Virus record (IMG/VR): IMGVR_UViG_3300028829_004140 | Location: 1 to 64,000 of that record | Length of the DNA: 64,000 nt | Direction: 5' to 3' (one strand) | Source: a virus | Part shown: piece after piece, positions 1-64,000 of the stretch | Layout: every line of letters begins with the position of its first letter | Position numbering within the stretch: the stretch's first letter is position 1 | Translations under genes and position numbers: made by a program | Notes under the pieces: generated by a model | What the model was told of the DNA's origin: nothing | What the model saw: the letters and a program-made list of their open reading frames with translations, nothing else | Database searches by the model: none

Positions 1-1
1 T

Positions 2-208
2 TACTATACTGGCAATCTGGACTTCGTTTATTTTCCGAGAGATTATTTCCCGGTTAGTTACTTTCCGGGACTTGTTCCGCTCGATACTACGGAAGTTAGT
101 TTTACTTTCAAAATTCAGACTCAATCTGAGAAGAAATTGGGTATAAATAGAGAGAGCGAAGCAACTTTAAAAATCAATCGTCAACTAGAATTTAAACTAG
201 AAAGATAA
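2..208 (+). CDS. 3' end of a truncated upstream gene (probably virion-associated), with YFPxxYFPxxYFP motif
   Basis: Open frame from base 2 to TAA at 206-208 (YYTGNLDFVYFPRDYFPVSYFPGLV...LEFKLER*). Followed by the GGAG RBS of the next gene. Confidence 0.6.
   Translation, partial: YYTGNLDFVYFPRDYFPVSYFPGLVPLDTTEVSFTFKIQTQSEKKLGINRESEATLKINRQLEFKLER
138..145 (+). promoter_or_regulatory. Putative late-promoter motif TGGGTATA
   Basis: Same TG[TG]GTATA octamer as at 5575, 9073, 12596 and 28951. Lies 75 bp upstream of ORF 220, but inside the upstream CDS. Confidence 0.3.
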
Positions 209-219
209 CAGGAGAAGTT

Positions 220-807
220 ATGGATTACCTTACAGATATTAAGCTATTAGAGGATATTGGAAAAACGGACGCAGAGATTGTAAATATTCTCAGTGGTAAA
301 ACCCAATCTCCAATCAAGATTTCCGATCTAGAAAACTTTTTCACTTTTGAAGATTTGGCAAGCAAAAACGCTATTACTTCAAACTGGGAAGGCGTTTTGA
401 TTGATGAAATCAATAACGATGTGTTTGGTTTAAGTACCGCCCTTGTGGAGCTTTTCAAGCATGTCAACAAAACCAGATCAGAGGTTATTGATACCACGGT
501 CGCTGAATGGGCCGAGAAATCTTGGCTTTTGACAAACGCTCTTGTGGCTGCCGGAATTATTACCAGTGGTCAGCAGGACGCATTTTACAACTTGGGTCGC
601 GGAAGAAGGCATGTGGGCTTGAACGAAGATGGTGTAAATTACTTGCGAACAAAATATAATGATGAAGAACTACCAAGGCTTGAAGCTGTTGGTCGTGTTA
701 ACGAAAGGGCCGGAGCTGCTCAACAAGCGGCACAAATAGCACTATTGTCTGAAAAAACTCCACAGGAAATTCTTGCTGACGCAGAAACTGCTTGGAATAA
801 TTCTTAA
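220..807 (+). CDS. Hypothetical phage protein (195 aa)
   Basis: ORF with AGGAG RBS in the structural block; no recognisable motif. Confidence 0.75.
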   Translation: MDYLTDIKLLEDIGKTDAEIVNILSGKTQSPIKISDLENFFTFEDLASKNAITSNWEGVLIDEINNDVFGLSTALVELFKHVNKTRSEVIDTTVAEWAEKSWLLTNALVAAGIITSGQQDAFYNLGRGRRHVGLNEDGVNYLRTKYNDEELPRLEAVGRVNERAGAAQQAAQIALLSEKTPQEILADAETAWNNS

Positions 808-831
808 TTCTTACAAATATGAGGTTAAGAT

Positions 832-2025
832 ATGACTGTTCCAAATGGTTATGTAAAATTTAATGCCGATACTGGTAGTGACACCTTGTCTAGCGGGCTT
901 GGTCCGTCTACCCCTCTTAATGGTTCTGCTGCCAGTACCACAGCATCCTCTTCAGTTGTAAATGGAATAGATACTACTGCCGTAACTGCCGGTGATTTAT
1001 TGTGGGTGCAATCTTCTTCTGGTCGCCAGTTTAGCATTATTGCCAGTGTTGATAGTACAACACAAGTAACCTGCGATGACACCTTCGATAATACGGAAAG
1101 CGGTAGAACTTGGGCTATAGGTGGAAAAAGAGCCACTCTGGACGATGCTAGTTCCCGTAGACTAACTTCTGGCGACATGGGGCAAACTTGGATCGAGCTT
1201 GAAACAGATCAAACTATCACTTCTGGTTTAGGCGTGGCTGGGGAATACGCAAGAATAAAATCTTCTGGTTCTACAAAAAAGACCATTACAATTTCCGGTG
1301 TTGGCGAATATATGTTCGTTAGAGGTACTTTCTATCTCAGGGATATAAAGATGCGAGCATTAGATAATAATGTATTCGCTGACGCTGGCGGTAATTCTAC
1401 CACGATGTTAAGAGCTAATGGTTGTGTAATCGGAGATCCTGATTATCCTTTTTCTGCTTTAGTTTCTTCAAATTGGTCTGTTAATTTTGATTTATATGAA
1501 ACTTTGATTCAAGAAATAAATCCCTCTGGCGATATTGCTGCGGGAAATACTTTGCTTGCTAGTAGACTAATGCTAGACAACTGCATTATGAAAAATTGTG
1601 GAAGATTTAATATGGTTGGCCCCGGAGGATCTCTGTTTGGTTTTAGAAATTCTATATTTATTGGGACTGGTGGCGATTTAAGTTCTGGTAATTATGGAAT
1701 TGTCGATGTTCAAAATTGTATATTCTACAACTATGACTCTGTATTTATTGGCGGATCTTGGCGATTTGAGATTTATAATTGTATTTTCCATACCGTTAAC
1801 AATATAGTCAAAGATATTTACAGTCGCCCAGAATTATATTTCGGTGTAAGAATTTACAATTCTTTTGGATATAATACTACCTCAAATACAATTACGTCTA
1901 AAGATGTAATCAGCTATACAGCATTAACAGAAGATCCTTTTGTGGATGTGTTTAATGATGACTTTAATATAAATAATACTACGGGGGGAGGAGCTGTTAT
2001 AAAAGCAGTCTCGCATCAGTTATGA
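832..2025 (+). CDS. Putative tail fibre/spike with right-handed beta-helix (pectin-lyase-like) C-terminal region, paralog A
   Basis: GAGG RBS. Repeated NCI/NSIF/NCIF beta-helix rungs. N-terminal ~105 aa closely similar to the next gene. Confidence 0.6.
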   Translation: MTVPNGYVKFNADTGSDTLSSGLGPSTPLNGSAASTTASSSVVNGIDTTAVTAGDLLWVQSSSGRQFSIIASVDSTTQVTCDDTFDNTESGRTWAIGGKRATLDDASSRRLTSGDMGQTWIELETDQTITSGLGVAGEYARIKSSGSTKKTITISGVGEYMFVRGTFYLRDIKMRALDNNVFADAGGNSTTMLRANGCVIGDPDYPFSALVSSNWSVNFDLYETLIQEINPSGDIAAGNTLLASRLMLDNCIMKNCGRFNMVGPGGSLFGFRNSIFIGTGGDLSSGNYGIVDVQNCIFYNYDSVFIGGSWRFEIYNCIFHTVNNIVKDIYSRPELYFGVRIYNSFGYNTTSNTITSKDVISYTALTEDPFVDVFNDDFNINNTTGGGAVIKAVSHQL

Positions 2026-3311
2026 CATTACCCAATGGAAATGTAATCTTAAATTCTTCTACTGGTAGCGATACACAGTCTAGTGGTTTAGGCCCCTCTA
2101 CAGCTGTATATGGATCTAATGCGTCTATAACGCTGGATAGCAACGTAGTTACCGGAATCGACACAACCGGCGTAACAGCAGGTGATCTTTTGTGGGTACA
2201 ATCTTCTGTCGGTAGGCAGTTTATTATAATAGCGAGTGTTGATAGTGCCACTCAGGTAACATGCGATGAAAATTTTAATGTAACGGAGTCGGGTAGAACT
2301 TGGGCGATAGGTGGAAAAAGGGCAACGCTAGACAATGCGGATCTTAGCACTATTTATGGTACTTATCCATATAATCACCCTGACCGGGAGTTGTGGATAG
2401 AGCTAGAAACTGATCAGACAATAACTTCTGCGATTGTTGGATACCAAGCAGCGGCTAGGATAAAATCCTCTACCGGAAGTGTAAAAACCATAACTCTGGC
2501 ATCTGGGTCTTCAACAGTTTATGTCTTCGGCATATCTAGCGTATTCTTAGACAGAATTAAAATCAGATGTGAAAACAGTGACCATTCGGTATTCTGGGGG
2601 TTAACGTCTGGAGGATGTAAAGCATATTTGTTTAATTGTGTTGTTGGGGAATCTTCTTATCCGATCAAAATGTTGGGTCATGGTGGCACTCAAGGGTCTA
2701 ACGTTTCTGCATTTAATACAAGATTTGAAAGCATAAAAATAACCCCCGCTTCTCAATTCGGTCTTGACAATGGCGATATGCACGGCTGGAACTGTGCTGT
2801 GAGGGCTAATGGTTGTTTGTTTTATAATTGCGGGAGTATTCATGGTTCTGGGTCTAACATAGATAATTATTTTGGAAGTACCAATATATATTCCCAGCTT
2901 ACAAATTGTATTTTTATAGGCGATGGGGTTACGGATTTATCTGGACCATATCTACCATCTTTTAAAAATTGCATTATAACAAACTATAGATATATAGGAA
3001 ACATAACGACCGACGCAGTTCCATACGCAACGATACAAACTTTTGGAAATATTAAAAATTGCTTAGTACATAATGTTGACTCTATATTAAATATAAACCC
3101 AAGCACGCTAGATATTAGAAGGTTGGATGTTACAGATAGTTTCTTTTATAACGTTGGTAGTTTTTCCAATGTGCAAAATATAGAGTCTTATATCGGTCTA
3201 GACAATACAACTTTAACGGCAGATCCGCTAGAGGTTATAAACGACACCGTTCAAATAAATAATTCTGTTGGTGGTGGCAACCTAGTACGAAATTCGGAGA
3301 TCAAACTGTGA
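2022..3311 (+). CDS. Putative tail fibre/spike with beta-helix region, paralog B
   Basis: ATGA overlap with paralog A. Shared N-terminus (SGLGPST...VTAGDLLWVQSS.GRQF.IIASVDS.TQVTCD...TESGRTWAIGGKRATLD). NCV/NCIF/NCL rungs. Confidence 0.6.
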   Translation: MTLPNGNVILNSSTGSDTQSSGLGPSTAVYGSNASITLDSNVVTGIDTTGVTAGDLLWVQSSVGRQFIIIASVDSATQVTCDENFNVTESGRTWAIGGKRATLDNADLSTIYGTYPYNHPDRELWIELETDQTITSAIVGYQAAARIKSSTGSVKTITLASGSSTVYVFGISSVFLDRIKIRCENSDHSVFWGLTSGGCKAYLFNCVVGESSYPIKMLGHGGTQGSNVSAFNTRFESIKITPASQFGLDNGDMHGWNCAVRANGCLFYNCGSIHGSGSNIDNYFGSTNIYSQLTNCIFIGDGVTDLSGPYLPSFKNCIITNYRYIGNITTDAVPYATIQTFGNIKNCLVHNVDSILNINPSTLDIRRLDVTDSFFYNVGSFSNVQNIESYIGLDNTTLTADPLEVINDTVQINNSVGGGNLVRNSEIKL

Positions 3312-5536
3312 CAACTATTTATACTTTTGCCAATTTAGCAGACGCAGACCAAGGGGCTAGAACAGACCTTCGCCCATTTGGACAGTTCTATGCTCCAACA
3401 TCTGTCGCCACCCAATGTTATAACGCCCTTTTTGGTAAGGGGAATTATGATGGGGCAGATAAAAATCTTGCCGCCAATTTTGAGATGCAGGATAATGATA
3501 ACACAACCTTGGTGAGAGACAGTAGCGGTAACGGAAGAGATGGATACTTTAAAGATAGATTTGGTACGTGGGGTGGAGAATATTCATTTGGTACAACTTC
3601 TGATCTTTCTTATGAAGATGGTCCCAAAGGTTATTTGCCTAGATCTTTACATGTTCCGGGCAAGGAGAGCGGCTATGATCCCGGAGAAATAGCGTTTGGG
3701 GTCGGTACCAGCACTAAAATAGACTGGGCCGATATACCAGAATCTCAGGGGATAACACTTATTGGATGGGCTAACATGGGTCCAAGTTTTTCTGGTATGC
3801 AAATGTTTAGAAGGCTTGCTCACCCCAACCCCTTAGCACCTTCTGATTATTATTTTGGAATTCATAGTCAAAACAATGCTGGCTGGACTGCTTTCACGGG
3901 TAGTACCGGTGACTACACTGGCAACAGTTTAACTGTTACTCCAAACACTGGTGTAAATAGACTACAGCCAGACACATGGTATCATGGTGCTTATGTTATT
4001 AAGGATCTTAACAGAAAAATATATCAAGATGGCGTGTTAAAGGTTGAAAGGCCGGATGGGGCAACGGTAGTATATAATATTAACGCCGGTTTTTATATTG
4101 GTGGAGGTGGTTATCTTGCTGGTGTTTCTATGTTTAGTCGCGAATTATCAGCAGATGAAATCTCAGAAGCCTATTCCGGCCCAGAGCCATACGCACAAGT
4201 AATGCCCACAATATCAGGCACGCCCGCCGTGGGAAGTTTCATTACAATCAACGCCGGAACTTGGAACTCACAATCCAACGGGACGATAAGATATACATAC
4301 AAAATGTATAGCTATAGCGATACCGCCGGTTCGGACGAAAGATTAGAAAAAGAAGTTACTACTTTTCTAACATCGCAGAAGATACTTCTTCGTGGGTCAT
4401 CAAGACTAGCGGGCCGCTATCTAAGATTCATTATTTCTGCTGAAAATGATGGCGGAACTGACCCGCTTGAAGTTTATGAAACATCTTATACTGCGGCTGT
4501 TGCTTCGGGATCTGAGCCAGCTTATGTTAGCTATAACGCTTTGTTTGGTTATGGAAAACATACACACGATCCAGAACTTCAAACACGCATGTTATTTGAT
4601 AGTGATCCAACACTAGAAGAATTTCAGCAATATGGCGATTGGACTGTTAATAATATAGCTTTAACTGACTCTAATTTAGTAGACGTTGGACCTACTTCGT
4701 ATTTAACTAAATCTTTTAATCAATCAGTGGTGGGTCAAAATATTACATTTAGTTCGCCTAATGCAGATTTAACATCTACTGGATACACTGCTGGTTCTTG
4801 GGTCAAGCTAGATGCGTATGAACCTGTCGGCATTTCTAATGTCATATCTATGGCAAATCATAGTGGTGGCTGGATAGGCTTGCGGGTATTTGCAACTGCC
4901 TATTTTGCAACTGGTGCAGTTAATCCGCCGGTTGGTTTTAGCTGGAATAACGAAGTTGGGCTTGGTGGCTGGGGACATATTGTAGGAAGGCTCGATACTA
5001 CCGGTTTTCAACAGCCTTCTACTGCCGAGATATACTTAAATGCCGAGTCTCAAGCTTCTTCATCTTCCGCTGGAAGTTGGCATATCCGGCCAACCTCTGG
5101 AGATCTTATGTATCGTATACCGGGCAACATGGCGGATTTTTGGTGGATTCAAAGAAGTTTATCTGACACAGAAATTTCAGAAACTTACACAGGCCCAGAA
5201 CCAGTTAATGTTGTCCCGGCATCTATTTCGGGCGATTTTAGAGTTGGCTATACGCTTTCCATTTCCTCTGGCGTATGGGACTCTCAAAACAACGGAATCA
5301 TGACTAAAACTTACCAATGGTATCGTGCAGACGATATTAATGGAACAAACTTAACAGCAATCGCTGGAGAAACTTCTTCAACATACACTTTAACAATAAA
5401 TGATTATAAAAAATATCTAACCGTTAAGGAAAGATCCAGCAATGACGGGGGCTATGATGAGCTTGAAGACACGTTTGCAACTTACACTTCCCAAATAGCT
5501 TTACGTGGCGGAATGTTGATGTTAAAGGCTGGATAA
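3308..5536 (+). CDS. Virion protein with two tandem LamG/concanavalin-like + Ig-like units
   Basis: LamG-like motifs (VRDSSGNG, WYHGAYV, FSRELSADEI / IQRSLSDTEI). Each is followed by an Ig-like block (PTISGTPAVG..GTW; YQWYR...TSSTYTLT..D..KYL). Confidence 0.7.
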   Translation: MTTIYTFANLADADQGARTDLRPFGQFYAPTSVATQCYNALFGKGNYDGADKNLAANFEMQDNDNTTLVRDSSGNGRDGYFKDRFGTWGGEYSFGTTSDLSYEDGPKGYLPRSLHVPGKESGYDPGEIAFGVGTSTKIDWADIPESQGITLIGWANMGPSFSGMQMFRRLAHPNPLAPSDYYFGIHSQNNAGWTAFTGSTGDYTGNSLTVTPNTGVNRLQPDTWYHGAYVIKDLNRKIYQDGVLKVERPDGATVVYNINAGFYIGGGGYLAGVSMFSRELSADEISEAYSGPEPYAQVMPTISGTPAVGSFITINAGTWNSQSNGTIRYTYKMYSYSDTAGSDERLEKEVTTFLTSQKILLRGSSRLAGRYLRFIISAENDGGTDPLEVYETSYTAAVASGSEPAYVSYNALFGYGKHTHDPELQTRMLFDSDPTLEEFQQYGDWTVNNIALTDSNLVDVGPTSYLTKSFNQSVVGQNITFSSPNADLTSTGYTAGSWVKLDAYEPVGISNVISMANHSGGWIGLRVFATAYFATGAVNPPVGFSWNNEVGLGGWGHIVGRLDTTGFQQPSTAEIYLNAESQASSSSAGSWHIRPTSGDLMYRIPGNMADFWWIQRSLSDTEISETYTGPEPVNVVPASISGDFRVGYTLSISSGVWDSQNNGIMTKTYQWYRADDINGTNLTAIAGETSSTYTLTINDYKKYLTVKERSSNDGGYDELEDTFATYTSQIALRGGMLMLKAG

Positions 5537-5574
5537 TTTATTTTTTACAATTACAACCCTTAAATGTAAAAATT

Positions 5575-5582
5575 TGGGTATA
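5575..5582 (+). promoter_or_regulatory. Putative late-promoter motif TGGGTATA
   Basis: Intergenic, upstream of 5639; one of five copies of the octamer. Confidence 0.5.
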
Positions 5583-5638
5583 ACTATTTATAATCAAGAA
5601 AGTTTTATCGCTACCCTGTATAGCCTAGAGAGAAGAAA

Positions 5639-5965
5639 ATGACATGTTCGGAAGAAGAACTACATTATAATGATGTTGGAACTGTGTTTCTAGTTACCAT
5701 GAATGATTGCGTTTCTGGTACTTCCACCGTTCTAAATATATCGTCCGCTTCTTCTTTGCAGCTTATTTTAAAATCACCCTCTGGAGTTTCATCAACAAAA
5801 AATGCGGTTCTGGATTCAGACGGAACTGATGGGAAAATGAAGTATACCAGCGTAGCGGGAGATCTAAACGAAATAGGAACTTGGAGAATTCAGGCAAAAA
5901 TACAAATTCTCGATGGAGTTTTTAGATCAAATATAGATACGTTCAAAGTATACGAAAACCTATAG
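5639..5965 (+). CDS. BppU-N/DUF2479-like baseplate or adaptor domain protein
   Basis: Pattern D.GT.F.V...LKSPSG...DGKMKY...GDLNEIGTWRIQAKI...F.V.ENL resembles the BppU N-terminal domain. Confidence 0.55.
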   Translation: MTCSEEELHYNDVGTVFLVTMNDCVSGTSTVLNISSASSLQLILKSPSGVSSTKNAVLDSDGTDGKMKYTSVAGDLNEIGTWRIQAKIQILDGVFRSNIDTFKVYENL

Positions 5966-5974
5966 GGTAATTAT

Positions 5975-6481
5975 ATGTCGTGGCAAGTAGATATGGTTTT
6001 AATGTTAAGGTCTATAATTGGAGATCTTGATGGTTTAAAATATACGGATGAGCGTTTAAAGCAGGTTTTAGTGATAGGAGCTTATAATGTTCAGAATGAG
6101 GCCAGCTTTGCAAATACTTATGTGGCTAGTGTGGGGCAGGTTTCTCTTTCTCCCGATCCAATTAACACAGGAGATTCGGACTTCGCCGTTTTAAGCGTTT
6201 ATAAAAGTGCCTGTATTCTTATAGGTAGTGAAGTAAAAACAGAATCAGCAAACGCGATTTCTATTAAAGATGGACCTTCTGCAATTGACCTAAGAGGTGT
6301 TAGCGGAAGTTTGTCTGCGTTGTTTAACAGTATTTGTGCAAAATATGATGAGATGCTGACAAAATACCAATATGAAAGCGGCAATGGAGATGGAACACCT
6401 GTTGGAACTGCCGTTCTCGGTCCTTATAGCCCCGGTAGTTGGGGCGTTGCCCAGAACCGTAATAATGGCGGTTTTTATTAA
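5975..6481 (+). CDS. Putative head-tail adaptor/connector protein
   Basis: Size and position. LRSIIGD...YTDERL N-terminus is typical of gp6/gp15-like adaptors. Confidence 0.5.
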   Translation: MSWQVDMVLMLRSIIGDLDGLKYTDERLKQVLVIGAYNVQNEASFANTYVASVGQVSLSPDPINTGDSDFAVLSVYKSACILIGSEVKTESANAISIKDGPSAIDLRGVSGSLSALFNSICAKYDEMLTKYQYESGNGDGTPVGTAVLGPYSPGSWGVAQNRNNGGFY

Positions 6482-6505
6482 CATTTACCTAACTGGAGAA
6501 AAGAT

Positions 6506-6943
6506 ATGGCTTCTGTAAAAATTATTGGCGGGAATGGGTTTAATGAAGGGGGTGCTGTTACTTTTGCAACACCTACCGGAGTTGTTTCAGAACTTACTAA
6601 TCCCGCTCTAAATAGACAAGACCTTCCGCGAGATTACAAAATGTATGGCATAGTGGAATACGCAGTTATCTCTGCTGGGGCTGTCACTCAACAAATTAGA
6701 GCTGGCATAGAAGGAAGACAAATAGAGGTTTTATCTTATGCCTTTGTTTGTGATGATACTACTTTGGTAACATTTAAATCTGATACTACGGCTATATCTG
6801 GAGATTTTCCTATTGCCACAAATGGTGGTATATCTTCACCATCCGGTGATGATGGTGTTATGATTACCGCTGTTGGAGAGGATTTAAACATAACAAATTC
6901 GGTAGGAAATATTGCAGGTCATGTGACATACAGGATTATTTAA
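6506..6943 (+). CDS. Hypothetical structural protein (beta-rich)
   Basis: GGAG RBS; lies in the neck gene cluster. Confidence 0.65.
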   Translation: MASVKIIGGNGFNEGGAVTFATPTGVVSELTNPALNRQDLPRDYKMYGIVEYAVISAGAVTQQIRAGIEGRQIEVLSYAFVCDDTTLVTFKSDTTAISGDFPIATNGGISSPSGDDGVMITAVGEDLNITNSVGNIAGHVTYRII

Positions 6944-7458
6944 TGGCTATCAATATACCAAGTGGTGTTTTTGACGTATACAATGATGCTATTCTTCTTT
7001 TTACAAGGTCTGCTAAATTAGTATATCCTGAATTTAAAGAGGATTGCCCTAATTGTATACTTGGTTCAATGGGTACAAGAAATAGATCTGTTAGTATTTA
7101 TCAAGCGGGTGGTCCTTACCCTTTTGAAAGAGGTATGCCATGTCCTTACTGTGGGGGCAAGGGTTATAAAGCAACAGAGTCTACGGATACTGTTACGTTA
7201 AGAATTTACTGGGATAGGAAAAGCTGGGTAAAAACCGGTGCTGAGATAAATATTCCAGACGGAGGAATTCAAACCATTGCATACCTTTCAGACCTTGATA
7301 AAATAGAGAAGTGTAAGTATATGATTCCTTCTTATGACGGAATAGAAAACTACGATACTAATGCTAGATATGAAAAATCAGGAACTTCTTTTCCTCAAGG
7401 TTTTAAGCAAAATAAAACGAAATACGTTGTCACATTTTGGACAAGGGCTTCTTCGTAA
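6943..7458 (+). CDS. Putative head-closure/stopper protein with Zn-ribbon (CPNC...CPYC)
   Basis: Two CxxC pairs; TAATG overlaps with neighbours; position in neck cluster. Confidence 0.5.
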   Translation: MAINIPSGVFDVYNDAILLFTRSAKLVYPEFKEDCPNCILGSMGTRNRSVSIYQAGGPYPFERGMPCPYCGGKGYKATESTDTVTLRIYWDRKSWVKTGAEINIPDGGIQTIAYLSDLDKIEKCKYMIPSYDGIENYDTNARYEKSGTSFPQGFKQNKTKYVVTFWTRASS

Positions 7459-8078
7459 TGATAAGAAAGACGAGTGTAAAATTAGTAGAGACCAATAACC
7501 AGTTCAAAAAGAAGGTAAACAAGGCGATAGCAGAAGATGCTAATAAAAATGTTCCTAAAAAAATTCCAAAAATAAGTAGTGACATCAAACCTCTTGTTTC
7601 TGCGGCTCTTTTATCTAGTCCAGAAATTTTATCTTTACAAAGTGGAATTCTTCGTTCGGAGTTTGGTCTTGAACAAGACCCTACTCAAGATATCATAGGT
7701 GCTATTCTTTCTAGTTTAAAAGTTCAATATTTTCCAATAAGTTCGAAAAACTTAACAGGGGGATTGAGAATTGTTATGCAGCCTTCCAGTTTTGAAAATC
7801 TTTTATCTCTAGATGTCGCTCAACAGTCAATAAAGGATGGAAGTATTCCTTGGTTGCAATGGTTGTTGACGTTAGGTGATTCTATTATCATAGTTGATTT
7901 TGGAGTTCAGTTTGGTGCCTATCCAGAATCTAGAACTGGTTCGGCCAGAATGAGTAGAAAATTTGCTCCTTATAAGGTAAATAACTCTTTTTCTGGAACA
8001 AGAGATGATAATTTTATAACTAGGGCTGTGGCTAAAATAGAACCACAGATTACAAGGATACTTAAAGGAGCTTTCTAA
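7458..8078 (+). CDS. Putative neck/tail-completion protein
   Basis: ATG at 7458 overlaps the upstream TAA (preferred over 7437). C-terminal GT.DDNFITRA resembles HK97 gp10-like proteins. Confidence 0.5.
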   Translation: MIRKTSVKLVETNNQFKKKVNKAIAEDANKNVPKKIPKISSDIKPLVSAALLSSPEILSLQSGILRSEFGLEQDPTQDIIGAILSSLKVQYFPISSKNLTGGLRIVMQPSSFENLLSLDVAQQSIKDGSIPWLQWLLTLGDSIIIVDFGVQFGAYPESRTGSARMSRKFAPYKVNNSFSGTRDDNFITRAVAKIEPQITRILKGAF

Positions 8079-9064
8079 TGCCCGGAGACAATACAACAAA
8101 ACTTAATTTAGCTTGGGGCCAAGATAAGGCTACAGATATAACTTTGTCAGAGCTTGTTTTAGATAATTTTGTAAATTTTTACGACTGGGGATTGTTAGAT
8201 AAGGGTGGATTTTACAACATAAATATTCCCCAAAGTGGTATATATGGCGGAGATCGTCACAGATTAAGGCTCGTAGATTCTCCTAATTACAATGACGGTC
8301 AGGTTTGGGAGGGGTATCGACAGAACTGGGTTTGGGAGGGTAGTGGTAGTGTAGACGGTACTACCGAACAGCCTATTACTCCATCTGGTGTATTTGTTGA
8401 CGGTTCCTTTTATGCTGTTGATAATGTTACAAAGCCGTTTTACATTGATTATGATTTGGGAAGAGTTGTTTTCGATTCTGCCGAACCTACCACAAGCGAG
8501 GTCACTATCGCATATAGCCATAAAAGGGTTCAAGTAGTTCCAGCCAAGGGTATATCTTGGTTCCAGCAATTGCAAACCAATTCATTTAGAAACGAGTCTG
8601 ATTTTCAGGTTTATGGTTCTGGTGGATGGGTTCATTTAGGGCAGACAAGAGTTCAGCTCCCGGCTATAGCTGTTGAGGTAGTTCCTGCTCAAAGTACCAA
8701 AGGTTATCAGCTTGGTGGTGGTCAATGGGTAAGACCAGATGTTGTGTTTTATATTATGAGTGAAAATCACTGGGAAACGGTAAATCTGATGGATACTGTG
8801 ATTTCTCAGAACGATAGAGCAATAAAATTATACGATTCTACACAGGTAGCGGCTTCTGGTGTTTCTCCTTACACTTTTGAAAACGGTAGGCAGAGAGAGT
8901 TAAGAGATCATGCTAGAGCTAGTGGTATTTATCCTAGTTTGGTTGAAAACTATCCTTATAGAAAGTGCTGGATTAATAATTCTAAGGGAAATGCAATTAC
9001 GCAGCTTTCTGTTGATCTTTATATGGGGGTTGCTCGTTGTTCTACGGAAATTGGGCCTGTTTAG
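8078..9064 (+). CDS. Putative tail terminator/tail-associated protein
   Basis: Immediately upstream of the tail tube. QLPAIAVEV..GYQLGGG segment resembles tail terminators. Confidence 0.5.
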   Translation: MPGDNTTKLNLAWGQDKATDITLSELVLDNFVNFYDWGLLDKGGFYNINIPQSGIYGGDRHRLRLVDSPNYNDGQVWEGYRQNWVWEGSGSVDGTTEQPITPSGVFVDGSFYAVDNVTKPFYIDYDLGRVVFDSAEPTTSEVTIAYSHKRVQVVPAKGISWFQQLQTNSFRNESDFQVYGSGGWVHLGQTRVQLPAIAVEVVPAQSTKGYQLGGGQWVRPDVVFYIMSENHWETVNLMDTVISQNDRAIKLYDSTQVAASGVSPYTFENGRQRELRDHARASGIYPSLVENYPYRKCWINNSKGNAITQLSVDLYMGVARCSTEIGPV

Positions 9065-9072
9065 TTGATTTT

Positions 9073-9080
9073 TGTGTATA
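9073..9080 (+). promoter_or_regulatory. Putative late-promoter motif TGTGTATA
   Basis: Intergenic, upstream of the tail tube gene; recurrent octamer. Confidence 0.55.
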
Positions 9081-9131
9081 TATTATTAGCCCTTTACCAG
9101 AGGACTTAAATAAAATCTAAGGAGAATAATT

Positions 9132-10166
9132 ATGGGTAGAAATGATAGAATTTTCTACGCTTGTCAAGCAGTAGCAATTGCTAAAACCGGGGTCACCCCC
9201 GAAGCTAAACATATTGCGCGTGGTTTGCAAAGTGTTGGAATGAACTCTAACTTTTCACTGGATCAAATTTTTGAAATTGGTCAGCTTGAAATTTATGAGA
9301 ACGTAGAAGATGTTGCAGACATCGAAGTTTCGCTTGAAAAGGTTATTGATGGAGAGACTTTATTGTTTACTCTTGCTTCGAATGGTCTTGCTTCGGTCGA
9401 CTTGGTTGCCGCCGTTAAAAATCGTTCAGATGTTTATCTGTCGATCTTTGATGATGCTCAATCAAACGCTACGGGGACGGCTCGCAACGTATGTTGGAAC
9501 TCTGGATGCTATATTTCCAACGTTTCTTACAGCTACAATGTTGACGGAAATGCAACAGAGTCTTTAGGTCTGGTTGGTAACGATAGGTTCTGGAACAGTG
9601 TCGCCGGTGGAACTGGTTCCAATGCAACCGCTCAGTTTGCAACAATCACTACTGGTCAATTTGGATCGGACTCACCACTTTCCGGTGTTGTTCGTAGAAA
9701 CGACATTGACCTTGCTAATAGTGAACTTCCAGATCTTGTTAAGTCTCAAGAGGGTGACTTGGCTAATGTTCCCATTGGGAATGAGAACTACCATCTCCAG
9801 TCCGTTTCTATTAGTGCTGACTTTGGTCAGGAGAACTTGCTTGAATTGGGTCGATTTGGACCTTACGCTAAGTTCGTGACTTTCCCAATTGAGGTTAGTT
9901 GTGAGTTTGAAGTTATTGCAACTTCCGGTGATCTAAAGAGTGTTTCGGGTATCAACAAGAACTTGGTAGACCAAGATATTCTGATTAAAGATAGCGCCGG
10001 AACTGTTATTGACCTCGGTAGTGGTGGCAGTGGAAAGAATAAACTTTCTTCGATCTCTTACTCTGGTGGTGACGCCGGTGGAGGTAACTCGACTGTTACT
10101 TACTCTTACACCAATTTCAATTCATTAATCGTTGATGATGGCTCAGACTTTGCAGCATCATCTTAA
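9132..10166 (+). CDS. Major tail (tube) protein
   Basis: Strong AAGGAG RBS. Acidic, Gly/Ser beta-rich sequence with internal pseudo-repeat (GLQSVGM..F..DQIFEIGQ / LQSVSI..FGQENLLELGR). Precedes chaperone-like genes and the TMP. Confidence 0.7.
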   Translation: MGRNDRIFYACQAVAIAKTGVTPEAKHIARGLQSVGMNSNFSLDQIFEIGQLEIYENVEDVADIEVSLEKVIDGETLLFTLASNGLASVDLVAAVKNRSDVYLSIFDDAQSNATGTARNVCWNSGCYISNVSYSYNVDGNATESLGLVGNDRFWNSVAGGTGSNATAQFATITTGQFGSDSPLSGVVRRNDIDLANSELPDLVKSQEGDLANVPIGNENYHLQSVSISADFGQENLLELGRFGPYAKFVTFPIEVSCEFEVIATSGDLKSVSGINKNLVDQDILIKDSAGTVIDLGSGGSGKNKLSSISYSGGDAGGGNSTVTYSYTNFNSLIVDDGSDFAASS

Positions 10167-10196
10167 CCTTTAAAGTATTAGTAAAAGGATTAGGAC

Positions 10197-11249
10197 TTGG
10201 ATGATATTTACTACGAGGGAATTTTAAACAGAATTATCCAAGGTCGTCTGCGAATAAATGTAGACGGCCTTGTTCTGTTTATTTATGAACCAGACAGCTT
10301 TATTTTAGAAGAATCTTACGAGGTTTACGAAGAAGCAAAAAGAAAAGCTTATTTTTCTGGGTGTTATTTAAAAGATGATGCAGTTAATTTACTTTGCGAG
10401 TTGGGGTTGTGGACTCCGTTTGATAAAAAAACATCGAAAGAGTTAGAAAAAACCATAGAAGATTTAAAGGTTCATTTATATGAGAACTTTTTTAAAAAGA
10501 AGGAAGCGATAGGAATAAAGGCTAATATTAGGATGAAAGAAAAATTGAGGGATGAGATACTTCAAAAAGAGAGGCAGTTTGATTATCTTACCTGTGAAGG
10601 TGTTGCTGGTTTTACTAGAAAGTCTTGGATTCTTTCCAACACTACTAAAACTATCGAGGGTGACACTTATGATTTTAAAGAAAACGCTCCTAGCAAAATT
10701 TTAGACATATACGGAGCTAAGACCATAACAACAAAAGAATTTAGAAAAGTTGCTAGATCTTCTCCATTTAGGTCTATGTGGACAAGCTCTAAAACAAGAG
10801 GTGACGTTTTTGGAAAATGCGCTGTTAAAATGGATGGACAGCAGTTGGCTTTAGTTTCTTATGCAATGATGTATGACAATGTTTACGAAAACCCGGAGCA
10901 ACCATCAGACAGTGTTATAAATGATGATGATGCTTTAGATGGCTGGTTCATTGTTCAAAAAAGAAAGCATGAAAAGGATAGAAAAGCATCAGAAGCTGAT
11001 GGAATATTATCTGGTTCAATAAATCAAAACGCTCAAGAAGTCATGCTTATGGCTAATAGTAGCGAAGATGCCAAGAATATTTATGACCTAAATAATGATC
11101 ATGCAAGGATGAAGCTCGCCACAAGGCAGAGTCAGATTGATGCAAATGATGGCGAATTACACTTTAAAGATTTTGCGGACATTAAACAAGAAAGAGCTAT
11201 TAACGCAGTACAAACTGGACTAGCAGCGGTTAAAGGAAGTAAAAAATGA
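10197..11249 (+). CDS. Hypothetical protein, putative tail assembly chaperone
   Basis: Helical, charged protein between tail tube and TMP; TTG start with AGGA RBS. Confidence 0.55.
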   Translation: MDDIYYEGILNRIIQGRLRINVDGLVLFIYEPDSFILEESYEVYEEAKRKAYFSGCYLKDDAVNLLCELGLWTPFDKKTSKELEKTIEDLKVHLYENFFKKKEAIGIKANIRMKEKLRDEILQKERQFDYLTCEGVAGFTRKSWILSNTTKTIEGDTYDFKENAPSKILDIYGAKTITTKEFRKVARSSPFRSMWTSSKTRGDVFGKCAVKMDGQQLALVSYAMMYDNVYENPEQPSDSVINDDDALDGWFIVQKRKHEKDRKASEADGILSGSINQNAQEVMLMANSSEDAKNIYDLNNDHARMKLATRQSQIDANDGELHFKDFADIKQERAINAVQTGLAAVKGSKK

Positions 11250-11626
11250 CAAAAGAAAAAGAAGGAGAATACAACAACTTCTTAAAGAAGTCAATAGACT
11301 TAAAAAACATAAGGGAGCAGAGAAAAAAAGAGGTTTCTAAAGATGAACTCTTTAAAATCTGCAAAAAGAAAATTCAAACTACCATGATTGGAGCGTTGGA
11401 CGTTGTAGAAAAGCGTTTTGGGTTTCTATGGTCTTTTGAAGGTGGTGACGATTTATCGGAAGAGCAAAAACAACTAAAGGATATATACGACGAAGCCAGA
11501 GCCGATATTCTCGACAAAGGAAATACTCAGATAAGAAACTTAGAAGCAGAATTTTCAGATTACGAGGTCACAAAAAAGAGATATTCAATTAATTTACCTA
11601 TTTCAGAAAATAACTTAGGAGAGTAA
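11246..11626 (+). CDS. Hypothetical protein (126 aa)
   Basis: ATGA overlap; charged helical sequence. Confidence 0.65.
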   Translation: MTKEKEGEYNNFLKKSIDLKNIREQRKKEVSKDELFKICKKKIQTTMIGALDVVEKRFGFLWSFEGGDDLSEEQKQLKDIYDEARADILDKGNTQIRNLEAEFSDYEVTKKRYSINLPISENNLGE

Positions 11627-11628
11627 GA

Positions 11629-12588
11629 ATGGAAAATAATAAAACTATTGACGGTGTAGATAATAGCGGTAACTCGGTAAAGGTTATGCTTAAAACGCCC
11701 GGACCACAAGAATATAGAGATTCTCAGATTGAATACAACAAGGCTTTCAGGAAGGCTCTGGATTCAGGAGCGTTGCTGCGGCAAAAGTTAACTGATTATA
11801 TGACTGATCAGGGCATATGGAACGATGATAAGGAGAAAAAAAATGAAAGGTTTATCGAGGAAATAAGTGCTAAAGAAGAAATTATCAATAGTGGCGGTAT
11901 TAAACTATCGGAAGCTAGAGATATTGCCTTGGAACTAAGAGGTCTTCGTTATGAGTTTAGGGAATTTATTGCAGAAAAAAATTCTTTAGATCAAAATTCC
12001 GTAGAAGGACAGGCGGATAATGCCCGATTTTCTGAACTGGTCAGGCTTTGTATGCTCAACCCTAACACAAAAAAGCCATATTTTCAAACTCAAAAGGATT
12101 ATGACGCAAGTAGTGATCAGCCTTGGGTGGTAGAGGCTTCGTCAGAACTTGCTAGTATGATTTATGGGCTTGATCCTGACTATGACAATAAGTTGACAGA
12201 AAATAAGTTTCTTAAAGAGTTTGATTTTGTAAACGAAGAACTTAGACTTGTTAATGACAATGGACACCTTGTAGACATAGAGGGAAGACTCATTGACGAA
12301 GACGGTCGTTACGTAGCTTATCGAAATGACAAACAGATAGATAAAAATAAGTATTTTGTTAATAATTCTGGAGAAGAGGTTATTTCTATCACGGACGACG
12401 ATGGAAATACTACTTGGGTAAAAAAGGGTAAAGAAGTTAGACAGCCTTTCTTGGATGATGACGGAAATCCTATAGTATCCGCTAAAAAGGAAGACCTAGA
12501 AAGCGAAGAGGATTTGGTTGCAAAGGAAGTTAAATCAAAATCCAAAAGGACTAGAAAACCTGTTGAGTCAAAAAAAACATCTAGTTAA
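11629..12588 (+). CDS. Hypothetical protein, putative tail assembly chaperone
   Basis: Directly upstream of the TMP. Shares the 'G.W....K..E..IE.L..K' pattern with ORF 10197 and has short D.DG repeats. Confidence 0.55.
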   Translation: MENNKTIDGVDNSGNSVKVMLKTPGPQEYRDSQIEYNKAFRKALDSGALLRQKLTDYMTDQGIWNDDKEKKNERFIEEISAKEEIINSGGIKLSEARDIALELRGLRYEFREFIAEKNSLDQNSVEGQADNARFSELVRLCMLNPNTKKPYFQTQKDYDASSDQPWVVEASSELASMIYGLDPDYDNKLTENKFLKEFDFVNEELRLVNDNGHLVDIEGRLIDEDGRYVAYRNDKQIDKNKYFVNNSGEEVISITDDDGNTTWVKKGKEVRQPFLDDDGNPIVSAKKEDLESEEDLVAKEVKSKSKRTRKPVESKKTSS

Positions 12589-12595
12589 TAATAAT

Positions 12596-12603
12596 TGTGT
12601 ATA
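12596..12603 (+). promoter_or_regulatory. Putative late-promoter motif TGTGTATA
   Basis: Intergenic, upstream of the TMP; recurrent octamer. Confidence 0.55.
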
Positions 12604-12620
12604 GAATTATGGGAAAATAA

Positions 12621-12650
12621 TAATGGGGCACATTTTGCCCCGTTAGTTTT
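12621..12650 (+). terminator. GC-rich hairpin with short U tract upstream of the TMP (terminator- or attenuator-like)
   Basis: TAATGGGGCA-CATTT-TGCCCCGTTA followed by GTTTT. Confidence 0.5.
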
Positions 12651-12667
12651 AGCATAAGAAGGTAAAA

Positions 12668-15600
12668 ATGGCAGCTTTCAATCTAACGGCAGAAATACAA
12701 CTACAGGCTCCTAACACAAAAGGAGTCGCTAGTCAAATTCAACGAGACCTTAATGGTATAAAGCTTAATATTGACGTTGGTAAAAACGCAAGGAATTTAG
12801 CCTCTCTTCAGCAAAATTTGAATGGTCTTGCTAAACAAGGAGATAGGACTTCTAAGAGCTTTAATATTTTGAGCCGAAATGTTGCAGAGGCGGCCCGCAG
12901 GTTCAGTGTTATTACTGTTGCTACAGGAAGTTTCATTGCTCTTGCTAGAGGGGTTAAAACCTCTATTGGTAGTGCTATTGAGTTCCAAAGAGAGCTTGTA
13001 AAAATTTCTCAGGTTACTGGAAAAAGCATAGACCAATTAAAAGGACTGCAAAGTGAGGTTACTAGGCTTTCTACTACTTTAGGTGTATCTAATGCTGAAC
13101 TTCTTCAAACCTCTAGAGTTTTAGCTCAAGCGGGTCTTTCTGCCTTGAAAACTAGGCAAGCCTTGGATGTTCTGGCGCAAACAACCCTAGCACCTACGTT
13201 CGATACAATTATCGACACTACGGAAGGTGCAATTGCTATTCTTAATCAGTTTGGTAGACAGGCGGCAAAAACTGGCAATGATATCAGGTTCTTGGAAGAG
13301 TCGCTAGATGCTATAAACGCTGTTTCTAAGAATTTTGCTGTAGAGTCTTCTGATCTTATTGCAACGGTTCGTAGGACTGGTGGTGTATTTGAGGCTGCCG
13401 GTGGTAATCTTAAAGAACTGATAGCATTATTCACAAGTGTTCGTCAAACTACTCGCGAGGGTGCTGAAACTATTGCTACTGGTTTCCGTACAATTTTCAC
13501 TAGGTTGCAGAGAAAGGATACTATTGAAGCTCTTAATGAATTGGGCATTAGTTTGCAGGATGCGGAGGGTAAGTTTATAGGACCGCTAAAGGCCATTGAA
13601 AAATTAGCTATTGGTCTTTCTGGGTTAGATCCTAAAGATGTTCGATTTAATGAAATTGTTGAACAGCTTGGTGGTTTTCGTCAAATTGGTAAGGTTATTC
13701 CTCTTATTAAACAGTTTCAGGTTACACAGCAGGCTTTGGCTGTAGCCAATAATTCTGTTGGTTCCACTTCTAAGGATGCTCAAGAAGCTCAGAAAGCTTT
13801 GTCTGTGCAATTAGGTAAAACTAGAGAATCTTTTGACGCTCTTATTCGTAAGTTTACAGACAGTTCTACTTTTCAAGATTCGGCTAAATTTGTTCTTAAA
13901 CTTGCTAACACATTCTTAAAGTTTGCTGAATCTCTTGAAACTGTGCTACCATTGTTGACACAGATTGCCGCTATAAAGTTAGGTAGAAGTTTAGCTCCGG
14001 GACTTAGCCAGATTTTTGGCAGGGGTGCGCAAAAAAGAAATGCTGGTGGAAAGATATTGGGCTTTAACTCTGGTGGTGTGGTTCCCGGAAGCGGTAATCG
14101 CGATACTGTTCCAGCCATGCTTACTCCGGGAGAGTTTGTCATAAGAAAGAGTAGCGTTAATAAGCTAGGCGCTGGTACTCTCGCGGCGATGAATGAAAAT
14201 AGATTCAATAGAGGCGCTCGCATAAAAGAAGAATTAGATCAGCAAAGAAAAACAGATGTTTTTGACTTTAAAGAGGGCGCGACTATAAAGGCTGGCAAGG
14301 GCGGATCTGGAAGCCTCAAGGCGGCATTAACTCAGGCAGATTTACAAGCTGATGTTGATCCTTACCAAGCCGTATTTCTAAGACCTGAAGCTAAAGGCAA
14401 GCAATTTAATGGTGAGATATCAGCTAGTAATTTAAAAACAGCTGTTAAAGAGGCGATTGAAGGAACTAATATTCCGAAAACAGAATTAGGCACGGCAAAC
14501 CAGATTGCTGAAAGATACGCAAAAAGAAACAAATTCACATTAACCGCCGGATCTTTAGCCGCGCCTGAATCTGCGAGACTTGAGGGAACTCTTTTAGATG
14601 GTGTTTTTGAGACAGCTAAACGAGGCGCTAAAGATATAAATAATAGTCTTGGTATACAGGGCGAAAAGAATATAGCGACAGCTCTTAGGTCTGCCAATAT
14701 AGATCAAGTTTTGGGTAATTTGTTTGAAGTTGTTTTAAGTAATGCTGGCGCTCCGTTTGGTATGCCGGACACAGATCCGCCCAATGCTCCATTTGATTTT
14801 CCTTCTGGTCTTGGTGATATGGCTAAAAAGTTTGGATTGCAACAAGGCATAGAGACAGAGGCAAAATCATTTTTCTCAGGGGATAATTTAGCCACGATAA
14901 ATAAAAAAATACAAAATCAATTAATAAATGAGTCTATAGATGAGCTTAGGGCTATATACAGACAAAATTTGACTGGGAGCAAAGAGATATCTTTAGATGA
15001 GGCGAAAAAGGCTTTTGGTTCAACTAGATTAAATAAAGATGATGTGACTAGACTTGCAGAGGAAAGAGGGTTAGATTTTACAGGACTTGGAGGCGGCAAG
15101 TATACTCTAAATAAAAAAAATGCCGGAGGAGGTATTTCTGGTTCTGACACGGTTCCAGCTTTGCTGACTCCCGGTGAGTTTGTTATGAACAAAAGTGCTT
15201 CACAAAGTATTGGCTATACCAATCTAAACAGAATGAACAAGCATGGCGTTCAGGGGTATGCTGATGGCGGAATAGTTGGTTTCCAAAGTTATGCTACTGG
15301 CACCGGCACTCTTGGCGCAAGGAGTGCTGGGGCTGTTAACTTTAAAGGCATTAATAGCATCACGGGCGCGGTTTCAAGGCTAAGTAAATCACTGGCTAAG
15401 ATGGGAGTTTCTGTTGATAATCAAATTCCTGTTTTGAAAAAATTTGAAGAGGAACTAAAAAATGGAGTCAAGGCTTCTGAAGCTATCGCTAGAACCTTTG
15501 AAGATACTGATATTAATGTTAGCAAGACTTCTGATAAACCAGATGGTAGTTCCGACGATCTTCGAGAGGCATTGGAAGGCGTTGCTGACTCTTCCGAAGA

Positions 15601-18600
15601 AGTATCGGACGCAAATAAAGAACAGGCTAGTAAAATTAGAGGAATTGGGGAAACTTTTAATAAAGTATCAACTGCTGCATTAGCTATATCTTTCGCTGGC
15701 GGAACTTTAATTGAGTCTTTTGGTGGTATCACCGAAGAACAAAAGGTGTTCAGTCAAGCGGTTCTAAATACGGTTAGTGCAAACCTTGCTTTAGGGGGCC
15801 AATTCGCATCTTTAGGCTATGAAGTCGCTGCTCAAATTTCTACCAGTTCCATTCTTAAAAAATCGACACTACAAACTGCTTTAGCTTTGGATAAGTTGAG
15901 CGGATCTGCTACTAAAACTAGTGCTACTGGTGGCAGTGGTAGCGCTGTCGGTAATGCGGCTGGAAAAGCTCTTGGCGTGGCTGCTACGGCAGTGGCTGTG
16001 GGTTTTATTGTGTCCTCTATTGTAAAGGGTATCACCGAGGGTTACAAAGCGGTTGAAAGACTTCAACTGGATGCAGCCAACAAAGTAGCCGATAAGCAAT
16101 TAGAGGCTTTGGAGGAGGGTCGTGGTGCGAGTGAAAAAGATTTTGTATCGGCAAGACAGAAAGCGGCGGGAGCAGACCTAAATATACAGAGATTGGAAGA
16201 ACAGGGTTCAGCCGGTTCTTCTGCGGCTTTAACAACAGGCGTAGTTGTTGGGACTGCTGGCCTTGCTGTATCAGCGGGTTCGGCTGCCATAGCGGCTAGT
16301 TCTTTAACAGGTAGTCTCGCGACTGCTGCCGTTGCTGTCAACGCCATTCCCGTAGCGGGACAGGTCGCATCCGTTGCCCTTATTGCCGCTGCTGCTGCTG
16401 CTAGCGCTGCTACTTTTGCTTTTTACGCTGCCGCCGAAAGCGAGAAGGAGAAGGCAGAGGTTAATGAATTATTAGCTAAGACTTCTAAAAATTATGCCCT
16501 TACTCAGTTTAGGTCTATCAAGGCCGCAAAAGCTCTAACAGACAACCTGCAATCCGCTGCTGACGCAGGTGCTTCTGCCTCGACCCAAATAGGAATTCTT
16601 GCTAGTGCAACAAACAATGCACAGTCTGAAATTAAAAATAATGCATCTCGACTTAGTGATGCAACTGAACAAGAAGCAGAGCTTCGTAAAAAACTTATAG
16701 ATCAGGGGGTTCTTACCGAAAAGGGCAACGTTTCTTCTGGTGCAGACACCGATGACGACAGTGTTAAAGACCAGCTAAAAACTCTTGAACAGCTAACCAA
16801 GCAAAGAGAAGCTGCCGAAAAAGCGGATATCGAACTTATAAAAACAACCACACAAAAAGCCGCTGTTTTTAGAACTTTGGCTCAAAAGGCTGTTTCAGAG
16901 GGTTTGACAGAGATTGGCAAACTGGGACCGGCTGCTTTAGCTAATATTAACGGTCTTGACGGGTTGGCTAAAATTACTCCGGATCTTTCTAGATCAATTA
17001 CAGTCGCAAAGAACAAATTTGAAGAGCTTAAAAATCTAGAACTTAAAAAGGCTTTAGAAGGAGAAGATGACGAAGGTGTTAAAAACGCATTAAGAAGAAA
17101 ATCGGAAGCTGAGATCATTGTTTCCCAAATTGAACTCGTTAAAAGTGCAGAAGAACAAATTTTGGCACAGCAAAGAGTGGCAAGGGCATCGCTTTTAACA
17201 GAGCAGGCAGAAAGACAAAAAGCTTTGACCCTGCTCAAAGTAAATAAAAATCTTAGTGCCTTCAACTTGTTACTATTACAGAGTGACAAATTGAGCGGTC
17301 TTTATGACGCTGTTGAAGACTTTGGTAAAGGGGGAAGTTTTGGTGCCGTTAAGTTTGACACAAGTATTTTTGATATCACTTTCAAGCAATTAAACGACAA
17401 GGCGATTGAAAGAATTAACAATCTTGGCAGAGGTGCTATTGGCAAGGACGCCACTGGATTTGCCAAAAATATAAGAGATGTTAAAAATATAACAAAGGGT
17501 TTACCATCGGTATTTGAAAGTTTCCGAAGAAGCGGCAAGGATTCAGAAATTGTAGATATTCCCACTCTTAAAAAACAGCTTTCTCAACAAATAGCAAGAG
17601 ATGTGCCCGGAGGATTAGATGGGCTAGGCGGTGACATTCGTGCTATCATAGAGAAAAACGCAGACGAGGCTATTGGAAGCGGCATAAAAGGATCTTTAAC
17701 TTTTGAAAGTCAGGAAAAACTTAACAAAGAACTTGAAGAGGCTATTCAGGGACAGATAGACGTTTTCAAGCGAGGGGTAGAAATTCAAAACCAGTTTTTA
17801 CAAAAACTTGCAGATTTAGACTCTAAAATAATATCCGCTCAGGGAAGAATAATTGATGCTCAGGTTAGAGTTTCTGACGCATTTGAAAGAAATGCAGACA
17901 GGCTTGCAGACGCTAGTGAAAGACCTCGATCAAGACAGGAAAAAGAGGCGGGAAGACTTCGCACAGCTAGTATTGGTTTAGGGGCAACGGCTAGACAGGC
18001 CGGTGCTAGGGCTGGTGATGTAACCGCGACCGCAAAAGCTTTTAAGAGCTTAACTCTTGAATCAAGAAATTTAAGAAAAAAACAAAGACAGCTTGCCAGA
18101 TCTACTTCACCTAATCCTAAAACTACGAACATGATTGCTAAACTTGGCAGCTCGGCAAACGATGCAGCTAAAGGTGCGGCCAGAGCAAAGGCAGAATTAG
18201 AAAGGTTGGCAGATCAGTCGGCTAGAGCCGCAGATGTAGAAAAGGATTTGACAAAACTTAGAGAAAAAAGATCAGAAGCAGAGAGCCTGCAAGAATCTGT
18301 CGCTTTTGGAAGTGATGAACAAAGGCAGGAAATATTTAAAGGATTTAGATTACTTAATCAATCAATAATGCAGGGTGGTATCCAAGGCGCTAATAGTGAA
18401 CAAAGGGCGTCTATTGGAAATGCTCTAGATTCTATCGGTAGCCAGCTTATTAATTTTGAAGGTCAGCAGGTTACAGGTAAAGAATTAAAACAAATCTTTG
18501 CAGCTAGAGAAACTGGAAGATTGGGCGCTTTCGGACTTAATAATTTCATAGATAATCTTAGGAAAGCTGAAAACCCTTTGTTGGGCGAACTTAAAGACAT

Positions 18601-21600
18601 CGCTAAAACAGAACTGACGGCTACTGCCGCCTTAGCGATGGTTGAAACTCAGGAACTTCGAGTATTAAAAGATATTAGAACTGCACTTGTTGGCACATTC
18701 CCAGAAGAATTAGCTAATGCTCAGAATGATGCCGCCAATGATCTTGGTAAAGGCGAAGAGGATGCCGGACGAGGGATTGCTGCCAATCAAGATACTTTAG
18801 TTAAGTTAAATCAGACCATCGCGACACAGACAAAAAGAGTTGCCGATTTAACAGAGAAAATGGCGGAGAAACAGGGCATTAACATAGAGGCTATTGAAGA
18901 TTTAGACAGGGCACGGCAACGGCAGAACGAGGCGCAAAATAGATCTAGGGGCGGTCCTATATATATGAATGATGGTGGAGTAGTTCCCGGCAGTGCCCCA
19001 ACGCCAAAAGGAATGGAAGAAGTATTTAAACCAAAAGGTACAGACAATGTTCCTGCATATTTGTCAGAGGGCGAGTTTGTTATCAAGAAGTCTTCTGTTG
19101 ATAAAATTGGAACGGATGCCTTACATCAGATAAACAACGGCGGAACAGTTTACGCTAAAGAAGGAAGTAAAAAGGCCATCGGGAAAAAGGATGAAGATAA
19201 TTTATTGAATGCCGTCTTTGGTAGCGTGAATAACTTTGTCAATAACGAAATGGGAAGCAGCGCTCTTGGTTCCATGCGTGGTGAAAGGCGTGATCCATTG
19301 TCGCCCTTCGATCCAAAGTTCGCTCTTGGTTACACGCGTGATGAAAGGCTTGAGGATTTTAATTTTATAAATGACGCCATAGACGGTATCGCGTCTTTTA
19401 CTTCTGCTGATATTAATATAATGCCGGAAGCGTTAAAGATTGTAGACTCTGTGCCAATTTTTAGCAAATTGCTTGAAGACACAAAGGCTCTTAGTTATCT
19501 ACCGGGTGGCGGTTTAGCTAATGCTATGCTTAAAAAGGCTAACGAGTCAGTATTTGCTGAGGGCAAACTTCTTGATCCTAGAAGACTTCAAAATAGACAA
19601 GGAGATCAAAAGGGTATTAAATTATTTAAAGAGGGGATGTATGCTTCTCAAAACAAGCTAGACCAAGTAAGAGATGATAATGCACTGGCGCTAATGTCTG
19701 GTGTTGTGCCTGCTTCCGTGTATGAAGCCGCTGAATTAATACCTGAAAACTCTTTGGAGCAAACGGATAAACAGAAAATTGTTTCTCAGCTTTCTGATAA
19801 AGAGCTAGAGCGACTAACTCAGGTAGGCGCAAGTATCACACAGAATTCAAACATAAAAACTGCTGATACTACAGGCGGTAGTATTGCTAGATTTTTGGGT
19901 GAGGGCATACTAGAAAAAGGAATAGGACAAGATACTATATTTAATAAGGCTCTTGATTATCTACCGGGTGGCGGTTTAGGTAATGCTATGCTTGAAAAGG
20001 CTAACGAGTCAGTATTTGCTGCGGGCAAAGCTAAAAAATCTGATGACGATCTTTACAGTTCTATAGAGGTAAGCCCACTTTGGGAAGATGCTATGGATGA
20101 AAAAATGAAAAGACTTGCTGAAGAAAGAATAAATAAGAATAAATTTATTATCGCACAAGGGGAAAAGCAAAGAGAACTTGCTGGCAAAACGCTTGAAAGT
20201 CTAGGAGTTAGAGAAAGGATTGACGCCAATTGGGTAAAAACCGCGAAAAATAGAAATGAGTTCGGCCCCAAAGAGGGGTCGTCTGGATATGATTTTACCA
20301 CTGTTAGCGATGTAAATCAGCTTGAAGCAATGGCTGCTGGCTTTGACCCGACTGCAACATTTGATAAAAAAACTGGTAAATGGAAAGGCGAGGCTCTTGC
20401 GGACGATAAGCTTGGAGGACTACGATTTTCTGCACGGGCAGAGCTTGACGCAAGACGAAGAGTTGAAGATGATAAGAAAAGAATAGAAAGATATCGCGAG
20501 ACTCTAAAAATAAGAGGCGCTGAAGCGGCGGAAAAATACGCTAAGGATGTTGGGATTTGGAAGAGTGTGAGTGATGAACACAAGACCCCAGTAAAAACAA
20601 TCGCGCAAGAATATCAAGAAAGCAAAGACAAACAAGACCTAGAGGATCTTAGAAAAAGAAAAGAATACCTAGATGAACAAGCACGCAAGAAAGCAGAATT
20701 TGATGGTTCTATTGCTGGCGCTGATAAAACGAATGCCGGATTTGGCACGATGGGCGGCGGCGATATTGAATATTCCTTTGGAATATTGCAAATGCAGAAA
20801 GAAAAAGCTGACGCACAAAAAGCTCTAGACCAAACTATTCCCGGATCAGTGGCTTATAACAAAGCTAAAAGAGACTTAGAGGAATTACAAGATCCAAATT
20901 TAGCAGCTAGTAATTTTAATGCTGATCAAAAACGTCGTCAAGACTCGAAGATGTTTTTTGGTGGATCAAAGGAAAACTTGAAATCTATTAGCGAAAAAAA
21001 CAAGCGGTCCGCTTCTAATTATGACAAGAGCATGGCGCCGTTACTAGCCAAGATGGAAAGTCTAAAGGACAACATTAACAAAGAAAAAAATCAAGTTAGA
21101 GCAGCTAGGATGCAGGAAAACTACGACAGTATATCTCAGGAATTGGGTCAAATCCAAGATCGTGCCATAGAATTACAGAAAAACAAAAATGAAGAAGGAA
21201 TGGAAGAAGTATTTAAACCAACAAGGCAAAATGTAAACTCAAGAAGAAAGGCTAGATTAGCAGAACAGCGAGGAAGATTATCTGGTACAAAATCTAACAC
21301 AGGTAGGAATAGAATCCTTCCTGATGAAACGAAAGAAGATGGCGATGATTTTTCTAGAGATAAGTACAACAGACTTCTTAGGGTTAATGGTCTAGCGGCG
21401 GCAAGTAGATATGCAACATCTAAAAATAAAAATCCTCAACAGCTAACAACAGGCAATAACCAACCCGGACAACAGAGGGCCGGAGGACAGCAGCAGCAGA
21501 TTCTACAATTCATCTTCAATCTTTTAAAGCAGGGAGGAATAGATCCTATAGAGCTTGCGAAAGGCTTCAACAAAGGTGGTGGAACCGTGGATAATATTCC

Positions 21601-22105
21601 TGCCATGTTAACAGAGGGTGAGTTTGTTATGAATGCCAAATCTTCGGCTGACGTGGGACTTCCAAACCTAAAATACATGAACGAAAATGGTGCCATACCC
21701 GAGAAATTCGCTAAGGGTGGTGTTGTTGGAGGGGTGAAAACCTCATATTTGAGACGTGGCGGTTCTCCTCGCGGATCAGGGGGTCCACTAGAGATAAATA
21801 CTGGGTCATTTAGTGAGGTATTGGATAAATTTAGTGCGGCTTTTGGTAGTAGGCTTGATAATATGGTATTAAACTTTGATGTTTTAGGAAATGCCATGAA
21901 TAATCTTTCCTCAGTAATAACACAAGGAATGAAAGTTAATCATTCATTTAGTGGAGACATGACGATGACATTCAATCTGCCAGATAGTGCGGTTTCGGAT
22001 ATTGTGAAATCGGTAGCAGATGCTATTACTCCTAAAATGAAAGAAAGCATCAAGCAAGAAGTTGATAAGCGATTTAATCCAAATTCATTTAATGGGGGAC
22101 AGTAA
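12668..22105 (+). CDS. Tail tape measure protein (3145 aa) with TP901-type N-terminal domain, hydrophobic segments and four DxVPAxLxxGEFV modules
   Basis: Longest ORF, downstream of tube and chaperones. PhageMin_Tail-like region (..AETIATGFRTIFTRL..LGISL.D..GKF..). Ala-rich hydrophobic stretches and coiled-coil composition. Confidence 0.9.
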   Translation: MAAFNLTAEIQLQAPNTKGVASQIQRDLNGIKLNIDVGKNARNLASLQQNLNGLAKQGDRTSKSFNILSRNVAEAARRFSVITVATGSFIALARGVKTSIGSAIEFQRELVKISQVTGKSIDQLKGLQSEVTRLSTTLGVSNAELLQTSRVLAQAGLSALKTRQALDVLAQTTLAPTFDTIIDTTEGAIAILNQFGRQAAKTGNDIRFLEESLDAINAVSKNFAVESSDLIATVRRTGGVFEAAGGNLKELIALFTSVRQTTREGAETIATGFRTIFTRLQRKDTIEALNELGISLQDAEGKFIGPLKAIEKLAIGLSGLDPKDVRFNEIVEQLGGFRQIGKVIPLIKQFQVTQQALAVANNSVGSTSKDAQEAQKALSVQLGKTRESFDALIRKFTDSSTFQDSAKFVLKLANTFLKFAESLETVLPLLTQIAAIKLGRSLAPGLSQIFGRGAQKRNAGGKILGFNSGGVVPGSGNRDTVPAMLTPGEFVIRKSSVNKLGAGTLAAMNENRFNRGARIKEELDQQRKTDVFDFKEGATIKAGKGGSGSLKAALTQADLQADVDPYQAVFLRPEAKGKQFNGEISASNLKTAVKEAIEGTNIPKTELGTANQIAERYAKRNKFTLTAGSLAAPESARLEGTLLDGVFETAKRGAKDINNSLGIQGEKNIATALRSANIDQVLGNLFEVVLSNAGAPFGMPDTDPPNAPFDFPSGLGDMAKKFGLQQGIETEAKSFFSGDNLATINKKIQNQLINESIDELRAIYRQNLTGSKEISLDEAKKAFGSTRLNKDDVTRLAEERGLDFTGLGGGKYTLNKKNAGGGISGSDTVPALLTPGEFVMNKSASQSIGYTNLNRMNKHGVQGYADGGIVGFQSYATGTGTLGARSAGAVNFKGINSITGAVSRLSKSLAKMGVSVDNQIPVLKKFEEELKNGVKASEAIARTFEDTDINVSKTSDKPDGSSDDLREALEGVADSSEEVSDANKEQASKIRGIGETFNKVSTAALAISFAGGTLIESFGGITEEQKVFSQAVLNTVSANLALGGQFASLGYEVAAQISTSSILKKSTLQTALALDKLSGSATKTSATGGSGSAVGNAAGKALGVAATAVAVGFIVSSIVKGITEGYKAVERLQLDAANKVADKQLEALEEGRGASEKDFVSARQKAAGADLNIQRLEEQGSAGSSAALTTGVVVGTAGLAVSAGSAAIAASSLTGSLATAAVAVNAIPVAGQVASVALIAAAAAASAATFAFYAAAESEKEKAEVNELLAKTSKNYALTQFRSIKAAKALTDNLQSAADAGASASTQIGILASATNNAQSEIKNNASRLSDATEQEAELRKKLIDQGVLTEKGNVSSGADTDDDSVKDQLKTLEQLTKQREAAEKADIELIKTTTQKAAVFRTLAQKAVSEGLTEIGKLGPAALANINGLDGLAKITPDLSRSITVAKNKFEELKNLELKKALEGEDDEGVKNALRRKSEAEIIVSQIELVKSAEEQILAQQRVARASLLTEQAERQKALTLLKVNKNLSAFNLLLLQSDKLSGLYDAVEDFGKGGSFGAVKFDTSIFDITFKQLNDKAIERINNLGRGAIGKDATGFAKNIRDVKNITKGLPSVFESFRRSGKDSEIVDIPTLKKQLSQQIARDVPGGLDGLGGDIRAIIEKNADEAIGSGIKGSLTFESQEKLNKELEEAIQGQIDVFKRGVEIQNQFLQKLADLDSKIISAQGRIIDAQVRVSDAFERNADRLADASERPRSRQEKEAGRLRTASIGLGATARQAGARAGDVTATAKAFKSLTLESRNLRKKQRQLARSTSPNPKTTNMIAKLGSSANDAAKGAARAKAELERLADQSARAADVEKDLTKLREKRSEAESLQESVAFGSDEQRQEIFKGFRLLNQSIMQGGIQGANSEQRASIGNALDSIGSQLINFEGQQVTGKELKQIFAARETGRLGAFGLNNFIDNLRKAENPLLGELKDIAKTELTATAALAMVETQELRVLKDIRTALVGTFPEELANAQNDAANDLGKGEEDAGRGIAANQDTLVKLNQTIATQTKRVADLTEKMAEKQGINIEAIEDLDRARQRQNEAQNRSRGGPIYMNDGGVVPGSAPTPKGMEEVFKPKGTDNVPAYLSEGEFVIKKSSVDKIGTDALHQINNGGTVYAKEGSKKAIGKKDEDNLLNAVFGSVNNFVNNEMGSSALGSMRGERRDPLSPFDPKFALGYTRDERLEDFNFINDAIDGIASFTSADINIMPEALKIVDSVPIFSKLLEDTKALSYLPGGGLANAMLKKANESVFAEGKLLDPRRLQNRQGDQKGIKLFKEGMYASQNKLDQVRDDNALALMSGVVPASVYEAAELIPENSLEQTDKQKIVSQLSDKELERLTQVGASITQNSNIKTADTTGGSIARFLGEGILEKGIGQDTIFNKALDYLPGGGLGNAMLEKANESVFAAGKAKKSDDDLYSSIEVSPLWEDAMDEKMKRLAEERINKNKFIIAQGEKQRELAGKTLESLGVRERIDANWVKTAKNRNEFGPKEGSSGYDFTTVSDVNQLEAMAAGFDPTATFDKKTGKWKGEALADDKLGGLRFSARAELDARRRVEDDKKRIERYRETLKIRGAEAAEKYAKDVGIWKSVSDEHKTPVKTIAQEYQESKDKQDLEDLRKRKEYLDEQARKKAEFDGSIAGADKTNAGFGTMGGGDIEYSFGILQMQKEKADAQKALDQTIPGSVAYNKAKRDLEELQDPNLAASNFNADQKRRQDSKMFFGGSKENLKSISEKNKRSASNYDKSMAPLLAKMESLKDNINKEKNQVRAARMQENYDSISQELGQIQDRAIELQKNKNEEGMEEVFKPTRQNVNSRRKARLAEQRGRLSGTKSNTGRNRILPDETKEDGDDFSRDKYNRLLRVNGLAAASRYATSKNKNPQQLTTGNNQPGQQRAGGQQQQILQFIFNLLKQGGIDPIELAKGFNKGGGTVDNIPAMLTEGEFVMNAKSSADVGLPNLKYMNENGAIPEKFAKGGVVGGVKTSYLRRGGSPRGSGGPLEINTGSFSEVLDKFSAAFGSRLDNMVLNFDVLGNAMNNLSSVITQGMKVNHSFSGDMTMTFNLPDSAVSDIVKSVADAITPKMKESIKQEVDKRFNPNSFNGGQ
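19261..19353 (+). repeat. Imperfect 33-bp repeat at 60-bp spacing inside the TMP
   Basis: cgctcttggttccatgcgtggtgaaaggcgtga vs cgctcttggttacacgcgtgatgaaaggcttga (4 mismatches). Confidence 0.8.
19484..20029 (+). repeat. 84-bp direct repeat inside the TMP (19484-19567 and 19946-20029)
   Basis: 79/84 identical; encodes KAL.YLPGGGL.NAML.KANESVFA.GK twice. Confidence 0.9.
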
Positions 22106-22108
22106 AGT

Positions 22109-22801
22109 ATGCCTATAGTGGGTGGTATTGGTCTTCTAACCAATAAAAATTTGTTTATTAAAGGTTATCCAGATGGATCTGGTGTTTCGCCTTTGTTTAT
22201 TGGGCCTGCAAACAGGGAGAATATTGAACAAACCCTGTTTACTACTGGTCCAGTAGCATCTGATGTTCCTCTGTTTATTGGATTTGATCAAGTTTCTTCT
22301 GGTTCCCAAAGTGCTTATATACTAGGGACTCAAGGTTTTGGAGGTAGTCCTGACCAGTTAGACATAACTTTAAGAATCGAAGGAACGGATGGATCGCTTT
22401 TTACAGACATAAACACACTTACGCTTTTAGGACCGGAAAAGATTGATGATAATTCAACAACAACTTTATTTACTGAAGCTGGCTCAATCCCAACCGGGTC
22501 TGGAACTTTACAGTTCTTTACCGAAGGGGCTAGTGCAACCACAACCAATCCCGTGTTAGAAAACTCCACAGTAAATCTTTTTATTAGAAATGAACAGACA
22601 TTTAATTCTGATGCCACGCTTTATGTAGAGAAAGACTTTAACACTGCTGAAACGAGTACCCTGTTTCTAAAAAGCAACACACCTAGCGGAGTCGCGACCT
22701 TATATTCGTCGGGGGTTGGGGTTAATACTGCCTCCGCTAACCTGTTAATAAAAGCGCCAGAAGTTAGAAAAATGAGTATATTTTCGCGTGGATATAATTA
22801 G
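22109..22801 (+). CDS. Hypothetical tail-associated protein with short LF[I/T]xG repeats
   Basis: Follows the TMP; Thr/Ser-rich with repeated LFI/LFT motifs. Confidence 0.65.
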   Translation: MPIVGGIGLLTNKNLFIKGYPDGSGVSPLFIGPANRENIEQTLFTTGPVASDVPLFIGFDQVSSGSQSAYILGTQGFGGSPDQLDITLRIEGTDGSLFTDINTLTLLGPEKIDDNSTTTLFTEAGSIPTGSGTLQFFTEGASATTTNPVLENSTVNLFIRNEQTFNSDATLYVEKDFNTAETSTLFLKSNTPSGVATLYSSGVGVNTASANLLIKAPEVRKMSIFSRGYN

Positions 22802-22811
22802 GAGATAATTA

Positions 22812-25037
22812 ATGACAAGTTTTACTTACACTATCCCAAACGTTAGCCCGATACAGATTTCTGGCGCCCCTTTGCCAGCGGTAGATCCTAATACTGGCAG
22901 CGGTTTTCCTCTGGCTGGCCCGTTACCAAGCTACACAATTGAAACGGAGTTGCTTCGCAAGGGAAATTTGTACCTTGGTCAAAAATTCATTATTACCATT
23001 ACCGGAACAACTCTTGTAGATCCTTCAAAAAGTATGCTTGTTAAAGGAGAAAGACAGGCGGCTGTTGCTGAAAAGGTTACAGAGATTATATCTCTTACTT
23101 ATGGAAATAACAAGGATATCGGTCCCCGTGCTGGATCTTTAGTTATAACAGATAGGGGCGGAATAAATCCCATAACCTTTACTGATGCGATTTTGATAAG
23201 CGTAGAAGCATCTGAGCAGACTGAGGAAAGTCAAGGCGTTCAAGATCAAAGTTACGTGTTCACCTTTGAAAGTAATAATTTTTCATGCAAGGATGAAAAT
23301 GGAAACCCTATATCAACCCTTGATAGCTTGTATAAACCTAGTGTAGATTCTACTACTGGCGGTGCAGTAGACAGGTCATTACAACCAGACTCTAGATATA
23401 TTATTGACTATTCCGAAGATTGGTCGCTAACGCCAAATGAAGATGTTAAAACAATAAAAGACCCATTTAAAAAAGAAGGTCTAGAACCTAGACAAGATTT
23501 AGATCCTGATAAGGCGGAAGAGTCCCCTTCAAACGTGTTTAAGACATGGACTTTAACTCACAATATATCTGCGACAGGCATTCCGTTTAATAGCCCTCTA
23601 GATAATAGCGAAGAGCCTCAAGATGCGATTGGTTATGGCAATAATGCCGCTGGTTTTCGTTGGGCTAAGAGGTTTATTGATGCTCGACTGCGAACTATGG
23701 GTAACGATCCTCTGGATAATACTACTACGGTATGGGGAGAAGGTGAGGGTACAGATGGTCAAGGAAACTCACTTAGATTTAGAAAACCTGAAACTATCAC
23801 ATCTGCACCAATAAACAACGACCCCGGCGACAAAATTTTAGGCGAAAATTCCAGTAACCTGCCTAAAGAAGCTCATACTTATAAAACTAGCGAGAAGGCT
23901 TCAAATTTTAAAGCTTTCAATCAAGTGAATCAATTTCAAAGAGGCGTGACAGAAGGAACCTATTCTGTTACTCGAACTTGGCAGATTGCTAATATGTTTG
24001 GGTTTAAAACTCCCGCAAAAATGGAAGTGGACTTTACTTTAGACGGTGGAATTGCCGGTTCCAGTGTAAATACAATAGGTGTAAATATTTCAGTAGAAGG
24101 CTGGAGCGAGCCTAACGACGGAGACAACGCTGCTGTAGGCTCGATTGATGAGTCTCCTAATCTAGGAGAGATGGGGTTAGATACTAAGTATAAACATGCT
24201 TGGAATTGGGTAAATAATTACGTGTTAGCATTACCTTTGCCAAGAAAAGCACCTTCTTCGCCAGAAAGTTTTACCCCTCCCGGACCAGAAATTGCTGAAC
24301 CTAAGACTTATGCCACGGATTTGATATATGAATGGGCAAGACGGTATTACGAAGACGTTGTGGGTTCGAGGCCACAGTCTCCTCAAGAGGGCAATGTTAG
24401 GATTGTGGAAGCTAATATTCCCGATTGGAGAAGGGATAATAAAGCTATTCAGCTTCAGCCGATACCATTGACTTTTAGCAGAACAGATAATGAGACTGCT
24501 GGAACTATCACTATATCAACTTCGTTTAATGATCAAGAACCCTTATTTAAGGGTGCGACTTCAGCAGATGTTAGTGTTGATATGGGCAACGAAGATGGAT
24601 CAATTCAGGGCATTGCTATAAAGCCTGTCATTGGTAAAGAAGATGGTCCAGTCATTCAAGATATGAAAATTACACCTGAGAGAACTAGAAGTGTTACATT
24701 GAATTTAGTTATGGATAGATATTATAGATATGTTGTACCTGATGGATTTATCTGGATCGACAAGTATTGGAAACCTCTTCTTGGTAAATATACAAAGGGT
24801 CCAAACGCAGGTAAAGATATACCTGTTTATATAAGAAGTAGGAATCAAAACTGGAACCCTATAACGGGACAATATAGCGCATCAGTAGAGTATGTTTGGA
24901 CAGAATTTAATCCTTTACCTTTCGAAGATAATGAAAAACCAGAAAATTATGAACCGCAGTCGAACAAAACTGGAGTTAATCCTGATGGAGCTGGAACTAT
25001 ACGTAGAGTAGACCAAGGTCCAGTAGAACAAGCCTAA
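22812..25037 (+). CDS. Putative tail-tip (distal tail-like) protein
   Basis: AGGAG RBS; large beta-rich protein after the TMP. Confidence 0.55.
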   Translation: MTSFTYTIPNVSPIQISGAPLPAVDPNTGSGFPLAGPLPSYTIETELLRKGNLYLGQKFIITITGTTLVDPSKSMLVKGERQAAVAEKVTEIISLTYGNNKDIGPRAGSLVITDRGGINPITFTDAILISVEASEQTEESQGVQDQSYVFTFESNNFSCKDENGNPISTLDSLYKPSVDSTTGGAVDRSLQPDSRYIIDYSEDWSLTPNEDVKTIKDPFKKEGLEPRQDLDPDKAEESPSNVFKTWTLTHNISATGIPFNSPLDNSEEPQDAIGYGNNAAGFRWAKRFIDARLRTMGNDPLDNTTTVWGEGEGTDGQGNSLRFRKPETITSAPINNDPGDKILGENSSNLPKEAHTYKTSEKASNFKAFNQVNQFQRGVTEGTYSVTRTWQIANMFGFKTPAKMEVDFTLDGGIAGSSVNTIGVNISVEGWSEPNDGDNAAVGSIDESPNLGEMGLDTKYKHAWNWVNNYVLALPLPRKAPSSPESFTPPGPEIAEPKTYATDLIYEWARRYYEDVVGSRPQSPQEGNVRIVEANIPDWRRDNKAIQLQPIPLTFSRTDNETAGTITISTSFNDQEPLFKGATSADVSVDMGNEDGSIQGIAIKPVIGKEDGPVIQDMKITPERTRSVTLNLVMDRYYRYVVPDGFIWIDKYWKPLLGKYTKGPNAGKDIPVYIRSRNQNWNPITGQYSASVEYVWTEFNPLPFEDNEKPENYEPQSNKTGVNPDGAGTIRRVDQGPVEQA

Positions 25038-25065
25038 TAAACATATATACAATTAGAGGAAGGTA

Positions 25066-27963
25066 ATGCCACCGCCTATTATAATACAAAAACCTATTTT
25101 TATGTTTGGAGCTTATGTTTCAAACCTGTCGGTGTCTATTGGATGGGGAGGGCAGGGGGGAAGTCTGCAAGTTACTTTAGTTGAAGATCCTATTAATGGT
25201 ATATTCATACCTAAAGAAAACGGAGAAGTGGATGGAACTGGCAATCCCTTTTATGGGGCGCCAAACTCACCCTCTACAGGAACTCCTTGTTTTTTTAAGT
25301 TGGGAAAATTCTATTTTGCTGGAATATTTCAAAGGTGGACATATAAAGAGGATGCTGTAAATGGTAGAACTTATGATGTTATTTTAGAGTCTCCATCTAA
25401 GCTAATGGACGGTGTTCAGCTCATTATTGAAAACTTTAACGGTGCAACAGATCTTTTTGCTAACCAGTATAATCAATGGCAATTTTCTACAAACGCTTAT
25501 GGTGGTGGAAATGAGCCTATTTTTGACGCTGTTTATGGTAACACAAAGTCTCGACAAGATCGAAATGGAACTGCGACAAATATATTTAACCTTTTTGCCT
25601 ATTGGGAAAATCCTGATTATGGATGGCATACAGCGATAGATGACGGAGTATTTGGTAAAGGCGGTGTTAAACCTAATAATAGACCTAAGCAGATATATAA
25701 TAACTTTGGCGCTTCTGGTTTTAATTCTAGTGGAACGTCTATATTAAAACTTTTGATTGCTTCTGATGAGTTAATGAAAGTTGATTCAGAGAACAAGTTT
25801 GGTGGAGGTATTCAGTTTGGACTAGATAAACCTGAGATTGAAGCAGGCGTCAGCTCAGAGTATGATTTTGATTGGGATGCGCTGGCAAAATTTTATGTAG
25901 AAGAGGGTATTGATAGTGCAGAATTAGACAATATAAGAATCCAAGGTCCGGTAAAGTCTATCAATGGATTAGTCTCGGAGTTGGCAGAATTTCATCAGTT
26001 TGATTTTTATTATACAATCAACCCACAAGGTGGTCCAGATACTGTTAATAATCTTATAGTTTATCATAATGATCCGAAAAATTATGGTGTAGAAATTCAG
26101 TCTTCTGAAGGTGGCGGCCTTTTATCAGATACTCGACAGCCGATGGTGACCCAAGAAAGAGCAGAAATTGCCTTAAAAGTTACTTCTAAAAGAAAACCAC
26201 CAAAAGCACACGCAATTAGGGATTTTATTAAAGAAGAAGCTGCACTCCCTAAAGAAGAAAGGTCGATAATGTCTTATGACCTTGGTAAGGAGTTTGCTGA
26301 CTCTACGACTCAAAAGATGATATGGGGATCTAGAAGAACTAGGTATTTAGAGATCAACGGTAGAGTTAGGACAGGAAGTACGACAAAAGCTTTTGGCTTT
26401 AATCCTTCAGTTTCTTCTCAGTACGCAGTTTGGGGAAAAAATAACAGCAATGTCACAGATGCTTATAACATGGTAGGACTTGCTGGTATTGTTTATGGAA
26501 ACTTATCGGGAGCGCGTAGAATATTCATTCCGGGGTACGGGGATTATCTTGCGACTCCTTTAGAGATGAGAATGGCACTTGGTGGAAAAACTCCTTGGCA
26601 GATATACAAAACCTTTCAAACTTTGTCAAACAATGAGCCTAATGGTCAAAATAACATTTTCAACACTCCTTGGAGTGCTACACAAGATTTTACTAGTGAC
26701 CTTCTTAATCAGCTGAGTCGAAACATAGGTAACAGTTTTGATTTAACGGTAACTAATCTTACAAAAGCAAATAACCAATGGTTGCCTGCTCTTAATCAGA
26801 TAAATGACACTATTTTTTCTGGGGTCAGCGCTATCGCTAACAGTTCGTATAAGCAAGAGTATTATTGCCTCCTGCCTAACGAAATTTCTAATCCTTATTA
26901 CAACGTTTACTATCCCGAGGATGAGTCTGAGGCTATAAAAACTTGGGACATATCTAGCTCTGCATTTATCAAGTATGGGCAGTTTTCTCCAGTTTTAGAT
27001 GTTAGTTATTTTGATCAAAGTGGAAAAATGCTTCCCTCTGTAGGATATCCGTATGCTAGTACACAGGGTCAGATTGACTTATCTAGCTTAGGTTCTGACT
27101 ATACATTGGGTATAAATGGAGCTAACGGTCTAGTTGTTTCTAAAAAAGGAGGTCCGTCAGGAGAGTCTTATTTCTACTCACCATTTGGAAGATTTGGAAC
27201 CTTATTTAAAACAGGGTCGCAACCAAAGATTTTTGACGCTATGACTACTCCTGATTTTGGACTAACCAAGTTGGCAGCTTTCTTTTTTGGCATAAATATT
27301 CCTCCATCCGCATATATAGCAAATGGCAAGGAGTCTTTACAGTTTCAAATTCCTCCTGATGTGTTGCAACCAGAATATTTTGGAATACCTCAAGAAAGTC
27401 AAAGGTTTAGTTATGGTCCTTGGATTACTCTTAATAAAGAGTCTGGAGGTTTTTATAGCCCATTTGGAAAAGCCGAGGCTCAGGAGATTACACAGCTTAA
27501 CCCAGAGACATTCGGGGGTTATGCTGAGTTACAGGACGCTGGGGGTGTTTATGCCGCCGTTGCAAATACGGATATGTATGAGTCAGAAAGTGGTTATATG
27601 CAAATGGTTGGCGCTCCGGCTTGGAATTTAGGAGAAAGGTTTGTTAGTTTAGGTCCATATGTGAGTAGTATGGATATAACTGTAGACGCTACAGGAGGTA
27701 TTGCCACTTCCTATAAATTTAATACTTGGACTCCTGAATTTGGTAAGCTGTCAAAGTATAATGTTGACAGAATAGCAAAGACTAATAAATCAGCTTGGTC
27801 CAGATCGCAGCAATTACGGGGAAAAATATCCAAACCACCATTACCTAAATTGCCTTTCGAAAGATCAGACTACAAAGAATTAAATAAGGCCAAAGAATCT
27901 GCTCACGCTATGAATGTTATAATGACGAATATGGCTAATCAAATACCTGACCCCCAAAATTAA
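25066..27963 (+). CDS. Putative tail-tip hub/baseplate protein
   Basis: 965 aa. N-terminal 'VSIGWG..GGSLQVTLVED...FAGIFQRW' and C-terminal 'GPYVSSMDITVDA.GGI.TSY.F' resemble hub proteins. Position after the TMP. Confidence 0.55.
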   Translation: MPPPIIIQKPIFMFGAYVSNLSVSIGWGGQGGSLQVTLVEDPINGIFIPKENGEVDGTGNPFYGAPNSPSTGTPCFFKLGKFYFAGIFQRWTYKEDAVNGRTYDVILESPSKLMDGVQLIIENFNGATDLFANQYNQWQFSTNAYGGGNEPIFDAVYGNTKSRQDRNGTATNIFNLFAYWENPDYGWHTAIDDGVFGKGGVKPNNRPKQIYNNFGASGFNSSGTSILKLLIASDELMKVDSENKFGGGIQFGLDKPEIEAGVSSEYDFDWDALAKFYVEEGIDSAELDNIRIQGPVKSINGLVSELAEFHQFDFYYTINPQGGPDTVNNLIVYHNDPKNYGVEIQSSEGGGLLSDTRQPMVTQERAEIALKVTSKRKPPKAHAIRDFIKEEAALPKEERSIMSYDLGKEFADSTTQKMIWGSRRTRYLEINGRVRTGSTTKAFGFNPSVSSQYAVWGKNNSNVTDAYNMVGLAGIVYGNLSGARRIFIPGYGDYLATPLEMRMALGGKTPWQIYKTFQTLSNNEPNGQNNIFNTPWSATQDFTSDLLNQLSRNIGNSFDLTVTNLTKANNQWLPALNQINDTIFSGVSAIANSSYKQEYYCLLPNEISNPYYNVYYPEDESEAIKTWDISSSAFIKYGQFSPVLDVSYFDQSGKMLPSVGYPYASTQGQIDLSSLGSDYTLGINGANGLVVSKKGGPSGESYFYSPFGRFGTLFKTGSQPKIFDAMTTPDFGLTKLAAFFFGINIPPSAYIANGKESLQFQIPPDVLQPEYFGIPQESQRFSYGPWITLNKESGGFYSPFGKAEAQEITQLNPETFGGYAELQDAGGVYAAVANTDMYESESGYMQMVGAPAWNLGERFVSLGPYVSSMDITVDATGGIATSYKFNTWTPEFGKLSKYNVDRIAKTNKSAWSRSQQLRGKISKPPLPKLPFERSDYKELNKAKESAHAMNVIMTNMANQIPDPQN

Positions 27964-28023
27964 AATAAACAAGAGAACCCCCAACAGTAAACAATTGGAC
28001 AAAATAAAAAAGGAAATTAAAGA

Positions 28024-28902
28024 ATGACAGATATATCAGCTACAGTAGTAGATGCAACAGGCGCAGCCGCAGCTTTAGCTAATGATCCGGGCAATTCTGC
28101 GTTGAGCAGTAGCGAACAGATTTATTCTCCTATATTTATAGTTAGATCTAACAATGCAGCGGGTCATTCGATAAGCTCTTTTGCTCAACCCTTGGCGTCT
28201 CCGTACTCTTCTGGTCAGTACGGATCTCAGCATGTAGGACCAACAAGGTCGGAATTAGACCCATACTTTTCAAACTTTTTAAATAATCCTTCTGGATGGA
28301 TGGAAAGTAACGATTTTCAGATGATGTCTAATAACGGAGCGAGTATTCAAAACGGGGGAGCGGATGCTAATATTAGAAAAGTTAACAGGGGGGGTGTTAC
28401 TCAGGTGGCAGTAAATCACTTCAGGGGTCCGCTCTGTATATCTGGGTGGGGGACCGATCTAGCCGATAGACCTGTTCCATCAGTTAGTTCTAGTGGAGAT
28501 CGTAGTTGGGAGTTAGACCCTTCTGCGGTAAGTAGTAGAGCGACTTGGCGCGCTGGTCCTGTGGATCTCAAATGGGATGAAGAAAGGTCTGTATGGTCTG
28601 GCGGGCATCATTTGCTTTGTGGCTGGACTAAAGAGGTTCCAAAGGGGGAAATATGCGCCCCGTCTTCATTTACTATGCATGTTCTTCGTCTTAAAAACGG
28701 TATTGGTGGAGGATTAGATAGTGCATTTCGTGGAGAAACTGTTACGGTTCTGAACCATGATCCTAGCCTAAAAGAAGATGCAGAAGAAGGAAAGAAAATT
28801 TTCGTTATAGCCGGAAGAATAAACTACGAATGGGTTCCGCTTTGGGTGGGATGTCCAGAATGCGATAAGGGAGAGTGCAAGATCGAACCATGTGCTGCAT
28901 AA
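28024..28902 (+). CDS. Hypothetical tail-tip protein
   Basis: AAGGA RBS; continues the structural operon; Cys-rich C-terminus. Confidence 0.6.
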   Translation: MTDISATVVDATGAAAALANDPGNSALSSSEQIYSPIFIVRSNNAAGHSISSFAQPLASPYSSGQYGSQHVGPTRSELDPYFSNFLNNPSGWMESNDFQMMSNNGASIQNGGADANIRKVNRGGVTQVAVNHFRGPLCISGWGTDLADRPVPSVSSSGDRSWELDPSAVSSRATWRAGPVDLKWDEERSVWSGGHHLLCGWTKEVPKGEICAPSSFTMHVLRLKNGIGGGLDSAFRGETVTVLNHDPSLKEDAEEGKKIFVIAGRINYEWVPLWVGCPECDKGECKIEPCAA

Positions 28903-28950
28903 GCGGCGTTTGGTATGAAGCAGTCAAAATATTCAAAATCTACTTATTTA

Positions 28951-28958
28951 TGTGTATA
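28951..28958 (+). promoter_or_regulatory. Putative late-promoter motif TGTGTATA
   Basis: Intergenic, upstream of 28993; recurrent octamer. Confidence 0.55.
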
Positions 28959-28992
28959 ACACTATATAACCTAATAACAGGAGAAAATCCAA

Positions 28993-29988
28993 ATGGCAGA
29001 GATACGATTTCAATTACTAGGAAACTCAGACGGAACACCTTCTGTCGATACGTTGTCTGGTTCGGGCATGGCATTTTTTGGTTCTACAGCAGGATCGTCG
29101 GTGCAAATTGGTGCATATCAGGATACTAGTTACGTTTCGAACGGTGACGGAACCTCTTACACAAATTCTAGTTCTAATGTAAAATTTCAAACAACTTCAA
29201 CTTATCCCAGTGGACAGGTGGTTCTCGATGCTGTTGCCGGAACGCCCTCCAGTATGGGACTGTCGGGAGTTAGAACTATGTATGGAACTGTCGGTATTGA
29301 GTTTGGAAACTCTTCCGAAGTTAATGTTCAAAATGTGCAGCTAAGGGTTTATGACCGTGGAAATATTAATTACCCTGCGAGCGGCGTTAACACAAAGGTT
29401 GCGGAGATTGTAAACCATAATGGCTCAACTTTTAACTCTCAAGGTTCTGACAATGGGCTTTGTTCAGATGCTCAAGGAAGTGGAGACTTGTGGTGGTGGG
29501 GAGAGCCTTGGCCTAGCGAATACATTACCGGAGGAAAGAACTACTATACAAACAGTGTTGGTGAAACCTTTTACAATGGAACAGATAGTGACGCTGTTGT
29601 AAATGGTGATGCTAGACTCGCTTCAGCAGCTATTGCCGGAAGTTACGATTCTGTTGGAGGTAGCGGAATAAAGGTTCCTTTGCTAGATTCTCCGGGATCT
29701 GGACAGAAACAACTTCAGAATTCTGAGGTAGTAAGTGGCACTGGTATGGTTTGGCCGAAATGGACCCAGTACATAACAGACACTACTGATCAGACAGAAG
29801 TTTTTGGATTTTCCTTTGGAGACGGGAGCGATACGGTAAAAGTTGCTGGCATAGCTCCTATTGATAGGACTTTTGGAGGCAGTGGTGTAGATACTCATCA
29901 TACTTGGTCAGTTGCGCTTTCAGCATCTCCATTATCCACTGGACCCAAAGAGCAATACGGCTTATATGTTTCTCTTGAATTTGTTTAA
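28993..29988 (+). CDS. Hypothetical virion structural protein (Gly/Ser/Thr-rich)
   Basis: AGGAG RBS; composition typical of virion beta proteins. Confidence 0.65.
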   Translation: MAEIRFQLLGNSDGTPSVDTLSGSGMAFFGSTAGSSVQIGAYQDTSYVSNGDGTSYTNSSSNVKFQTTSTYPSGQVVLDAVAGTPSSMGLSGVRTMYGTVGIEFGNSSEVNVQNVQLRVYDRGNINYPASGVNTKVAEIVNHNGSTFNSQGSDNGLCSDAQGSGDLWWWGEPWPSEYITGGKNYYTNSVGETFYNGTDSDAVVNGDARLASAAIAGSYDSVGGSGIKVPLLDSPGSGQKQLQNSEVVSGTGMVWPKWTQYITDTTDQTEVFGFSFGDGSDTVKVAGIAPIDRTFGGSGVDTHHTWSVALSASPLSTGPKEQYGLYVSLEFV

Positions 29989-30006
29989 ACCGAACTAGGA
30001 AGTGGA

Positions 30007-30792
30007 ATGGCTAGGGTTGATGTTTCTATTTGTATAGCCACTTGGAACAAGGCAGGTCTTTTATCACAGACCTTAAAAAGTATTCGTAAACAGGAAACAA
30101 AGCTCAACTACGAAATTGTCGTGGTTGATGATGGAAGTTGTGATGGTACAAAAAAGGTTTGTCAGAGTTTTGATGTTGTTTATCATTATTTAGATAGACC
30201 TTATTTGTGCGGCTCTGCTACTGCAAGAAACATGGCTTGTGACATAGCCAAAGGTCGGGTTCTTATTATGCAGTCCGACGACGTTGTTCACATGTCCCCG
30301 TCCTATTCGTTGGGTGCTTGTAAGTGGTTACGCGATAATAAAGTTGGTGGTGTTATTTCTTGTGAAAACCTTAAATCTAGCATTGATAAACTTTATGAAG
30401 TTCCAGACAAGTCTGCCCATTTTGCCCCAGTTCTTAACGTTGCATACAACAGATCAAATCCAAAGGCTAGTAAAACACTTCGGTGGTATTGCAATTGGTG
30501 GAAACAAAAACGTCCTTTGTTTTTTCTAGGGTCAATGTCCAAGGATGATTTTTGGGCGATTGGCGGAAACGATGAAGATTTTACAAGGCCGGGATATGAA
30601 GACACATATCTTGGTGCTTTGATTACTAGGCTTTATGATGTTTATTTCAGGGATGATATCATAGGTTTTCACCAAAGTCATAAAGGAAGAATTAGTGGTT
30701 TTTTAGATATGAGAAAGTTATACGCAAAAAAGATTTTAAGTATTGATAGCAAGGTTGAAGGTTTAAGAAAAGAAATTTATGGAGAGGATTAA
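30007..30792 (+). CDS. Glycosyltransferase family 2 (GT-A)
   Basis: SICIATWN, EIVVVDDGS.DGT, ARN, DD, IGGNDEDF..PGYED motifs. Confidence 0.9.
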   Translation: MARVDVSICIATWNKAGLLSQTLKSIRKQETKLNYEIVVVDDGSCDGTKKVCQSFDVVYHYLDRPYLCGSATARNMACDIAKGRVLIMQSDDVVHMSPSYSLGACKWLRDNKVGGVISCENLKSSIDKLYEVPDKSAHFAPVLNVAYNRSNPKASKTLRWYCNWWKQKRPLFFLGSMSKDDFWAIGGNDEDFTRPGYEDTYLGALITRLYDVYFRDDIIGFHQSHKGRISGFLDMRKLYAKKILSIDSKVEGLRKEIYGED

Positions 30793-31892
30793 TGACAGCA
30801 TATTCGTCAGGAAAGGTTTTTCATCACAGAGATAGGATCGACCAGTTAAAGGCAGGGGAACAAACCGTGCCATTACAAGTACACTTTATAATCTCTGACC
30901 TTTGCAACCAAGATTGCTCTTTTTGTGCTTATAGAATGTCGGGCTACACCACTAATGAATTATTTAAAGTGGTTCATCCCGAAAGCGGTGAGATAAACAA
31001 TAATCCAAACCGTAAAATTCCTTACGAAAAATGTCTGGAAATTCTTGATGACTGTGCCGAAATGGGCGTTAAAGCAATTCAGATTACCGGAGGCGGCGAG
31101 CCTTCTGTTCACCCCGATCACACAAAGATCTATCAGGCTGTGCTAGATCGTGGTATGGAGCTAGGTCTGGTTAGTAACGGTGTGATATTCAAACCCGAAA
31201 CAATTCCTCTTTTGCTACAAGCTACTTGGGTTCGTTTTTCTGTAGACGCTGGTAATCCAGAGTCTTATTCACGTATCCGAAACGTCTCTGCAAAACATCA
31301 CGACAGAATGTGGAAGAACGTAACAGATCTTGCGGCAGAGAAGAAGCGTACAGGATCAGATCTGACGATTGGTATGGGTTTTGTTGTCACTGATGATAAC
31401 TGGTCGGAGGTTGGGCAGTTTGCGGAACTTGCGAAGAAAGCTGGCGTAGATAACATAAGGATTAGTGCAGTATTCCAGCCAGACAATGAAAAGTATTTTA
31501 CACAGTTCTTTGACAAGGCCGCTGAACTTTGTAGGGAGACAAAAGAAAAATATGAAGACGAGAACTTTGCCGTATTCAATAACTTTGGCGAGCGTTATGC
31601 CGATCTTGTTCAAGCTGCCCCAGACTACTCGTTTTGTGGTTATCAAGAGCTTGTGACCTACATTGGCGGCGATCTGAATGTTTATAGATGTTGTGTTACT
31701 GCCTACAATCAACAAGGAATGGTTGGATCTCTTGCAGATCAAAGATTTAAAGACCTTTGGAATTCAGAAGAGAAAAAGAAAAACTTCTCTTGCTTTGATG
31801 CTAAGAGTTGTGACAGATGTATGTTTAACAATAAAAACAAGACCATATTGTACGCTATTGACAAAGACCCTCAGCATGTGAATTTTGTATAG
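30792..31892 (+). CDS. Radical SAM protein with SPASM/twitch domain
   Basis: CNQDCSFC motif, ITGGGEP, and C-terminal C..GDLNVYRCC...GSL...LW...CDRC. Confidence 0.9.
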   Translation: MTAYSSGKVFHHRDRIDQLKAGEQTVPLQVHFIISDLCNQDCSFCAYRMSGYTTNELFKVVHPESGEINNNPNRKIPYEKCLEILDDCAEMGVKAIQITGGGEPSVHPDHTKIYQAVLDRGMELGLVSNGVIFKPETIPLLLQATWVRFSVDAGNPESYSRIRNVSAKHHDRMWKNVTDLAAEKKRTGSDLTIGMGFVVTDDNWSEVGQFAELAKKAGVDNIRISAVFQPDNEKYFTQFFDKAAELCRETKEKYEDENFAVFNNFGERYADLVQAAPDYSFCGYQELVTYIGGDLNVYRCCVTAYNQQGMVGSLADQRFKDLWNSEEKKKNFSCFDAKSCDRCMFNNKNKTILYAIDKDPQHVNFV

Positions 31893-32034
31893 GATAATTT
31901 AATGAGGCAAGTACCACCTCTTTTGCAAGAATCTTTAGGTTAAGTTATAGAAATAAAAACAATATGAAAAATAGAGAATTGCTGGTACTAAACGACATAA
32001 TAAATAATTATCTCCGTTGCTCTAGGTTGGAGAG

Positions 32035-34503
32035 ATGAATATGACAAATCCACATACGGTTGCATGGAACGCAATAAAAGATGAAATGCTTGGAGAGGTT
32101 TGTGAAGTTGCCCGCCGTGTGCCGTGGGGCTTTAAGGCTGATTATCCTTCTATACATAATGTCACTTGTGATCAGTTTCTTGAGACTGACAAGGTTTTTG
32201 GCACTGTTATTCTTCATATCTTGATTGGAGAAGGTGAGTCTTTAGATATTTTTGAAAAGGTGTTTCAACACGCCTACAAACACGCTCTTAAAGTAATTGT
32301 TCTAGAACATTCTCCATCTTCATCAGATTGGGCAAGAAATGATAATGTAACCGAAGAACGTATTGATTTCCTGCAAAACCTCCTAGATGAATCTGGTGAA
32401 AGGATTCGCACTAAAGACTTGGGAAGAAATGTTGTTCATCTATTTACTACAGTAAAACCTTTGTTTATAGATCAGATAAATGATAACTACATAAAAGAAA
32501 ATTTAAACAAGTCTTGGAAAGGAACGAAAAAAGCGGCTTGGTATTCCGATGGTTACTACACCCATACTAGCGAATCGTTAATCTCGCAAGAAATAATTGA
32601 TAAACTTCCTGTAGACAAGGATTTTTATTGGGTTATTGGGGGATTAATGTTTCTGGGGAATATTAACAATATACCAGATCACAGACATAAACTGATAGAC
32701 TCTGTTTTCAAACAATGTTTGATGGCAAGAATTGTAATAGATCCTGAGTCAGATGAGTTAATATCAAAAATAAATACCATTCAAGAAAATTTAGGCAGTG
32801 GTATTCTTTCAAAGATTAATTCTGCTCCTGTTTATATAGATGCTTTTGGTAACAAAAATCATTGGTGTAATTTTCACAAGATTCATGGTTGCGAGGATGT
32901 CCTTTATAAAATCTCTTCGATTGAGCATCTCAATATCTCGGATTTAAAAACTTCCGACCAAATAATTTACACTAGCACAGTTCCTCTTCCTGCTTACAAG
33001 CATCTGAAATTTAAAAACTGGGTTATTACCTGCACAGAGGGTATTAAATGGGATGTGCCTTGGCTGATGGAAAAAGTTGAGGAAGGTTACTCATCGCCAT
33101 TGAGAAAAAAACCTGCCGATTTATGGAATGAACAAAGATGGCAAAGATGGAATAAAGATAAGCGTAGAGGTAGAGGTCAAATACCTGACTATACGGCAGC
33201 CAAGAAGTTTATACAATCAGGGAATGATGTTCTTGATCTCGGTTGTGGCTTGGGGCGATCTGGTCAATATGCTTATAGCGAGGACGTTAAAAGTTTCACT
33301 AGCACAGATGTGAACTCAGAAGTTTTAAAATATGTTCCTAAGTATGGTGACAATCACCACGTTGTCACAGGGCTAGACGAATCTAAAAAGTATGATGTTG
33401 TTTTATGTATGGATGTTTTGGAGCATGTAGAGCACGATGTTTCATTTTTAAAAAAAATTGACTCCTTATCAAAAAATACCATAGTTATCACTACCCCAAA
33501 TTTCAATTATTCAAAATGTCGAAATCGCTACCACTGTAGAGAGTATCGTCCTGATTTCTTTGAAAGACTTATCAGAGAGACTATTCCTGCCGAAGAGTAT
33601 ATCTTTGATACCAATGGTGCAAAAATGACTGCCACTATACTCAAAAAAGAAAAACCCACCACTGTTCGTGTGCCTAAAAAAATATTTTTCTATTGGGGCA
33701 ATGACACAATGTCTTGGTTAAGATACATGACCCTATACTCCTTTAGGAGGTTTAACCCAGACTGGGAAATGGAACTACACGTATCCCATATAGATATAAA
33801 AAATAAATATTGGAAGACTCCCGAAGCTCAGGATTTTCATTCCTACGCAGGTAAAAATTGGTTGTCGGAAGTTGAAAAACTTGGAGTAACAATAAAAGAG
33901 TGTCCGGTATTTGTCGAAGGGGCAGGGCCATCTCACAACAGCAATTTTTTCAAGTGGAACGAACTAGCTACTAGCGGAGGTATCTACTCGGACATGGATA
34001 TACTTTTTATTAAGCCTATCGAGGAATACTACAACAATATCAAAGATCTAAAAACAGGAATATCATACAGCACCGAAGTTGCACACCGCAGTCACGGAGG
34101 ATACTATTCAATCGGATTCATGTTCTCTTCTGGTAACAATAGGTTTTTTAAAGATGTCTTTAACTTTTCTACAGAGCGTTATGATTTTAACAGTTATCAA
34201 GGTGCTGGAGTAGATCGTCTATACGAGATGCTGGAGAAAAATCGTCTAGGAATGAAACCATATCATAAAGGCTTATGCTACATACCTATGAATTTAGTTT
34301 ATCCTTGGAGACATTATCAGCAGGGCGATTTCTTTAATCACTGCCATACAACACTACCGGAAGAAACAATAGGGATTCATTGGTTTGCTGGACATCCAAA
34401 AGCACAAGAATTCAATAACGCGATTAACCCAGACACACTGGATAACCACAACAACACAATGTCACACTGGCTAGAAAAAATAATTGGACGTTATCAATTA
34501 TGA
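32035..34503 (+). CDS. Multidomain protein: unknown N-terminal modules + class I SAM methyltransferase + DXD (GT32-like) glycosyltransferase
   Basis: VLDLGCGLG and DVVLCMDVLEHV (methyltransferase). VPKKIFFYWG...GGIYSDMD (GT32/Gb3-synthase-like). Confidence 0.8.
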   Translation: MNMTNPHTVAWNAIKDEMLGEVCEVARRVPWGFKADYPSIHNVTCDQFLETDKVFGTVILHILIGEGESLDIFEKVFQHAYKHALKVIVLEHSPSSSDWARNDNVTEERIDFLQNLLDESGERIRTKDLGRNVVHLFTTVKPLFIDQINDNYIKENLNKSWKGTKKAAWYSDGYYTHTSESLISQEIIDKLPVDKDFYWVIGGLMFLGNINNIPDHRHKLIDSVFKQCLMARIVIDPESDELISKINTIQENLGSGILSKINSAPVYIDAFGNKNHWCNFHKIHGCEDVLYKISSIEHLNISDLKTSDQIIYTSTVPLPAYKHLKFKNWVITCTEGIKWDVPWLMEKVEEGYSSPLRKKPADLWNEQRWQRWNKDKRRGRGQIPDYTAAKKFIQSGNDVLDLGCGLGRSGQYAYSEDVKSFTSTDVNSEVLKYVPKYGDNHHVVTGLDESKKYDVVLCMDVLEHVEHDVSFLKKIDSLSKNTIVITTPNFNYSKCRNRYHCREYRPDFFERLIRETIPAEEYIFDTNGAKMTATILKKEKPTTVRVPKKIFFYWGNDTMSWLRYMTLYSFRRFNPDWEMELHVSHIDIKNKYWKTPEAQDFHSYAGKNWLSEVEKLGVTIKECPVFVEGAGPSHNSNFFKWNELATSGGIYSDMDILFIKPIEEYYNNIKDLKTGISYSTEVAHRSHGGYYSIGFMFSSGNNRFFKDVFNFSTERYDFNSYQGAGVDRLYEMLEKNRLGMKPYHKGLCYIPMNLVYPWRHYQQGDFFNHCHTTLPEETIGIHWFAGHPKAQEFNNAINPDTLDNHNNTMSHWLEKIIGRYQL

Positions 34504-35345
34504 AAACAATACCCAAACGAATATTCTTTTATTGGGGCAACAAGGAGATGTCTTGGTTGCGTTACATGACTTTATACTCTTTTAGAAAGTTTAACCCAGA
34601 CTGGGAAATTGAACTATATGTATCAGATGTAAAGGTTTTGAAGAAAATTTGGAAGCAGAATGTTGTTCAGGATTTTCATAGCTACAGGGGCAAAGACTGG
34701 ATGCCAGAGGTTGAGAAACTAGGAGTTGAAATAAAGGAGTGCCCTGTTTTTGACGAACGAGCAACACCAATTCAAAATAGTGACATTTTTAGATGGAACG
34801 AATTAGCTACCAATGCTGGTTTCTACTCGGACATGGACATACTTTACATTAAGCCCATTGAAGAATACTACCAGAAAATAAAAGGTTTTCAAACAGGCAT
34901 ATCTTACTATGTTGGAAAGCGTTCAAGGATATATACTAACTTTACTGGTTACTTTTCAATAGGTTTCATGTTTTCTGCTGGCAATAATAGATTTTTTGGA
35001 GACATTTTAGACTCGGTTATGGCAAAAAAAAATTTAATCGACTACCAGTCGGCAGGCGTTAACCCGTTGTATAATATGCTTGGTAACACGAAAGGTATTG
35101 ATAAATACCAAGAAGGTATGCATAATATCCCAATGAAGGTTGTCTATCCTTATAGGTCACATCAGGGGAGGGATTTTTTTAAAGTTCTTAATAATCATCA
35201 GATTCATGGTGACTTAACAATAGGAATACATTGGTATGCAGGCAAGCCAATAGCACAGAAGTTTAACAACTCCATTTCTCCAGAAACGTTAAATAGCCAG
35301 AGCAACACCATGTCACACTGGCTAAAGTATGTTCTAGACGCTTAA
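34500..35345 (+). CDS. DXD (GT32-like) glycosyltransferase, paralog of the C-terminal domain of the upstream gene
   Basis: IPKRIFFYWG..MSWLRYMTLYSFR.FNPDWE; AGFYSDMD. Confidence 0.8.
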   Translation: MKTIPKRIFFYWGNKEMSWLRYMTLYSFRKFNPDWEIELYVSDVKVLKKIWKQNVVQDFHSYRGKDWMPEVEKLGVEIKECPVFDERATPIQNSDIFRWNELATNAGFYSDMDILYIKPIEEYYQKIKGFQTGISYYVGKRSRIYTNFTGYFSIGFMFSAGNNRFFGDILDSVMAKKNLIDYQSAGVNPLYNMLGNTKGIDKYQEGMHNIPMKVVYPYRSHQGRDFFKVLNNHQIHGDLTIGIHWYAGKPIAQKFNNSISPETLNSQSNTMSHWLKYVLDA

Positions 35346-35350
35346 CCTAC

Positions 35351-35602
35351 TCACTCAAGTGCTGATTTTAGTTTAAGTTCTGTTACAGGTACGCTGCTGT
35401 CTTCTACTGTTTGAGCGGCTAAATAAGAGTTGTAAAGTTCTTCTGAAATCTTGTTCCTAATGATAGGTATATCTAACGTCAGAAAATTATTAACTGTTAC
35501 GGTATTATTTATATTTCCGTCTCGAAGAACAGAAACCGTAACCACATATCTATCTTCTGGCTTGAGTTTTTTTACAATATCTATAGCTTCATTTTTAGCC
35601 AT
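35351..35602 (-). CDS. Hypothetical protein (83 aa)
   Basis: AAGGA RBS; last gene of the minus-strand block, converging on the late operon. Confidence 0.6.
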   Translation of the reverse strand: MAKNEAIDIVKKLKPEDRYVVTVSVLRDGNINNTVTVNNFLTLDIPIIRNKISEELYNSYLAAQTVEDSSVPVTELKLKSALE

Positions 35603-35627
35603 GTTACTTTTCCTTAGTTATATAGTT

Positions 35628-35657
35628 AAAAAATAAGGCGATCAAAGACCGCCTTAT
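35628..35657 (-). terminator. Rho-independent terminator
   Basis: Minus strand ATAAGGCGGTC-TTT-GATCGCCTTAT followed by a T tract, 18 bp after the stop of 35676..36011. Confidence 0.75.
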
Positions 35658-35675
35658 AGTATTTAAACAGCTGAA

Positions 35676-36011
35676 TTACTCAACGGTTTTAGTTTGAGGG
35701 TTCCATCTAACCCAGCCACCATCAGGTAGCCAGTTACCGTCACCATCTTTTCGTTTAGGAAAAATTCCCCCTCCCTTTTTATTACTGCCAAAAGCTAATT
35801 TAGCACGACATTCAGGGTTCTTGCAAATAATTTCACGAAATTCGTTGTCTTGATTTTTTCTTACACCATATCTCAAGTCTACGCTTCCACATTTACCACA
35901 AGATTTGTGACCAAACACCTCTTGAAAGTCAGCGATAGCGTTAAAGTTTTCACCCAAATCGCCTTCAAGTTCCGCAGAAATTTCGCCACTACTTGTTACA
36001 ATAATCTTCAT
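35676..36011 (-). CDS. Small Zn-finger protein (CGKC...CKNPEC)
   Basis: Two Cys pairs; GGAGG RBS; downstream of the putative SSAP. Confidence 0.7.
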   Translation of the reverse strand: MKIIVTSSGEISAELEGDLGENFNAIADFQEVFGHKSCGKCGSVDLRYGVRKNQDNEFREIICKNPECRAKLAFGSNKKGGGIFPKRKDGDGNWLPDGGWVRWNPQTKTVE

Positions 36012-36013
36012 TG

Positions 36014-36796
36014 TTACCTCCAGTTTTCTTGAAAGCCTAAGATAGTATCAGGCTTTTCTTTTTCTTTAGTTTGATACTCATTTAAGACTCCTAGCATTTT
36101 AACTGCTGTCTTTTTAGAAACCTCCTCAATCTGATTATAATTAGCAACTCCCATGTTTACAAATTTCATCACATTGATGTCCAACTGTTTACATTTCGAT
36201 GTAATAAAACTAATCTGATAATCGTTGATACTGTCCCCTTCCTCCCATTCACCTGTAGTTTCCGCAATAGGAACGGATTGTTGTATGGCGCGTTCTACAG
36301 CTTCGGCAACGTCTTTCTTTGCAAGCTCTTCCGCCGCCAAGCATTTGACTTTAAGTGCTTTTCGTAAAGCTCTACCTTCTGCCCGTGTAGAAGCCGTAGC
36401 AACCGGATGCCCTGCGAACAAAGCGTCACAGTTGCCGTGCCATACATCTGCTACTTCTGAGTAAGTTCTTAGTTGTCCTGAGTTCATCCAGTCGATAACA
36501 ACCTCAAACACTACAGTTGCCCTTCCGGGACCGTTAGCGTCTGTCGAGGGCCACACCTGAGATGGTCTACTAACAACGATGTCTCCTAATAGTTCTTCCG
36601 CAACCCGTCTGAGTCCAGCGCAAACTGGATTGCCATCAAATAACTCATTTTTATGAAACTTACTCATAACATAATCATTCCAACCCTCTGATCCATATTT
36701 GGGACCATACAGCTCTTCGTCCTTTTCCTTGGCGACCTCTTCCTTTATACTATCTGCGTCAAAAAGAGAATCGTCATCTTGTCCTAGTTTATTCAT
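36014..36796 (-). CDS. Putative single-strand annealing protein (Rad52/Sak-like)
   Basis: GLRRVAE...RATVVFEV...VATASTRAEGRALRKAL resembles the A.T.A..RAL motif of Rad52-like SSAPs. Confidence 0.5.
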   Translation of the reverse strand: MNKLGQDDDSLFDADSIKEEVAKEKDEELYGPKYGSEGWNDYVMSKFHKNELFDGNPVCAGLRRVAEELLGDIVVSRPSQVWPSTDANGPGRATVVFEVVIDWMNSGQLRTYSEVADVWHGNCDALFAGHPVATASTRAEGRALRKALKVKCLAAEELAKKDVAEAVERAIQQSVPIAETTGEWEEGDSINDYQISFITSKCKQLDINVMKFVNMGVANYNQIEEVSKKTAVKMLGVLNEYQTKEKEKPDTILGFQENWR

Positions 36797-37566
36797 TTAA
36801 TCTCCAATTCAATAAGCCTTTGATGTTTAGGCGGGAACTTTTTCTCAATCTTTTTTATCTGTTCAGATACAGCGGACCATATCTTACGTTCTACAGATTT
36901 GTTCATACCTTTGCAAAGATATTTTAATCTGACAATACAGAACCCCTTTCCTATTAGTAAGCCGTTTTTAATGTTGTCCATTTTTATCACATTTTGCAGC
37001 TTTTCTTCTCCGAAGATGGGAAGAAAGTGCTGTGGTCCATCTATCTCTATTATAGTATTTAGCTCCGGTAAAAGCAGGTCAATTTCAAAATTTCCCTGAA
37101 CTAATCCTTTCTTATGCATAACTACCTGATAGCCCAAATCGTTTAGTTTTTTCTTTAAAAACTTCTCAGCCTTAGACCCTTCTATAGAAGAAATCCTCAA
37201 GGCACGACCGGCCTTTTCTTGCATTTCTCTTTTTTTCAATGGGTCGATTTTGTCCCACCTTTCTTTGGCAGCATCAGAGAAGGCTTTTCTGTCCAAGTCG
37301 TCCATCTTATCCCAAGACTTCTCTACGCCTTTGCTGATAGCCTCCTTCTCGGCCTCTGTGCGTTTCTTGCCCTTTGTTGGGTGTTCTAGCCTTCCTTTGT
37401 TTATTGCCTTCTTGGTTGCATCTGATCGACTTCTGAGCATGACCCCATGCTTCTTGAGTAGCCTTTCAATTTTCTTAGGGTAAGTGCTGAAATGTTCTGC
37501 TATTTCTGCACAACTAAGACCTTCCTCGTACTTCTTTGTTACTTCTTTTATATTTAGTTCTTTCAT
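36793..37566 (-). CDS. Putative homing endonuclease: HTH + NUMOD3-like repeats + Vsr/DUF559-type nuclease
   Basis: GLSCAEIAEHF..(HTH), KGKKRTEAEKEAISKG (NUMOD3), GSKAE...EIDLL...IEIDGPQHF. Start placed at the ATG at 37566 after AGGAG. Confidence 0.75.
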   Translation of the reverse strand: MKELNIKEVTKKYEEGLSCAEIAEHFSTYPKKIERLLKKHGVMLRSRSDATKKAINKGRLEHPTKGKKRTEAEKEAISKGVEKSWDKMDDLDRKAFSDAAKERWDKIDPLKKREMQEKAGRALRISSIEGSKAEKFLKKKLNDLGYQVVMHKKGLVQGNFEIDLLLPELNTIIEIDGPQHFLPIFGEEKLQNVIKMDNIKNGLLIGKGFCIVRLKYLCKGMNKSVERKIWSAVSEQIKKIEKKFPPKHQRLIELEIK

Positions 37567-37648
37567 TTTGTTTCTCCTAGTTTTTTCCAGACTGCCGTTT
37601 TTCAAGCGGTTATATTTTTGCCAAAGTCGCTATTCGTGTTGATCTGTT

Positions 37649-38308
37649 CTATGGGCATATTTCCCACTCCAATCTTCTAGTGAAAGGTAATTCGGGCCGG
37701 TCGTCGTAAAAGAAAAGTTTAGCCATTGGATTCATGGAGTCAACCAAATGAACAAACGAAGAATTTATACAGTGTATCTCGGTTGCACGTTCTATTACTT
37801 CCATCCAGTCAAACATACTTTTTTCGACAAGGGGTCTGGTTAAATGTATTTTCGGTAGCTCTGTTTGGATGTTTACGTTCGCTTTACCGGCACTTGCTAC
37901 ATCGTTTACTAATGCGAATCTAGGTGGAAGATTTAAATAATCCGATACTAGCTTTTCTTGCTTGTAGTCTCTTTCGATGTGAAAAGAGTCCCATCTATGC
38001 GAAAAATCAACACCGGCATGTTTGTAAAAAGTTTCATCAAAATTTAAAGTCCTATCTCCGTTTGCAAGCCACCCAAGGTTTACTTCGCCGTAAAACGTTT
38101 GATGACTTTCGGACACTGGGGCAAATGTTAAGTTTATATCTCTAAACATTCTCATTACATTATCTAGATTTGAATGTTTAACAACTAGAGTATTAGCCGC
38201 TCCCAACTCACTAGCCATAGGCATGAACCTTGTCGCAGAACCTAACTGCCTAACAAGACCATTGCATATAATATGATCGCCAAGACCTAAATGATGATGA
38301 ATAATCAC
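37649..38308 (-). CDS. Putative glycosyltransferase-like protein (HHHLGLGDHIICNG)
   Basis: GLGD motif and C-terminal EIHCINSSF, as in GT-B/GT9-11-like viral proteins. Confidence 0.5.
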   Translation of the reverse strand: MIIHHHLGLGDHIICNGLVRQLGSATRFMPMASELGAANTLVVKHSNLDNVMRMFRDINLTFAPVSESHQTFYGEVNLGWLANGDRTLNFDETFYKHAGVDFSHRWDSFHIERDYKQEKLVSDYLNLPPRFALVNDVASAGKANVNIQTELPKIHLTRPLVEKSMFDWMEVIERATEIHCINSSFVHLVDSMNPMAKLFFYDDRPELPFTRRLEWEICP

Positions 38309-38766
38309 TCCACTATCTCTCTTATTTGTTCTAGGTTCCAGTTGTCAACAATTCCTACCGGTTTCTTGTTGCAGAAATTTTCTATCATGTCTGCGTGTTC
38401 TTCGCTTCTGGCTATAAGTTTTAGTTTATCGTTTGATATCACTTCATACATTGCGTTGTAATCAGTTGGTATATTTAACCAGTTAAAATCCCATAGGTAC
38501 AGATACCGATCCATTTTTGTAGGCATTTTTAGCGATATTGCTGCGTTTTTTATCGACGTAGAAATTAACACACCTTCGTAACTGGAAAGAAAAGAAGAAA
38601 GCTTGTATGAAAAAAGACACTTAGTTACAGGAAGGCAGTGGGCGTTTACAAATGTTCCCAATGAAAGCTTTGTATTATCTAATCCCTTGTTCCACTCTTT
38701 GATTAAATAGAAGGCATTTTGTGAAGGTCCAAGGTTCTCCATAAAGGCCGATATGTTTTTTACCAT
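38305..38766 (-). CDS. Hypothetical protein, possible GT-B half domain
   Basis: Coupled gene inside the glycan cluster. Confidence 0.55.
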   Translation of the reverse strand: MVKNISAFMENLGPSQNAFYLIKEWNKGLDNTKLSLGTFVNAHCLPVTKCLFSYKLSSFLSSYEGVLISTSIKNAAISLKMPTKMDRYLYLWDFNWLNIPTDYNAMYEVISNDKLKLIARSEEHADMIENFCNKKPVGIVDNWNLEQIREIVE

Positions 38767-39527
38767 TATCTTTCCAAGTATTGATTCATTCTAACTTCTG
38801 TACCGGGAGGAATAAATTCAAATATTTCTCCAACAAAATGCTTGTACTCGTCTAGCGGATCTGGAAAGTCTTTTGCAAAACTTTCTGGCCTAAAGACCCA
38901 TTTGCTGCTGTCGAAGTCTTTGGCCTGATGAACCATAGAGGTTAATATGTTTCCTCCATACTTAGGGTAAATTACATCCCTAAGAAAATTCATGTCCACC
39001 ATTCCCCAAGAAGACTTGTCGTAATAACGATTTTCGGGAGTAACCCTTATTCCTTTGGAGGTCTGCCATTCGAGAAGTGCCTTATACATATCAATCCATC
39101 CACCTTGTATGCCCCACATTCCTCCGAGCATAGGATACCCATGATGGGGATGATCTCTCATTATATGTAGAATACTGCCGGAATCTACCCATTCTTTTAC
39201 AGCATTTGCTTCTCTTTGGGTTATTCTTGAGTCAGCATCTCTAAAAATTGTATAGTCATAATCATCTGCAACTATGAATCTCCAACTAACAGGAGCTATA
39301 GGTTGCCATCCTGCTCCCCAATTTGCATGTCGCCCACCCCTATGAACAACCGCATTTGGAAATTCTTCCAGTTTTAATAGGGTTTTTTCAGGAACCGAAT
39401 CGTCAGCACATATATTGACTGTCCATCCCGGATAGTATTTTTCCGCAAGGTTAATGTTTCTCAACATTCCTTCCGTATATTTAAACTTATCGCCCCAAAG
39501 GCTGAATGCTATCGCTTTTTTTGTCAT
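38766..39527 (-). CDS. Putative GT-A fold glycosyltransferase (FSLWG...RDADSR...HIMRDH)
   Basis: DxD motif (DAD) and a FSLWG/MRDHP signature seen in viral sugar-transfer-like proteins. Confidence 0.55.
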   Translation of the reverse strand: MTKKAIAFSLWGDKFKYTEGMLRNINLAEKYYPGWTVNICADDSVPEKTLLKLEEFPNAVVHRGGRHANWGAGWQPIAPVSWRFIVADDYDYTIFRDADSRITQREANAVKEWVDSGSILHIMRDHPHHGYPMLGGMWGIQGGWIDMYKALLEWQTSKGIRVTPENRYYDKSSWGMVDMNFLRDVIYPKYGGNILTSMVHQAKDFDSSKWVFRPESFAKDFPDPLDEYKHFVGEIFEFIPPGTEVRMNQYLER

Positions 39528-40132
39528 TGAAACGAAACCCTTCCCATTATTCCTATTGAATCAGGCTGTAAAGTATTCATTAATTCTAAATTTTGACCAG
39601 CAACATTTGCAAACGATCTAAACGTTGCACGTTCTACATCGTGAGTGTTTGCGCATGGCAAATTTTTCCATATGGTTTTAAGCGTTTTGGTTTTTCCAAA
39701 CATAAAAGCTGGACTTAACAACTTATCTTTTGCAGGATTTTTAGATGTGCTTAAACAAGAAAGTTTCTTATTATCAAAAACTTTATCAATATTATTAACG
39801 AAATAATTGTAGTCACATACAGCAGTATACATCAATCCTGCTTTTTCGCATGATGCCAAACCTTTGTTTATACACTGTTGGATATCTCTAATTAAAAATT
39901 TACTATCACTTGAAGCAGAAAGACATATGTCAAAAGTTCCTTCAATTCGGCTATCTATATCTTCTATAAATTTAGAATCTAGCATGTTTTCGCCAAAAGA
40001 CATAGAAACCGTAGTAAAAAAAGAATCTCCATTACTTAGTTCTTCAGATTTCCAATGTCCTACTCTTCTTACTAACAAATTCCAGTCAAACGCTTTATCT
40101 AAGCGTCCATAGAGTATGAGTCCATGTTTCAT
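39524..40132 (-). CDS. Hypothetical protein in glycan cluster
   Basis: Coupled ORF; no clear motif. Confidence 0.55.
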   Translation of the reverse strand: MKHGLILYGRLDKAFDWNLLVRRVGHWKSEELSNGDSFFTTVSMSFGENMLDSKFIEDIDSRIEGTFDICLSASSDSKFLIRDIQQCINKGLASCEKAGLMYTAVCDYNYFVNNIDKVFDNKKLSCLSTSKNPAKDKLLSPAFMFGKTKTLKTIWKNLPCANTHDVERATFRSFANVAGQNLELMNTLQPDSIGIMGRVSFQ

Positions 40133-40905
40133 TCTAGATATTCTCCACAGGTTTTGTCAAATAATTGTTTGATTGTAAGTCCCGTAATATCTGATGGTGT
40201 TTTATAGTATGAACAATCTATAGCATATTTTCTTGTATCTTCTTCTATCATTATGGCTCTTTTTTCTGCGGGAAGCACACAAACTTTTATGTCGCAACAC
40301 GTTTTAAACTTAACTCCACTGTAGTAGGACCGCATAGCCATCTCTCCATCGGCACAATAATATTGATAAGATGTGTTATAAAGCCCGTAATTACGAAATA
40401 CGTCTTTTTTGTAAATTCCGTAGTTCATAACCACCTCTCCCTTGATTGGGTTGGGATAGTCATAGTCGGCGCAATTGTGAAGATTCCATCCATTATCCCT
40501 CATTCCTGTGCAGATTGTCCATCTCAGTTCTTTCATAGATTGCGTATCACCTTCTTTCCAATTAAAAAGATAGGCATCATGATCGTCGCTAATCGTTTCA
40601 AAAACATCATCCCATGTATTGCAGAGAAGAACGTCATCATTCCATTGACAAATATTTTCATACGATGCGGTTTTTATGCCGAGGTTCATATAGTGTGGAT
40701 AAGAACTTCTCTTTCCAACTTCTACCAGTTTAATATTGGGATGATTTAAACGTTTGATATACTCTATGGTTCCGTCTGTGCTGCCACCGTCAACAAGGAC
40801 TAATTCGAGTCCATCTCCGCAATCTGACTGGACAGTATTTTCTATCAAGCCGCCCAAATATTTTAGGCGGTTTAATGTTCCTGTTACAATACTAATTCCT
40901 TGCAT
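40129..40905 (-). CDS. Glycosyltransferase family 2
   Basis: ISIVTGTLNR, LVLVDGGSTDGT, MNLG, WNDD. Start set at MQGISI. Confidence 0.85.
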   Translation of the reverse strand: MQGISIVTGTLNRLKYLGGLIENTVQSDCGDGLELVLVDGGSTDGTIEYIKRLNHPNIKLVEVGKRSSYPHYMNLGIKTASYENICQWNDDVLLCNTWDDVFETISDDHDAYLFNWKEGDTQSMKELRWTICTGMRDNGWNLHNCADYDYPNPIKGEVVMNYGIYKKDVFRNYGLYNTSYQYYCADGEMAMRSYYSGVKFKTCCDIKVCVLPAEKRAIMIEEDTRKYAIDCSYYKTPSDITGLTIKQLFDKTCGEYLE

Positions 40906-41509
40906 AAAAAGCATCTCCCCAACTCTGTGATTGCCAATAGGTTGCAAGTCTAGAAAATCCAAACTCTTCTAGAAATTCATCCAAATCTTCCACCATAGGA
41001 CACCCTTCGTAAACCTCGTCTCTGTTAACTTCTAGAATCATAGAGTCTACTGTTGTCAGCGAATTGACCGCACCCTTTAGAACTTCTAACTCATAACCCT
41101 GAACGTCTATATTGAGAAAATTGCAAACCGGATCGTAATAGTTGTCCAGAATGTCTACCTTCACACTTATAGAATCATTAAACAAAACATCGGTATGTTC
41201 TGTTAGGTGTTTTTTTGGCTTCATTAAAGAACTAGATGCACCACTACCCTGCTGAACTCCACCAGACCTCCAAGAAACATGCATTTCTTTTTCACATTGC
41301 CTAGATCCTAGTGCAACATTGTGGATCTTTTCGGAGTCTATCAGCTTGCCTTGCACTAGATTATATAAATCTGGCTGGGGTTCAAACATCACGGTGTTTT
41401 TTAATCCTAGATTTCTATAGCTGATTAACTCTTCGCCAGCGAAGGCTCCAACGTGCATGACACCGGTAATTGGAAATCTTGCATGAATTTTTCTAATGTC
41501 AAAAATCAT
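40892..41509 (-). CDS. FkbM-family methyltransferase
   Basis: MHVGAFAGEE, MFEP, NVALG, SSSL, FLNIDVQGYELEVLKG. Confidence 0.9.
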   Translation of the reverse strand: MIFDIRKIHARFPITGVMHVGAFAGEELISYRNLGLKNTVMFEPQPDLYNLVQGKLIDSEKIHNVALGSRQCEKEMHVSWRSGGVQQGSGASSSLMKPKKHLTEHTDVLFNDSISVKVDILDNYYDPVCNFLNIDVQGYELEVLKGAVNSLTTVDSMILEVNRDEVYEGCPMVEDLDEFLEEFGFSRLATYWQSQSWGDAFYARN

Positions 41510-41557
41510 TATCTAACCTTTCTACTAAATTCCAAACCGGAGCGCATTTCATAACTA

Positions 41558-42562
41558 TCACCTTGAATTTTCTCTAACTGTTCCGCCTAGAACCTTTATG
41601 TCTTGAATGACTCTGCCAGTCGTGCGCTCTTCTTTAATCATGGCATCCAGAATGTTAATTTCCTGATGGGCACATATAATGTTGTCTAAGTGTCCCGCTT
41701 TTTTTAGTGTTTTGTAACACACTCTATATCCATTGTTAAAATCTTCCAATAGACGATCTGCTTGAAGTGGATAAGTTTCTCCAGAGATGTTCTTAACAGA
41801 TTCATCATGATTGAAATAATCAGAGACTTGGTTGTTTGGACTATTTACAACGCATCCCAACGGAGGCATAATAACAAAAGGGGGACATTCTTGGCAAAAT
41901 CTTTGCAAGGCTCTTTCTAGTTCATTTGGATTTTGTTTCCATTTCTTAATTTTGTCAAGATAGCACAATTCTTCTGTCCAAGCTTGTACTACACTTTGTT
42001 GAAAAATGTGACCGTCTAGAGAAATGGGATAATTCCAATAGCCGCCATAGTAATGAATACTTCTGTCATAGTAAAGTAGACGTTCCCACTCTGTTGCGAG
42101 AGGTCGTGGATGCACAAAAGCCCCAAAATCGCCAACTTCCTGCTTGAACATTCCCTCAATCCCTGCTCCTGATCTGTATTGAGTATTCTCACCGAGCCGT
42201 AAACTTATATGACTTAATCGACCAACTTCCGATCCAAAAGCCCCATCAATCCATCGCTGCGTAAGCAGTATGTCATTGTAAAATATGTTATCATCGGTAA
42301 AAAACGCAATGTAAGGAGAAAGAGAGCATGACACAGCAACATCAACATCCTTAAACAAAGATTCACTCTGTTCCCAGAATGACACATTTGGATATTCTTT
42401 TGGTAATTTTTTGTATGCTTTTTCGTACTCTAAATTGCTACATTTGTAAATAACAATTTTTTCTTCAAATACGTCGTTTACGTCACACTTTTCCATGCTC
42501 GAAAGCAATAGGTCTAGTTGTAAAGGTCTATCCTTACTGAATATGATCGAAGTAATTGGCAA
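41558..42562 (-). CDS. Putative GT-A glycosyltransferase
   Basis: IIFSKDRPLQLDLLLSS and FFTDD motifs. Confidence 0.6.
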   Translation of the reverse strand: MPITSIIFSKDRPLQLDLLLSSMEKCDVNDVFEEKIVIYKCSNLEYEKAYKKLPKEYPNVSFWEQSESLFKDVDVAVSCSLSPYIAFFTDDNIFYNDILLTQRWIDGAFGSEVGRLSHISLRLGENTQYRSGAGIEGMFKQEVGDFGAFVHPRPLATEWERLLYYDRSIHYYGGYWNYPISLDGHIFQQSVVQAWTEELCYLDKIKKWKQNPNELERALQRFCQECPPFVIMPPLGCVVNSPNNQVSDYFNHDESVKNISGETYPLQADRLLEDFNNGYRVCYKTLKKAGHLDNIICAHQEINILDAMIKEERTTGRVIQDIKVLGGTVRENSR

Positions 42563-43496
42563 AACTTTTTTCTCCCTTATATCTATAGTACCAGCTAACA
42601 GTGTGTTTTAGTCCTTCGTAAAGGGGCATACTCGCCTCAAAACCAAAGACTTTATATGCTTTACTTACATCTAAGCATCGACGGGGTTGACCATTCGGCT
42701 TGTCTGAATGATAGGTAATATCGCCCGTGTATCCCATTATCTTTGCTAGTGTTAACACCAAGTCTCTGATTTTGATTTCGTTGCCAGTTCCTACGTTTAT
42801 AGGATGCGGAGTTGTTTCTTTTTCAATGCTTTTTCTGATTATTTCTGCACAATCATCAACGTACAAAAACTCTCTACTAGCGTCGCCTGTCCCCCAGATG
42901 TCTATGTTGTTACTTCCTCTGGAAATCGCTCTGTCTATCTTTAAAATTAGGGCAGGAATGACATGACTACTTTCCGGGTTAAAGTTATCATTTGGTCCGT
43001 ACATATTTACAGGTATTAGGTTTGTAGATTGTAAACCATACTGAGCATGGTAGGCGATAAGCATTTCTGTTAGAGTTTTTTTGGCTATCCCATATGGAGC
43101 ATTGGTTTCTTCTGGATAACCATTCCATATATCTTCTTCTTTAAATGGAACGGGCGTAAACTTAGGATAAGCACACACCGTTCCAACCATGATAAACTTT
43201 TTAAGTTTACCGTATTTCCTAGCTGTTTCAATAAGATTCATTCCCATGACTAGGTTTTCATACATGAACAGTCCGGGGTTTTGTTTATTAGCTCCTATTC
43301 CGCCGACTTTGGCAGCAAGGTGGACAATAACATCAGGAGTATTATGCGCGAATAAATACTCAACATGTTTTTGTTTTGTTAAGTCCCATTCGCCTCTTCC
43401 TCTTAGCGGAATAATAGTATCATTAGAATCCGATAACGCTTTGCGAACAGCCTTACCAAGAAAGCCAGTGCCGCCAGTAATTATAATTTTAGACAT
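42534..43496 (-). CDS. fcl: GDP-L-fucose synthase (GDP-4-keto-6-deoxymannose epimerase/reductase)
   Basis: TGGTGFLG, HLAAKVGGIGAN, GTVCAYPK, PYGIAKK, NMYGPNDNF..SSHVIPALI, WGTG..SREFLYVDD. Confidence 0.93.
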   Translation of the reverse strand: MSKIIITGGTGFLGKAVRKALSDSNDTIIPLRGRGEWDLTKQKHVEYLFAHNTPDVIVHLAAKVGGIGANKQNPGLFMYENLVMGMNLIETARKYGKLKKFIMVGTVCAYPKFTPVPFKEEDIWNGYPEETNAPYGIAKKTLTEMLIAYHAQYGLQSTNLIPVNMYGPNDNFNPESSHVIPALILKIDRAISRGSNNIDIWGTGDASREFLYVDDCAEIIRKSIEKETTPHPINVGTGNEIKIRDLVLTLAKIMGYTGDITYHSDKPNGQPRRCLDVSKAYKVFGFEASMPLYEGLKHTVSWYYRYKGEKSFANYFDHIQ

Positions 43497-44535
43497 TTAA
43501 TGTATCCTTATAAGCTTTCAAAATCCCGCCAGCCACATCACTGTATCCAAACGCTTCCATAATTGTTGCAATCCTGTGGAAGCCTGTGTGGTTTTCTGTA
43601 ACAATCTTTTGCCCTTTAAACATGATTTCAGACATAAGCATCCTACCTTCTATGGTATTTAAATAGTGTTCAATCTTATCTCTAAAATCTTCTGGAGAAT
43701 TCGCAATTACGATACCGTCACCAAACATCTTGTATCCTTCTACATTATCACTAACACAGAAGCCTCCCGCATACAAAATCTTGAATATTCTTTCATTTAC
43801 ATCGAATCCATATTCTTGCGCATGTGGCTCGCTTAGGTTAGGGCAGATTTTCGCAGAACGGAACAGATTTTTAACATCTGAATCTTCTATTAGGCCGCAG
43901 TATTGGTTGACAGGCCAAGGTTGATTACCGAATATTTTTACCTTATATTTTCCCAAAGGATGCAAAAGCGGTGTAAGATAACGATCCATCACTTGTGCTT
44001 TGTAAGGCCAATAACCTCCAACAAAACCAATATCGCATTTCAGCTTTTTGTCAAATTTTGCGTTGTTGTACTCAAAGGTGTCAGCGCACATCATTAACGA
44101 AATAGGTTTGATACCAATAGACTCAAAGTAATTATGTGTAACTTTTATAGCTTCTTCTGGATAATGAATGTGAACAAATTTAATTTGTCCCGTTTCTTGC
44201 TGTAGCCGTTCTAGTAACTTTCTTTCTTTTGTTCCGAGAGTTAGGATGTTAAATCTATCATGATCTATCTCCGAGGTTTGAGTGCCCCAGTCTCCAGCTC
44301 TTAATCCAACTTTTAAATGTGGTCTTTCCCTAATGCAATCTATGGTTGCTTTATTTAAGTTATAAGACTGTCCTAAAAATAGGTCTGGCTCAAATTGATC
44401 GAACACATCATATGCAGAATGTTCTTTTATTTCCCAAAATCCTACATCAAAACCATAGGCTCTTAAAGAGTTAGCCCAAGCTATTCTTTGATAGTAATGA
44501 GCATGTCTACCGTCATTTGCGATTAGTATCTTCAT
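43489..44535 (-). CDS. GT-B glycosyltransferase (CgeB/Glyco_trans_1_2-like)
   Basis: DIGFVG, AKICPN, NERIFKIL..GGF.VSD, V...HT..HR. Start set at MKILI. Confidence 0.8.
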   Translation of the reverse strand: MKILIANDGRHAHYYQRIAWANSLRAYGFDVGFWEIKEHSAYDVFDQFEPDLFLGQSYNLNKATIDCIRERPHLKVGLRAGDWGTQTSEIDHDRFNILTLGTKERKLLERLQQETGQIKFVHIHYPEEAIKVTHNYFESIGIKPISLMMCADTFEYNNAKFDKKLKCDIGFVGGYWPYKAQVMDRYLTPLLHPLGKYKVKIFGNQPWPVNQYCGLIEDSDVKNLFRSAKICPNLSEPHAQEYGFDVNERIFKILYAGGFCVSDNVEGYKMFGDGIVIANSPEDFRDKIEHYLNTIEGRMLMSEIMFKGQKIVTENHTGFHRIATIMEAFGYSDVAGGILKAYKDTLNV

Positions 44536-45239
44536 TGCATATCCCCTATTCTGTCGATTTCTTTGATTTGCATACCATCCGGCTCTAAACATTCAAAGCT
44601 ACCACCTAATTTTATTACTTCGTTAATTATTTCGAAAGACAATTTTTTCTTATCTCTGTCTTCAAATTTTTGCATGATTGAATTGAGTAGTTTAAATTCT
44701 TTACCTGTAAAGAAAGCCATCTGTGCCCATTTCAAACTAAGACCGTATGAAAGTATAGAAGCTTTGCCTTTTACCTTCGTGACACCGATTTCTTCTTCTT
44801 TAATCATTTTTTTTGAATCAACAATTATAAAAGATTTAGAATATGGTAACTGTAGGGTTTTTTCGTTGAAAATAATGTCGCCATGACAAAACATTAAATT
44901 TTGATGGCATGAGTTATTTAAACCTAGACGTAGACTTTCAGAAGAATTTGTAGAGGCGTAGAGTTGATTCTCTACAAATCTAATGCCTGTATTTTTTTTC
45001 TGCCTCTTTATTACCTTCGTTGCATAGCATCCCACGACGGCTATTATTTCAACGTTATCAAAATAATTAATAACGTTACTAACCTGATTGTCGATAATAC
45101 TTTCACACTTGTTTAATTTTAACAAACTTCTAGGCTCATATGATTTAATTTTCTTTCCACAACCAGCAGCAAGAATCACAAAACTAAGTCTGTCTTCTTT
45201 TAAATTATTCTTTTTTATTTTTCTTACGTTTCTAGTCAT
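44532..45239 (-). CDS. Nucleotidyltransferase (LicC/NTP_transf-like)
   Basis: VILAAGCG....EPRSLL, VEN..Y..TN...SL, GDIIF, EID. Confidence 0.8.
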   Translation of the reverse strand: MTRNVRKIKKNNLKEDRLSFVILAAGCGKKIKSYEPRSLLKLNKCESIIDNQVSNVINYFDNVEIIAVVGCYATKVIKRQKKNTGIRFVENQLYASTNSSESLRLGLNNSCHQNLMFCHGDIIFNEKTLQLPYSKSFIIVDSKKMIKEEEIGVTKVKGKASILSYGLSLKWAQMAFFTGKEFKLLNSIMQKFEDRDKKKLSFEIINEVIKLGGSFECLEPDGMQIKEIDRIGDMQ

Positions 45240-46012
45240 TACTTACCAGTAATTATTTTTGCGTTTTGTTGAAAAATTTCCGTAGTCATTTTCATAGATT
45301 GATTTCTTCCATGTTGGTTAGCGATGGCTAAACACTCTGGCACATGGGTAATCATACAAACCTTAGACAGTCTAAGCCATAAGTCATAGTCTTCTGTGCA
45401 ACCTATAAAGCCTTTACTAGCAGGACCGTGGAGTTCGGATCTATAAATCTCTCCATTAGGCATCCTTACTGCATCTAAGTATTCTTTTTTAATCAATGCG
45501 TTACTATGCACCATGCAATGCTGCCGCAAACCAGCCCTACTGTAAGAATCTTTGAACTCAAGCTTGGAATAATCCGGGAATACATTTTCGTAGTCTGCGT
45601 ATGCCACTCCTACTTCTTCGTGTTCGACAAGTTTGGCTACCAGCTTTTCAACCTTCTCTGGGTAGTAAGCGTCATCAGCATCTAGTACACCAATAATATC
45701 GGCCCAGTCCCAGCACATATCAATCGCTACATTACGGGCGACACTAGCACCAGAGTTTTCAATTCTTTTCCTAAAAAGGACACTATCTGTAACTTCCTCG
45801 ATAGTGTCCACCATTGGATTTCCGAATGGGTCTTTATCTTGAAAAAATCTCGTCCTTAAAATCTTTTCCCAAGAATCGTCAGATGATCCATCGTCTACAA
45901 CATACAAACGAAGCTCCCCTTTGTATGTTTGACCTATAATACTTTCTATGGCAGGAATAATGTAGTCCCCATAGTTATAATTCGCACAAATAATAGCAAC
46001 TTTAGGCAGCAT
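45239..46012 (-). CDS. Glycosyltransferase family 2
   Basis: IICANYNYG, VVDDGSSD, NSGASVARN, LDADD, EDYDLWLR. Start set at MLPKV (46012) with GGAGGAG RBS. Confidence 0.9.
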   Translation of the reverse strand: MLPKVAIICANYNYGDYIIPAIESIIGQTYKGELRLYVVDDGSSDDSWEKILRTRFFQDKDPFGNPMVDTIEEVTDSVLFRKRIENSGASVARNVAIDMCWDWADIIGVLDADDAYYPEKVEKLVAKLVEHEEVGVAYADYENVFPDYSKLEFKDSYSRAGLRQHCMVHSNALIKKEYLDAVRMPNGEIYRSELHGPASKGFIGCTEDYDLWLRLSKVCMITHVPECLAIANQHGRNQSMKMTTEIFQQNAKIITGK

Positions 46013-46834
46013 AAAACTCCTCCCAAGTGTAAACAGTTTTTGTGCCGCCCCTTTTCTCGGCTGCAAGAACCTTATTCAAGAAAAGAAGGATCGAGTATCA
46101 ACCATATCATCTTTGAAAACTTTTGCGCTATTTCCGTTTAAAAATTTAAACAGGAAGGCGGGAAATGTAAATCCCGAGAAAGGACTATCTGACTTCGGTA
46201 GTAGCATAACAATCTGCTTCATTTCTACGTTAACAAAATTATGGATTTTATTTAAGAAATTGTCAGGAACTTCGTCACCTGAAGTTAGACATTGTACCCA
46301 TCCATTTTGAAAATGAGTAAAAGTAGCGTCGATTATGGTAGATAAGTTCTTATGAGCTTGGTTTAATTGAACAATGTGATATTTGGTTACAGGGTCTTCT
46401 CCAAAGTAAGAAATAAACTTACCCCAAATATCTTCATTGTATTCAACCTTTTCCGTCACCACAATAATATATGGATGTTCTTTTCCGGTTGGTGTTTTTA
46501 TTTTTTTAATTGAAGCTAAGGTTTTATCAAGATCTTCAATTTCGTCACCCTTTGTATGATCTAATTTGATTATAAAACCTACTCTTGGAGCCACTTCTTT
46601 CATTGCGACTTCTTTAATATTCAGCCTGTCTTCGAATTCAAGATTGGAAATCCATTCTTCTGGACGGTAAGTATTGCAGAATCTTTCTAATGTAAAGGTT
46701 GTTTCGTCGGAAAGAGTTGAAAATCCTAGTTTTTCATGCCTTGCTAAATCGCAATCGACCTGCTTACCTCCCTCAAGCTTTGAGAAAACGCATCCTTCAC
46801 ATTTTGTTACTGGAGTTAATGATTCTGCCGACAT
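46002..46834 (-). pseudogene. Hypothetical glycan-cluster protein truncated by a 5-bp duplication frameshift (called ORF 46076..46834)
   Basis: Removing one TTCTT of TTCTT-TTCTT (46078-46087) extends the frame with FLNKVLAAEKRGGTKTVYTWEEFYAA*. This ends at 46002 and overlaps the next ATG like other coupled genes. Confidence 0.6.
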
Positions 46835-47229
46835 TAATTTGCCCTCTTTATTTTAAGTTGGAATTGACTCCCGTTTTGAATAAACATACGGGTCAAGGTT
46901 GTGAAATTATTAGGAATCAGTGTTTCAAGATATTCTAAAGACAAAAAAGAATTAATTCTATTTCCATAAAGGTTAACATTAGGAATATGTACTTGCGAAG
47001 GATTGGAACGAAGAGAATTAACATATTTACCGAAGTTAAAAACGTCTAACTCCTGAAAACATATAGTGCCACCAATTCTTATCTTGGAAAGTAGAGTTTC
47101 AACAACCTTTGAAACTTCTTCTTCTTTGAATTGACACAGAAACCAATCGCAGTTTATCTCTGTAACAGGATTATCTTGAATGTTAAAAACACTCATTCCG
47201 CTACTGGCGTTATTTAGTTCTATCTTCAT
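46834..47229 (-). CDS. Hypothetical protein, methyltransferase-like fragment
   Basis: LLSKIRIGGTI pattern resembles a class I methyltransferase C-terminal part; coupled gene. Confidence 0.5.
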   Translation of the reverse strand: MKIELNNASSGMSVFNIQDNPVTEINCDWFLCQFKEEEVSKVVETLLSKIRIGGTICFQELDVFNFGKYVNSLRSNPSQVHIPNVNLYGNRINSFLSLEYLETLIPNNFTTLTRMFIQNGSQFQLKIKRAN

Positions 47230-48269
47230 CTAAATTCTCCAACGGTTTTGTAAAGTAATTTGCTCCAACTCTGTACAAATCTGTCAAGACTATATCTTTC
47301 TTCAATTGTTTTGCGTCCAGCCTCACCGATTTTGCGAGCGAGTTCTGGTTTATCTAACAACTCCCTACACCAGAATTTCATATCCGATGCGTTATCGGCT
47401 ATGATTCCGTTTACACCGTGTTCAATGATTTCTGGAATCATACACGTCCCTGTTGTTACAACAGGACAACCACACGCCATAGCTTCCATCATTACCGATG
47501 GCACGGGCGAGTGAAGCGATGTGTTTAAGAACACGGCAGCGGTTTGATAGATATCTCTTAGATGCTCCCTGCATTGAGCGGGTTGGGAAAATCCGGCATG
47601 TTCCCCTGTGCATTTTCCTACTACTCGATAAGGAGCAATAGGGCTGGATGCCACTTCTTTCCATAAGCTAAAGCCGCAACACCAATCTCTTGAAGGAAAC
47701 TCATTAACAACCGATAAGCAATAAAGTTCTCTCGATGTATTACTAGCTCCCCAACCCTGATTCCAAAACTCTGTATCAACACCATGCTCTACTACACTAC
47801 TATTATCTGCTGAAAAACCCCAAGTGTCACGATTAAACTCGGAAATAAAGGAATTGCTGGAAACAGGAATTTCGCCATATCCCTTTATTTGCTGTTGAAC
47901 ATCACCTCTGACATCTGGCAAAACATGGCAATGTCTAAGGATCGGTATTGCTGTTTTATTAGCTTGTCCCCTTGTCTCACTAAGGAGGTCATGAGCGACC
48001 TGTAGACGGTTGCAAGAGGTATGGCTTAGTACAATGTCTATATCTAGGTAGTCGGGCAGAGAGTCGATTATGTGGTAGTTCTCTGGAACCGGTGCATATG
48101 TAGTGTCCCACTCCTTGCCAACTCTTAGAGAGTAAAAGTTGTGTCCAGTTTTACATAGATTTTCTTCGTATCGCTCATGTGTGGCAAAAGTTAATATGTT
48201 CAGCTTCCGGTCTGATGTGGGCCGGTTCATAATTAACTTAACCGATTTAGCCGACGCTCTAGCTGTCAT
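47226..48269 (-). CDS. Glycosyltransferase family 4 (GT-B)
   Basis: HGVDTEF, FLNTS..SP.P.VMMEAMACGCPVV, IEHGVNG. Confidence 0.9.
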   Translation of the reverse strand: MTARASAKSVKLIMNRPTSDRKLNILTFATHERYEENLCKTGHNFYSLRVGKEWDTTYAPVPENYHIIDSLPDYLDIDIVLSHTSCNRLQVAHDLLSETRGQANKTAIPILRHCHVLPDVRGDVQQQIKGYGEIPVSSNSFISEFNRDTWGFSADNSSVVEHGVDTEFWNQGWGASNTSRELYCLSVVNEFPSRDWCCGFSLWKEVASSPIAPYRVVGKCTGEHAGFSQPAQCREHLRDIYQTAAVFLNTSLHSPVPSVMMEAMACGCPVVTTGTCMIPEIIEHGVNGIIADNASDMKFWCRELLDKPELARKIGEAGRKTIEERYSLDRFVQSWSKLLYKTVGEFR

Positions 48270-49344
48270 TTAATAGCCCTTTCATTTCTAATCCTACGGT
48301 TTTGTGGAAATATCCATTGGCAGCAGTCTTGCACTGGTTTGCAACATCTTGTTTTATTTCTGGAACTACTAATGTTTCATACATTTTTCGCATTGCTTTA
48401 GAAAGTTCCACTATGTCAATATCTTTCCAAGTTGATGCGGATGTATCAATGTCTGGAAGGGATTCTACTGCACCAAAACAAGGAACGTCTCTAGATGGCA
48501 CCGGAATACCAATAACCTGATCCATGCCGATTCCTTCGGTCCATATGCTGGGAATACCCATAAACAAAACCTCAAGCGAAGGAATACAAAAAGACTCTCC
48601 ACGACTTGGCATAACAAAACAGTCTATCTGACTAAGAATGTCAATGTATTCTTTTTGCGGCACTGATCCCGAAATTATGACCTCTTCTGAAAAATCTTTT
48701 GATAGCTTGAGTCCTTTTCTGATGTGGTTGCAATATTCTTGTACATCTTTTACGGATTTTTTTGAAGTTTTAATAAAAAGTCTTACACTATCTCTCCCGT
48801 CAAAAGTCATATGAAAAGCTCTGACAAAAGCTTGGATGTTTTTTCTTTCAATAAATTCACCCACAAACCCAAATACAAAGTTGTCTTTCATCTCTTGTAT
48901 CGCAACTTGACCACTGGGTTTATATTGAGTAGGGTTTAGAGAATATTTGGCGAGTCTTACTGGAACCTTAACATTGCTTTCTAGGCAGATTTTACGAGTT
49001 ACTTCATTAGGAACCCAAATCTCGTCCATCATGTTACAATTTCTTGCCCAGTCAGTTTGATTAAAGTTAGAGGATTCAGCGCAAAGAACTCCAATATTTT
49101 TATCAAATTTACTGTTGTAACAGTAATTGCTAGGAAGTGTATGTTGAATAACTATATTACAACCCGTTTGTTCCTTCTTCTCTAGGCTTTGCACGATCTC
49201 ATTTTGAACCCTGTCTTCCGCTTCGTATGTAATAGCCCTCGGAACAACATCTACTCCGGCAGTGTTAAGTGCAAGTATATTGTTTAGCGCGGCGTTACCC
49301 CAGCCAGTTCCGTCTTTGTAGTGACCTATGTATAATACTTTCAT
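48259..49344 (-). CDS. Glycosyltransferase family 4 (GT-B)
   Basis: FGFVG...RKN, DCFVMPSRGESFCIP.LE. Confidence 0.85.
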   Translation of the reverse strand: MKVLYIGHYKDGTGWGNAALNNILALNTAGVDVVPRAITYEAEDRVQNEIVQSLEKKEQTGCNIVIQHTLPSNYCYNSKFDKNIGVLCAESSNFNQTDWARNCNMMDEIWVPNEVTRKICLESNVKVPVRLAKYSLNPTQYKPSGQVAIQEMKDNFVFGFVGEFIERKNIQAFVRAFHMTFDGRDSVRLFIKTSKKSVKDVQEYCNHIRKGLKLSKDFSEEVIISGSVPQKEYIDILSQIDCFVMPSRGESFCIPSLEVLFMGIPSIWTEGIGMDQVIGIPVPSRDVPCFGAVESLPDIDTSASTWKDIDIVELSKAMRKMYETLVVPEIKQDVANQCKTAANGYFHKTVGLEMKGLLNDS

Positions 49345-49982
49345 TATTCTAGCTTTTTAAATATCTCATGAAAAGTTATGTTATCTTCTGCTAAATGTCC
49401 CCACTCTTTAAAGAGTTCGTCATTTACATACCAGTCTTCTATTTTTTCATCCTCTCTTAATCCGACATTACCAAACAATATCTTGTATCCAAGGTCTTGA
49501 AATTTTTCTCTAGAGTAGTCCTTGTCCCCATCGTAAAACCCTTTAAAGTTTGGATTTCCTTCGGTGCTAAAGTTATGTTCATACGTCATAATCTTAAATG
49601 AATATTTGTTAAAATCGAACTCGTCTAATACTTTGCGTTGTGCCATGTCTACGTCAAAGGAAAGATAATCGAAGTGTTCTGGACAATCCCTTTCCGCAAG
49701 AACATCATTAATATTATGCTCCATAAGGTCGACACAATGCAAGCTCTTTCTATATTTAGAAGCGGAATCGTAATAAGTTTTGTCATAATCTAGCGCTATT
49801 CCCTGCCACTTAAAAACACTTTCCAAGGTCCAAGTATTACTCATAGAAGACCAGTGAGAGTATCTTAGATCTAAATCGCTAGTTCCACAACCTATGTCTA
49901 CAAAAAATCCCGGTTTGAATCTTGTTATCTTTGAAACAAATAAATCTTGACCAAACTGGCTGTAGAAATTAATTCGTTCCAT
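49344..49982 (-). CDS. FkbM-like methyltransferase
   Basis: FYSQFGQD, FVDIGC, SNT..LE...WQG, DYLSFDVD, TYEHN. Confidence 0.8.
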   Translation of the reverse strand: MERINFYSQFGQDLFVSKITRFKPGFFVDIGCGTSDLDLRYSHWSSMSNTWTLESVFKWQGIALDYDKTYYDSASKYRKSLHCVDLMEHNINDVLAERDCPEHFDYLSFDVDMAQRKVLDEFDFNKYSFKIMTYEHNFSTEGNPNFKGFYDGDKDYSREKFQDLGYKILFGNVGLREDEKIEDWYVNDELFKEWGHLAEDNITFHEIFKKLE

Positions 49983-50592
49983 TTATGTTCTCCATATAAA
50001 GCATACCGCTTCCAAATTCAGGCAACTTTTCATAGTCGATACCCTTTTCGTCTAAATACTTAATAAGATCAAGTGCTTTGGTTGGAACATCGTCTACCAA
50101 AACCGAGACAGTATCACCCTCGGAACTTTTGGCAATTTTTTCTACAGCAATGAACTGATTTAATGTTTGCACATGTGCGTCAGGTGTTTGTGAAATGTCT
50201 GCACCATCCAAATAATAAACGCCGCAGCGTGATACTTGTTGCAGGCTATCTAAGCCATCTCCGATTCTTAAATTAACCCTGTGGCTCAAGGAATTAGCTA
50301 AAAAAAATGAGTTTGCTATATGGTCAACATTAATGTCCGCAACATAATATTCACCGCCAAATTTTTTGGTATAAGATCCAAACCAAATATCGCTCCAGCC
50401 AGAACCCATTCTAAACTTGTCTTCAAAAGTTTCTATAGCACCTATCTGAAAAATATCAACAGGTTTTCCCTTGAATCTATCTAACGCTCTTTTAAAAAGA
50501 CTGTCTCTAAATGGCGGTGGAATTACTTTAAGGTTATCCCAAGTTACCTCATTTTGCATGTACTGAATAATCGCACTATTTTGCATTTGCAT
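49969..50592 (-). CDS. Class I SAM-dependent methyltransferase-like protein
   Basis: IFQIGA, VADI, GDGL, YYLDG, LVDD pattern. Confidence 0.6.
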   Translation of the reverse strand: MQMQNSAIIQYMQNEVTWDNLKVIPPPFRDSLFKRALDRFKGKPVDIFQIGAIETFEDKFRMGSGWSDIWFGSYTKKFGGEYYVADINVDHIANSFFLANSLSHRVNLRIGDGLDSLQQVSRCGVYYLDGADISQTPDAHVQTLNQFIAVEKIAKSSEGDTVSVLVDDVPTKALDLIKYLDEKGIDYEKLPEFGSGMLYMENINGTN

Positions 50593-52231
50593 TAATTTGT
50601 CCTCTTTGTCTTTCTAATTCGTTCCAATTTTGCCTCATGTTTGTTAGATCTCTTACAACGCCTTCCATGTTATAAGGTTGATACTTATTTTGCGAAGGAA
50701 GGTGGGATTCGTTGAAATAATAGTCATCTTCCGAGGGATTCACCCTGTATCCGAATGTGACATCTTTTATAACTTTAGACCAAAACCAGCCCCCAATCCA
50801 TTCGGGCTTGTGTAAAACATATTTAAATAGGTAACTTACCTGTTCTTCGGTTGAAACAATATTGTTAGGCATTGAAGTTGCTGGTTTAAGCACTTTTATT
50901 GGAGACATGTATGTTTTAGACCAGTCTTTTATCGGAATTGTTTTTAAATGCTCTATCCATACCTGAGCAGTTTTATCCCAGTCGTAGTGATTTCTGGATT
51001 TACTGTATATAGACTCTCCATTGTGTCCGTCATATTTTGTTTTATCACGTTTATTTTTATATGCATCTGCTATAACTTTAACCAACAAATCGTTATCGGC
51101 AATGGCTCTATAGCAACCCGTTTCACACTCCATAGAAAGTGCCAAAGGGTTCATCGCAATTCCTCCGATATTTTTCATAACTGAGTTCATGGCAGAGTAA
51201 TTAATGGCGGCCACAGGAACGCCACAAAACGCCGCTTCTAACTGAGGCATACCAAATCCTTCGCTATTAGCGTACTGAACATACAAATCAAATGTGTTGT
51301 ATATTTTGCTTAGTTCTGCGCCATCAACGGAGTTGTTTACGCCTATGAGTTTTTTCTTAAACTGTTTACATTTTCCGCAGTGACACATGGAGTCTCTGTA
51401 AAAGTCCATAGATACATCGCCGCAGTTTTTACACTTGTAACCGAAAAGGACTCTGTTTTCTAGTCCGAACCTGTTAAGAAGTTCAGGGATTTCCCATCCG
51501 ATGTCGGGATAAAAAACGTGACAGTAAAGGTAGGCTTCTGGGGTTTTGTTTTCGTCTAAGTATTGACGGAAGGCTTTAAACAAGTCTGGGTATAATTTTC
51601 TTCTTTGGTTTCTCATAACCGTTCCTACAAGAAATACACTTGAATCAAGTCCCATATCATCCTTGTGTTTATTCTTATCTGGAACCTTGTCAAATATTTC
51701 CTTGTTTGCACATGGAGGAGCTATTCCGACAAAGTTAATAGAATCACTTTGCCTAAGAAGTGTATCCCTACCAAATTCAGAGTAGCTCAAAACAGAATCC
51801 GCAGAAGCGAACGTATTTATCCACATAGGATTTTGTGGAAATGCGTCTACCGTTGGCATAATTGCCCAATGAAAAAAGTCTCTGTATGGCGACCTCTGCT
51901 GGAATTCAAACATCCACCAGTCTCTAATATCCATAACAATATCAGGCTTAAAGTCTATCAATACACTGTTGAAAGTGTTTTCCCCAAAAATTCTAGACGG
52001 ACTACTTATGTATGATTGAAAGTCTTCGTCGGAATCAAGAGGTCGATTTGGATATACTTTCCAAGGAGAGTTGGCAATTCTTATGTCTTTTCTGTCAACA
52101 TGAGTAGCCAGCTCCGCAACTTGAAATTCTTCTACCTTGTTTAATCTTGATAGAATCTCTTTACCGTAAACAGAGTATCCGGTTCCTTGCCAATGGGCTT
52201 CATTGACCCAAAGTATTCTTTTTTTTCTCAT
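50576..52231 (-). CDS. Glycosyltransferase family 4 with Zn-finger insertion
   Basis: TGYS.Y, RNQRRK, CKNC...CGKC, ANSEGFGMPQLEAAFCGVP. Confidence 0.85.
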   Translation of the reverse strand: MRKKRILWVNEAHWQGTGYSVYGKEILSRLNKVEEFQVAELATHVDRKDIRIANSPWKVYPNRPLDSDEDFQSYISSPSRIFGENTFNSVLIDFKPDIVMDIRDWWMFEFQQRSPYRDFFHWAIMPTVDAFPQNPMWINTFASADSVLSYSEFGRDTLLRQSDSINFVGIAPPCANKEIFDKVPDKNKHKDDMGLDSSVFLVGTVMRNQRRKLYPDLFKAFRQYLDENKTPEAYLYCHVFYPDIGWEIPELLNRFGLENRVLFGYKCKNCGDVSMDFYRDSMCHCGKCKQFKKKLIGVNNSVDGAELSKIYNTFDLYVQYANSEGFGMPQLEAAFCGVPVAAINYSAMNSVMKNIGGIAMNPLALSMECETGCYRAIADNDLLVKVIADAYKNKRDKTKYDGHNGESIYSKSRNHYDWDKTAQVWIEHLKTIPIKDWSKTYMSPIKVLKPATSMPNNIVSTEEQVSYLFKYVLHKPEWIGGWFWSKVIKDVTFGYRVNPSEDDYYFNESHLPSQNKYQPYNMEGVVRDLTNMRQNWNELERQRGQINANAK

Positions 52232-52551
52232 TGAACAATAATCTTAAAAGAGGAAACTCTGAAATATGTAGTAAGCGATACTTCGCTGGAATCATCCTGC
52301 TGCCAAGATTCTTCGTTTCGGGCACTGGATTCTACAGCCATTATAGACCCTGTTTTGGCATATTTATTAATCGCTAGAGCAGCAGAGTCCCAAGCTTCGA
52401 AGGCAAGATATGTGAAATTTTTTACCTTTTCTCCGTTTGAGTCTTTTCTAAACTCTTCTATTTCTAAATCAAAGTTGACACATGACACACCGTTTACATT
52501 TACCAACTCTGGACCGTGTGATATTTTGCCCAAAAACATACATTTGTTCAC
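52228..52551 (-). CDS. ssb: Single-stranded DNA-binding protein (OB fold, no acidic tail)
   Basis: MNKCMFLG.I...PEL, F.L, AW...A..I.KY..G..AVE, typical of SSB. Confidence 0.75.
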   Translation of the reverse strand: MNKCMFLGKISHGPELVNVNGVSCVNFDLEIEEFRKDSNGEKVKNFTYLAFEAWDSAALAINKYAKTGSIMAVESSARNEESWQQDDSSEVSLTTYFRVSSFKIIVQ

Positions 52552-52563
52552 ATTTATTCCTTA

Positions 52564-54141
52564 TCAAATCTGTGTTGCTTTATTAACAATGAACGAACCT
52601 TTACTAACTTCGCCATGCAATAATACTGTATTACCCTCAATTAAAACGTCTTTGTTTTCTTTATAACAGTCTGGAAAGATTACAACATCTTCTAGATCGC
52701 CGGAACCATCTTCTACGCTAAGAAAAGCCATTTCTTGTCCGGGGTTCTTTCCGTTTTTAGTTTGTACAATTTTCATACGAGATATTTCAACAGCAAGAAT
52801 TACTTTACCTGTTATCACACCTTTTGCCACATCTTGACACATATTTGTTGAATTAATTATATCTAATCCGTCAACTTTGCTACAAGTAAGTGGTGATGCA
52901 AGAAATTTTTCTTCGTCTATCGCAACAGTAAGTGCATTGTCATTTATGTCATAAAATGGATTGTCTAAGGAGTCTTTTATATCTTTAACGGTTTCCATTC
53001 TCTTTGCATTAATCTTTAATCCTCTACCCTCGATTAAATGGCCTATCGCCTGAGAAAGATCCTTTGCGAATACAGACGGTTCGCCTGATTTGTAATTGGA
53101 AACAATAGTTTTTCGCTCTCTTTCAGTCAACTTTTTCCAAGAGTCAAACTCATAAAGCATTTTTTGTCGAGAGTTTAAGTTATTCCTACCGTTAAATCCC
53201 CCTACAGAAATCAATGCGATTGTGGACCTTTTGTTTAATCGAAGATCGTTAATGATAAAAAAAAGACAATCTAACCAGCTAAAATCTTGGATTTCCCTGT
53301 CTTTCATAAAATCCATAATCTTCTTGGTTTCTATGCTGCCTACGTTTTTAACATGGTTAATTCCGTAGTATATAACGTTTTTCTTTTTATCTCTAGAAAA
53401 ATCCGCAACTAAATGTTGCAGTCTAGGTGGAAGCACTTCGATGTTTGCCTTCTTGGCGTCATTTATTAGTTGTTTTTTTTCTTCGTCTGGATAAGGTTTT
53501 CTATTCGCTCTATTTAAATAAGTATTGTAGAATTTATTTCTACGATGAAACTTACAATAGGCAGACCAGTAAGCTAGGTATGCATAAGAGACTGCGTGAG
53601 ATTTATTGAAAGCGTACCTACTAGACTTTTCGATCCATGAGAATATTTCTTCCGCGACACCAAGACTTATTTCACCTTTTTTTTCTACGCCATCCATAAA
53701 CTCCTTCTTAACAGATGCCATAACATCTGCCTTCTTCTTTCCGATAGCCTTGCGTAGCGAATCAGCTTGTACTCCGTTAAAGCCTGCTAGTTTTTGAACG
53801 ATAGCCATAGACTGTTCTTGGTAAACAAGAACGCCATATGTTTCTCTTAGGATAGGCTCTAGTGACTCATGTAGGTACTCGACAGGAGCATCGCTTTTTC
53901 CAGCTTTTCTATCTGCATAGACCTGTGTCATGCTTTTTCCGTTGGCATCTTTCGCCATAAGAGTTCCGGGTCGAATAAGACTGATAAGTGCCGCAAGATC
54001 TTTTCTATTTCTAGGCTTTGTCTCTTTTGCCCAATGTCTACCCAAATGTGATTCTAGCTGGAAGACGCCTTTTGTATCACCTTCGCATAGCAAGTCCCAA
54101 ACATTTTCATCGTCAAAATCGTTAATGTCAAAATTAGTCAT
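52564..54141 (-). CDS. dnaE: DNA polymerase III alpha, C-terminal part (fingers, HhH, OB fold)
   Basis: GVFQLES, RPG, ETYGVLVYQEQ, LRKAIGKK, YAFNKSHA, MAFLSVED. Confidence 0.92.
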   Translation of the reverse strand: MTNFDINDFDDENVWDLLCEGDTKGVFQLESHLGRHWAKETKPRNRKDLAALISLIRPGTLMAKDANGKSMTQVYADRKAGKSDAPVEYLHESLEPILRETYGVLVYQEQSMAIVQKLAGFNGVQADSLRKAIGKKKADVMASVKKEFMDGVEKKGEISLGVAEEIFSWIEKSSRYAFNKSHAVSYAYLAYWSAYCKFHRRNKFYNTYLNRANRKPYPDEEKKQLINDAKKANIEVLPPRLQHLVADFSRDKKKNVIYYGINHVKNVGSIETKKIMDFMKDREIQDFSWLDCLFFIINDLRLNKRSTIALISVGGFNGRNNLNSRQKMLYEFDSWKKLTERERKTIVSNYKSGEPSVFAKDLSQAIGHLIEGRGLKINAKRMETVKDIKDSLDNPFYDINDNALTVAIDEEKFLASPLTCSKVDGLDIINSTNMCQDVAKGVITGKVILAVEISRMKIVQTKNGKNPGQEMAFLSVEDGSGDLEDVVIFPDCYKENKDVLIEGNTVLLHGEVSKGSFIVNKATQI

Positions 54142-54274
54142 CTTTTTTACTTTCTTTCAACTCTTGTTGAATTCTCTTTTGTTCTTTGTAAAAATCTTCT
54201 AGTTCTTCAATATTTATCATGAAAAAATTTCCATGAACATCGTTAACTCTGATGGTTTTTTTGTTATCTGACAT
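54134..54274 (-). CDS. Small hypothetical protein (46 aa, MSDNKKTIRV...KKDD), missing from the ORF track
   Basis: Open frame exactly filling the gap and overlapping both neighbours; GGAG RBS. Confidence 0.6.
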   Translation of the reverse strand: MSDNKKTIRVNDVHGNFFMINIEELEDFYKEQKRIQQELKESKKDD

Positions 54275-54953
54275 ACAAATCTCCAGAACCAAAGGCTTTT
54301 TCAAAAGTTATTTTCTTGGACAGGTTTCTCTGCATTTTTAAGAATTTGATAAGAATATTGGCCGTATCTTTAACGTCTTGCAAAGCATCGTGAGCGTTGT
54401 CTTTCGGTAGACCAAAATAATCTCGCATGTAATCCATACTATATCCTTTGCAGTCTGTGTTGTTTTCAAACCAGCAATATATATGCTGCATTAGATCCAT
54501 TGTAAAGATCGGATTAAAAAGTGTCTGTTGGTTCTTTTTTTCATTCCAAGGTCCATACTCTTTGCACATTCTATTCACAATTGGCATATCGTAACCATTG
54601 ATATTGAAACCCGCAGCTATTGGAGCAGTCCAGCTAGTACCCTTCCAGTTAAACTTGTCGCAAAACTTGTCAAACTTGTTCCAGACGGTTTTTGGTTTTG
54701 GTCCCTTGCTGATTTCTTCTCTTGTTTTCCTAGTTACCTCTAAAGCCTTTTCCTCTATTGGATCAAAGCCCGCCTCTACAGCTTTTTCGTCGTCAACAAT
54801 GCAGCGAATCTTACTTTCAAAAACTCCTCCCGGCTGTAGTTCTAACTTTCTAGCGTGAATAGCTACTGCGGCGATTTGAGTTGGTTGGCACTTGTATGGA
54901 TTTTGACCAGTGGTTTCAAAGTCAAATACGATAATATCTCTGTAATTAGCCAT
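54264..54953 (-). CDS. DEDDh 3'-5' exonuclease (DnaQ/epsilon-like)
   Basis: FDFETTG (ExoI), GFNINGYD (ExoII), AHDALQD (ExoIII). Confidence 0.9.
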   Translation of the reverse strand: MANYRDIIVFDFETTGQNPYKCQPTQIAAVAIHARKLELQPGGVFESKIRCIVDDEKAVEAGFDPIEEKALEVTRKTREEISKGPKPKTVWNKFDKFCDKFNWKGTSWTAPIAAGFNINGYDMPIVNRMCKEYGPWNEKKNQQTLFNPIFTMDLMQHIYCWFENNTDCKGYSMDYMRDYFGLPKDNAHDALQDVKDTANILIKFLKMQRNLSKKITFEKAFGSGDLYVR

Positions 54954-55008
54954 CTTTTCCTCGTTATTATGATTTAGCTTCTACGATTTCTTAAATTAAT
55001 GATTGTTT

Positions 55009-55722
55009 CTAGTTATATACTATAAACTTTTTTGGAGTATAGTACAAGTTAAAATCTGGATGATTAACTATTTCCCTACAGAAAGTCCCATCTTCTCCTA
55101 GTGGCATATTCTCTTTATACTTGAAATGTTGTGCAGAGGATGCTCTGATAGAAATAGGTCCGTGTGCAACGGGCTGCTTGTTTTTAGTCATTACATTTGT
55201 TCTAGGGATGTTAAACCATCCTTCTGGAACAGGGTCTGGATTTGGTTCTACCAATATTATAGGCTCCACGTTTAAAACATCCTTATCGTTAACCGACTCC
55301 CAGATAGGAAACAATTCTCCCCGACTATAGTTATGAACAAGTGCATCCACATCGGGATTCACGAAAACCTTTTTGACAAATTCGCATTTTTTAGGATGAA
55401 TATCGTCGTCAACATCGCAAAAAGAAATAACCTCATCATCGTCCCGGTTGTGAGAAGTGAGGATGTAGGAAAATGAACCTTTGTTTCTAGCCCATCCCGG
55501 AAGCTTTCTTGTTGGCGAGGTCGTGATACTATATTCATCAAACCATCTACCTAGTCTTTGGCACAGTGCGTGGGCAACTTCGGTTCTATCTAATAATCCG
55601 CTTCCCACAAAGGTTACTTTTTCAGGTTGCATACTTTGAGCGGCAATAAAATTAACACATCTCTCTAATAAGTGCCAATCTTTATCACAAAATGTTATGC
55701 AAAAATTTGATTTTATAGTCAT
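55009..55722 (-). CDS. GT2-like (GT-A) glycosyltransferase
   Basis: ARNKG, FCDVDD, GED motifs. Confidence 0.65.
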   Translation of the reverse strand: MTIKSNFCITFCDKDWHLLERCVNFIAAQSMQPEKVTFVGSGLLDRTEVAHALCQRLGRWFDEYSITTSPTRKLPGWARNKGSFSYILTSHNRDDDEVISFCDVDDDIHPKKCEFVKKVFVNPDVDALVHNYSRGELFPIWESVNDKDVLNVEPIILVEPNPDPVPEGWFNIPRTNVMTKNKQPVAHGPISIRASSAQHFKYKENMPLGEDGTFCREIVNHPDFNLYYTPKKFIVYN

Positions 55723-55732
55723 TTACTGAAAT

Positions 55733-55951
55733 TCACTTTTTTAAAGAGATGAATTGATCTACGGCTTCATCTAAAGTTCTGAAAAGTTTGCTGTAATTAT
55801 GACGCTTGCTATAGACTTGATACTTATTTTTTGGTACACGTAATGATGTAACCATCGTGTCCTGTAGGTTGCAAAGAGATACTCCTTTAAACTCAATAGA
55901 GCATCCATCATATATGATTTCTTTGTAAAGTAATTTTTGTGCGTTATTCAT
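55733..55951 (-). CDS. Hypothetical protein (72 aa)
   Basis: ATG at 55951 overlaps the end of dnaE-N; GGAG upstream. Confidence 0.55.
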   Translation of the reverse strand: MNNAQKLLYKEIIYDGCSIEFKGVSLCNLQDTMVTSLRVPKNKYQVYSKRHNYSKLFRTLDEAVDQFISLKK

Positions 55952-57545
55952 TTTTGCATATCTCCATGATTTTTGATAATAAGTCAATTCCTAAAACGTC
56001 GAATTTAACGTGTCCCTGTTTTTCAAGGGGGTTCATTTCAAAAGCAACGATTGGATCACCGTTTTTATCAACCGTCATCGGACAAACGTCCGAAAGTTTA
56101 TGTTTTGAAATAATTACACCAGCAGGATGTTTTCCTTGTGATTTATTAGTTCCTTCGATATTTATAGCTTGGGTAAAGATGTCCTTCATAGGACCGTCTA
56201 ATTTTCCATCTTCATTAATGTAACAGTAGTTTTTAAGTTTTTCTGGTTGGTGTTCCAAGGCCCATAGAATTACAGACTTGCTATCCATTAACTCTAGCTG
56301 ATCGGAAATTAATTGCTCGTCAGGCAGAGCCGCTGTCATTTCGTTGATTTCGGCAAAACTAGAAGCTTCATTTACTCTACAAACCTCTTTTATTGCAGAC
56401 CTTCCTTGTAGCCTGCCCATTGTAATCATTTGTGCAACATTTGATTCTCCATACTTTTCCTTGATGTACGAGATTACATCATCCCTATATTCTGCCGGAA
56501 CATCCATATCAATATCAGGAATTGCCACATTATCTTCTGTATTACGTCCTTCATTATAAAAACGCTCAAAGAGAAGATCAAACTCAACAGGATCAACGTC
56601 TGTGATTCCTAAAAGATATGATATCAAGCAACCAGCGGCAGATCCTCGACCCGGACCAGCGAGCCAACCTTGTGATTTAACCCATCGAATAATATCCTGA
56701 ACGATCAAAAAGTAACCAGAAAGCTGTGCTTTAAAAATAACCTTTAGTTCGTGTTTGATTTGTTTCGTATAGCGATCCTTGTCTTCTTGGGTAGTAATCT
56801 TTTCTGTGCCTACAAGTCTTGATTTCCAGCCCTCTCTACATAATTCTGTGAGATAATCATCCTCGCTGATTCCGTCAGGACATGGAAAGGTAGGGAATGA
56901 TGGTTTATCAGCAAGGTCGTATTCTTCGCATTTATCCACAATTCGCCAAATATCATTTTGACCCTCAGTAAAGCAAATCTTGGTAAATTCTTGGTTTTGG
57001 TTTTTTAGGTGAAACGTTCCATAGCTTTTATGAAGAGGATCGAAGAACTGCTCATAATCGTGTTCTAAGTTATTTACCTTCTTTAGTGTGGTTTTCATCT
57101 TGCCACATAACATGATTCTATGACACTCAGCGTCACTTTCATCTACATAATAGATTGCCTGCGACTCATAATCAAGCTGTACATGATTGCTTTTAAAAAG
57201 GTTGGCAAATCCATTTTTTTCTGCGGTAACACAAAGTACATTTCCTCGACTGGCAACATCTTTAAGAACATTGAGAGTCTGGTTTGATACATACTTTACA
57301 AGGTCGAACCATCCATCCTTATTTTTGGCGTAAAGAATATAGCCATCAAACTCGCATCCAATAATTGGCTTGATACCATTTTGCTTACATTCCTGTTGGA
57401 AATCTACGGCCCCGGAAAGCGTGCCAAAATCAGCTATTCCACAAGCCGTATACCCATACTCCGCACAGCGTTTTGCTAATTTATCAGCCTTGCAAAACCC
57501 GTGCTGTAAAGAAAAGTGAGTTTTGCAGTTAACTGGGTTCCACAT
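55944..57545 (-). CDS. dnaE: DNA polymerase III alpha, N-terminal part (PHP + palm)
   Basis: GIKPIIGCE, GPGRGSAAG, LLFERF, PDIDMD, GKHPAG, KFDVLG. Start set at MWNP with GAGG RBS. Confidence 0.92.
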   Translation of the reverse strand: MWNPVNCKTHFSLQHGFCKADKLAKRCAEYGYTACGIADFGTLSGAVDFQQECKQNGIKPIIGCEFDGYILYAKNKDGWFDLVKYVSNQTLNVLKDVASRGNVLCVTAEKNGFANLFKSNHVQLDYESQAIYYVDESDAECHRIMLCGKMKTTLKKVNNLEHDYEQFFDPLHKSYGTFHLKNQNQEFTKICFTEGQNDIWRIVDKCEEYDLADKPSFPTFPCPDGISEDDYLTELCREGWKSRLVGTEKITTQEDKDRYTKQIKHELKVIFKAQLSGYFLIVQDIIRWVKSQGWLAGPGRGSAAGCLISYLLGITDVDPVEFDLLFERFYNEGRNTEDNVAIPDIDMDVPAEYRDDVISYIKEKYGESNVAQMITMGRLQGRSAIKEVCRVNEASSFAEINEMTAALPDEQLISDQLELMDSKSVILWALEHQPEKLKNYCYINEDGKLDGPMKDIFTQAINIEGTNKSQGKHPAGVIISKHKLSDVCPMTVDKNGDPIVAFEMNPLEKQGHVKFDVLGIDLLSKIMEICKNE

Positions 57546-57586
57546 ATGTTCCTCAAATCTATTTCGCAAAGTTTAGTGTACGTCTT

Positions 57587-57615
57587 ATTATAGTATGAGA
57601 GTGCTGATTTGCCAA
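57587..57615 (-). promoter_or_regulatory. Sigma70-type promoter for the dnaE/glycan operon
   Basis: TTGGCA (-35; 57610-57615), 17 bp spacer, TATAAT (-10; 57587-57592) on the minus strand. Confidence 0.75.
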
Positions 57616-57645
57616 CTGGTTTTTTCATATTTTATTTAAATCACC

Positions 57646-57744
57646 TCATCTCCAATGAACAGATTTAAGACCGCTATCCTTGAAAAAATGGTACAAACTA
57701 GCTGTGCCACACTTATTGAATCCTATTTGAAAAATCTTCATCAT
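57646..57744 (-). pseudogene. 32-aa remnant of a sulfotransferase N-terminus
   Basis: MMKIFQIGFNKCGTASLYHFF...SVHW resembles the 5'-PSB loop of sulfotransferases. Start overlaps the upstream stop. Confidence 0.6.
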
Positions 57745-58757
57745 CCCGGCGCCTCGTAATATCCTACACTATGACCTTTTTTAGTACACTCTTTAACAGT
57801 TGCGTCATGTCCTATGTCATAAAGCCTATCTTCTACATAATTGCACATAGACTTATCTGTTCCGGGCCATTTTTCTTTGTAAAAGTGACATAACCTTGTA
57901 CATTTAAAACTAGACCTGTTTTTTGAACATGGTCGAGGGTAGTTCGTTTTTCTTATGTCTTTGTATCTTTTTTCCAGCATTGTCAAAAATTTCTTTTGGT
58001 CACTTTTGTCAAAACACATGCTGAATGGACCGCCATCGCGAGTAAAAAATATACTCATAATTGCTTGTTTATACTGCGGATACAGCTTAGATATTGCATA
58101 ATTATATAATAATAACTGAGGATCTTCTAAAAGTTTCTCGTATGTTTTCTTTTCTCCAGTCGCCCAATTCTTTCTTTGTCCCGTTTTCCAATCTACAACT
58201 TCTATTATGTCGCTATCAATTTCTGTAACTAGGTCAATAGTTCCTTTAATTGCAAGCTGTCCTTGGGTTCCATCTTCGTATGTAAAATTAGCCCAGTCTT
58301 CTTCAATAACTATGTTGAACTGAGGCTCTGTGTCTACGATCTTTCTTTTACGGGGGTCGAACTGTCCGTCGTTAAATAACAAAGCCTCGTTGATTTGTTT
58401 GCTGCAAAATTTAATATCTGCCGGTGTGTAATTATGATGGTCGTTTGAAGAATACCATTCAAAGCTTCTGTCTAGTAGTTCCTTTACGAATTTTTTGGTT
58501 TTTAGTTTTGTTTCAGTAAAGTTTACCTCTCCAAGCGCATCATCTACAATAGATCTTGGCGTTTTTTTATCTGCCGGATGGTCTTGAATATCTTTTGTGC
58601 AGGAGGCGAGGCACTCCATTACTTTGTGGACCATAGTTCCTAGTTGGGCCTTTTTTCCAGAAGGAGACTGGTAACCTAAGTTGTAGGTGATAAAATACTG
58701 CAATTCACAGTATTCGAAATTATTATAGCTTGAACTACGTATATACTCTACAATCAT
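57741..58757 (-). CDS. Cas4/RecB-like PD-(D/E)xK exonuclease
   Basis: RSSSY...CE..Y, GTMVH, KGTIDLV, VDWKTG, QLLLY, C-terminal Cys cluster (PC....FKC..LC). Confidence 0.85.
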   Translation of the reverse strand: MIVEYIRSSSYNNFEYCELQYFITYNLGYQSPSGKKAQLGTMVHKVMECLASCTKDIQDHPADKKTPRSIVDDALGEVNFTETKLKTKKFVKELLDRSFEWYSSNDHHNYTPADIKFCSKQINEALLFNDGQFDPRKRKIVDTEPQFNIVIEEDWANFTYEDGTQGQLAIKGTIDLVTEIDSDIIEVVDWKTGQRKNWATGEKKTYEKLLEDPQLLLYNYAISKLYPQYKQAIMSIFFTRDGGPFSMCFDKSDQKKFLTMLEKRYKDIRKTNYPRPCSKNRSSFKCTRLCHFYKEKWPGTDKSMCNYVEDRLYDIGHDATVKECTKKGHSVGYYEAPG

Positions 58758-59698
58758 TGATTGGCCTTTATTGTATGAACAGTTTTTTTACCATTGGTGA
58801 CAGTAGCGGCTCCTAACCATCCCCAGTCATTAAGCGTTTTGATTATTTCTTTACAAACTTCATGAATTTCCATATTTTTATTATCAATTAAACAATCCAC
58901 AAAATCCCAGTTTTCTTTAATCTCTTTTTCGCTAGAGTGAGTATCTCCGTAGATATCTCTTGTGTGTCCTATTACTTTACCTCCGACCTCTTGGATAGCC
59001 AAGATTTCATTTTTGAAACGACAGTCGTCAATCACCGCTAACAATGGACGTTCTTCTTCGATATCTTTTAACGTTCTTTTTATCCAAACGGGTTCCCAGA
59101 TTTTACGCATAACGTCTGTGCCAAAGAATTGCATAAATTCACGGGCGGTCATTGGGCCTGCGGCGTGATATGTTAAATTGATTCTAGCAAGGTCTTTTTG
59201 CATTTCCTCATTGCCATATTCACTATCACTAGGAAACCAATCGCACAACAAATTGCCCCATTCTTCTTCAAGAATCTCCTTAGTAGCAATTCCCGGCATG
59301 TTTTCCCATCTTAGGTGAGGAACAATCTGGTCTTTATAAGCATTGCTGCCATAACACTGCTCGTAAGTAAGTCCGAACAAAGACATACAGATACTCTTCA
59401 AAGAATCTGCAAAGGAATACTTTTTAACAAAGGGCCACATATTATACATAGCCCATTCAACAAATTCAGGATCTCGCCTAGAGATATCCATAAAGGTGTC
59501 ACCCTGTTCAATTTTACCACCACTATCTACAATCTCTGTGTTAACAATCAACCTACCAGTATCTGGAGCTATTCCAAAGTTTTGGATAACTTCTTGGGCG
59601 CGTAACTGATACCCGTGAAGGAAGTTACATGCGGTAGTTTTTCCTGACTGTTTCGATCCAGCAAAGGCAAGTATTCTAGTTTCTGATTGATTATTCAT
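58754..59698 (-). CDS. Deoxynucleoside monophosphate kinase
   Basis: FAGSKQSGKTT, SFADSLK, REFMQFFGTD..R, DDCRF.NE, HSSE. Confidence 0.85.
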   Translation of the reverse strand: MNNQSETRILAFAGSKQSGKTTACNFLHGYQLRAQEVIQNFGIAPDTGRLIVNTEIVDSGGKIEQGDTFMDISRRDPEFVEWAMYNMWPFVKKYSFADSLKSICMSLFGLTYEQCYGSNAYKDQIVPHLRWENMPGIATKEILEEEWGNLLCDWFPSDSEYGNEEMQKDLARINLTYHAAGPMTAREFMQFFGTDVMRKIWEPVWIKRTLKDIEEERPLLAVIDDCRFKNEILAIQEVGGKVIGHTRDIYGDTHSSEKEIKENWDFVDCLIDNKNMEIHEVCKEIIKTLNDWGWLGAATVTNGKKTVHTIKANQ

Positions 59699-60803
59699 TA
59701 CTTTTCCTTGTAAACGGTAGATAGGGTATAATTTCTTTTTTAATGTCTTCGCTTGTCATTTGTCCCAAGTCGCGCTGCTTTATTGGGATATCCTTACTGT
59801 CAAACCAGCTATCTAATTCTGGCCTGAAGTAATTGAATCTCCTACCACATTTTTTAATTATGGAATCAGCAGACTTCTTTCCAGCTTCATCGTAATCTGT
59901 TAGTATGACAACATTAAGCGCTCCTGACGATTCTAGCAGTATTAATTGATCTTCACTTAGTGATGTTCCAAATATTCCTACTGTCATGTCTAAACCAGAC
60001 TCAAATGCTCGCCAAACATCACCTTGACCTTCTACCAAAATAACTGTTTTAGTTTCAAGTATATTGCTTTTGGCGTAATTTAGTCCATAAAGAATATTCT
60101 TAGTGAATCCTTTGCTATGTAGCCATTTTGGCTGTAGATGTTCTTTAATGGCTCTACCAACACATCCTACATAGTTATTATCTTCATCATATAAGGGTAC
60201 AACAACTCTTCCTGACATTGGCTGATTTTCAACAGTGCATTCTCCAATATCAAATTTTTCTAATATATCTACGCTGTGCCCTCTTCCTACAAAATATTGC
60301 GAAGGAATATTTAGTTTGTTTCTAATTGAAGACCTCGTAAATTGAGACTCCTTCCTTGCAATCTTCCTGTTAAACACGTCTACTGTTCGACTACTTCTGT
60401 CAACAAAGCTAGACTCTATTTCTTCTATGTCAGTGTCTAAAAACCAACAAATAAAAGAAGCGGTTTCAAGCATAGAAATATCTTTGTTTCTATGTCGCTT
60501 CAAACATCCCCGAACAAAACCAAAAAGGTTTCCGATATGTTCTTCCTCGCAGTGATTTGTCCAGCAAGACCAGTTTCCAGTGTTTGATTCGCCGTCAGTA
60601 AATATACAGCAACCTTCTGGATTGTCACCTCCATGAATAGGGCAAGCAAAGGCCAATCTATTTGGAAACTCTACCCAGTTTACGCCGAAATAATCTAATA
60701 ACTGTTTTGATTTTGGAAGCAGGGCTTCACAGAGTGACGATATTTTCTTCTTCGTCAAATTCTTCGGTTTCAAAACCCTGTTCTCTTGTTCTCGAATTAT
60801 CAT
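59691..60803 (-). CDS. DNA primase (Zn finger + TOPRIM); true start probably ~45 bp downstream of the ORF start
   Basis: CPIH...WSCW..HC, GRVVVP, VEGQGD, DYDEAG. Confidence 0.9.
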   Translation of the reverse strand: MIIREQENRVLKPKNLTKKKISSLCEALLPKSKQLLDYFGVNWVEFPNRLAFACPIHGGDNPEGCCIFTDGESNTGNWSCWTNHCEEEHIGNLFGFVRGCLKRHRNKDISMLETASFICWFLDTDIEEIESSFVDRSSRTVDVFNRKIARKESQFTRSSIRNKLNIPSQYFVGRGHSVDILEKFDIGECTVENQPMSGRVVVPLYDEDNNYVGCVGRAIKEHLQPKWLHSKGFTKNILYGLNYAKSNILETKTVILVEGQGDVWRAFESGLDMTVGIFGTSLSEDQLILLESSGALNVVILTDYDEAGKKSADSIIKKCGRRFNYFRPELDSWFDSKDIPIKQRDLGQMTSEDIKKEIIPYLPFTRKSNE

Positions 60804-62187
60804 GTATCTCGTTCCTAGTTAAACCCTGCTGGATTCTTCCAAACTTACCGAACATTTTCATACTAATATAATCTCCATCATCTAGTCCCTCTCCATGTCT
60901 AGCAACGACAGGTACAATCTTTCTGTCTCCATTCTCAGGACCATCCTCCGCTTTTTCTTCGTCTGATTTTAATTTAAAGATTGAAAAACTAGTACAGAGC
61001 CATACAAGCCTGTCAGAACCAGAAACAACGTCCGTAGTTTCTTTTGTAATTCCATCCCTGTTGAGTTGAACAAACGCCAAACACGCAACATCATATTTAA
61101 CCACAAAGTTGTGCAGTTTGGTAATTTGAAAACCGAGAACCTGATACTCTTGCATTGCAGCGTTAATACCCTCTGAACCCATTAGTTTCAGATAGTCATA
61201 AACAATAACACAATCTTTTGTTCTACCAGACTCATCGAATCCTACATGCTGGTAAATCCATTTTCTCATTTGAGAAATAATGTTTTCGAAAGACTCTCCT
61301 GCAATACTGATGTAGTGATATGGAATTTCTTTTAGTCTTTGCGCCGCATTTTGAACCTTTTCTTTTTCTATTTCACTTTCGCTAAAACGACCAGTAGAAA
61401 TTCTGTTGATTTCTACACCAGACTCATCAGCCAACATTCTGTTGTAGTGATCTTCTTTAGACATTTCTGTGTCTAAAACTAAAACTGGAACATTAACTTC
61501 AGATGCTACGTATTTCGCTACAGCGTCACCAAGCATAGACTTGCCGACCTTGGGCCTAGCAGCAACTAGATCAACGCATTTTCTACGCAAGCCACCGCCG
61601 ATAGCAGCATCTAACGCAGGGAAGCCTGTAGGTATGCCTACGAAGTCGGACACGTTATCAGATAAGAAATCTAAATAATCCTCTATGCCATCTCCAAGCA
61701 GTTCGGTTTTCTTACTAGAAGATTTGTATATGTCACCAGTCGCATCTAGAAGAGGCTCTTCAATCTTGGACACAATGTCCATTATATCCTCTTCCCCACT
61801 TACCTTGCCCAGCTCTTTTTCACAAGCTTTTAGTGTTTGAGACAAGTCTCTAGCAAGTTTTAGTTTCGCTATTTTCGCTGCGTATGATCCTACGTTTTGT
61901 TTTGTTATTGGGAAATTAAACAAAGAACGTACAAAGGATATCTCATCCTTAGAGTTCATCTGCTCAGATACGCCTAAATCATTCGCAGCAGATAAAATTG
62001 AAGATAATTCTACCTGAGTATTTTCAGAAATTGATTTGTATATGCAATCGAATAATAGCTGATTCATAGGATCTGTAAAAGATCTTGATTCTATGAAATC
62101 AACTTCTAGATAAGCATCTAAACCATATTGGCAAAGTGCAGCTAATACAGCTCTTTCTGATGCTAAGTCGCTCAATTTTTTATTCAT
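60727..62187 (-). CDS. dnaB: Replicative DNA helicase
   Basis: GIPTGF..LD, AARPKVGKS, DTEM, VYDYLKL, QLNR. Confidence 0.92.
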   Translation of the reverse strand: MNKKLSDLASERAVLAALCQYGLDAYLEVDFIESRSFTDPMNQLLFDCIYKSISENTQVELSSILSAANDLGVSEQMNSKDEISFVRSLFNFPITKQNVGSYAAKIAKLKLARDLSQTLKACEKELGKVSGEEDIMDIVSKIEEPLLDATGDIYKSSSKKTELLGDGIEDYLDFLSDNVSDFVGIPTGFPALDAAIGGGLRRKCVDLVAARPKVGKSMLGDAVAKYVASEVNVPVLVLDTEMSKEDHYNRMLADESGVEINRISTGRFSESEIEKEKVQNAAQRLKEIPYHYISIAGESFENIISQMRKWIYQHVGFDESGRTKDCVIVYDYLKLMGSEGINAAMQEYQVLGFQITKLHNFVVKYDVACLAFVQLNRDGITKETTDVVSGSDRLVWLCTSFSIFKLKSDEEKAEDGPENGDRKIVPVVARHGEGLDDGDYISMKMFGKFGRIQQGLTRNEIHDNSRTREQGFETEEFDEEENIVTL

Positions 62188-62193
62188 AAGTTT

Positions 62194-62619
62194 TTATCGT
62201 CGTAAGCATGAATCGCAAGTAAAAAAATCCCTGACGAAAGACGGATTAACACTCACTACTTTACTACACCTTTGGCAAGTTTGGTCAACCTTTTTGAATG
62301 TTGGTCTTCGTCTTTCAGTTAATTCTACATTTGGCGTGATATTATGCTCATCCTTATGTTCACCTTTGTCTACATAGAGGTTCGTTCTTTTTTTTACCTC
62401 CACAGGTTGTCGCATTTTACTTTCCGACTTCATGGAAAACTCTGGAAATTTATTATCTAATTCCGCTTCGTTTTTAGTGACTTCTTTATTGATTTTTTCT
62501 TGACTATTTTTTATAGATTGAGAGTCAATCAAGTCCGTAGCCAAATCTAATAGCTCCATATCGCCAGTTTCTTTAGCTTTCTTAATTAGTTTTTTTATCT
62601 TTACACTTAGATCGCTCAT
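62194..62619 (-). CDS. Hypothetical protein with C-terminal Zn ribbon (CQRC...CDSC)
   Basis: Two CxxC pairs; AGGAG RBS. Confidence 0.7.
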   Translation of the reverse strand: MSDLSVKIKKLIKKAKETGDMELLDLATDLIDSQSIKNSQEKINKEVTKNEAELDNKFPEFSMKSESKMRQPVEVKKRTNLYVDKGEHKDEHNITPNVELTERRRPTFKKVDQTCQRCSKVVSVNPSFVRDFFTCDSCLRR

Positions 62620-63077
62620 TATTTTCTCCTAGCCATATTGTTTAGAGTGTCTGCCATCTTGATAATTCTTTCCTGTTTTCCTTCTAGCATTTGAACCCTA
62701 GCATGTGCATGGTTTTTAACCTTTAAAATCTTTGTAGCTAGTGGATTTTCTTTCACAGCAGAATAATACTTCTTTTCCCATTTTGTAAACCCATCACCGT
62801 ATTGGTCCAGTGTACTACCTATTATAAACCAAATAGAACCTTCTGCCCAATCAAAAACAATTTTTTCTTTAGCTTTTACCCCAGCCAAGTATTCTGAGTA
62901 TGCGTAGAGCCTAAAAGAGTTGATGTAACACGTTTCCTGACTCCATGACTGCATTTCTTCAAAAGAAGCATTGATTACCGTCTCTATCTCTTTAGGAGGG
63001 TCTACTCTAGCAAGAAACTTGGAACTAACCCATTCCTCGATAGTGTTGACAAACTCGGTACTTCTATCCTCTTTCAT
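62619..63077 (-). CDS. Hypothetical helical protein
   Basis: Coupled ORF in the replication block. Confidence 0.65.
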   Translation of the reverse strand: MKEDRSTEFVNTIEEWVSSKFLARVDPPKEIETVINASFEEMQSWSQETCYINSFRLYAYSEYLAGVKAKEKIVFDWAEGSIWFIIGSTLDQYGDGFTKWEKKYYSAVKENPLATKILKVKNHAHARVQMLEGKQERIIKMADTLNNMARRK

Positions 63078-63831
63078 ACGATGCCTTTTTGTTAAACGTT
63101 TTTTCGTATAGTTCGATATCCTTACTCAAAAGGTTGGTAGCCCTAGCTAAAATTTCCGGGTTGTTCCACAGGTATACCGATTTGTTTTTTGGTTGAGTAT
63201 TTGTTTTTGGAAAATTGTTGACCTCGATATCGAAGCGTGACATAATCTTTCTAAAATCTCTTTCTAGGTTGTCAAAGTCTCCAATGAAATCAACTTTGGA
63301 ATTAAGCCAAAAGGATTGTAGACGGTCGGACTTTAATCCGTCTCTATTTTCTAGACAAAATATAAACTCAGCAAATGCCAGATCTTGATCGGGATTATCT
63401 ATAACTTTATTGTAAATTTTGTTCATCGGACTTGGTATGTGCTTTCTATGCCAGAACAAGGACGTTAGCCAGTCGTAAGGATTCCTTAAAAAGGCAAAGT
63501 GCCAAAATTTTTTTTTTAAATGCTTTGTTCTTGGGTTTCCGTAGAGAATCTTTTTAGTTAAACTTACTTGGTTATGTGCCCCAAATCCGTTTCTAAGACC
63601 AGCGTGTTTAAACCACCACTTCATCCAATTATTGTGGTCAGGATTGCTCTCGCTCCAACCTACAAACATTTCTCCTTCTGTGTCCCTAGTAAGAGTACGA
63701 ACCCCTCTCTGTCCTACAAAGTACACTTCTTGTCCCATGTTTTTTGCTATCCAGTTTCCGATGGATGTTCCACCGGTTTTTGGAATATGATGACAAACAA
63801 AACCTTTTGTCTTATGAGCCATTGTTACCAT
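63064..63831 (-). CDS. Sulfotransferase family 2 protein
   Basis: HIPKTGGTS (5'-PSB), FAFLRNPYD...S (3'-PB), DFIG..NL..DF. Start set at the ATG at 63831. Confidence 0.85.
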   Translation of the reverse strand: MVTMAHKTKGFVCHHIPKTGGTSIGNWIAKNMGQEVYFVGQRGVRTLTRDTEGEMFVGWSESNPDHNNWMKWWFKHAGLRNGFGAHNQVSLTKKILYGNPRTKHLKKKFWHFAFLRNPYDWLTSLFWHRKHIPSPMNKIYNKVIDNPDQDLAFAEFIFCLENRDGLKSDRLQSFWLNSKVDFIGDFDNLERDFRKIMSRFDIEVNNFPKTNTQPKNKSVYLWNNPEILARATNLLSKDIELYEKTFNKKASYERG

Positions 63832-64000
63832 TTTAGTCTCTGTCTCCACTGTTCGTCTGTTTCGTTAAAATTAAGCTCTATCAGGGTTAAGTCGTTTAAC
63901 TTAAACCAATCCTGCTTGGTCCTATCTCTTGCTTGGGCACGATAAAAATTAATCTTGTTTTTGTGGTAAAAATGAATGTATTTAAAGTGCTGCTCGCCAT
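63825..64000 (-). CDS. C-terminal part of a Vsr/DUF559-like endonuclease (truncated by window)
   Basis: GEQHFKY..F.H.....F...QARD..K..W...N...LI pattern; TAA at 63825-63827. Confidence 0.7.
   Translation of the reverse strand, partial: GEQHFKYIHFYHKNKINFYRAQARDRTKQDWFKLNDLTLIELNFNETDEQWRQRLKW

Follow-up and report, generated by a model that had tools for sequence, protein, structure and literature searches.

Tape measure proteins are usually viewed as simple rulers that occasionally carry a lysin, and the question raised by this locus is why one of them should contain the same short module four times, at widely separated places along its chain. The protein, 3145 aa long, is encoded by a single plus-strand ORF in the window, i.e., the 64-kb stretch of marine phage DNA analyzed here (Table 1). 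It falls into the TP901-type class, as it matches PF10145 PhageMin_Tail at aa 130-336 (E = 6.5e-27; 95.1 bits, cut-off 33.2) and TIGR01760 at aa 90-435 (E = 2.7e-28; 99 bits, cut-off 28.8), together with the PHROG tape-measure families, while PF09718 Tape_meas_lam_C gave no match in the protein at E ≤ 1. The gene sits within a long same-strand run of ORFs that are presumably structural; none of its same-strand neighbors matched PHROG or Pfam, and a megablast of the tape measure region against 50,697 phage records retrieved nothing. A −1 frameshift fusion upstream of the gene was also considered, given an in-phase A_AAA_AAG at 11572-11578, and was rejected: the −1 frame stops at 11590, and therefore the upstream ORF is not fused with the next ORF.

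Table 1. Features of the tape measure gene, with nucleotide positions in the window and residues of the encoded protein.
Feature	Position (nt)	Residues (aa)	Strand	Basis and remarks
Tape measure protein gene	12668..22105		+	ORF; PhageMin_Tail, TIGR01760 and PHROG matches
N-terminal core, conserved backbone	12668..14029	1-454	+	Segment cluster 0; 43-92% identity in L001-L006
Joint module 1	14030..14239	455-524	+	Pattern and HMM; C-terminal GG motif degenerate (FNRGA)
Segment B, predicted folded alpha/beta domain	14240..15097	525-810	+	AF2; segment cluster 3
Joint module 2	15098..15298	811-877	+	Pattern and HMM; ends in YADGGIVG
Segment C, ruler body	15299..18940	878-2091	+	Clusters 1 and 13; hydropathy scan
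Joint module 3	18941..19180	2092-2171	+	Pattern and HMM; C-terminal motif degenerate (YAKEG)
Exact 27-nt direct repeat, copy 1	19008..19034		+	N part of module 3, KGMEEVFKP
Joint module 3 as population breakpoint site	19068 and 19156		+	Wild contigs
Polymorphic cassette allele, bulk of segment D (aa 2172-2963)	19157..21319	2164-2884	+	Wild contigs
84-nt repeat, first copy	19484..19567		+	Encodes YLPGGGLANAMLKKANESVFAEGK; 94% identical to 19946-20029
84-nt repeat, second copy	19946..20029		+	Repeat search
Exact 27-nt direct repeat, copy 2	21195..21221		+	Inside segment D
Joint module 4	21557..21736	2964-3023	+	Pattern and HMM; ends in FAKGGVVGG
C-terminal tail after last joint	21737..22105	3024-3145	+	Segment cluster 5

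The initial annotation had placed four module cores at nt 14102, 15146, 19043, and 21590 (aa 479, 827, 2126, and 2975), and all four were recovered there with the core pattern D.[VI]PA.L..GEFV, by which we placed the copies. Searched as a degenerate DNA pattern, PA.L..GEFV has four matches in the window, compared with 0.00 expected from 100 shuffles. The module HMM returned the four envelopes listed in Table 1 with i-E values of 1e-22 to 2e-31, a six-frame search of the entire 72,741-base record found these four matches only, and the copies recognize each other by blastp at E values of ~6e-6 to 7e-13. The flanking motifs were likewise as described, with FNSGG, KNAGG, MNDGG, and FNKGG upstream of copies 1 to 4 and YADGG and FAKGG downstream of copies 2 and 4; copies 1 and 3 have a degenerate downstream motif. 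Outside the 60-80 aa module, copy-to-copy blastp found the flanks to be unrelated.

The module has a recognizable layout, in which [YF]AxGG is followed by DTVPAMLTPGEFV, two short helices, L-x-x-[IML]-N, and [YF]AxGG.V, and its core, D-T-V-P-A-M-L-T-P-G-E-F-V, is nearly invariant. In the consensus of 772 instances, the glycines of the first GG are conserved at 99% and 89%, core residues D, V, P, A, and L at 94, 90, 95, 95, and 96%, core residues P, G, E, F, and V at 89, 100, 96, 88, and 95%, the asparagine at 95%, and each glycine of the second GG at 91%. At E ≤ 1e-3, a profile search retrieved 28,844 cluster representatives, and 1,460 of them remained at E ≤ 1e-30. When copy number was tabulated, each of the best 150 matches proved to be a giant protein with 3-10 module copies, a sample that was taken by summed score and is therefore biased towards many copies. 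Tandem modules with one common GG motif occupy 33 of the 622 gaps in this set (28 of the 150 proteins), and behind the last module the proteins continue for a median of 123 aa (5th-95th percentile, about 90-340 aa), close to the 122 aa that follow module 4 here. By tblastn, 427 phage records matched, nearly always inside annotated tape measure genes, and cultured phages usually have a single copy (511 places in the 427 records). No Pfam family spans the module, and our full-text literature search found no paper that describes the motif or a repeated joint in tape measures. The module is thus a tape-measure joint without a Pfam entry, very widespread and conserved as protein.

The initial annotation had stated that lambdoid tape measures typically have a similar motif once, near the C-terminus, and indeed lambda gpH has one copy, at residues 732-785 of 853 (FATGG ... 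PAGIVHRGEFV ... YATGGYVG; E = 8.6e-6 against 8iyk_H and 1.8e-10 by hmmsearch), with R at the position of the module asparagine. The lambda module lies directly downstream of the glycine-rich cleavage region of gpH and is followed by a short, tip-located tail of 68 aa, an arrangement resembling that of module 4 and its 122-aa tail. Apart from the copy number, one against four, and from cleavage, which is documented for lambda alone (PMC12617516), the two proteins differ in their backbones, as lambda combines TMP_2 (54-256) with Tape_meas_lam_C (627-701, upstream of the module), whereas the window protein is of the TP901 type. In mycobacteriophage Douge gp16 (PDB 8ZDO/8ZDQ) the module occurs twice, at 972-1026 and 1415-1461 (E = 1.6e-12), and Gordonia phage tape measures show two module places per record by tblastn, again compared with four in the window.

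Sequence comparison with relatives supports the notion, put forward by the initial annotation, that exchangeable segments are bordered by the modules, as the close relatives L002 and L001, the more distant P0157, and marine contigs all break at modules. The window protein and L002 are collinear through module 3, and homology resumes from module 4; L002 has these two modules in tandem and lacks segment D (about 787 aa). With L001, 90% identity over aa 1-509 gives way inside or just after module 1, and the DNA homology (78.8%) breaks off at 14148, within the module 1 core. In P0157, a partial relative retrieved by protein search, homology ends at the C-terminal motif of module 3. The N-terminal core, ruler body, and C-terminal tail are kept in relatives, and the region from module 3 to module 4 varies among them.

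The same stretch is polymorphic in the wild. Marine metagenome contigs from three runs belonging to three studies (X10, X15, and X18) have the flanks in common with the window and carry other sequence in place of aa 2164-2884. These contigs branch behind 19156, after codon A2163 (TVYA|KEG), that is, inside the Y-A|x-G-G motif of module 3, and in a fourth run the branch lies within the module 3 core, at codon 2134 (19068). The right border of the polymorphism, at 21320 (codon 2885), is located off the module, 79 aa upstream of module 4. The window path has a depth of 14.8 in X10, compared with 25.7 on the flanks, and of 0 in X18; we based the cassette polymorphism solely on contigs that diverge from the window, and stretches of segment D that were merely uncovered (X15, X17, and X18) were not counted. 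Scans of viral and metagenome contigs with the left and right flanks, aimed at the alternative allele, returned no relative. Across the family, of 49,335 long-HSP ends 48% lie ≤10 aa from a module, compared with 12.5% of random positions, an enrichment that is inflated because alignments cross the universally conserved module and end on its far side and because a single ancestral event recurs in many HSPs; counting unique ends gives 25% against 12.5%. The modules are found between a conserved backbone and segments that are gained, lost, or replaced in relatives and in co-occurring wild strains.

The segments of the 150 best matches, 884 in total, fell into 304 clusters. Of the 150 proteins, 139 begin with the cluster of the N-terminal core, and the two ruler-body clusters jointly comprise 138 segments of about 1100-1500 aa. 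Segment C is collinear with L002 (31% identity) and with P0157 (45%), and a hydropathy scan located hydrophobic stretches in it at aa 1097-1256 (nt 15956-16435). Between ruler body and C-terminal tail, each of the 150 proteins has 0-7 variable segments. The C-terminal tail of the window protein is 36% identical to the C end of L002. Segment cluster 3 occupies the slot of segment B in 49 of the 150 matches, and homologs of segment B are present in L003, L005, L001, and L002. Segment D forms a singleton cluster among the 884 segments, has a ruler-like composition, and gave no family match.

The initial annotation had further suggested that the modules bracket non-ruler cargo. This is plausible only for segment B, which is predicted to adopt a folded alpha/beta structure (AF2; pLDDT 74.5, pTM 0.67) and has no Pfam, PHROG, PDB, or BFVD match; segment D looks ruler-like. 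A PD-(D/E)xK nuclease was considered for segment B, given the motifs GNLFE, PFDFP, and ETEAK conserved in its alignment, and was dropped as a claim, as the fold searches lent it no support: the AF2 model retrieved no nuclease in Foldseek against pdb (nothing at E ≤ 1e-3) or BFVD, the best hits in VIA wide (Z 5.4) were helical hairpins with no nuclease among them, and a PDB sequence search with the segment found nothing. In the ESM Atlas, segments B and D scored at best 0.90 and 0.83 against unnamed clusters, which we treat as leads only. Scans of the cassettes of 13 giant relatives, of six cassette stretches from five close relatives, and of P0157 as a whole turned up no enzyme family.

Precedents for tape measures that carry non-ruler parts into the cell do exist. 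Embedded domains are described in three of them (PMC1796659, PMC10770324), namely a peptidoglycan-hydrolase motif in TM4, a peptidase in T5 pb2, and an RNA-polymerase fusion in P23-45, with no mention of proteolysis or tape measure cleavage in the text searched. Unlike the segments found here, which match no family, these inserts are recognizable enzymes. The polyvalent proteins of Iyer et al. 2017 (PMC5512222) are likewise giant and built of many segments, reach the host together with the DNA, and reshuffle rapidly, but they consist of known enzyme domains strung together with self-processing peptidases, none of which was found in the window protein, and tape measures do not occur in that paper.

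What, then, does the joint do? A single module modeled with AF2 as a monomer, from 66 aligned sequences, yielded two short helices at a pLDDT of only 57, and the joint is therefore read as lacking the autonomy of a domain and is probably a node that needs partners. A PDB search with module 4 and the C-terminal tail returned nothing relevant, and according to the cryo-EM studies of lambda (PMC12617516) and Douge (PMC13033339), the module regions are not resolved in either map, residues 1658-1699 being the only part of Douge gp16 that is. Taken together, we consider it fairly probable that the joint is a partner-dependent structural node between exchangeable ruler segments. Such a node would form only where three or six tape-measure chains meet, or against the tube or hub, and would hold the chains in register on both sides of an insertion; whichever segment was set between two joints, the ruler could still assemble. 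The last joint and its ~120-aa tail would have as their counterpart the C-terminal part of lambda gpH, which comes to lie in the tail tip within the gpHC fragment. In giant tape measures, the joint module separates a fixed backbone from exchangeable segments, and a role as a registration or docking node would account for rulers that tolerate large insertions with their assembly intact.

A more specific binding role is conceivable, in which the modules act as hooks that bind the baseplate hub or the tube wall, several of them holding a very long ruler at a number of places or docking it stepwise during ejection. In T5, the C-terminal 42 residues of pb2* lodge between hub subunits once the tip opens (PMC10038345), and both T5 pb2 and the predicted hook of JBD30 represent short docking elements near the C end beside a cleavage site (PMC10038345, PMC11445458). 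The two short helices of the AF2 model and the usual position of the last module, about 90-340 aa (median 123) from the C end, would agree with such an element, and our first profile (A1) gave a weak alignment with JBD30 1019-1070 (E = 0.55). However, a better profile lost the JBD30 match (E ≤ 10), T5 pb2 is unlike the module in sequence and was never matched, and modules 1 and 2 lie close to the head-proximal end, far from the hub; hooking is an unlikely function. The modules might instead be polyprotein signals, with aromatic-A-x-G-G serving as cut sites at maturation or ejection and segments B and D being released into the host. Lambda gpH is in fact processed within its glycine-rich region, yielding gpH* and gpHC (roughly 14 kDa), by a protease that is not known (PMC12617516); calculated cuts at 710-737, around the start of its sole module at 732, leave 14.6-12.2 kDa. 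In addition, T5 pb2 is cleaved after R1127 (PMC10038345), a JAB domain has been proposed to cut after the terminal glycine of gpI (PMC1779556), with gpH as a conjectural further substrate, and the GG motifs are 89-99% conserved. Set against this, T5 pb2 is unlike the module in sequence, an intact C-terminal GG motif is lacking in copies 1 and 3 of the window, searches found no peptidase family in the tape measure protein or the 32 neighboring ORFs and neither JAB nor NlpC/P60 in the 72.7-kb record (47% complete), and no cassette examined contains a recognizable enzyme family. Cutting beside the joint, by analogy with lambda, is possible, but we consider it rather unlikely that the joints are polyprotein signals, and it seems improbable that a tail-lumen polyprotein is cut at them and that its inter-joint segments precede the DNA into the host as injected, strain-variable proteins. 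If so, tails would carry variable injected proteins, the wild cassette polymorphism at aa 2164-2884 would reflect an arms race over effectors delivered from this locus, and the position of the lambda gpH cut, which the same module adjoins and which is itself unexplained, would be indicated. Cultured carriers, of which lambda has a single copy while Douge and the Gordonia phages each have two, allow tests of both the cut-site reading and the structural node that we prefer.

Two further readings locate the reason for the copies in the DNA. The initial annotation had raised the possibility of a recombination anchor, whereby the modules would serve as nucleotide homology and the protein motif would be incidental. 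The two breakpoints within module cores (14148 relative to L001 and 19068 in one wild variant), an exact 17-nt run common to copies 2 and 4, and the exact 27-nt repeat that ties the N part of module 3 to the interior of segment D would be in line with it. Yet the four cores are only 51-59% identical as DNA, with those 17 nt as the longest exact run, compared with a family-wide residue conservation of 88-100%, and therefore selection acts on the protein. Moreover, the 22 modules of the window and six relatives group by position in a tree (m1 clade support 97/90), with four label changes, a count as low being seen in 0 of 200 shuffles, against a minimum of three and a shuffled mean of 12.4; the copies are thus old and position-specific, and within-gene homogenization was not seen. 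As the module is also retained in single-copy tape measures such as that of lambda, where any partner copy is missing, a DNA anchor within the gene is hardly to be expected. Duplication is known to enlarge tape measure proteins, and the copies could alternatively be ordinary internal repeats, leftovers of segmental duplication without a role of their own. Recent small duplications do occur in the gene (84 nt at 94% and 27 nt exact), but the copies have nothing beyond the module in common, and the near-invariant residues in 772 instances, together with the lambda and Douge matches, render this reading very improbable. The two copies of the 27-nt repeat lie 2187 nt, or 729 codons, apart.

The tape measure protein (TMP) is encoded by a single ORF of 3145 amino acids at 12668..22105 (+), as identified by matches to Pfam PhageMin_Tail (aa 130-336, E 6.5e-27), TIGR01760 (aa 90-435, E 2.7e-28), and several PHROG tape-measure families. 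The conserved core D.[VI]PA.L..GEFV was found at aa 479, 827, 2126, and 2975 (nt 14102, 15146, 19043, and 21590), exactly where the initial annotation had placed its four module copies, and the flanking [N/F]xGG and YADGG/FAKGG motifs likewise agreed with that description. Written as a degenerate DNA pattern, the core matched four times in the window, where 100 shuffles gave an expectation of 0.00, and the copies recognized one another by blastp (E about 6e-6 to 7e-13). The profile envelopes span aa 455-524, 811-877, 2092-2171, and 2964-3023, and a six-frame search of the whole 72,741-base record returned no copy beyond these four. A tree was built of the 22 modules of the window TMP and six relatives, and its position labels were tested against 200 shuffles; the modules grouped by position and not by protein (m1 clade support 97/90; four label changes, minimum 3, shuffled mean 12.4, 0/200 shuffles as low). 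Since the modules group by position, the copies are old paralogues kept in place, and the tree indicates that they are neither recent duplicates nor undergoing homogenisation.

Alignment of 772 module instances from the 150 best profile-search matches gave the consensus [YF]-A-x-G(99%)-G(89%)-x-[VI], a short variable loop, the core D(94)-T-V(90)-P(95)-A(95)-M-L(96)-T-P(89)-G(100)-E(96)-F(88)-V(95), a spacer of about 13 residues, L(90)-x-x-[IML]-N(95), and, after a further 3-6 residues, [YF](80)-A-x-G(91)-G(91)-x-V. The module falls outside every Pfam family, and the window TMP gave no Pfam match there at E<=1; PHROG 35029, of unassigned function, does match it. Among 1.84 billion representatives, the profile matched 28,844 proteins at E<=1e-3, 8,562 at 1e-10, and 1,460 at 1e-30. 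Copy number was tabulated with this profile as the initial annotation had proposed, and ranged from 3 to 10 by hmmsearch in the best 150 of the 28,844 matches (1,026-7,872 aa long), a list that favours many copies because it is ranked by summed score: 3 copies (2 proteins), 4 (61), 5 (41), 6 (20), 7 (14), 8 (10), 9 (1), and 10 (1). A tblastn search of module 1 against phage genomes reached 511 places in 427 records, mostly Mycobacterium (303) and Gordonia (90) tape measures, the latter with two places per record among the matches listed, and extended to T4-like cyanophages. The locus from Synechococcus phage S-SM2 encodes a module that shares 72.7% identity with module 1 across 44 aa; its ORF (SSM2_012, 4002-6299; 766 aa) is labelled 'transmembrane protein', lies directly after the gp26 hub gene, has no Pfam match, and is probably the tape measure of this phage.

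Cutting these 150 proteins at their modules yielded 884 segments in 304 clusters and a shared order of N-core, joint, slot, joint, ruler body, joint, zero to seven further segments, and C-tail. The N-core (cluster 0) occurs in 139/150 proteins; the slot after the first joint holds cluster 3 (about 290 aa, 49 proteins), cluster 4 (about 1,058 aa, 40 proteins), or others; the ruler body comprises clusters 1 and 13 (138 segments, about 1,100-1,500 aa) and is absent as a cluster from twelve proteins; and the C-tail (clusters 2, 5, and 7) extends a median of 123 aa past the last joint. Past the ruler body, 0, 1, 2, 3, 4, 5, 6, and 7 joint-fenced segments were counted in 4, 70, 31, 17, 8, 6, 1, and 1 proteins, respectively. 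Most of the 304 clusters, many of them singletons, come from the variable slots, and tandem modules with one common GG motif account for 33/622 gaps in 28/150 proteins. Expressed in clusters, the window TMP reads 0 - 3 - 13 - singleton(787) - 5. Across the 150 proteins, HSPs 200 aa or longer had 49,335 ends, of which 48% fell within 10 aa of a module (25% for unique ends), compared with 12.5% of random positions; the test is generous to the cassette idea, since the module is conserved throughout and the HSPs are not independent of one another.

Six related IMG/VR loci have N-cores 43-92% identical to the window TMP and, where complete, 3-4 modules. In L002, collinear homology covers aa 4-540, 591-2166, and 2967-3144, with modules 3 and 4 in tandem and segment D (aa 2172-2963) missing. 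L001 is 90% identical in protein up to residue 509, where the match ends; its DNA homology (78.8%) stops at 14148, within the core of module 1, and about 760 additional residues precede its homologue of segment B (aa 525-810). The partial protein P0157 is 45% identical over aa 979-2166, ending at the C-terminal motif of module 3, and continues with about 600 unrelated residues.

Segment B is conserved at its slot (cluster 3), carries the motifs GNLFE, PFDFP, and ETEAK (14240-15097 (+)), and was predicted by AF2 from 11 sequences as a folded alpha/beta domain (pLDDT 74.5, pTM 0.67). Foldseek against PDB and BFVD found no match to this model at E<=1e-3, and the best VIA wide hit (Z 5.4) fell on helical hairpins; the PD-(D/E)xK nuclease suspected from the motifs thus gained no support from fold searches. 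By eye, L002 appears to have two segment-B-like units (11567-12853), and L004 one (11531-12493), with WDFP ... GDAKRS. Apart from hydrophobic stretches at aa 1097-1256, segment C (aa 878-2091) is rich in helix formers. Segment D shares the composition of the ruler (helix formers 0.50; acidic plus basic 32%) and has no family match, its nearest named Atlas clusters being tape-measure families with scores at chance level. Pfam detected only PhageMin_Tail above cut-offs in 13 giant relatives, and nothing in P0157 or in six cassette stretches from five close relatives.

Contigs from four marine metagenome runs of four studies (X10, X15, X17, and X18) were mapped onto 18500-21900. The flanks (18500-19156 and 21320-21900) were covered at depths of about 26-27 in X10, 28.7 in X15, and 8.7-10.2 in X18. 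Between them, the window path had a depth of 14.8 in X10, with one 2,252-nt contig over 19127-21378, was patchy in X15 (0-15), and had a depth of 0 in X18. Other contigs in these three runs share a flank and then diverge, with an identical 30 letters after 19156 and an identical 30 before 21320. Shared flanks with diverging contigs thus identify aa 2164-2884 as one allele of a naturally polymorphic cassette. Codon A2163 ends with position 19156 (T-V-Y-A|K-E-G), which places the cassette's left junction inside the joint; contigs show presence and not absence. By hand translation the alternative allele continues D-G-G-G-S-I-T-E-K and therefore has the canonical Y-A-D-G-G that is lost in copy 3 of the window. 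On the right, the border falls at codon 2885, and module 4 follows 79 aa further downstream. In X17, a contig agrees with the window from 19068 onward (codon 2134, within the core) and is different upstream of it. Two repeats, one an exact 27-nt direct repeat (19008-19034 and 21195-21221, 729 codons apart) and the other 84 nt long with 94% identity (at 19484 and 19946), point to recent rearrangement of segment D and its surroundings.

We consider it reasonably probable that the module is a partner-dependent structural joint fencing exchangeable ruler segments. The AF2 monomer of module 2 (66 aligned sequences) reached a pLDDT of 57 and showed no more than two short helices, within residues 37-54; such a poor model fits an element that would fold against its partners. 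Anchoring by the modules at the DNA level is an unlikely rival or partial contributor: over 93 nt, the four cores are only 51-59% identical in nucleotides, their exact shared runs measure 8-17 nt, and selection acts on the module protein. A full-text search of a limited literature collection gave no account of the module or its repeated use; new here are the position-specific module phylogeny, the conservation of the module as protein and not as DNA, and the population-level cassette polymorphism with its junction within the Y-A|x-G-G motif.

Among sequences of solved structures, the profile found two proteins, Mycobacteriophage Douge gp16 (two copies, 972-1026 and 1415-1461; E 1.6e-12) and lambda gpH (one copy, 732-785; E 8.6e-6), the latter copy lying outside both Pfam domains of gpH (TMP_2 54-256 and Tape_meas_lam_C 627-701). 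Only gpH 818-849 (PMC12617516) and gp16 1658-1699 (PMC13033339) were built, and the module regions are absent from both models. Cleavage of the TMP at the joints, a rather unlikely rival or partial contributor, draws on lambda: gpH is cut in a glycine-rich region, into gpH* and a ~14-kDa gpHC, by a protease described as unknown (PMC12617516). This stretch (698-722) ends shortly before the module start at 732, and by mass calculation cuts at 710-737 would leave 14.6-12.2 kDa; we infer that gpK might act on gpH. No peptidase of the gpK kind was found in the 72,741-base record. We are similarly sceptical that the modules serve, wholly or in part, as hub or tube hooks. A hook was predicted at JBD30 TMP 1022-1066 and likened to the T5 pb2* C end (PMC11445458), which docks in the hub after a cut at R1127 (PMC10038345); however, JBD30 matched the module profile weakly (E 0.55) and was lost with a better profile, and T5 matched at no stage. 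The structural joint therefore remains our preferred reading.

The source is an uncultured marine phage, with 18500-21900 present in 18 marine, seawater, or aquatic-viral metagenome runs of seven studies. The window comprises the first 64 kb of the IMG/VR record, which is linear and 47% complete (CheckV), the window GC is ~39%, and 12000-24000 had no megablast match among 50,697 phage records. Replication genes matched PHROG families of DnaB-like helicase, primase, exonuclease, and DNA polymerase, the last split over two ORFs (52564-57569 (-)), and the same-strand ORF block around the TMP matched no PHROG family at 1e-5 except for one downstream glycosyltransferase. A large group of sugar- and modification-type genes occupies 30007-52231, and an HNH/homing-endonuclease ORF (36793-37605 (-); phrog_559, phrog_3339) is located where the gene strand switches.

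Positions of the DNA polymerase region and of the sugar- and modification-type genes in the window
Feature	Position	Strand	Detail
DNA polymerase ORF	55944-57569	-	phrog_405 profile positions 246-612
DNA polymerase ORF	52564-54141	-	phrog_405 profile positions 626-1080
Two ORFs without assignment between the polymerase parts	54264-54953, 55009-55722	-	
GT2	30007-30792		
Radical SAM + SPASM	30792-31892		
Methyltransferase + glycosyltransferase fusion	32035-34503		
Further glycosyltransferase	34500-35345		
GT2	40129-40962		
FkbM methyltransferase	40892-41509		
Nucleotide-sugar epimerase	42534-43496		
Glycosyltransferase	50576-52231		551 aa

Two genes upstream of the TMP, an in-phase A_AAA_AAG heptamer (11572-11578 (+)) lies near the end of a 126-aa ORF; a G/GT-type fusion to the next ORF through this site was rejected, as the -1 frame, read by eye, ends four codons on at TAA 11590. 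A 742-aa ORF at 3308-5536 (+) contains a concanavalin-A-like Laminin_G_3 domain (E 5.4e-16) and may encode a fibre or decoration protein.
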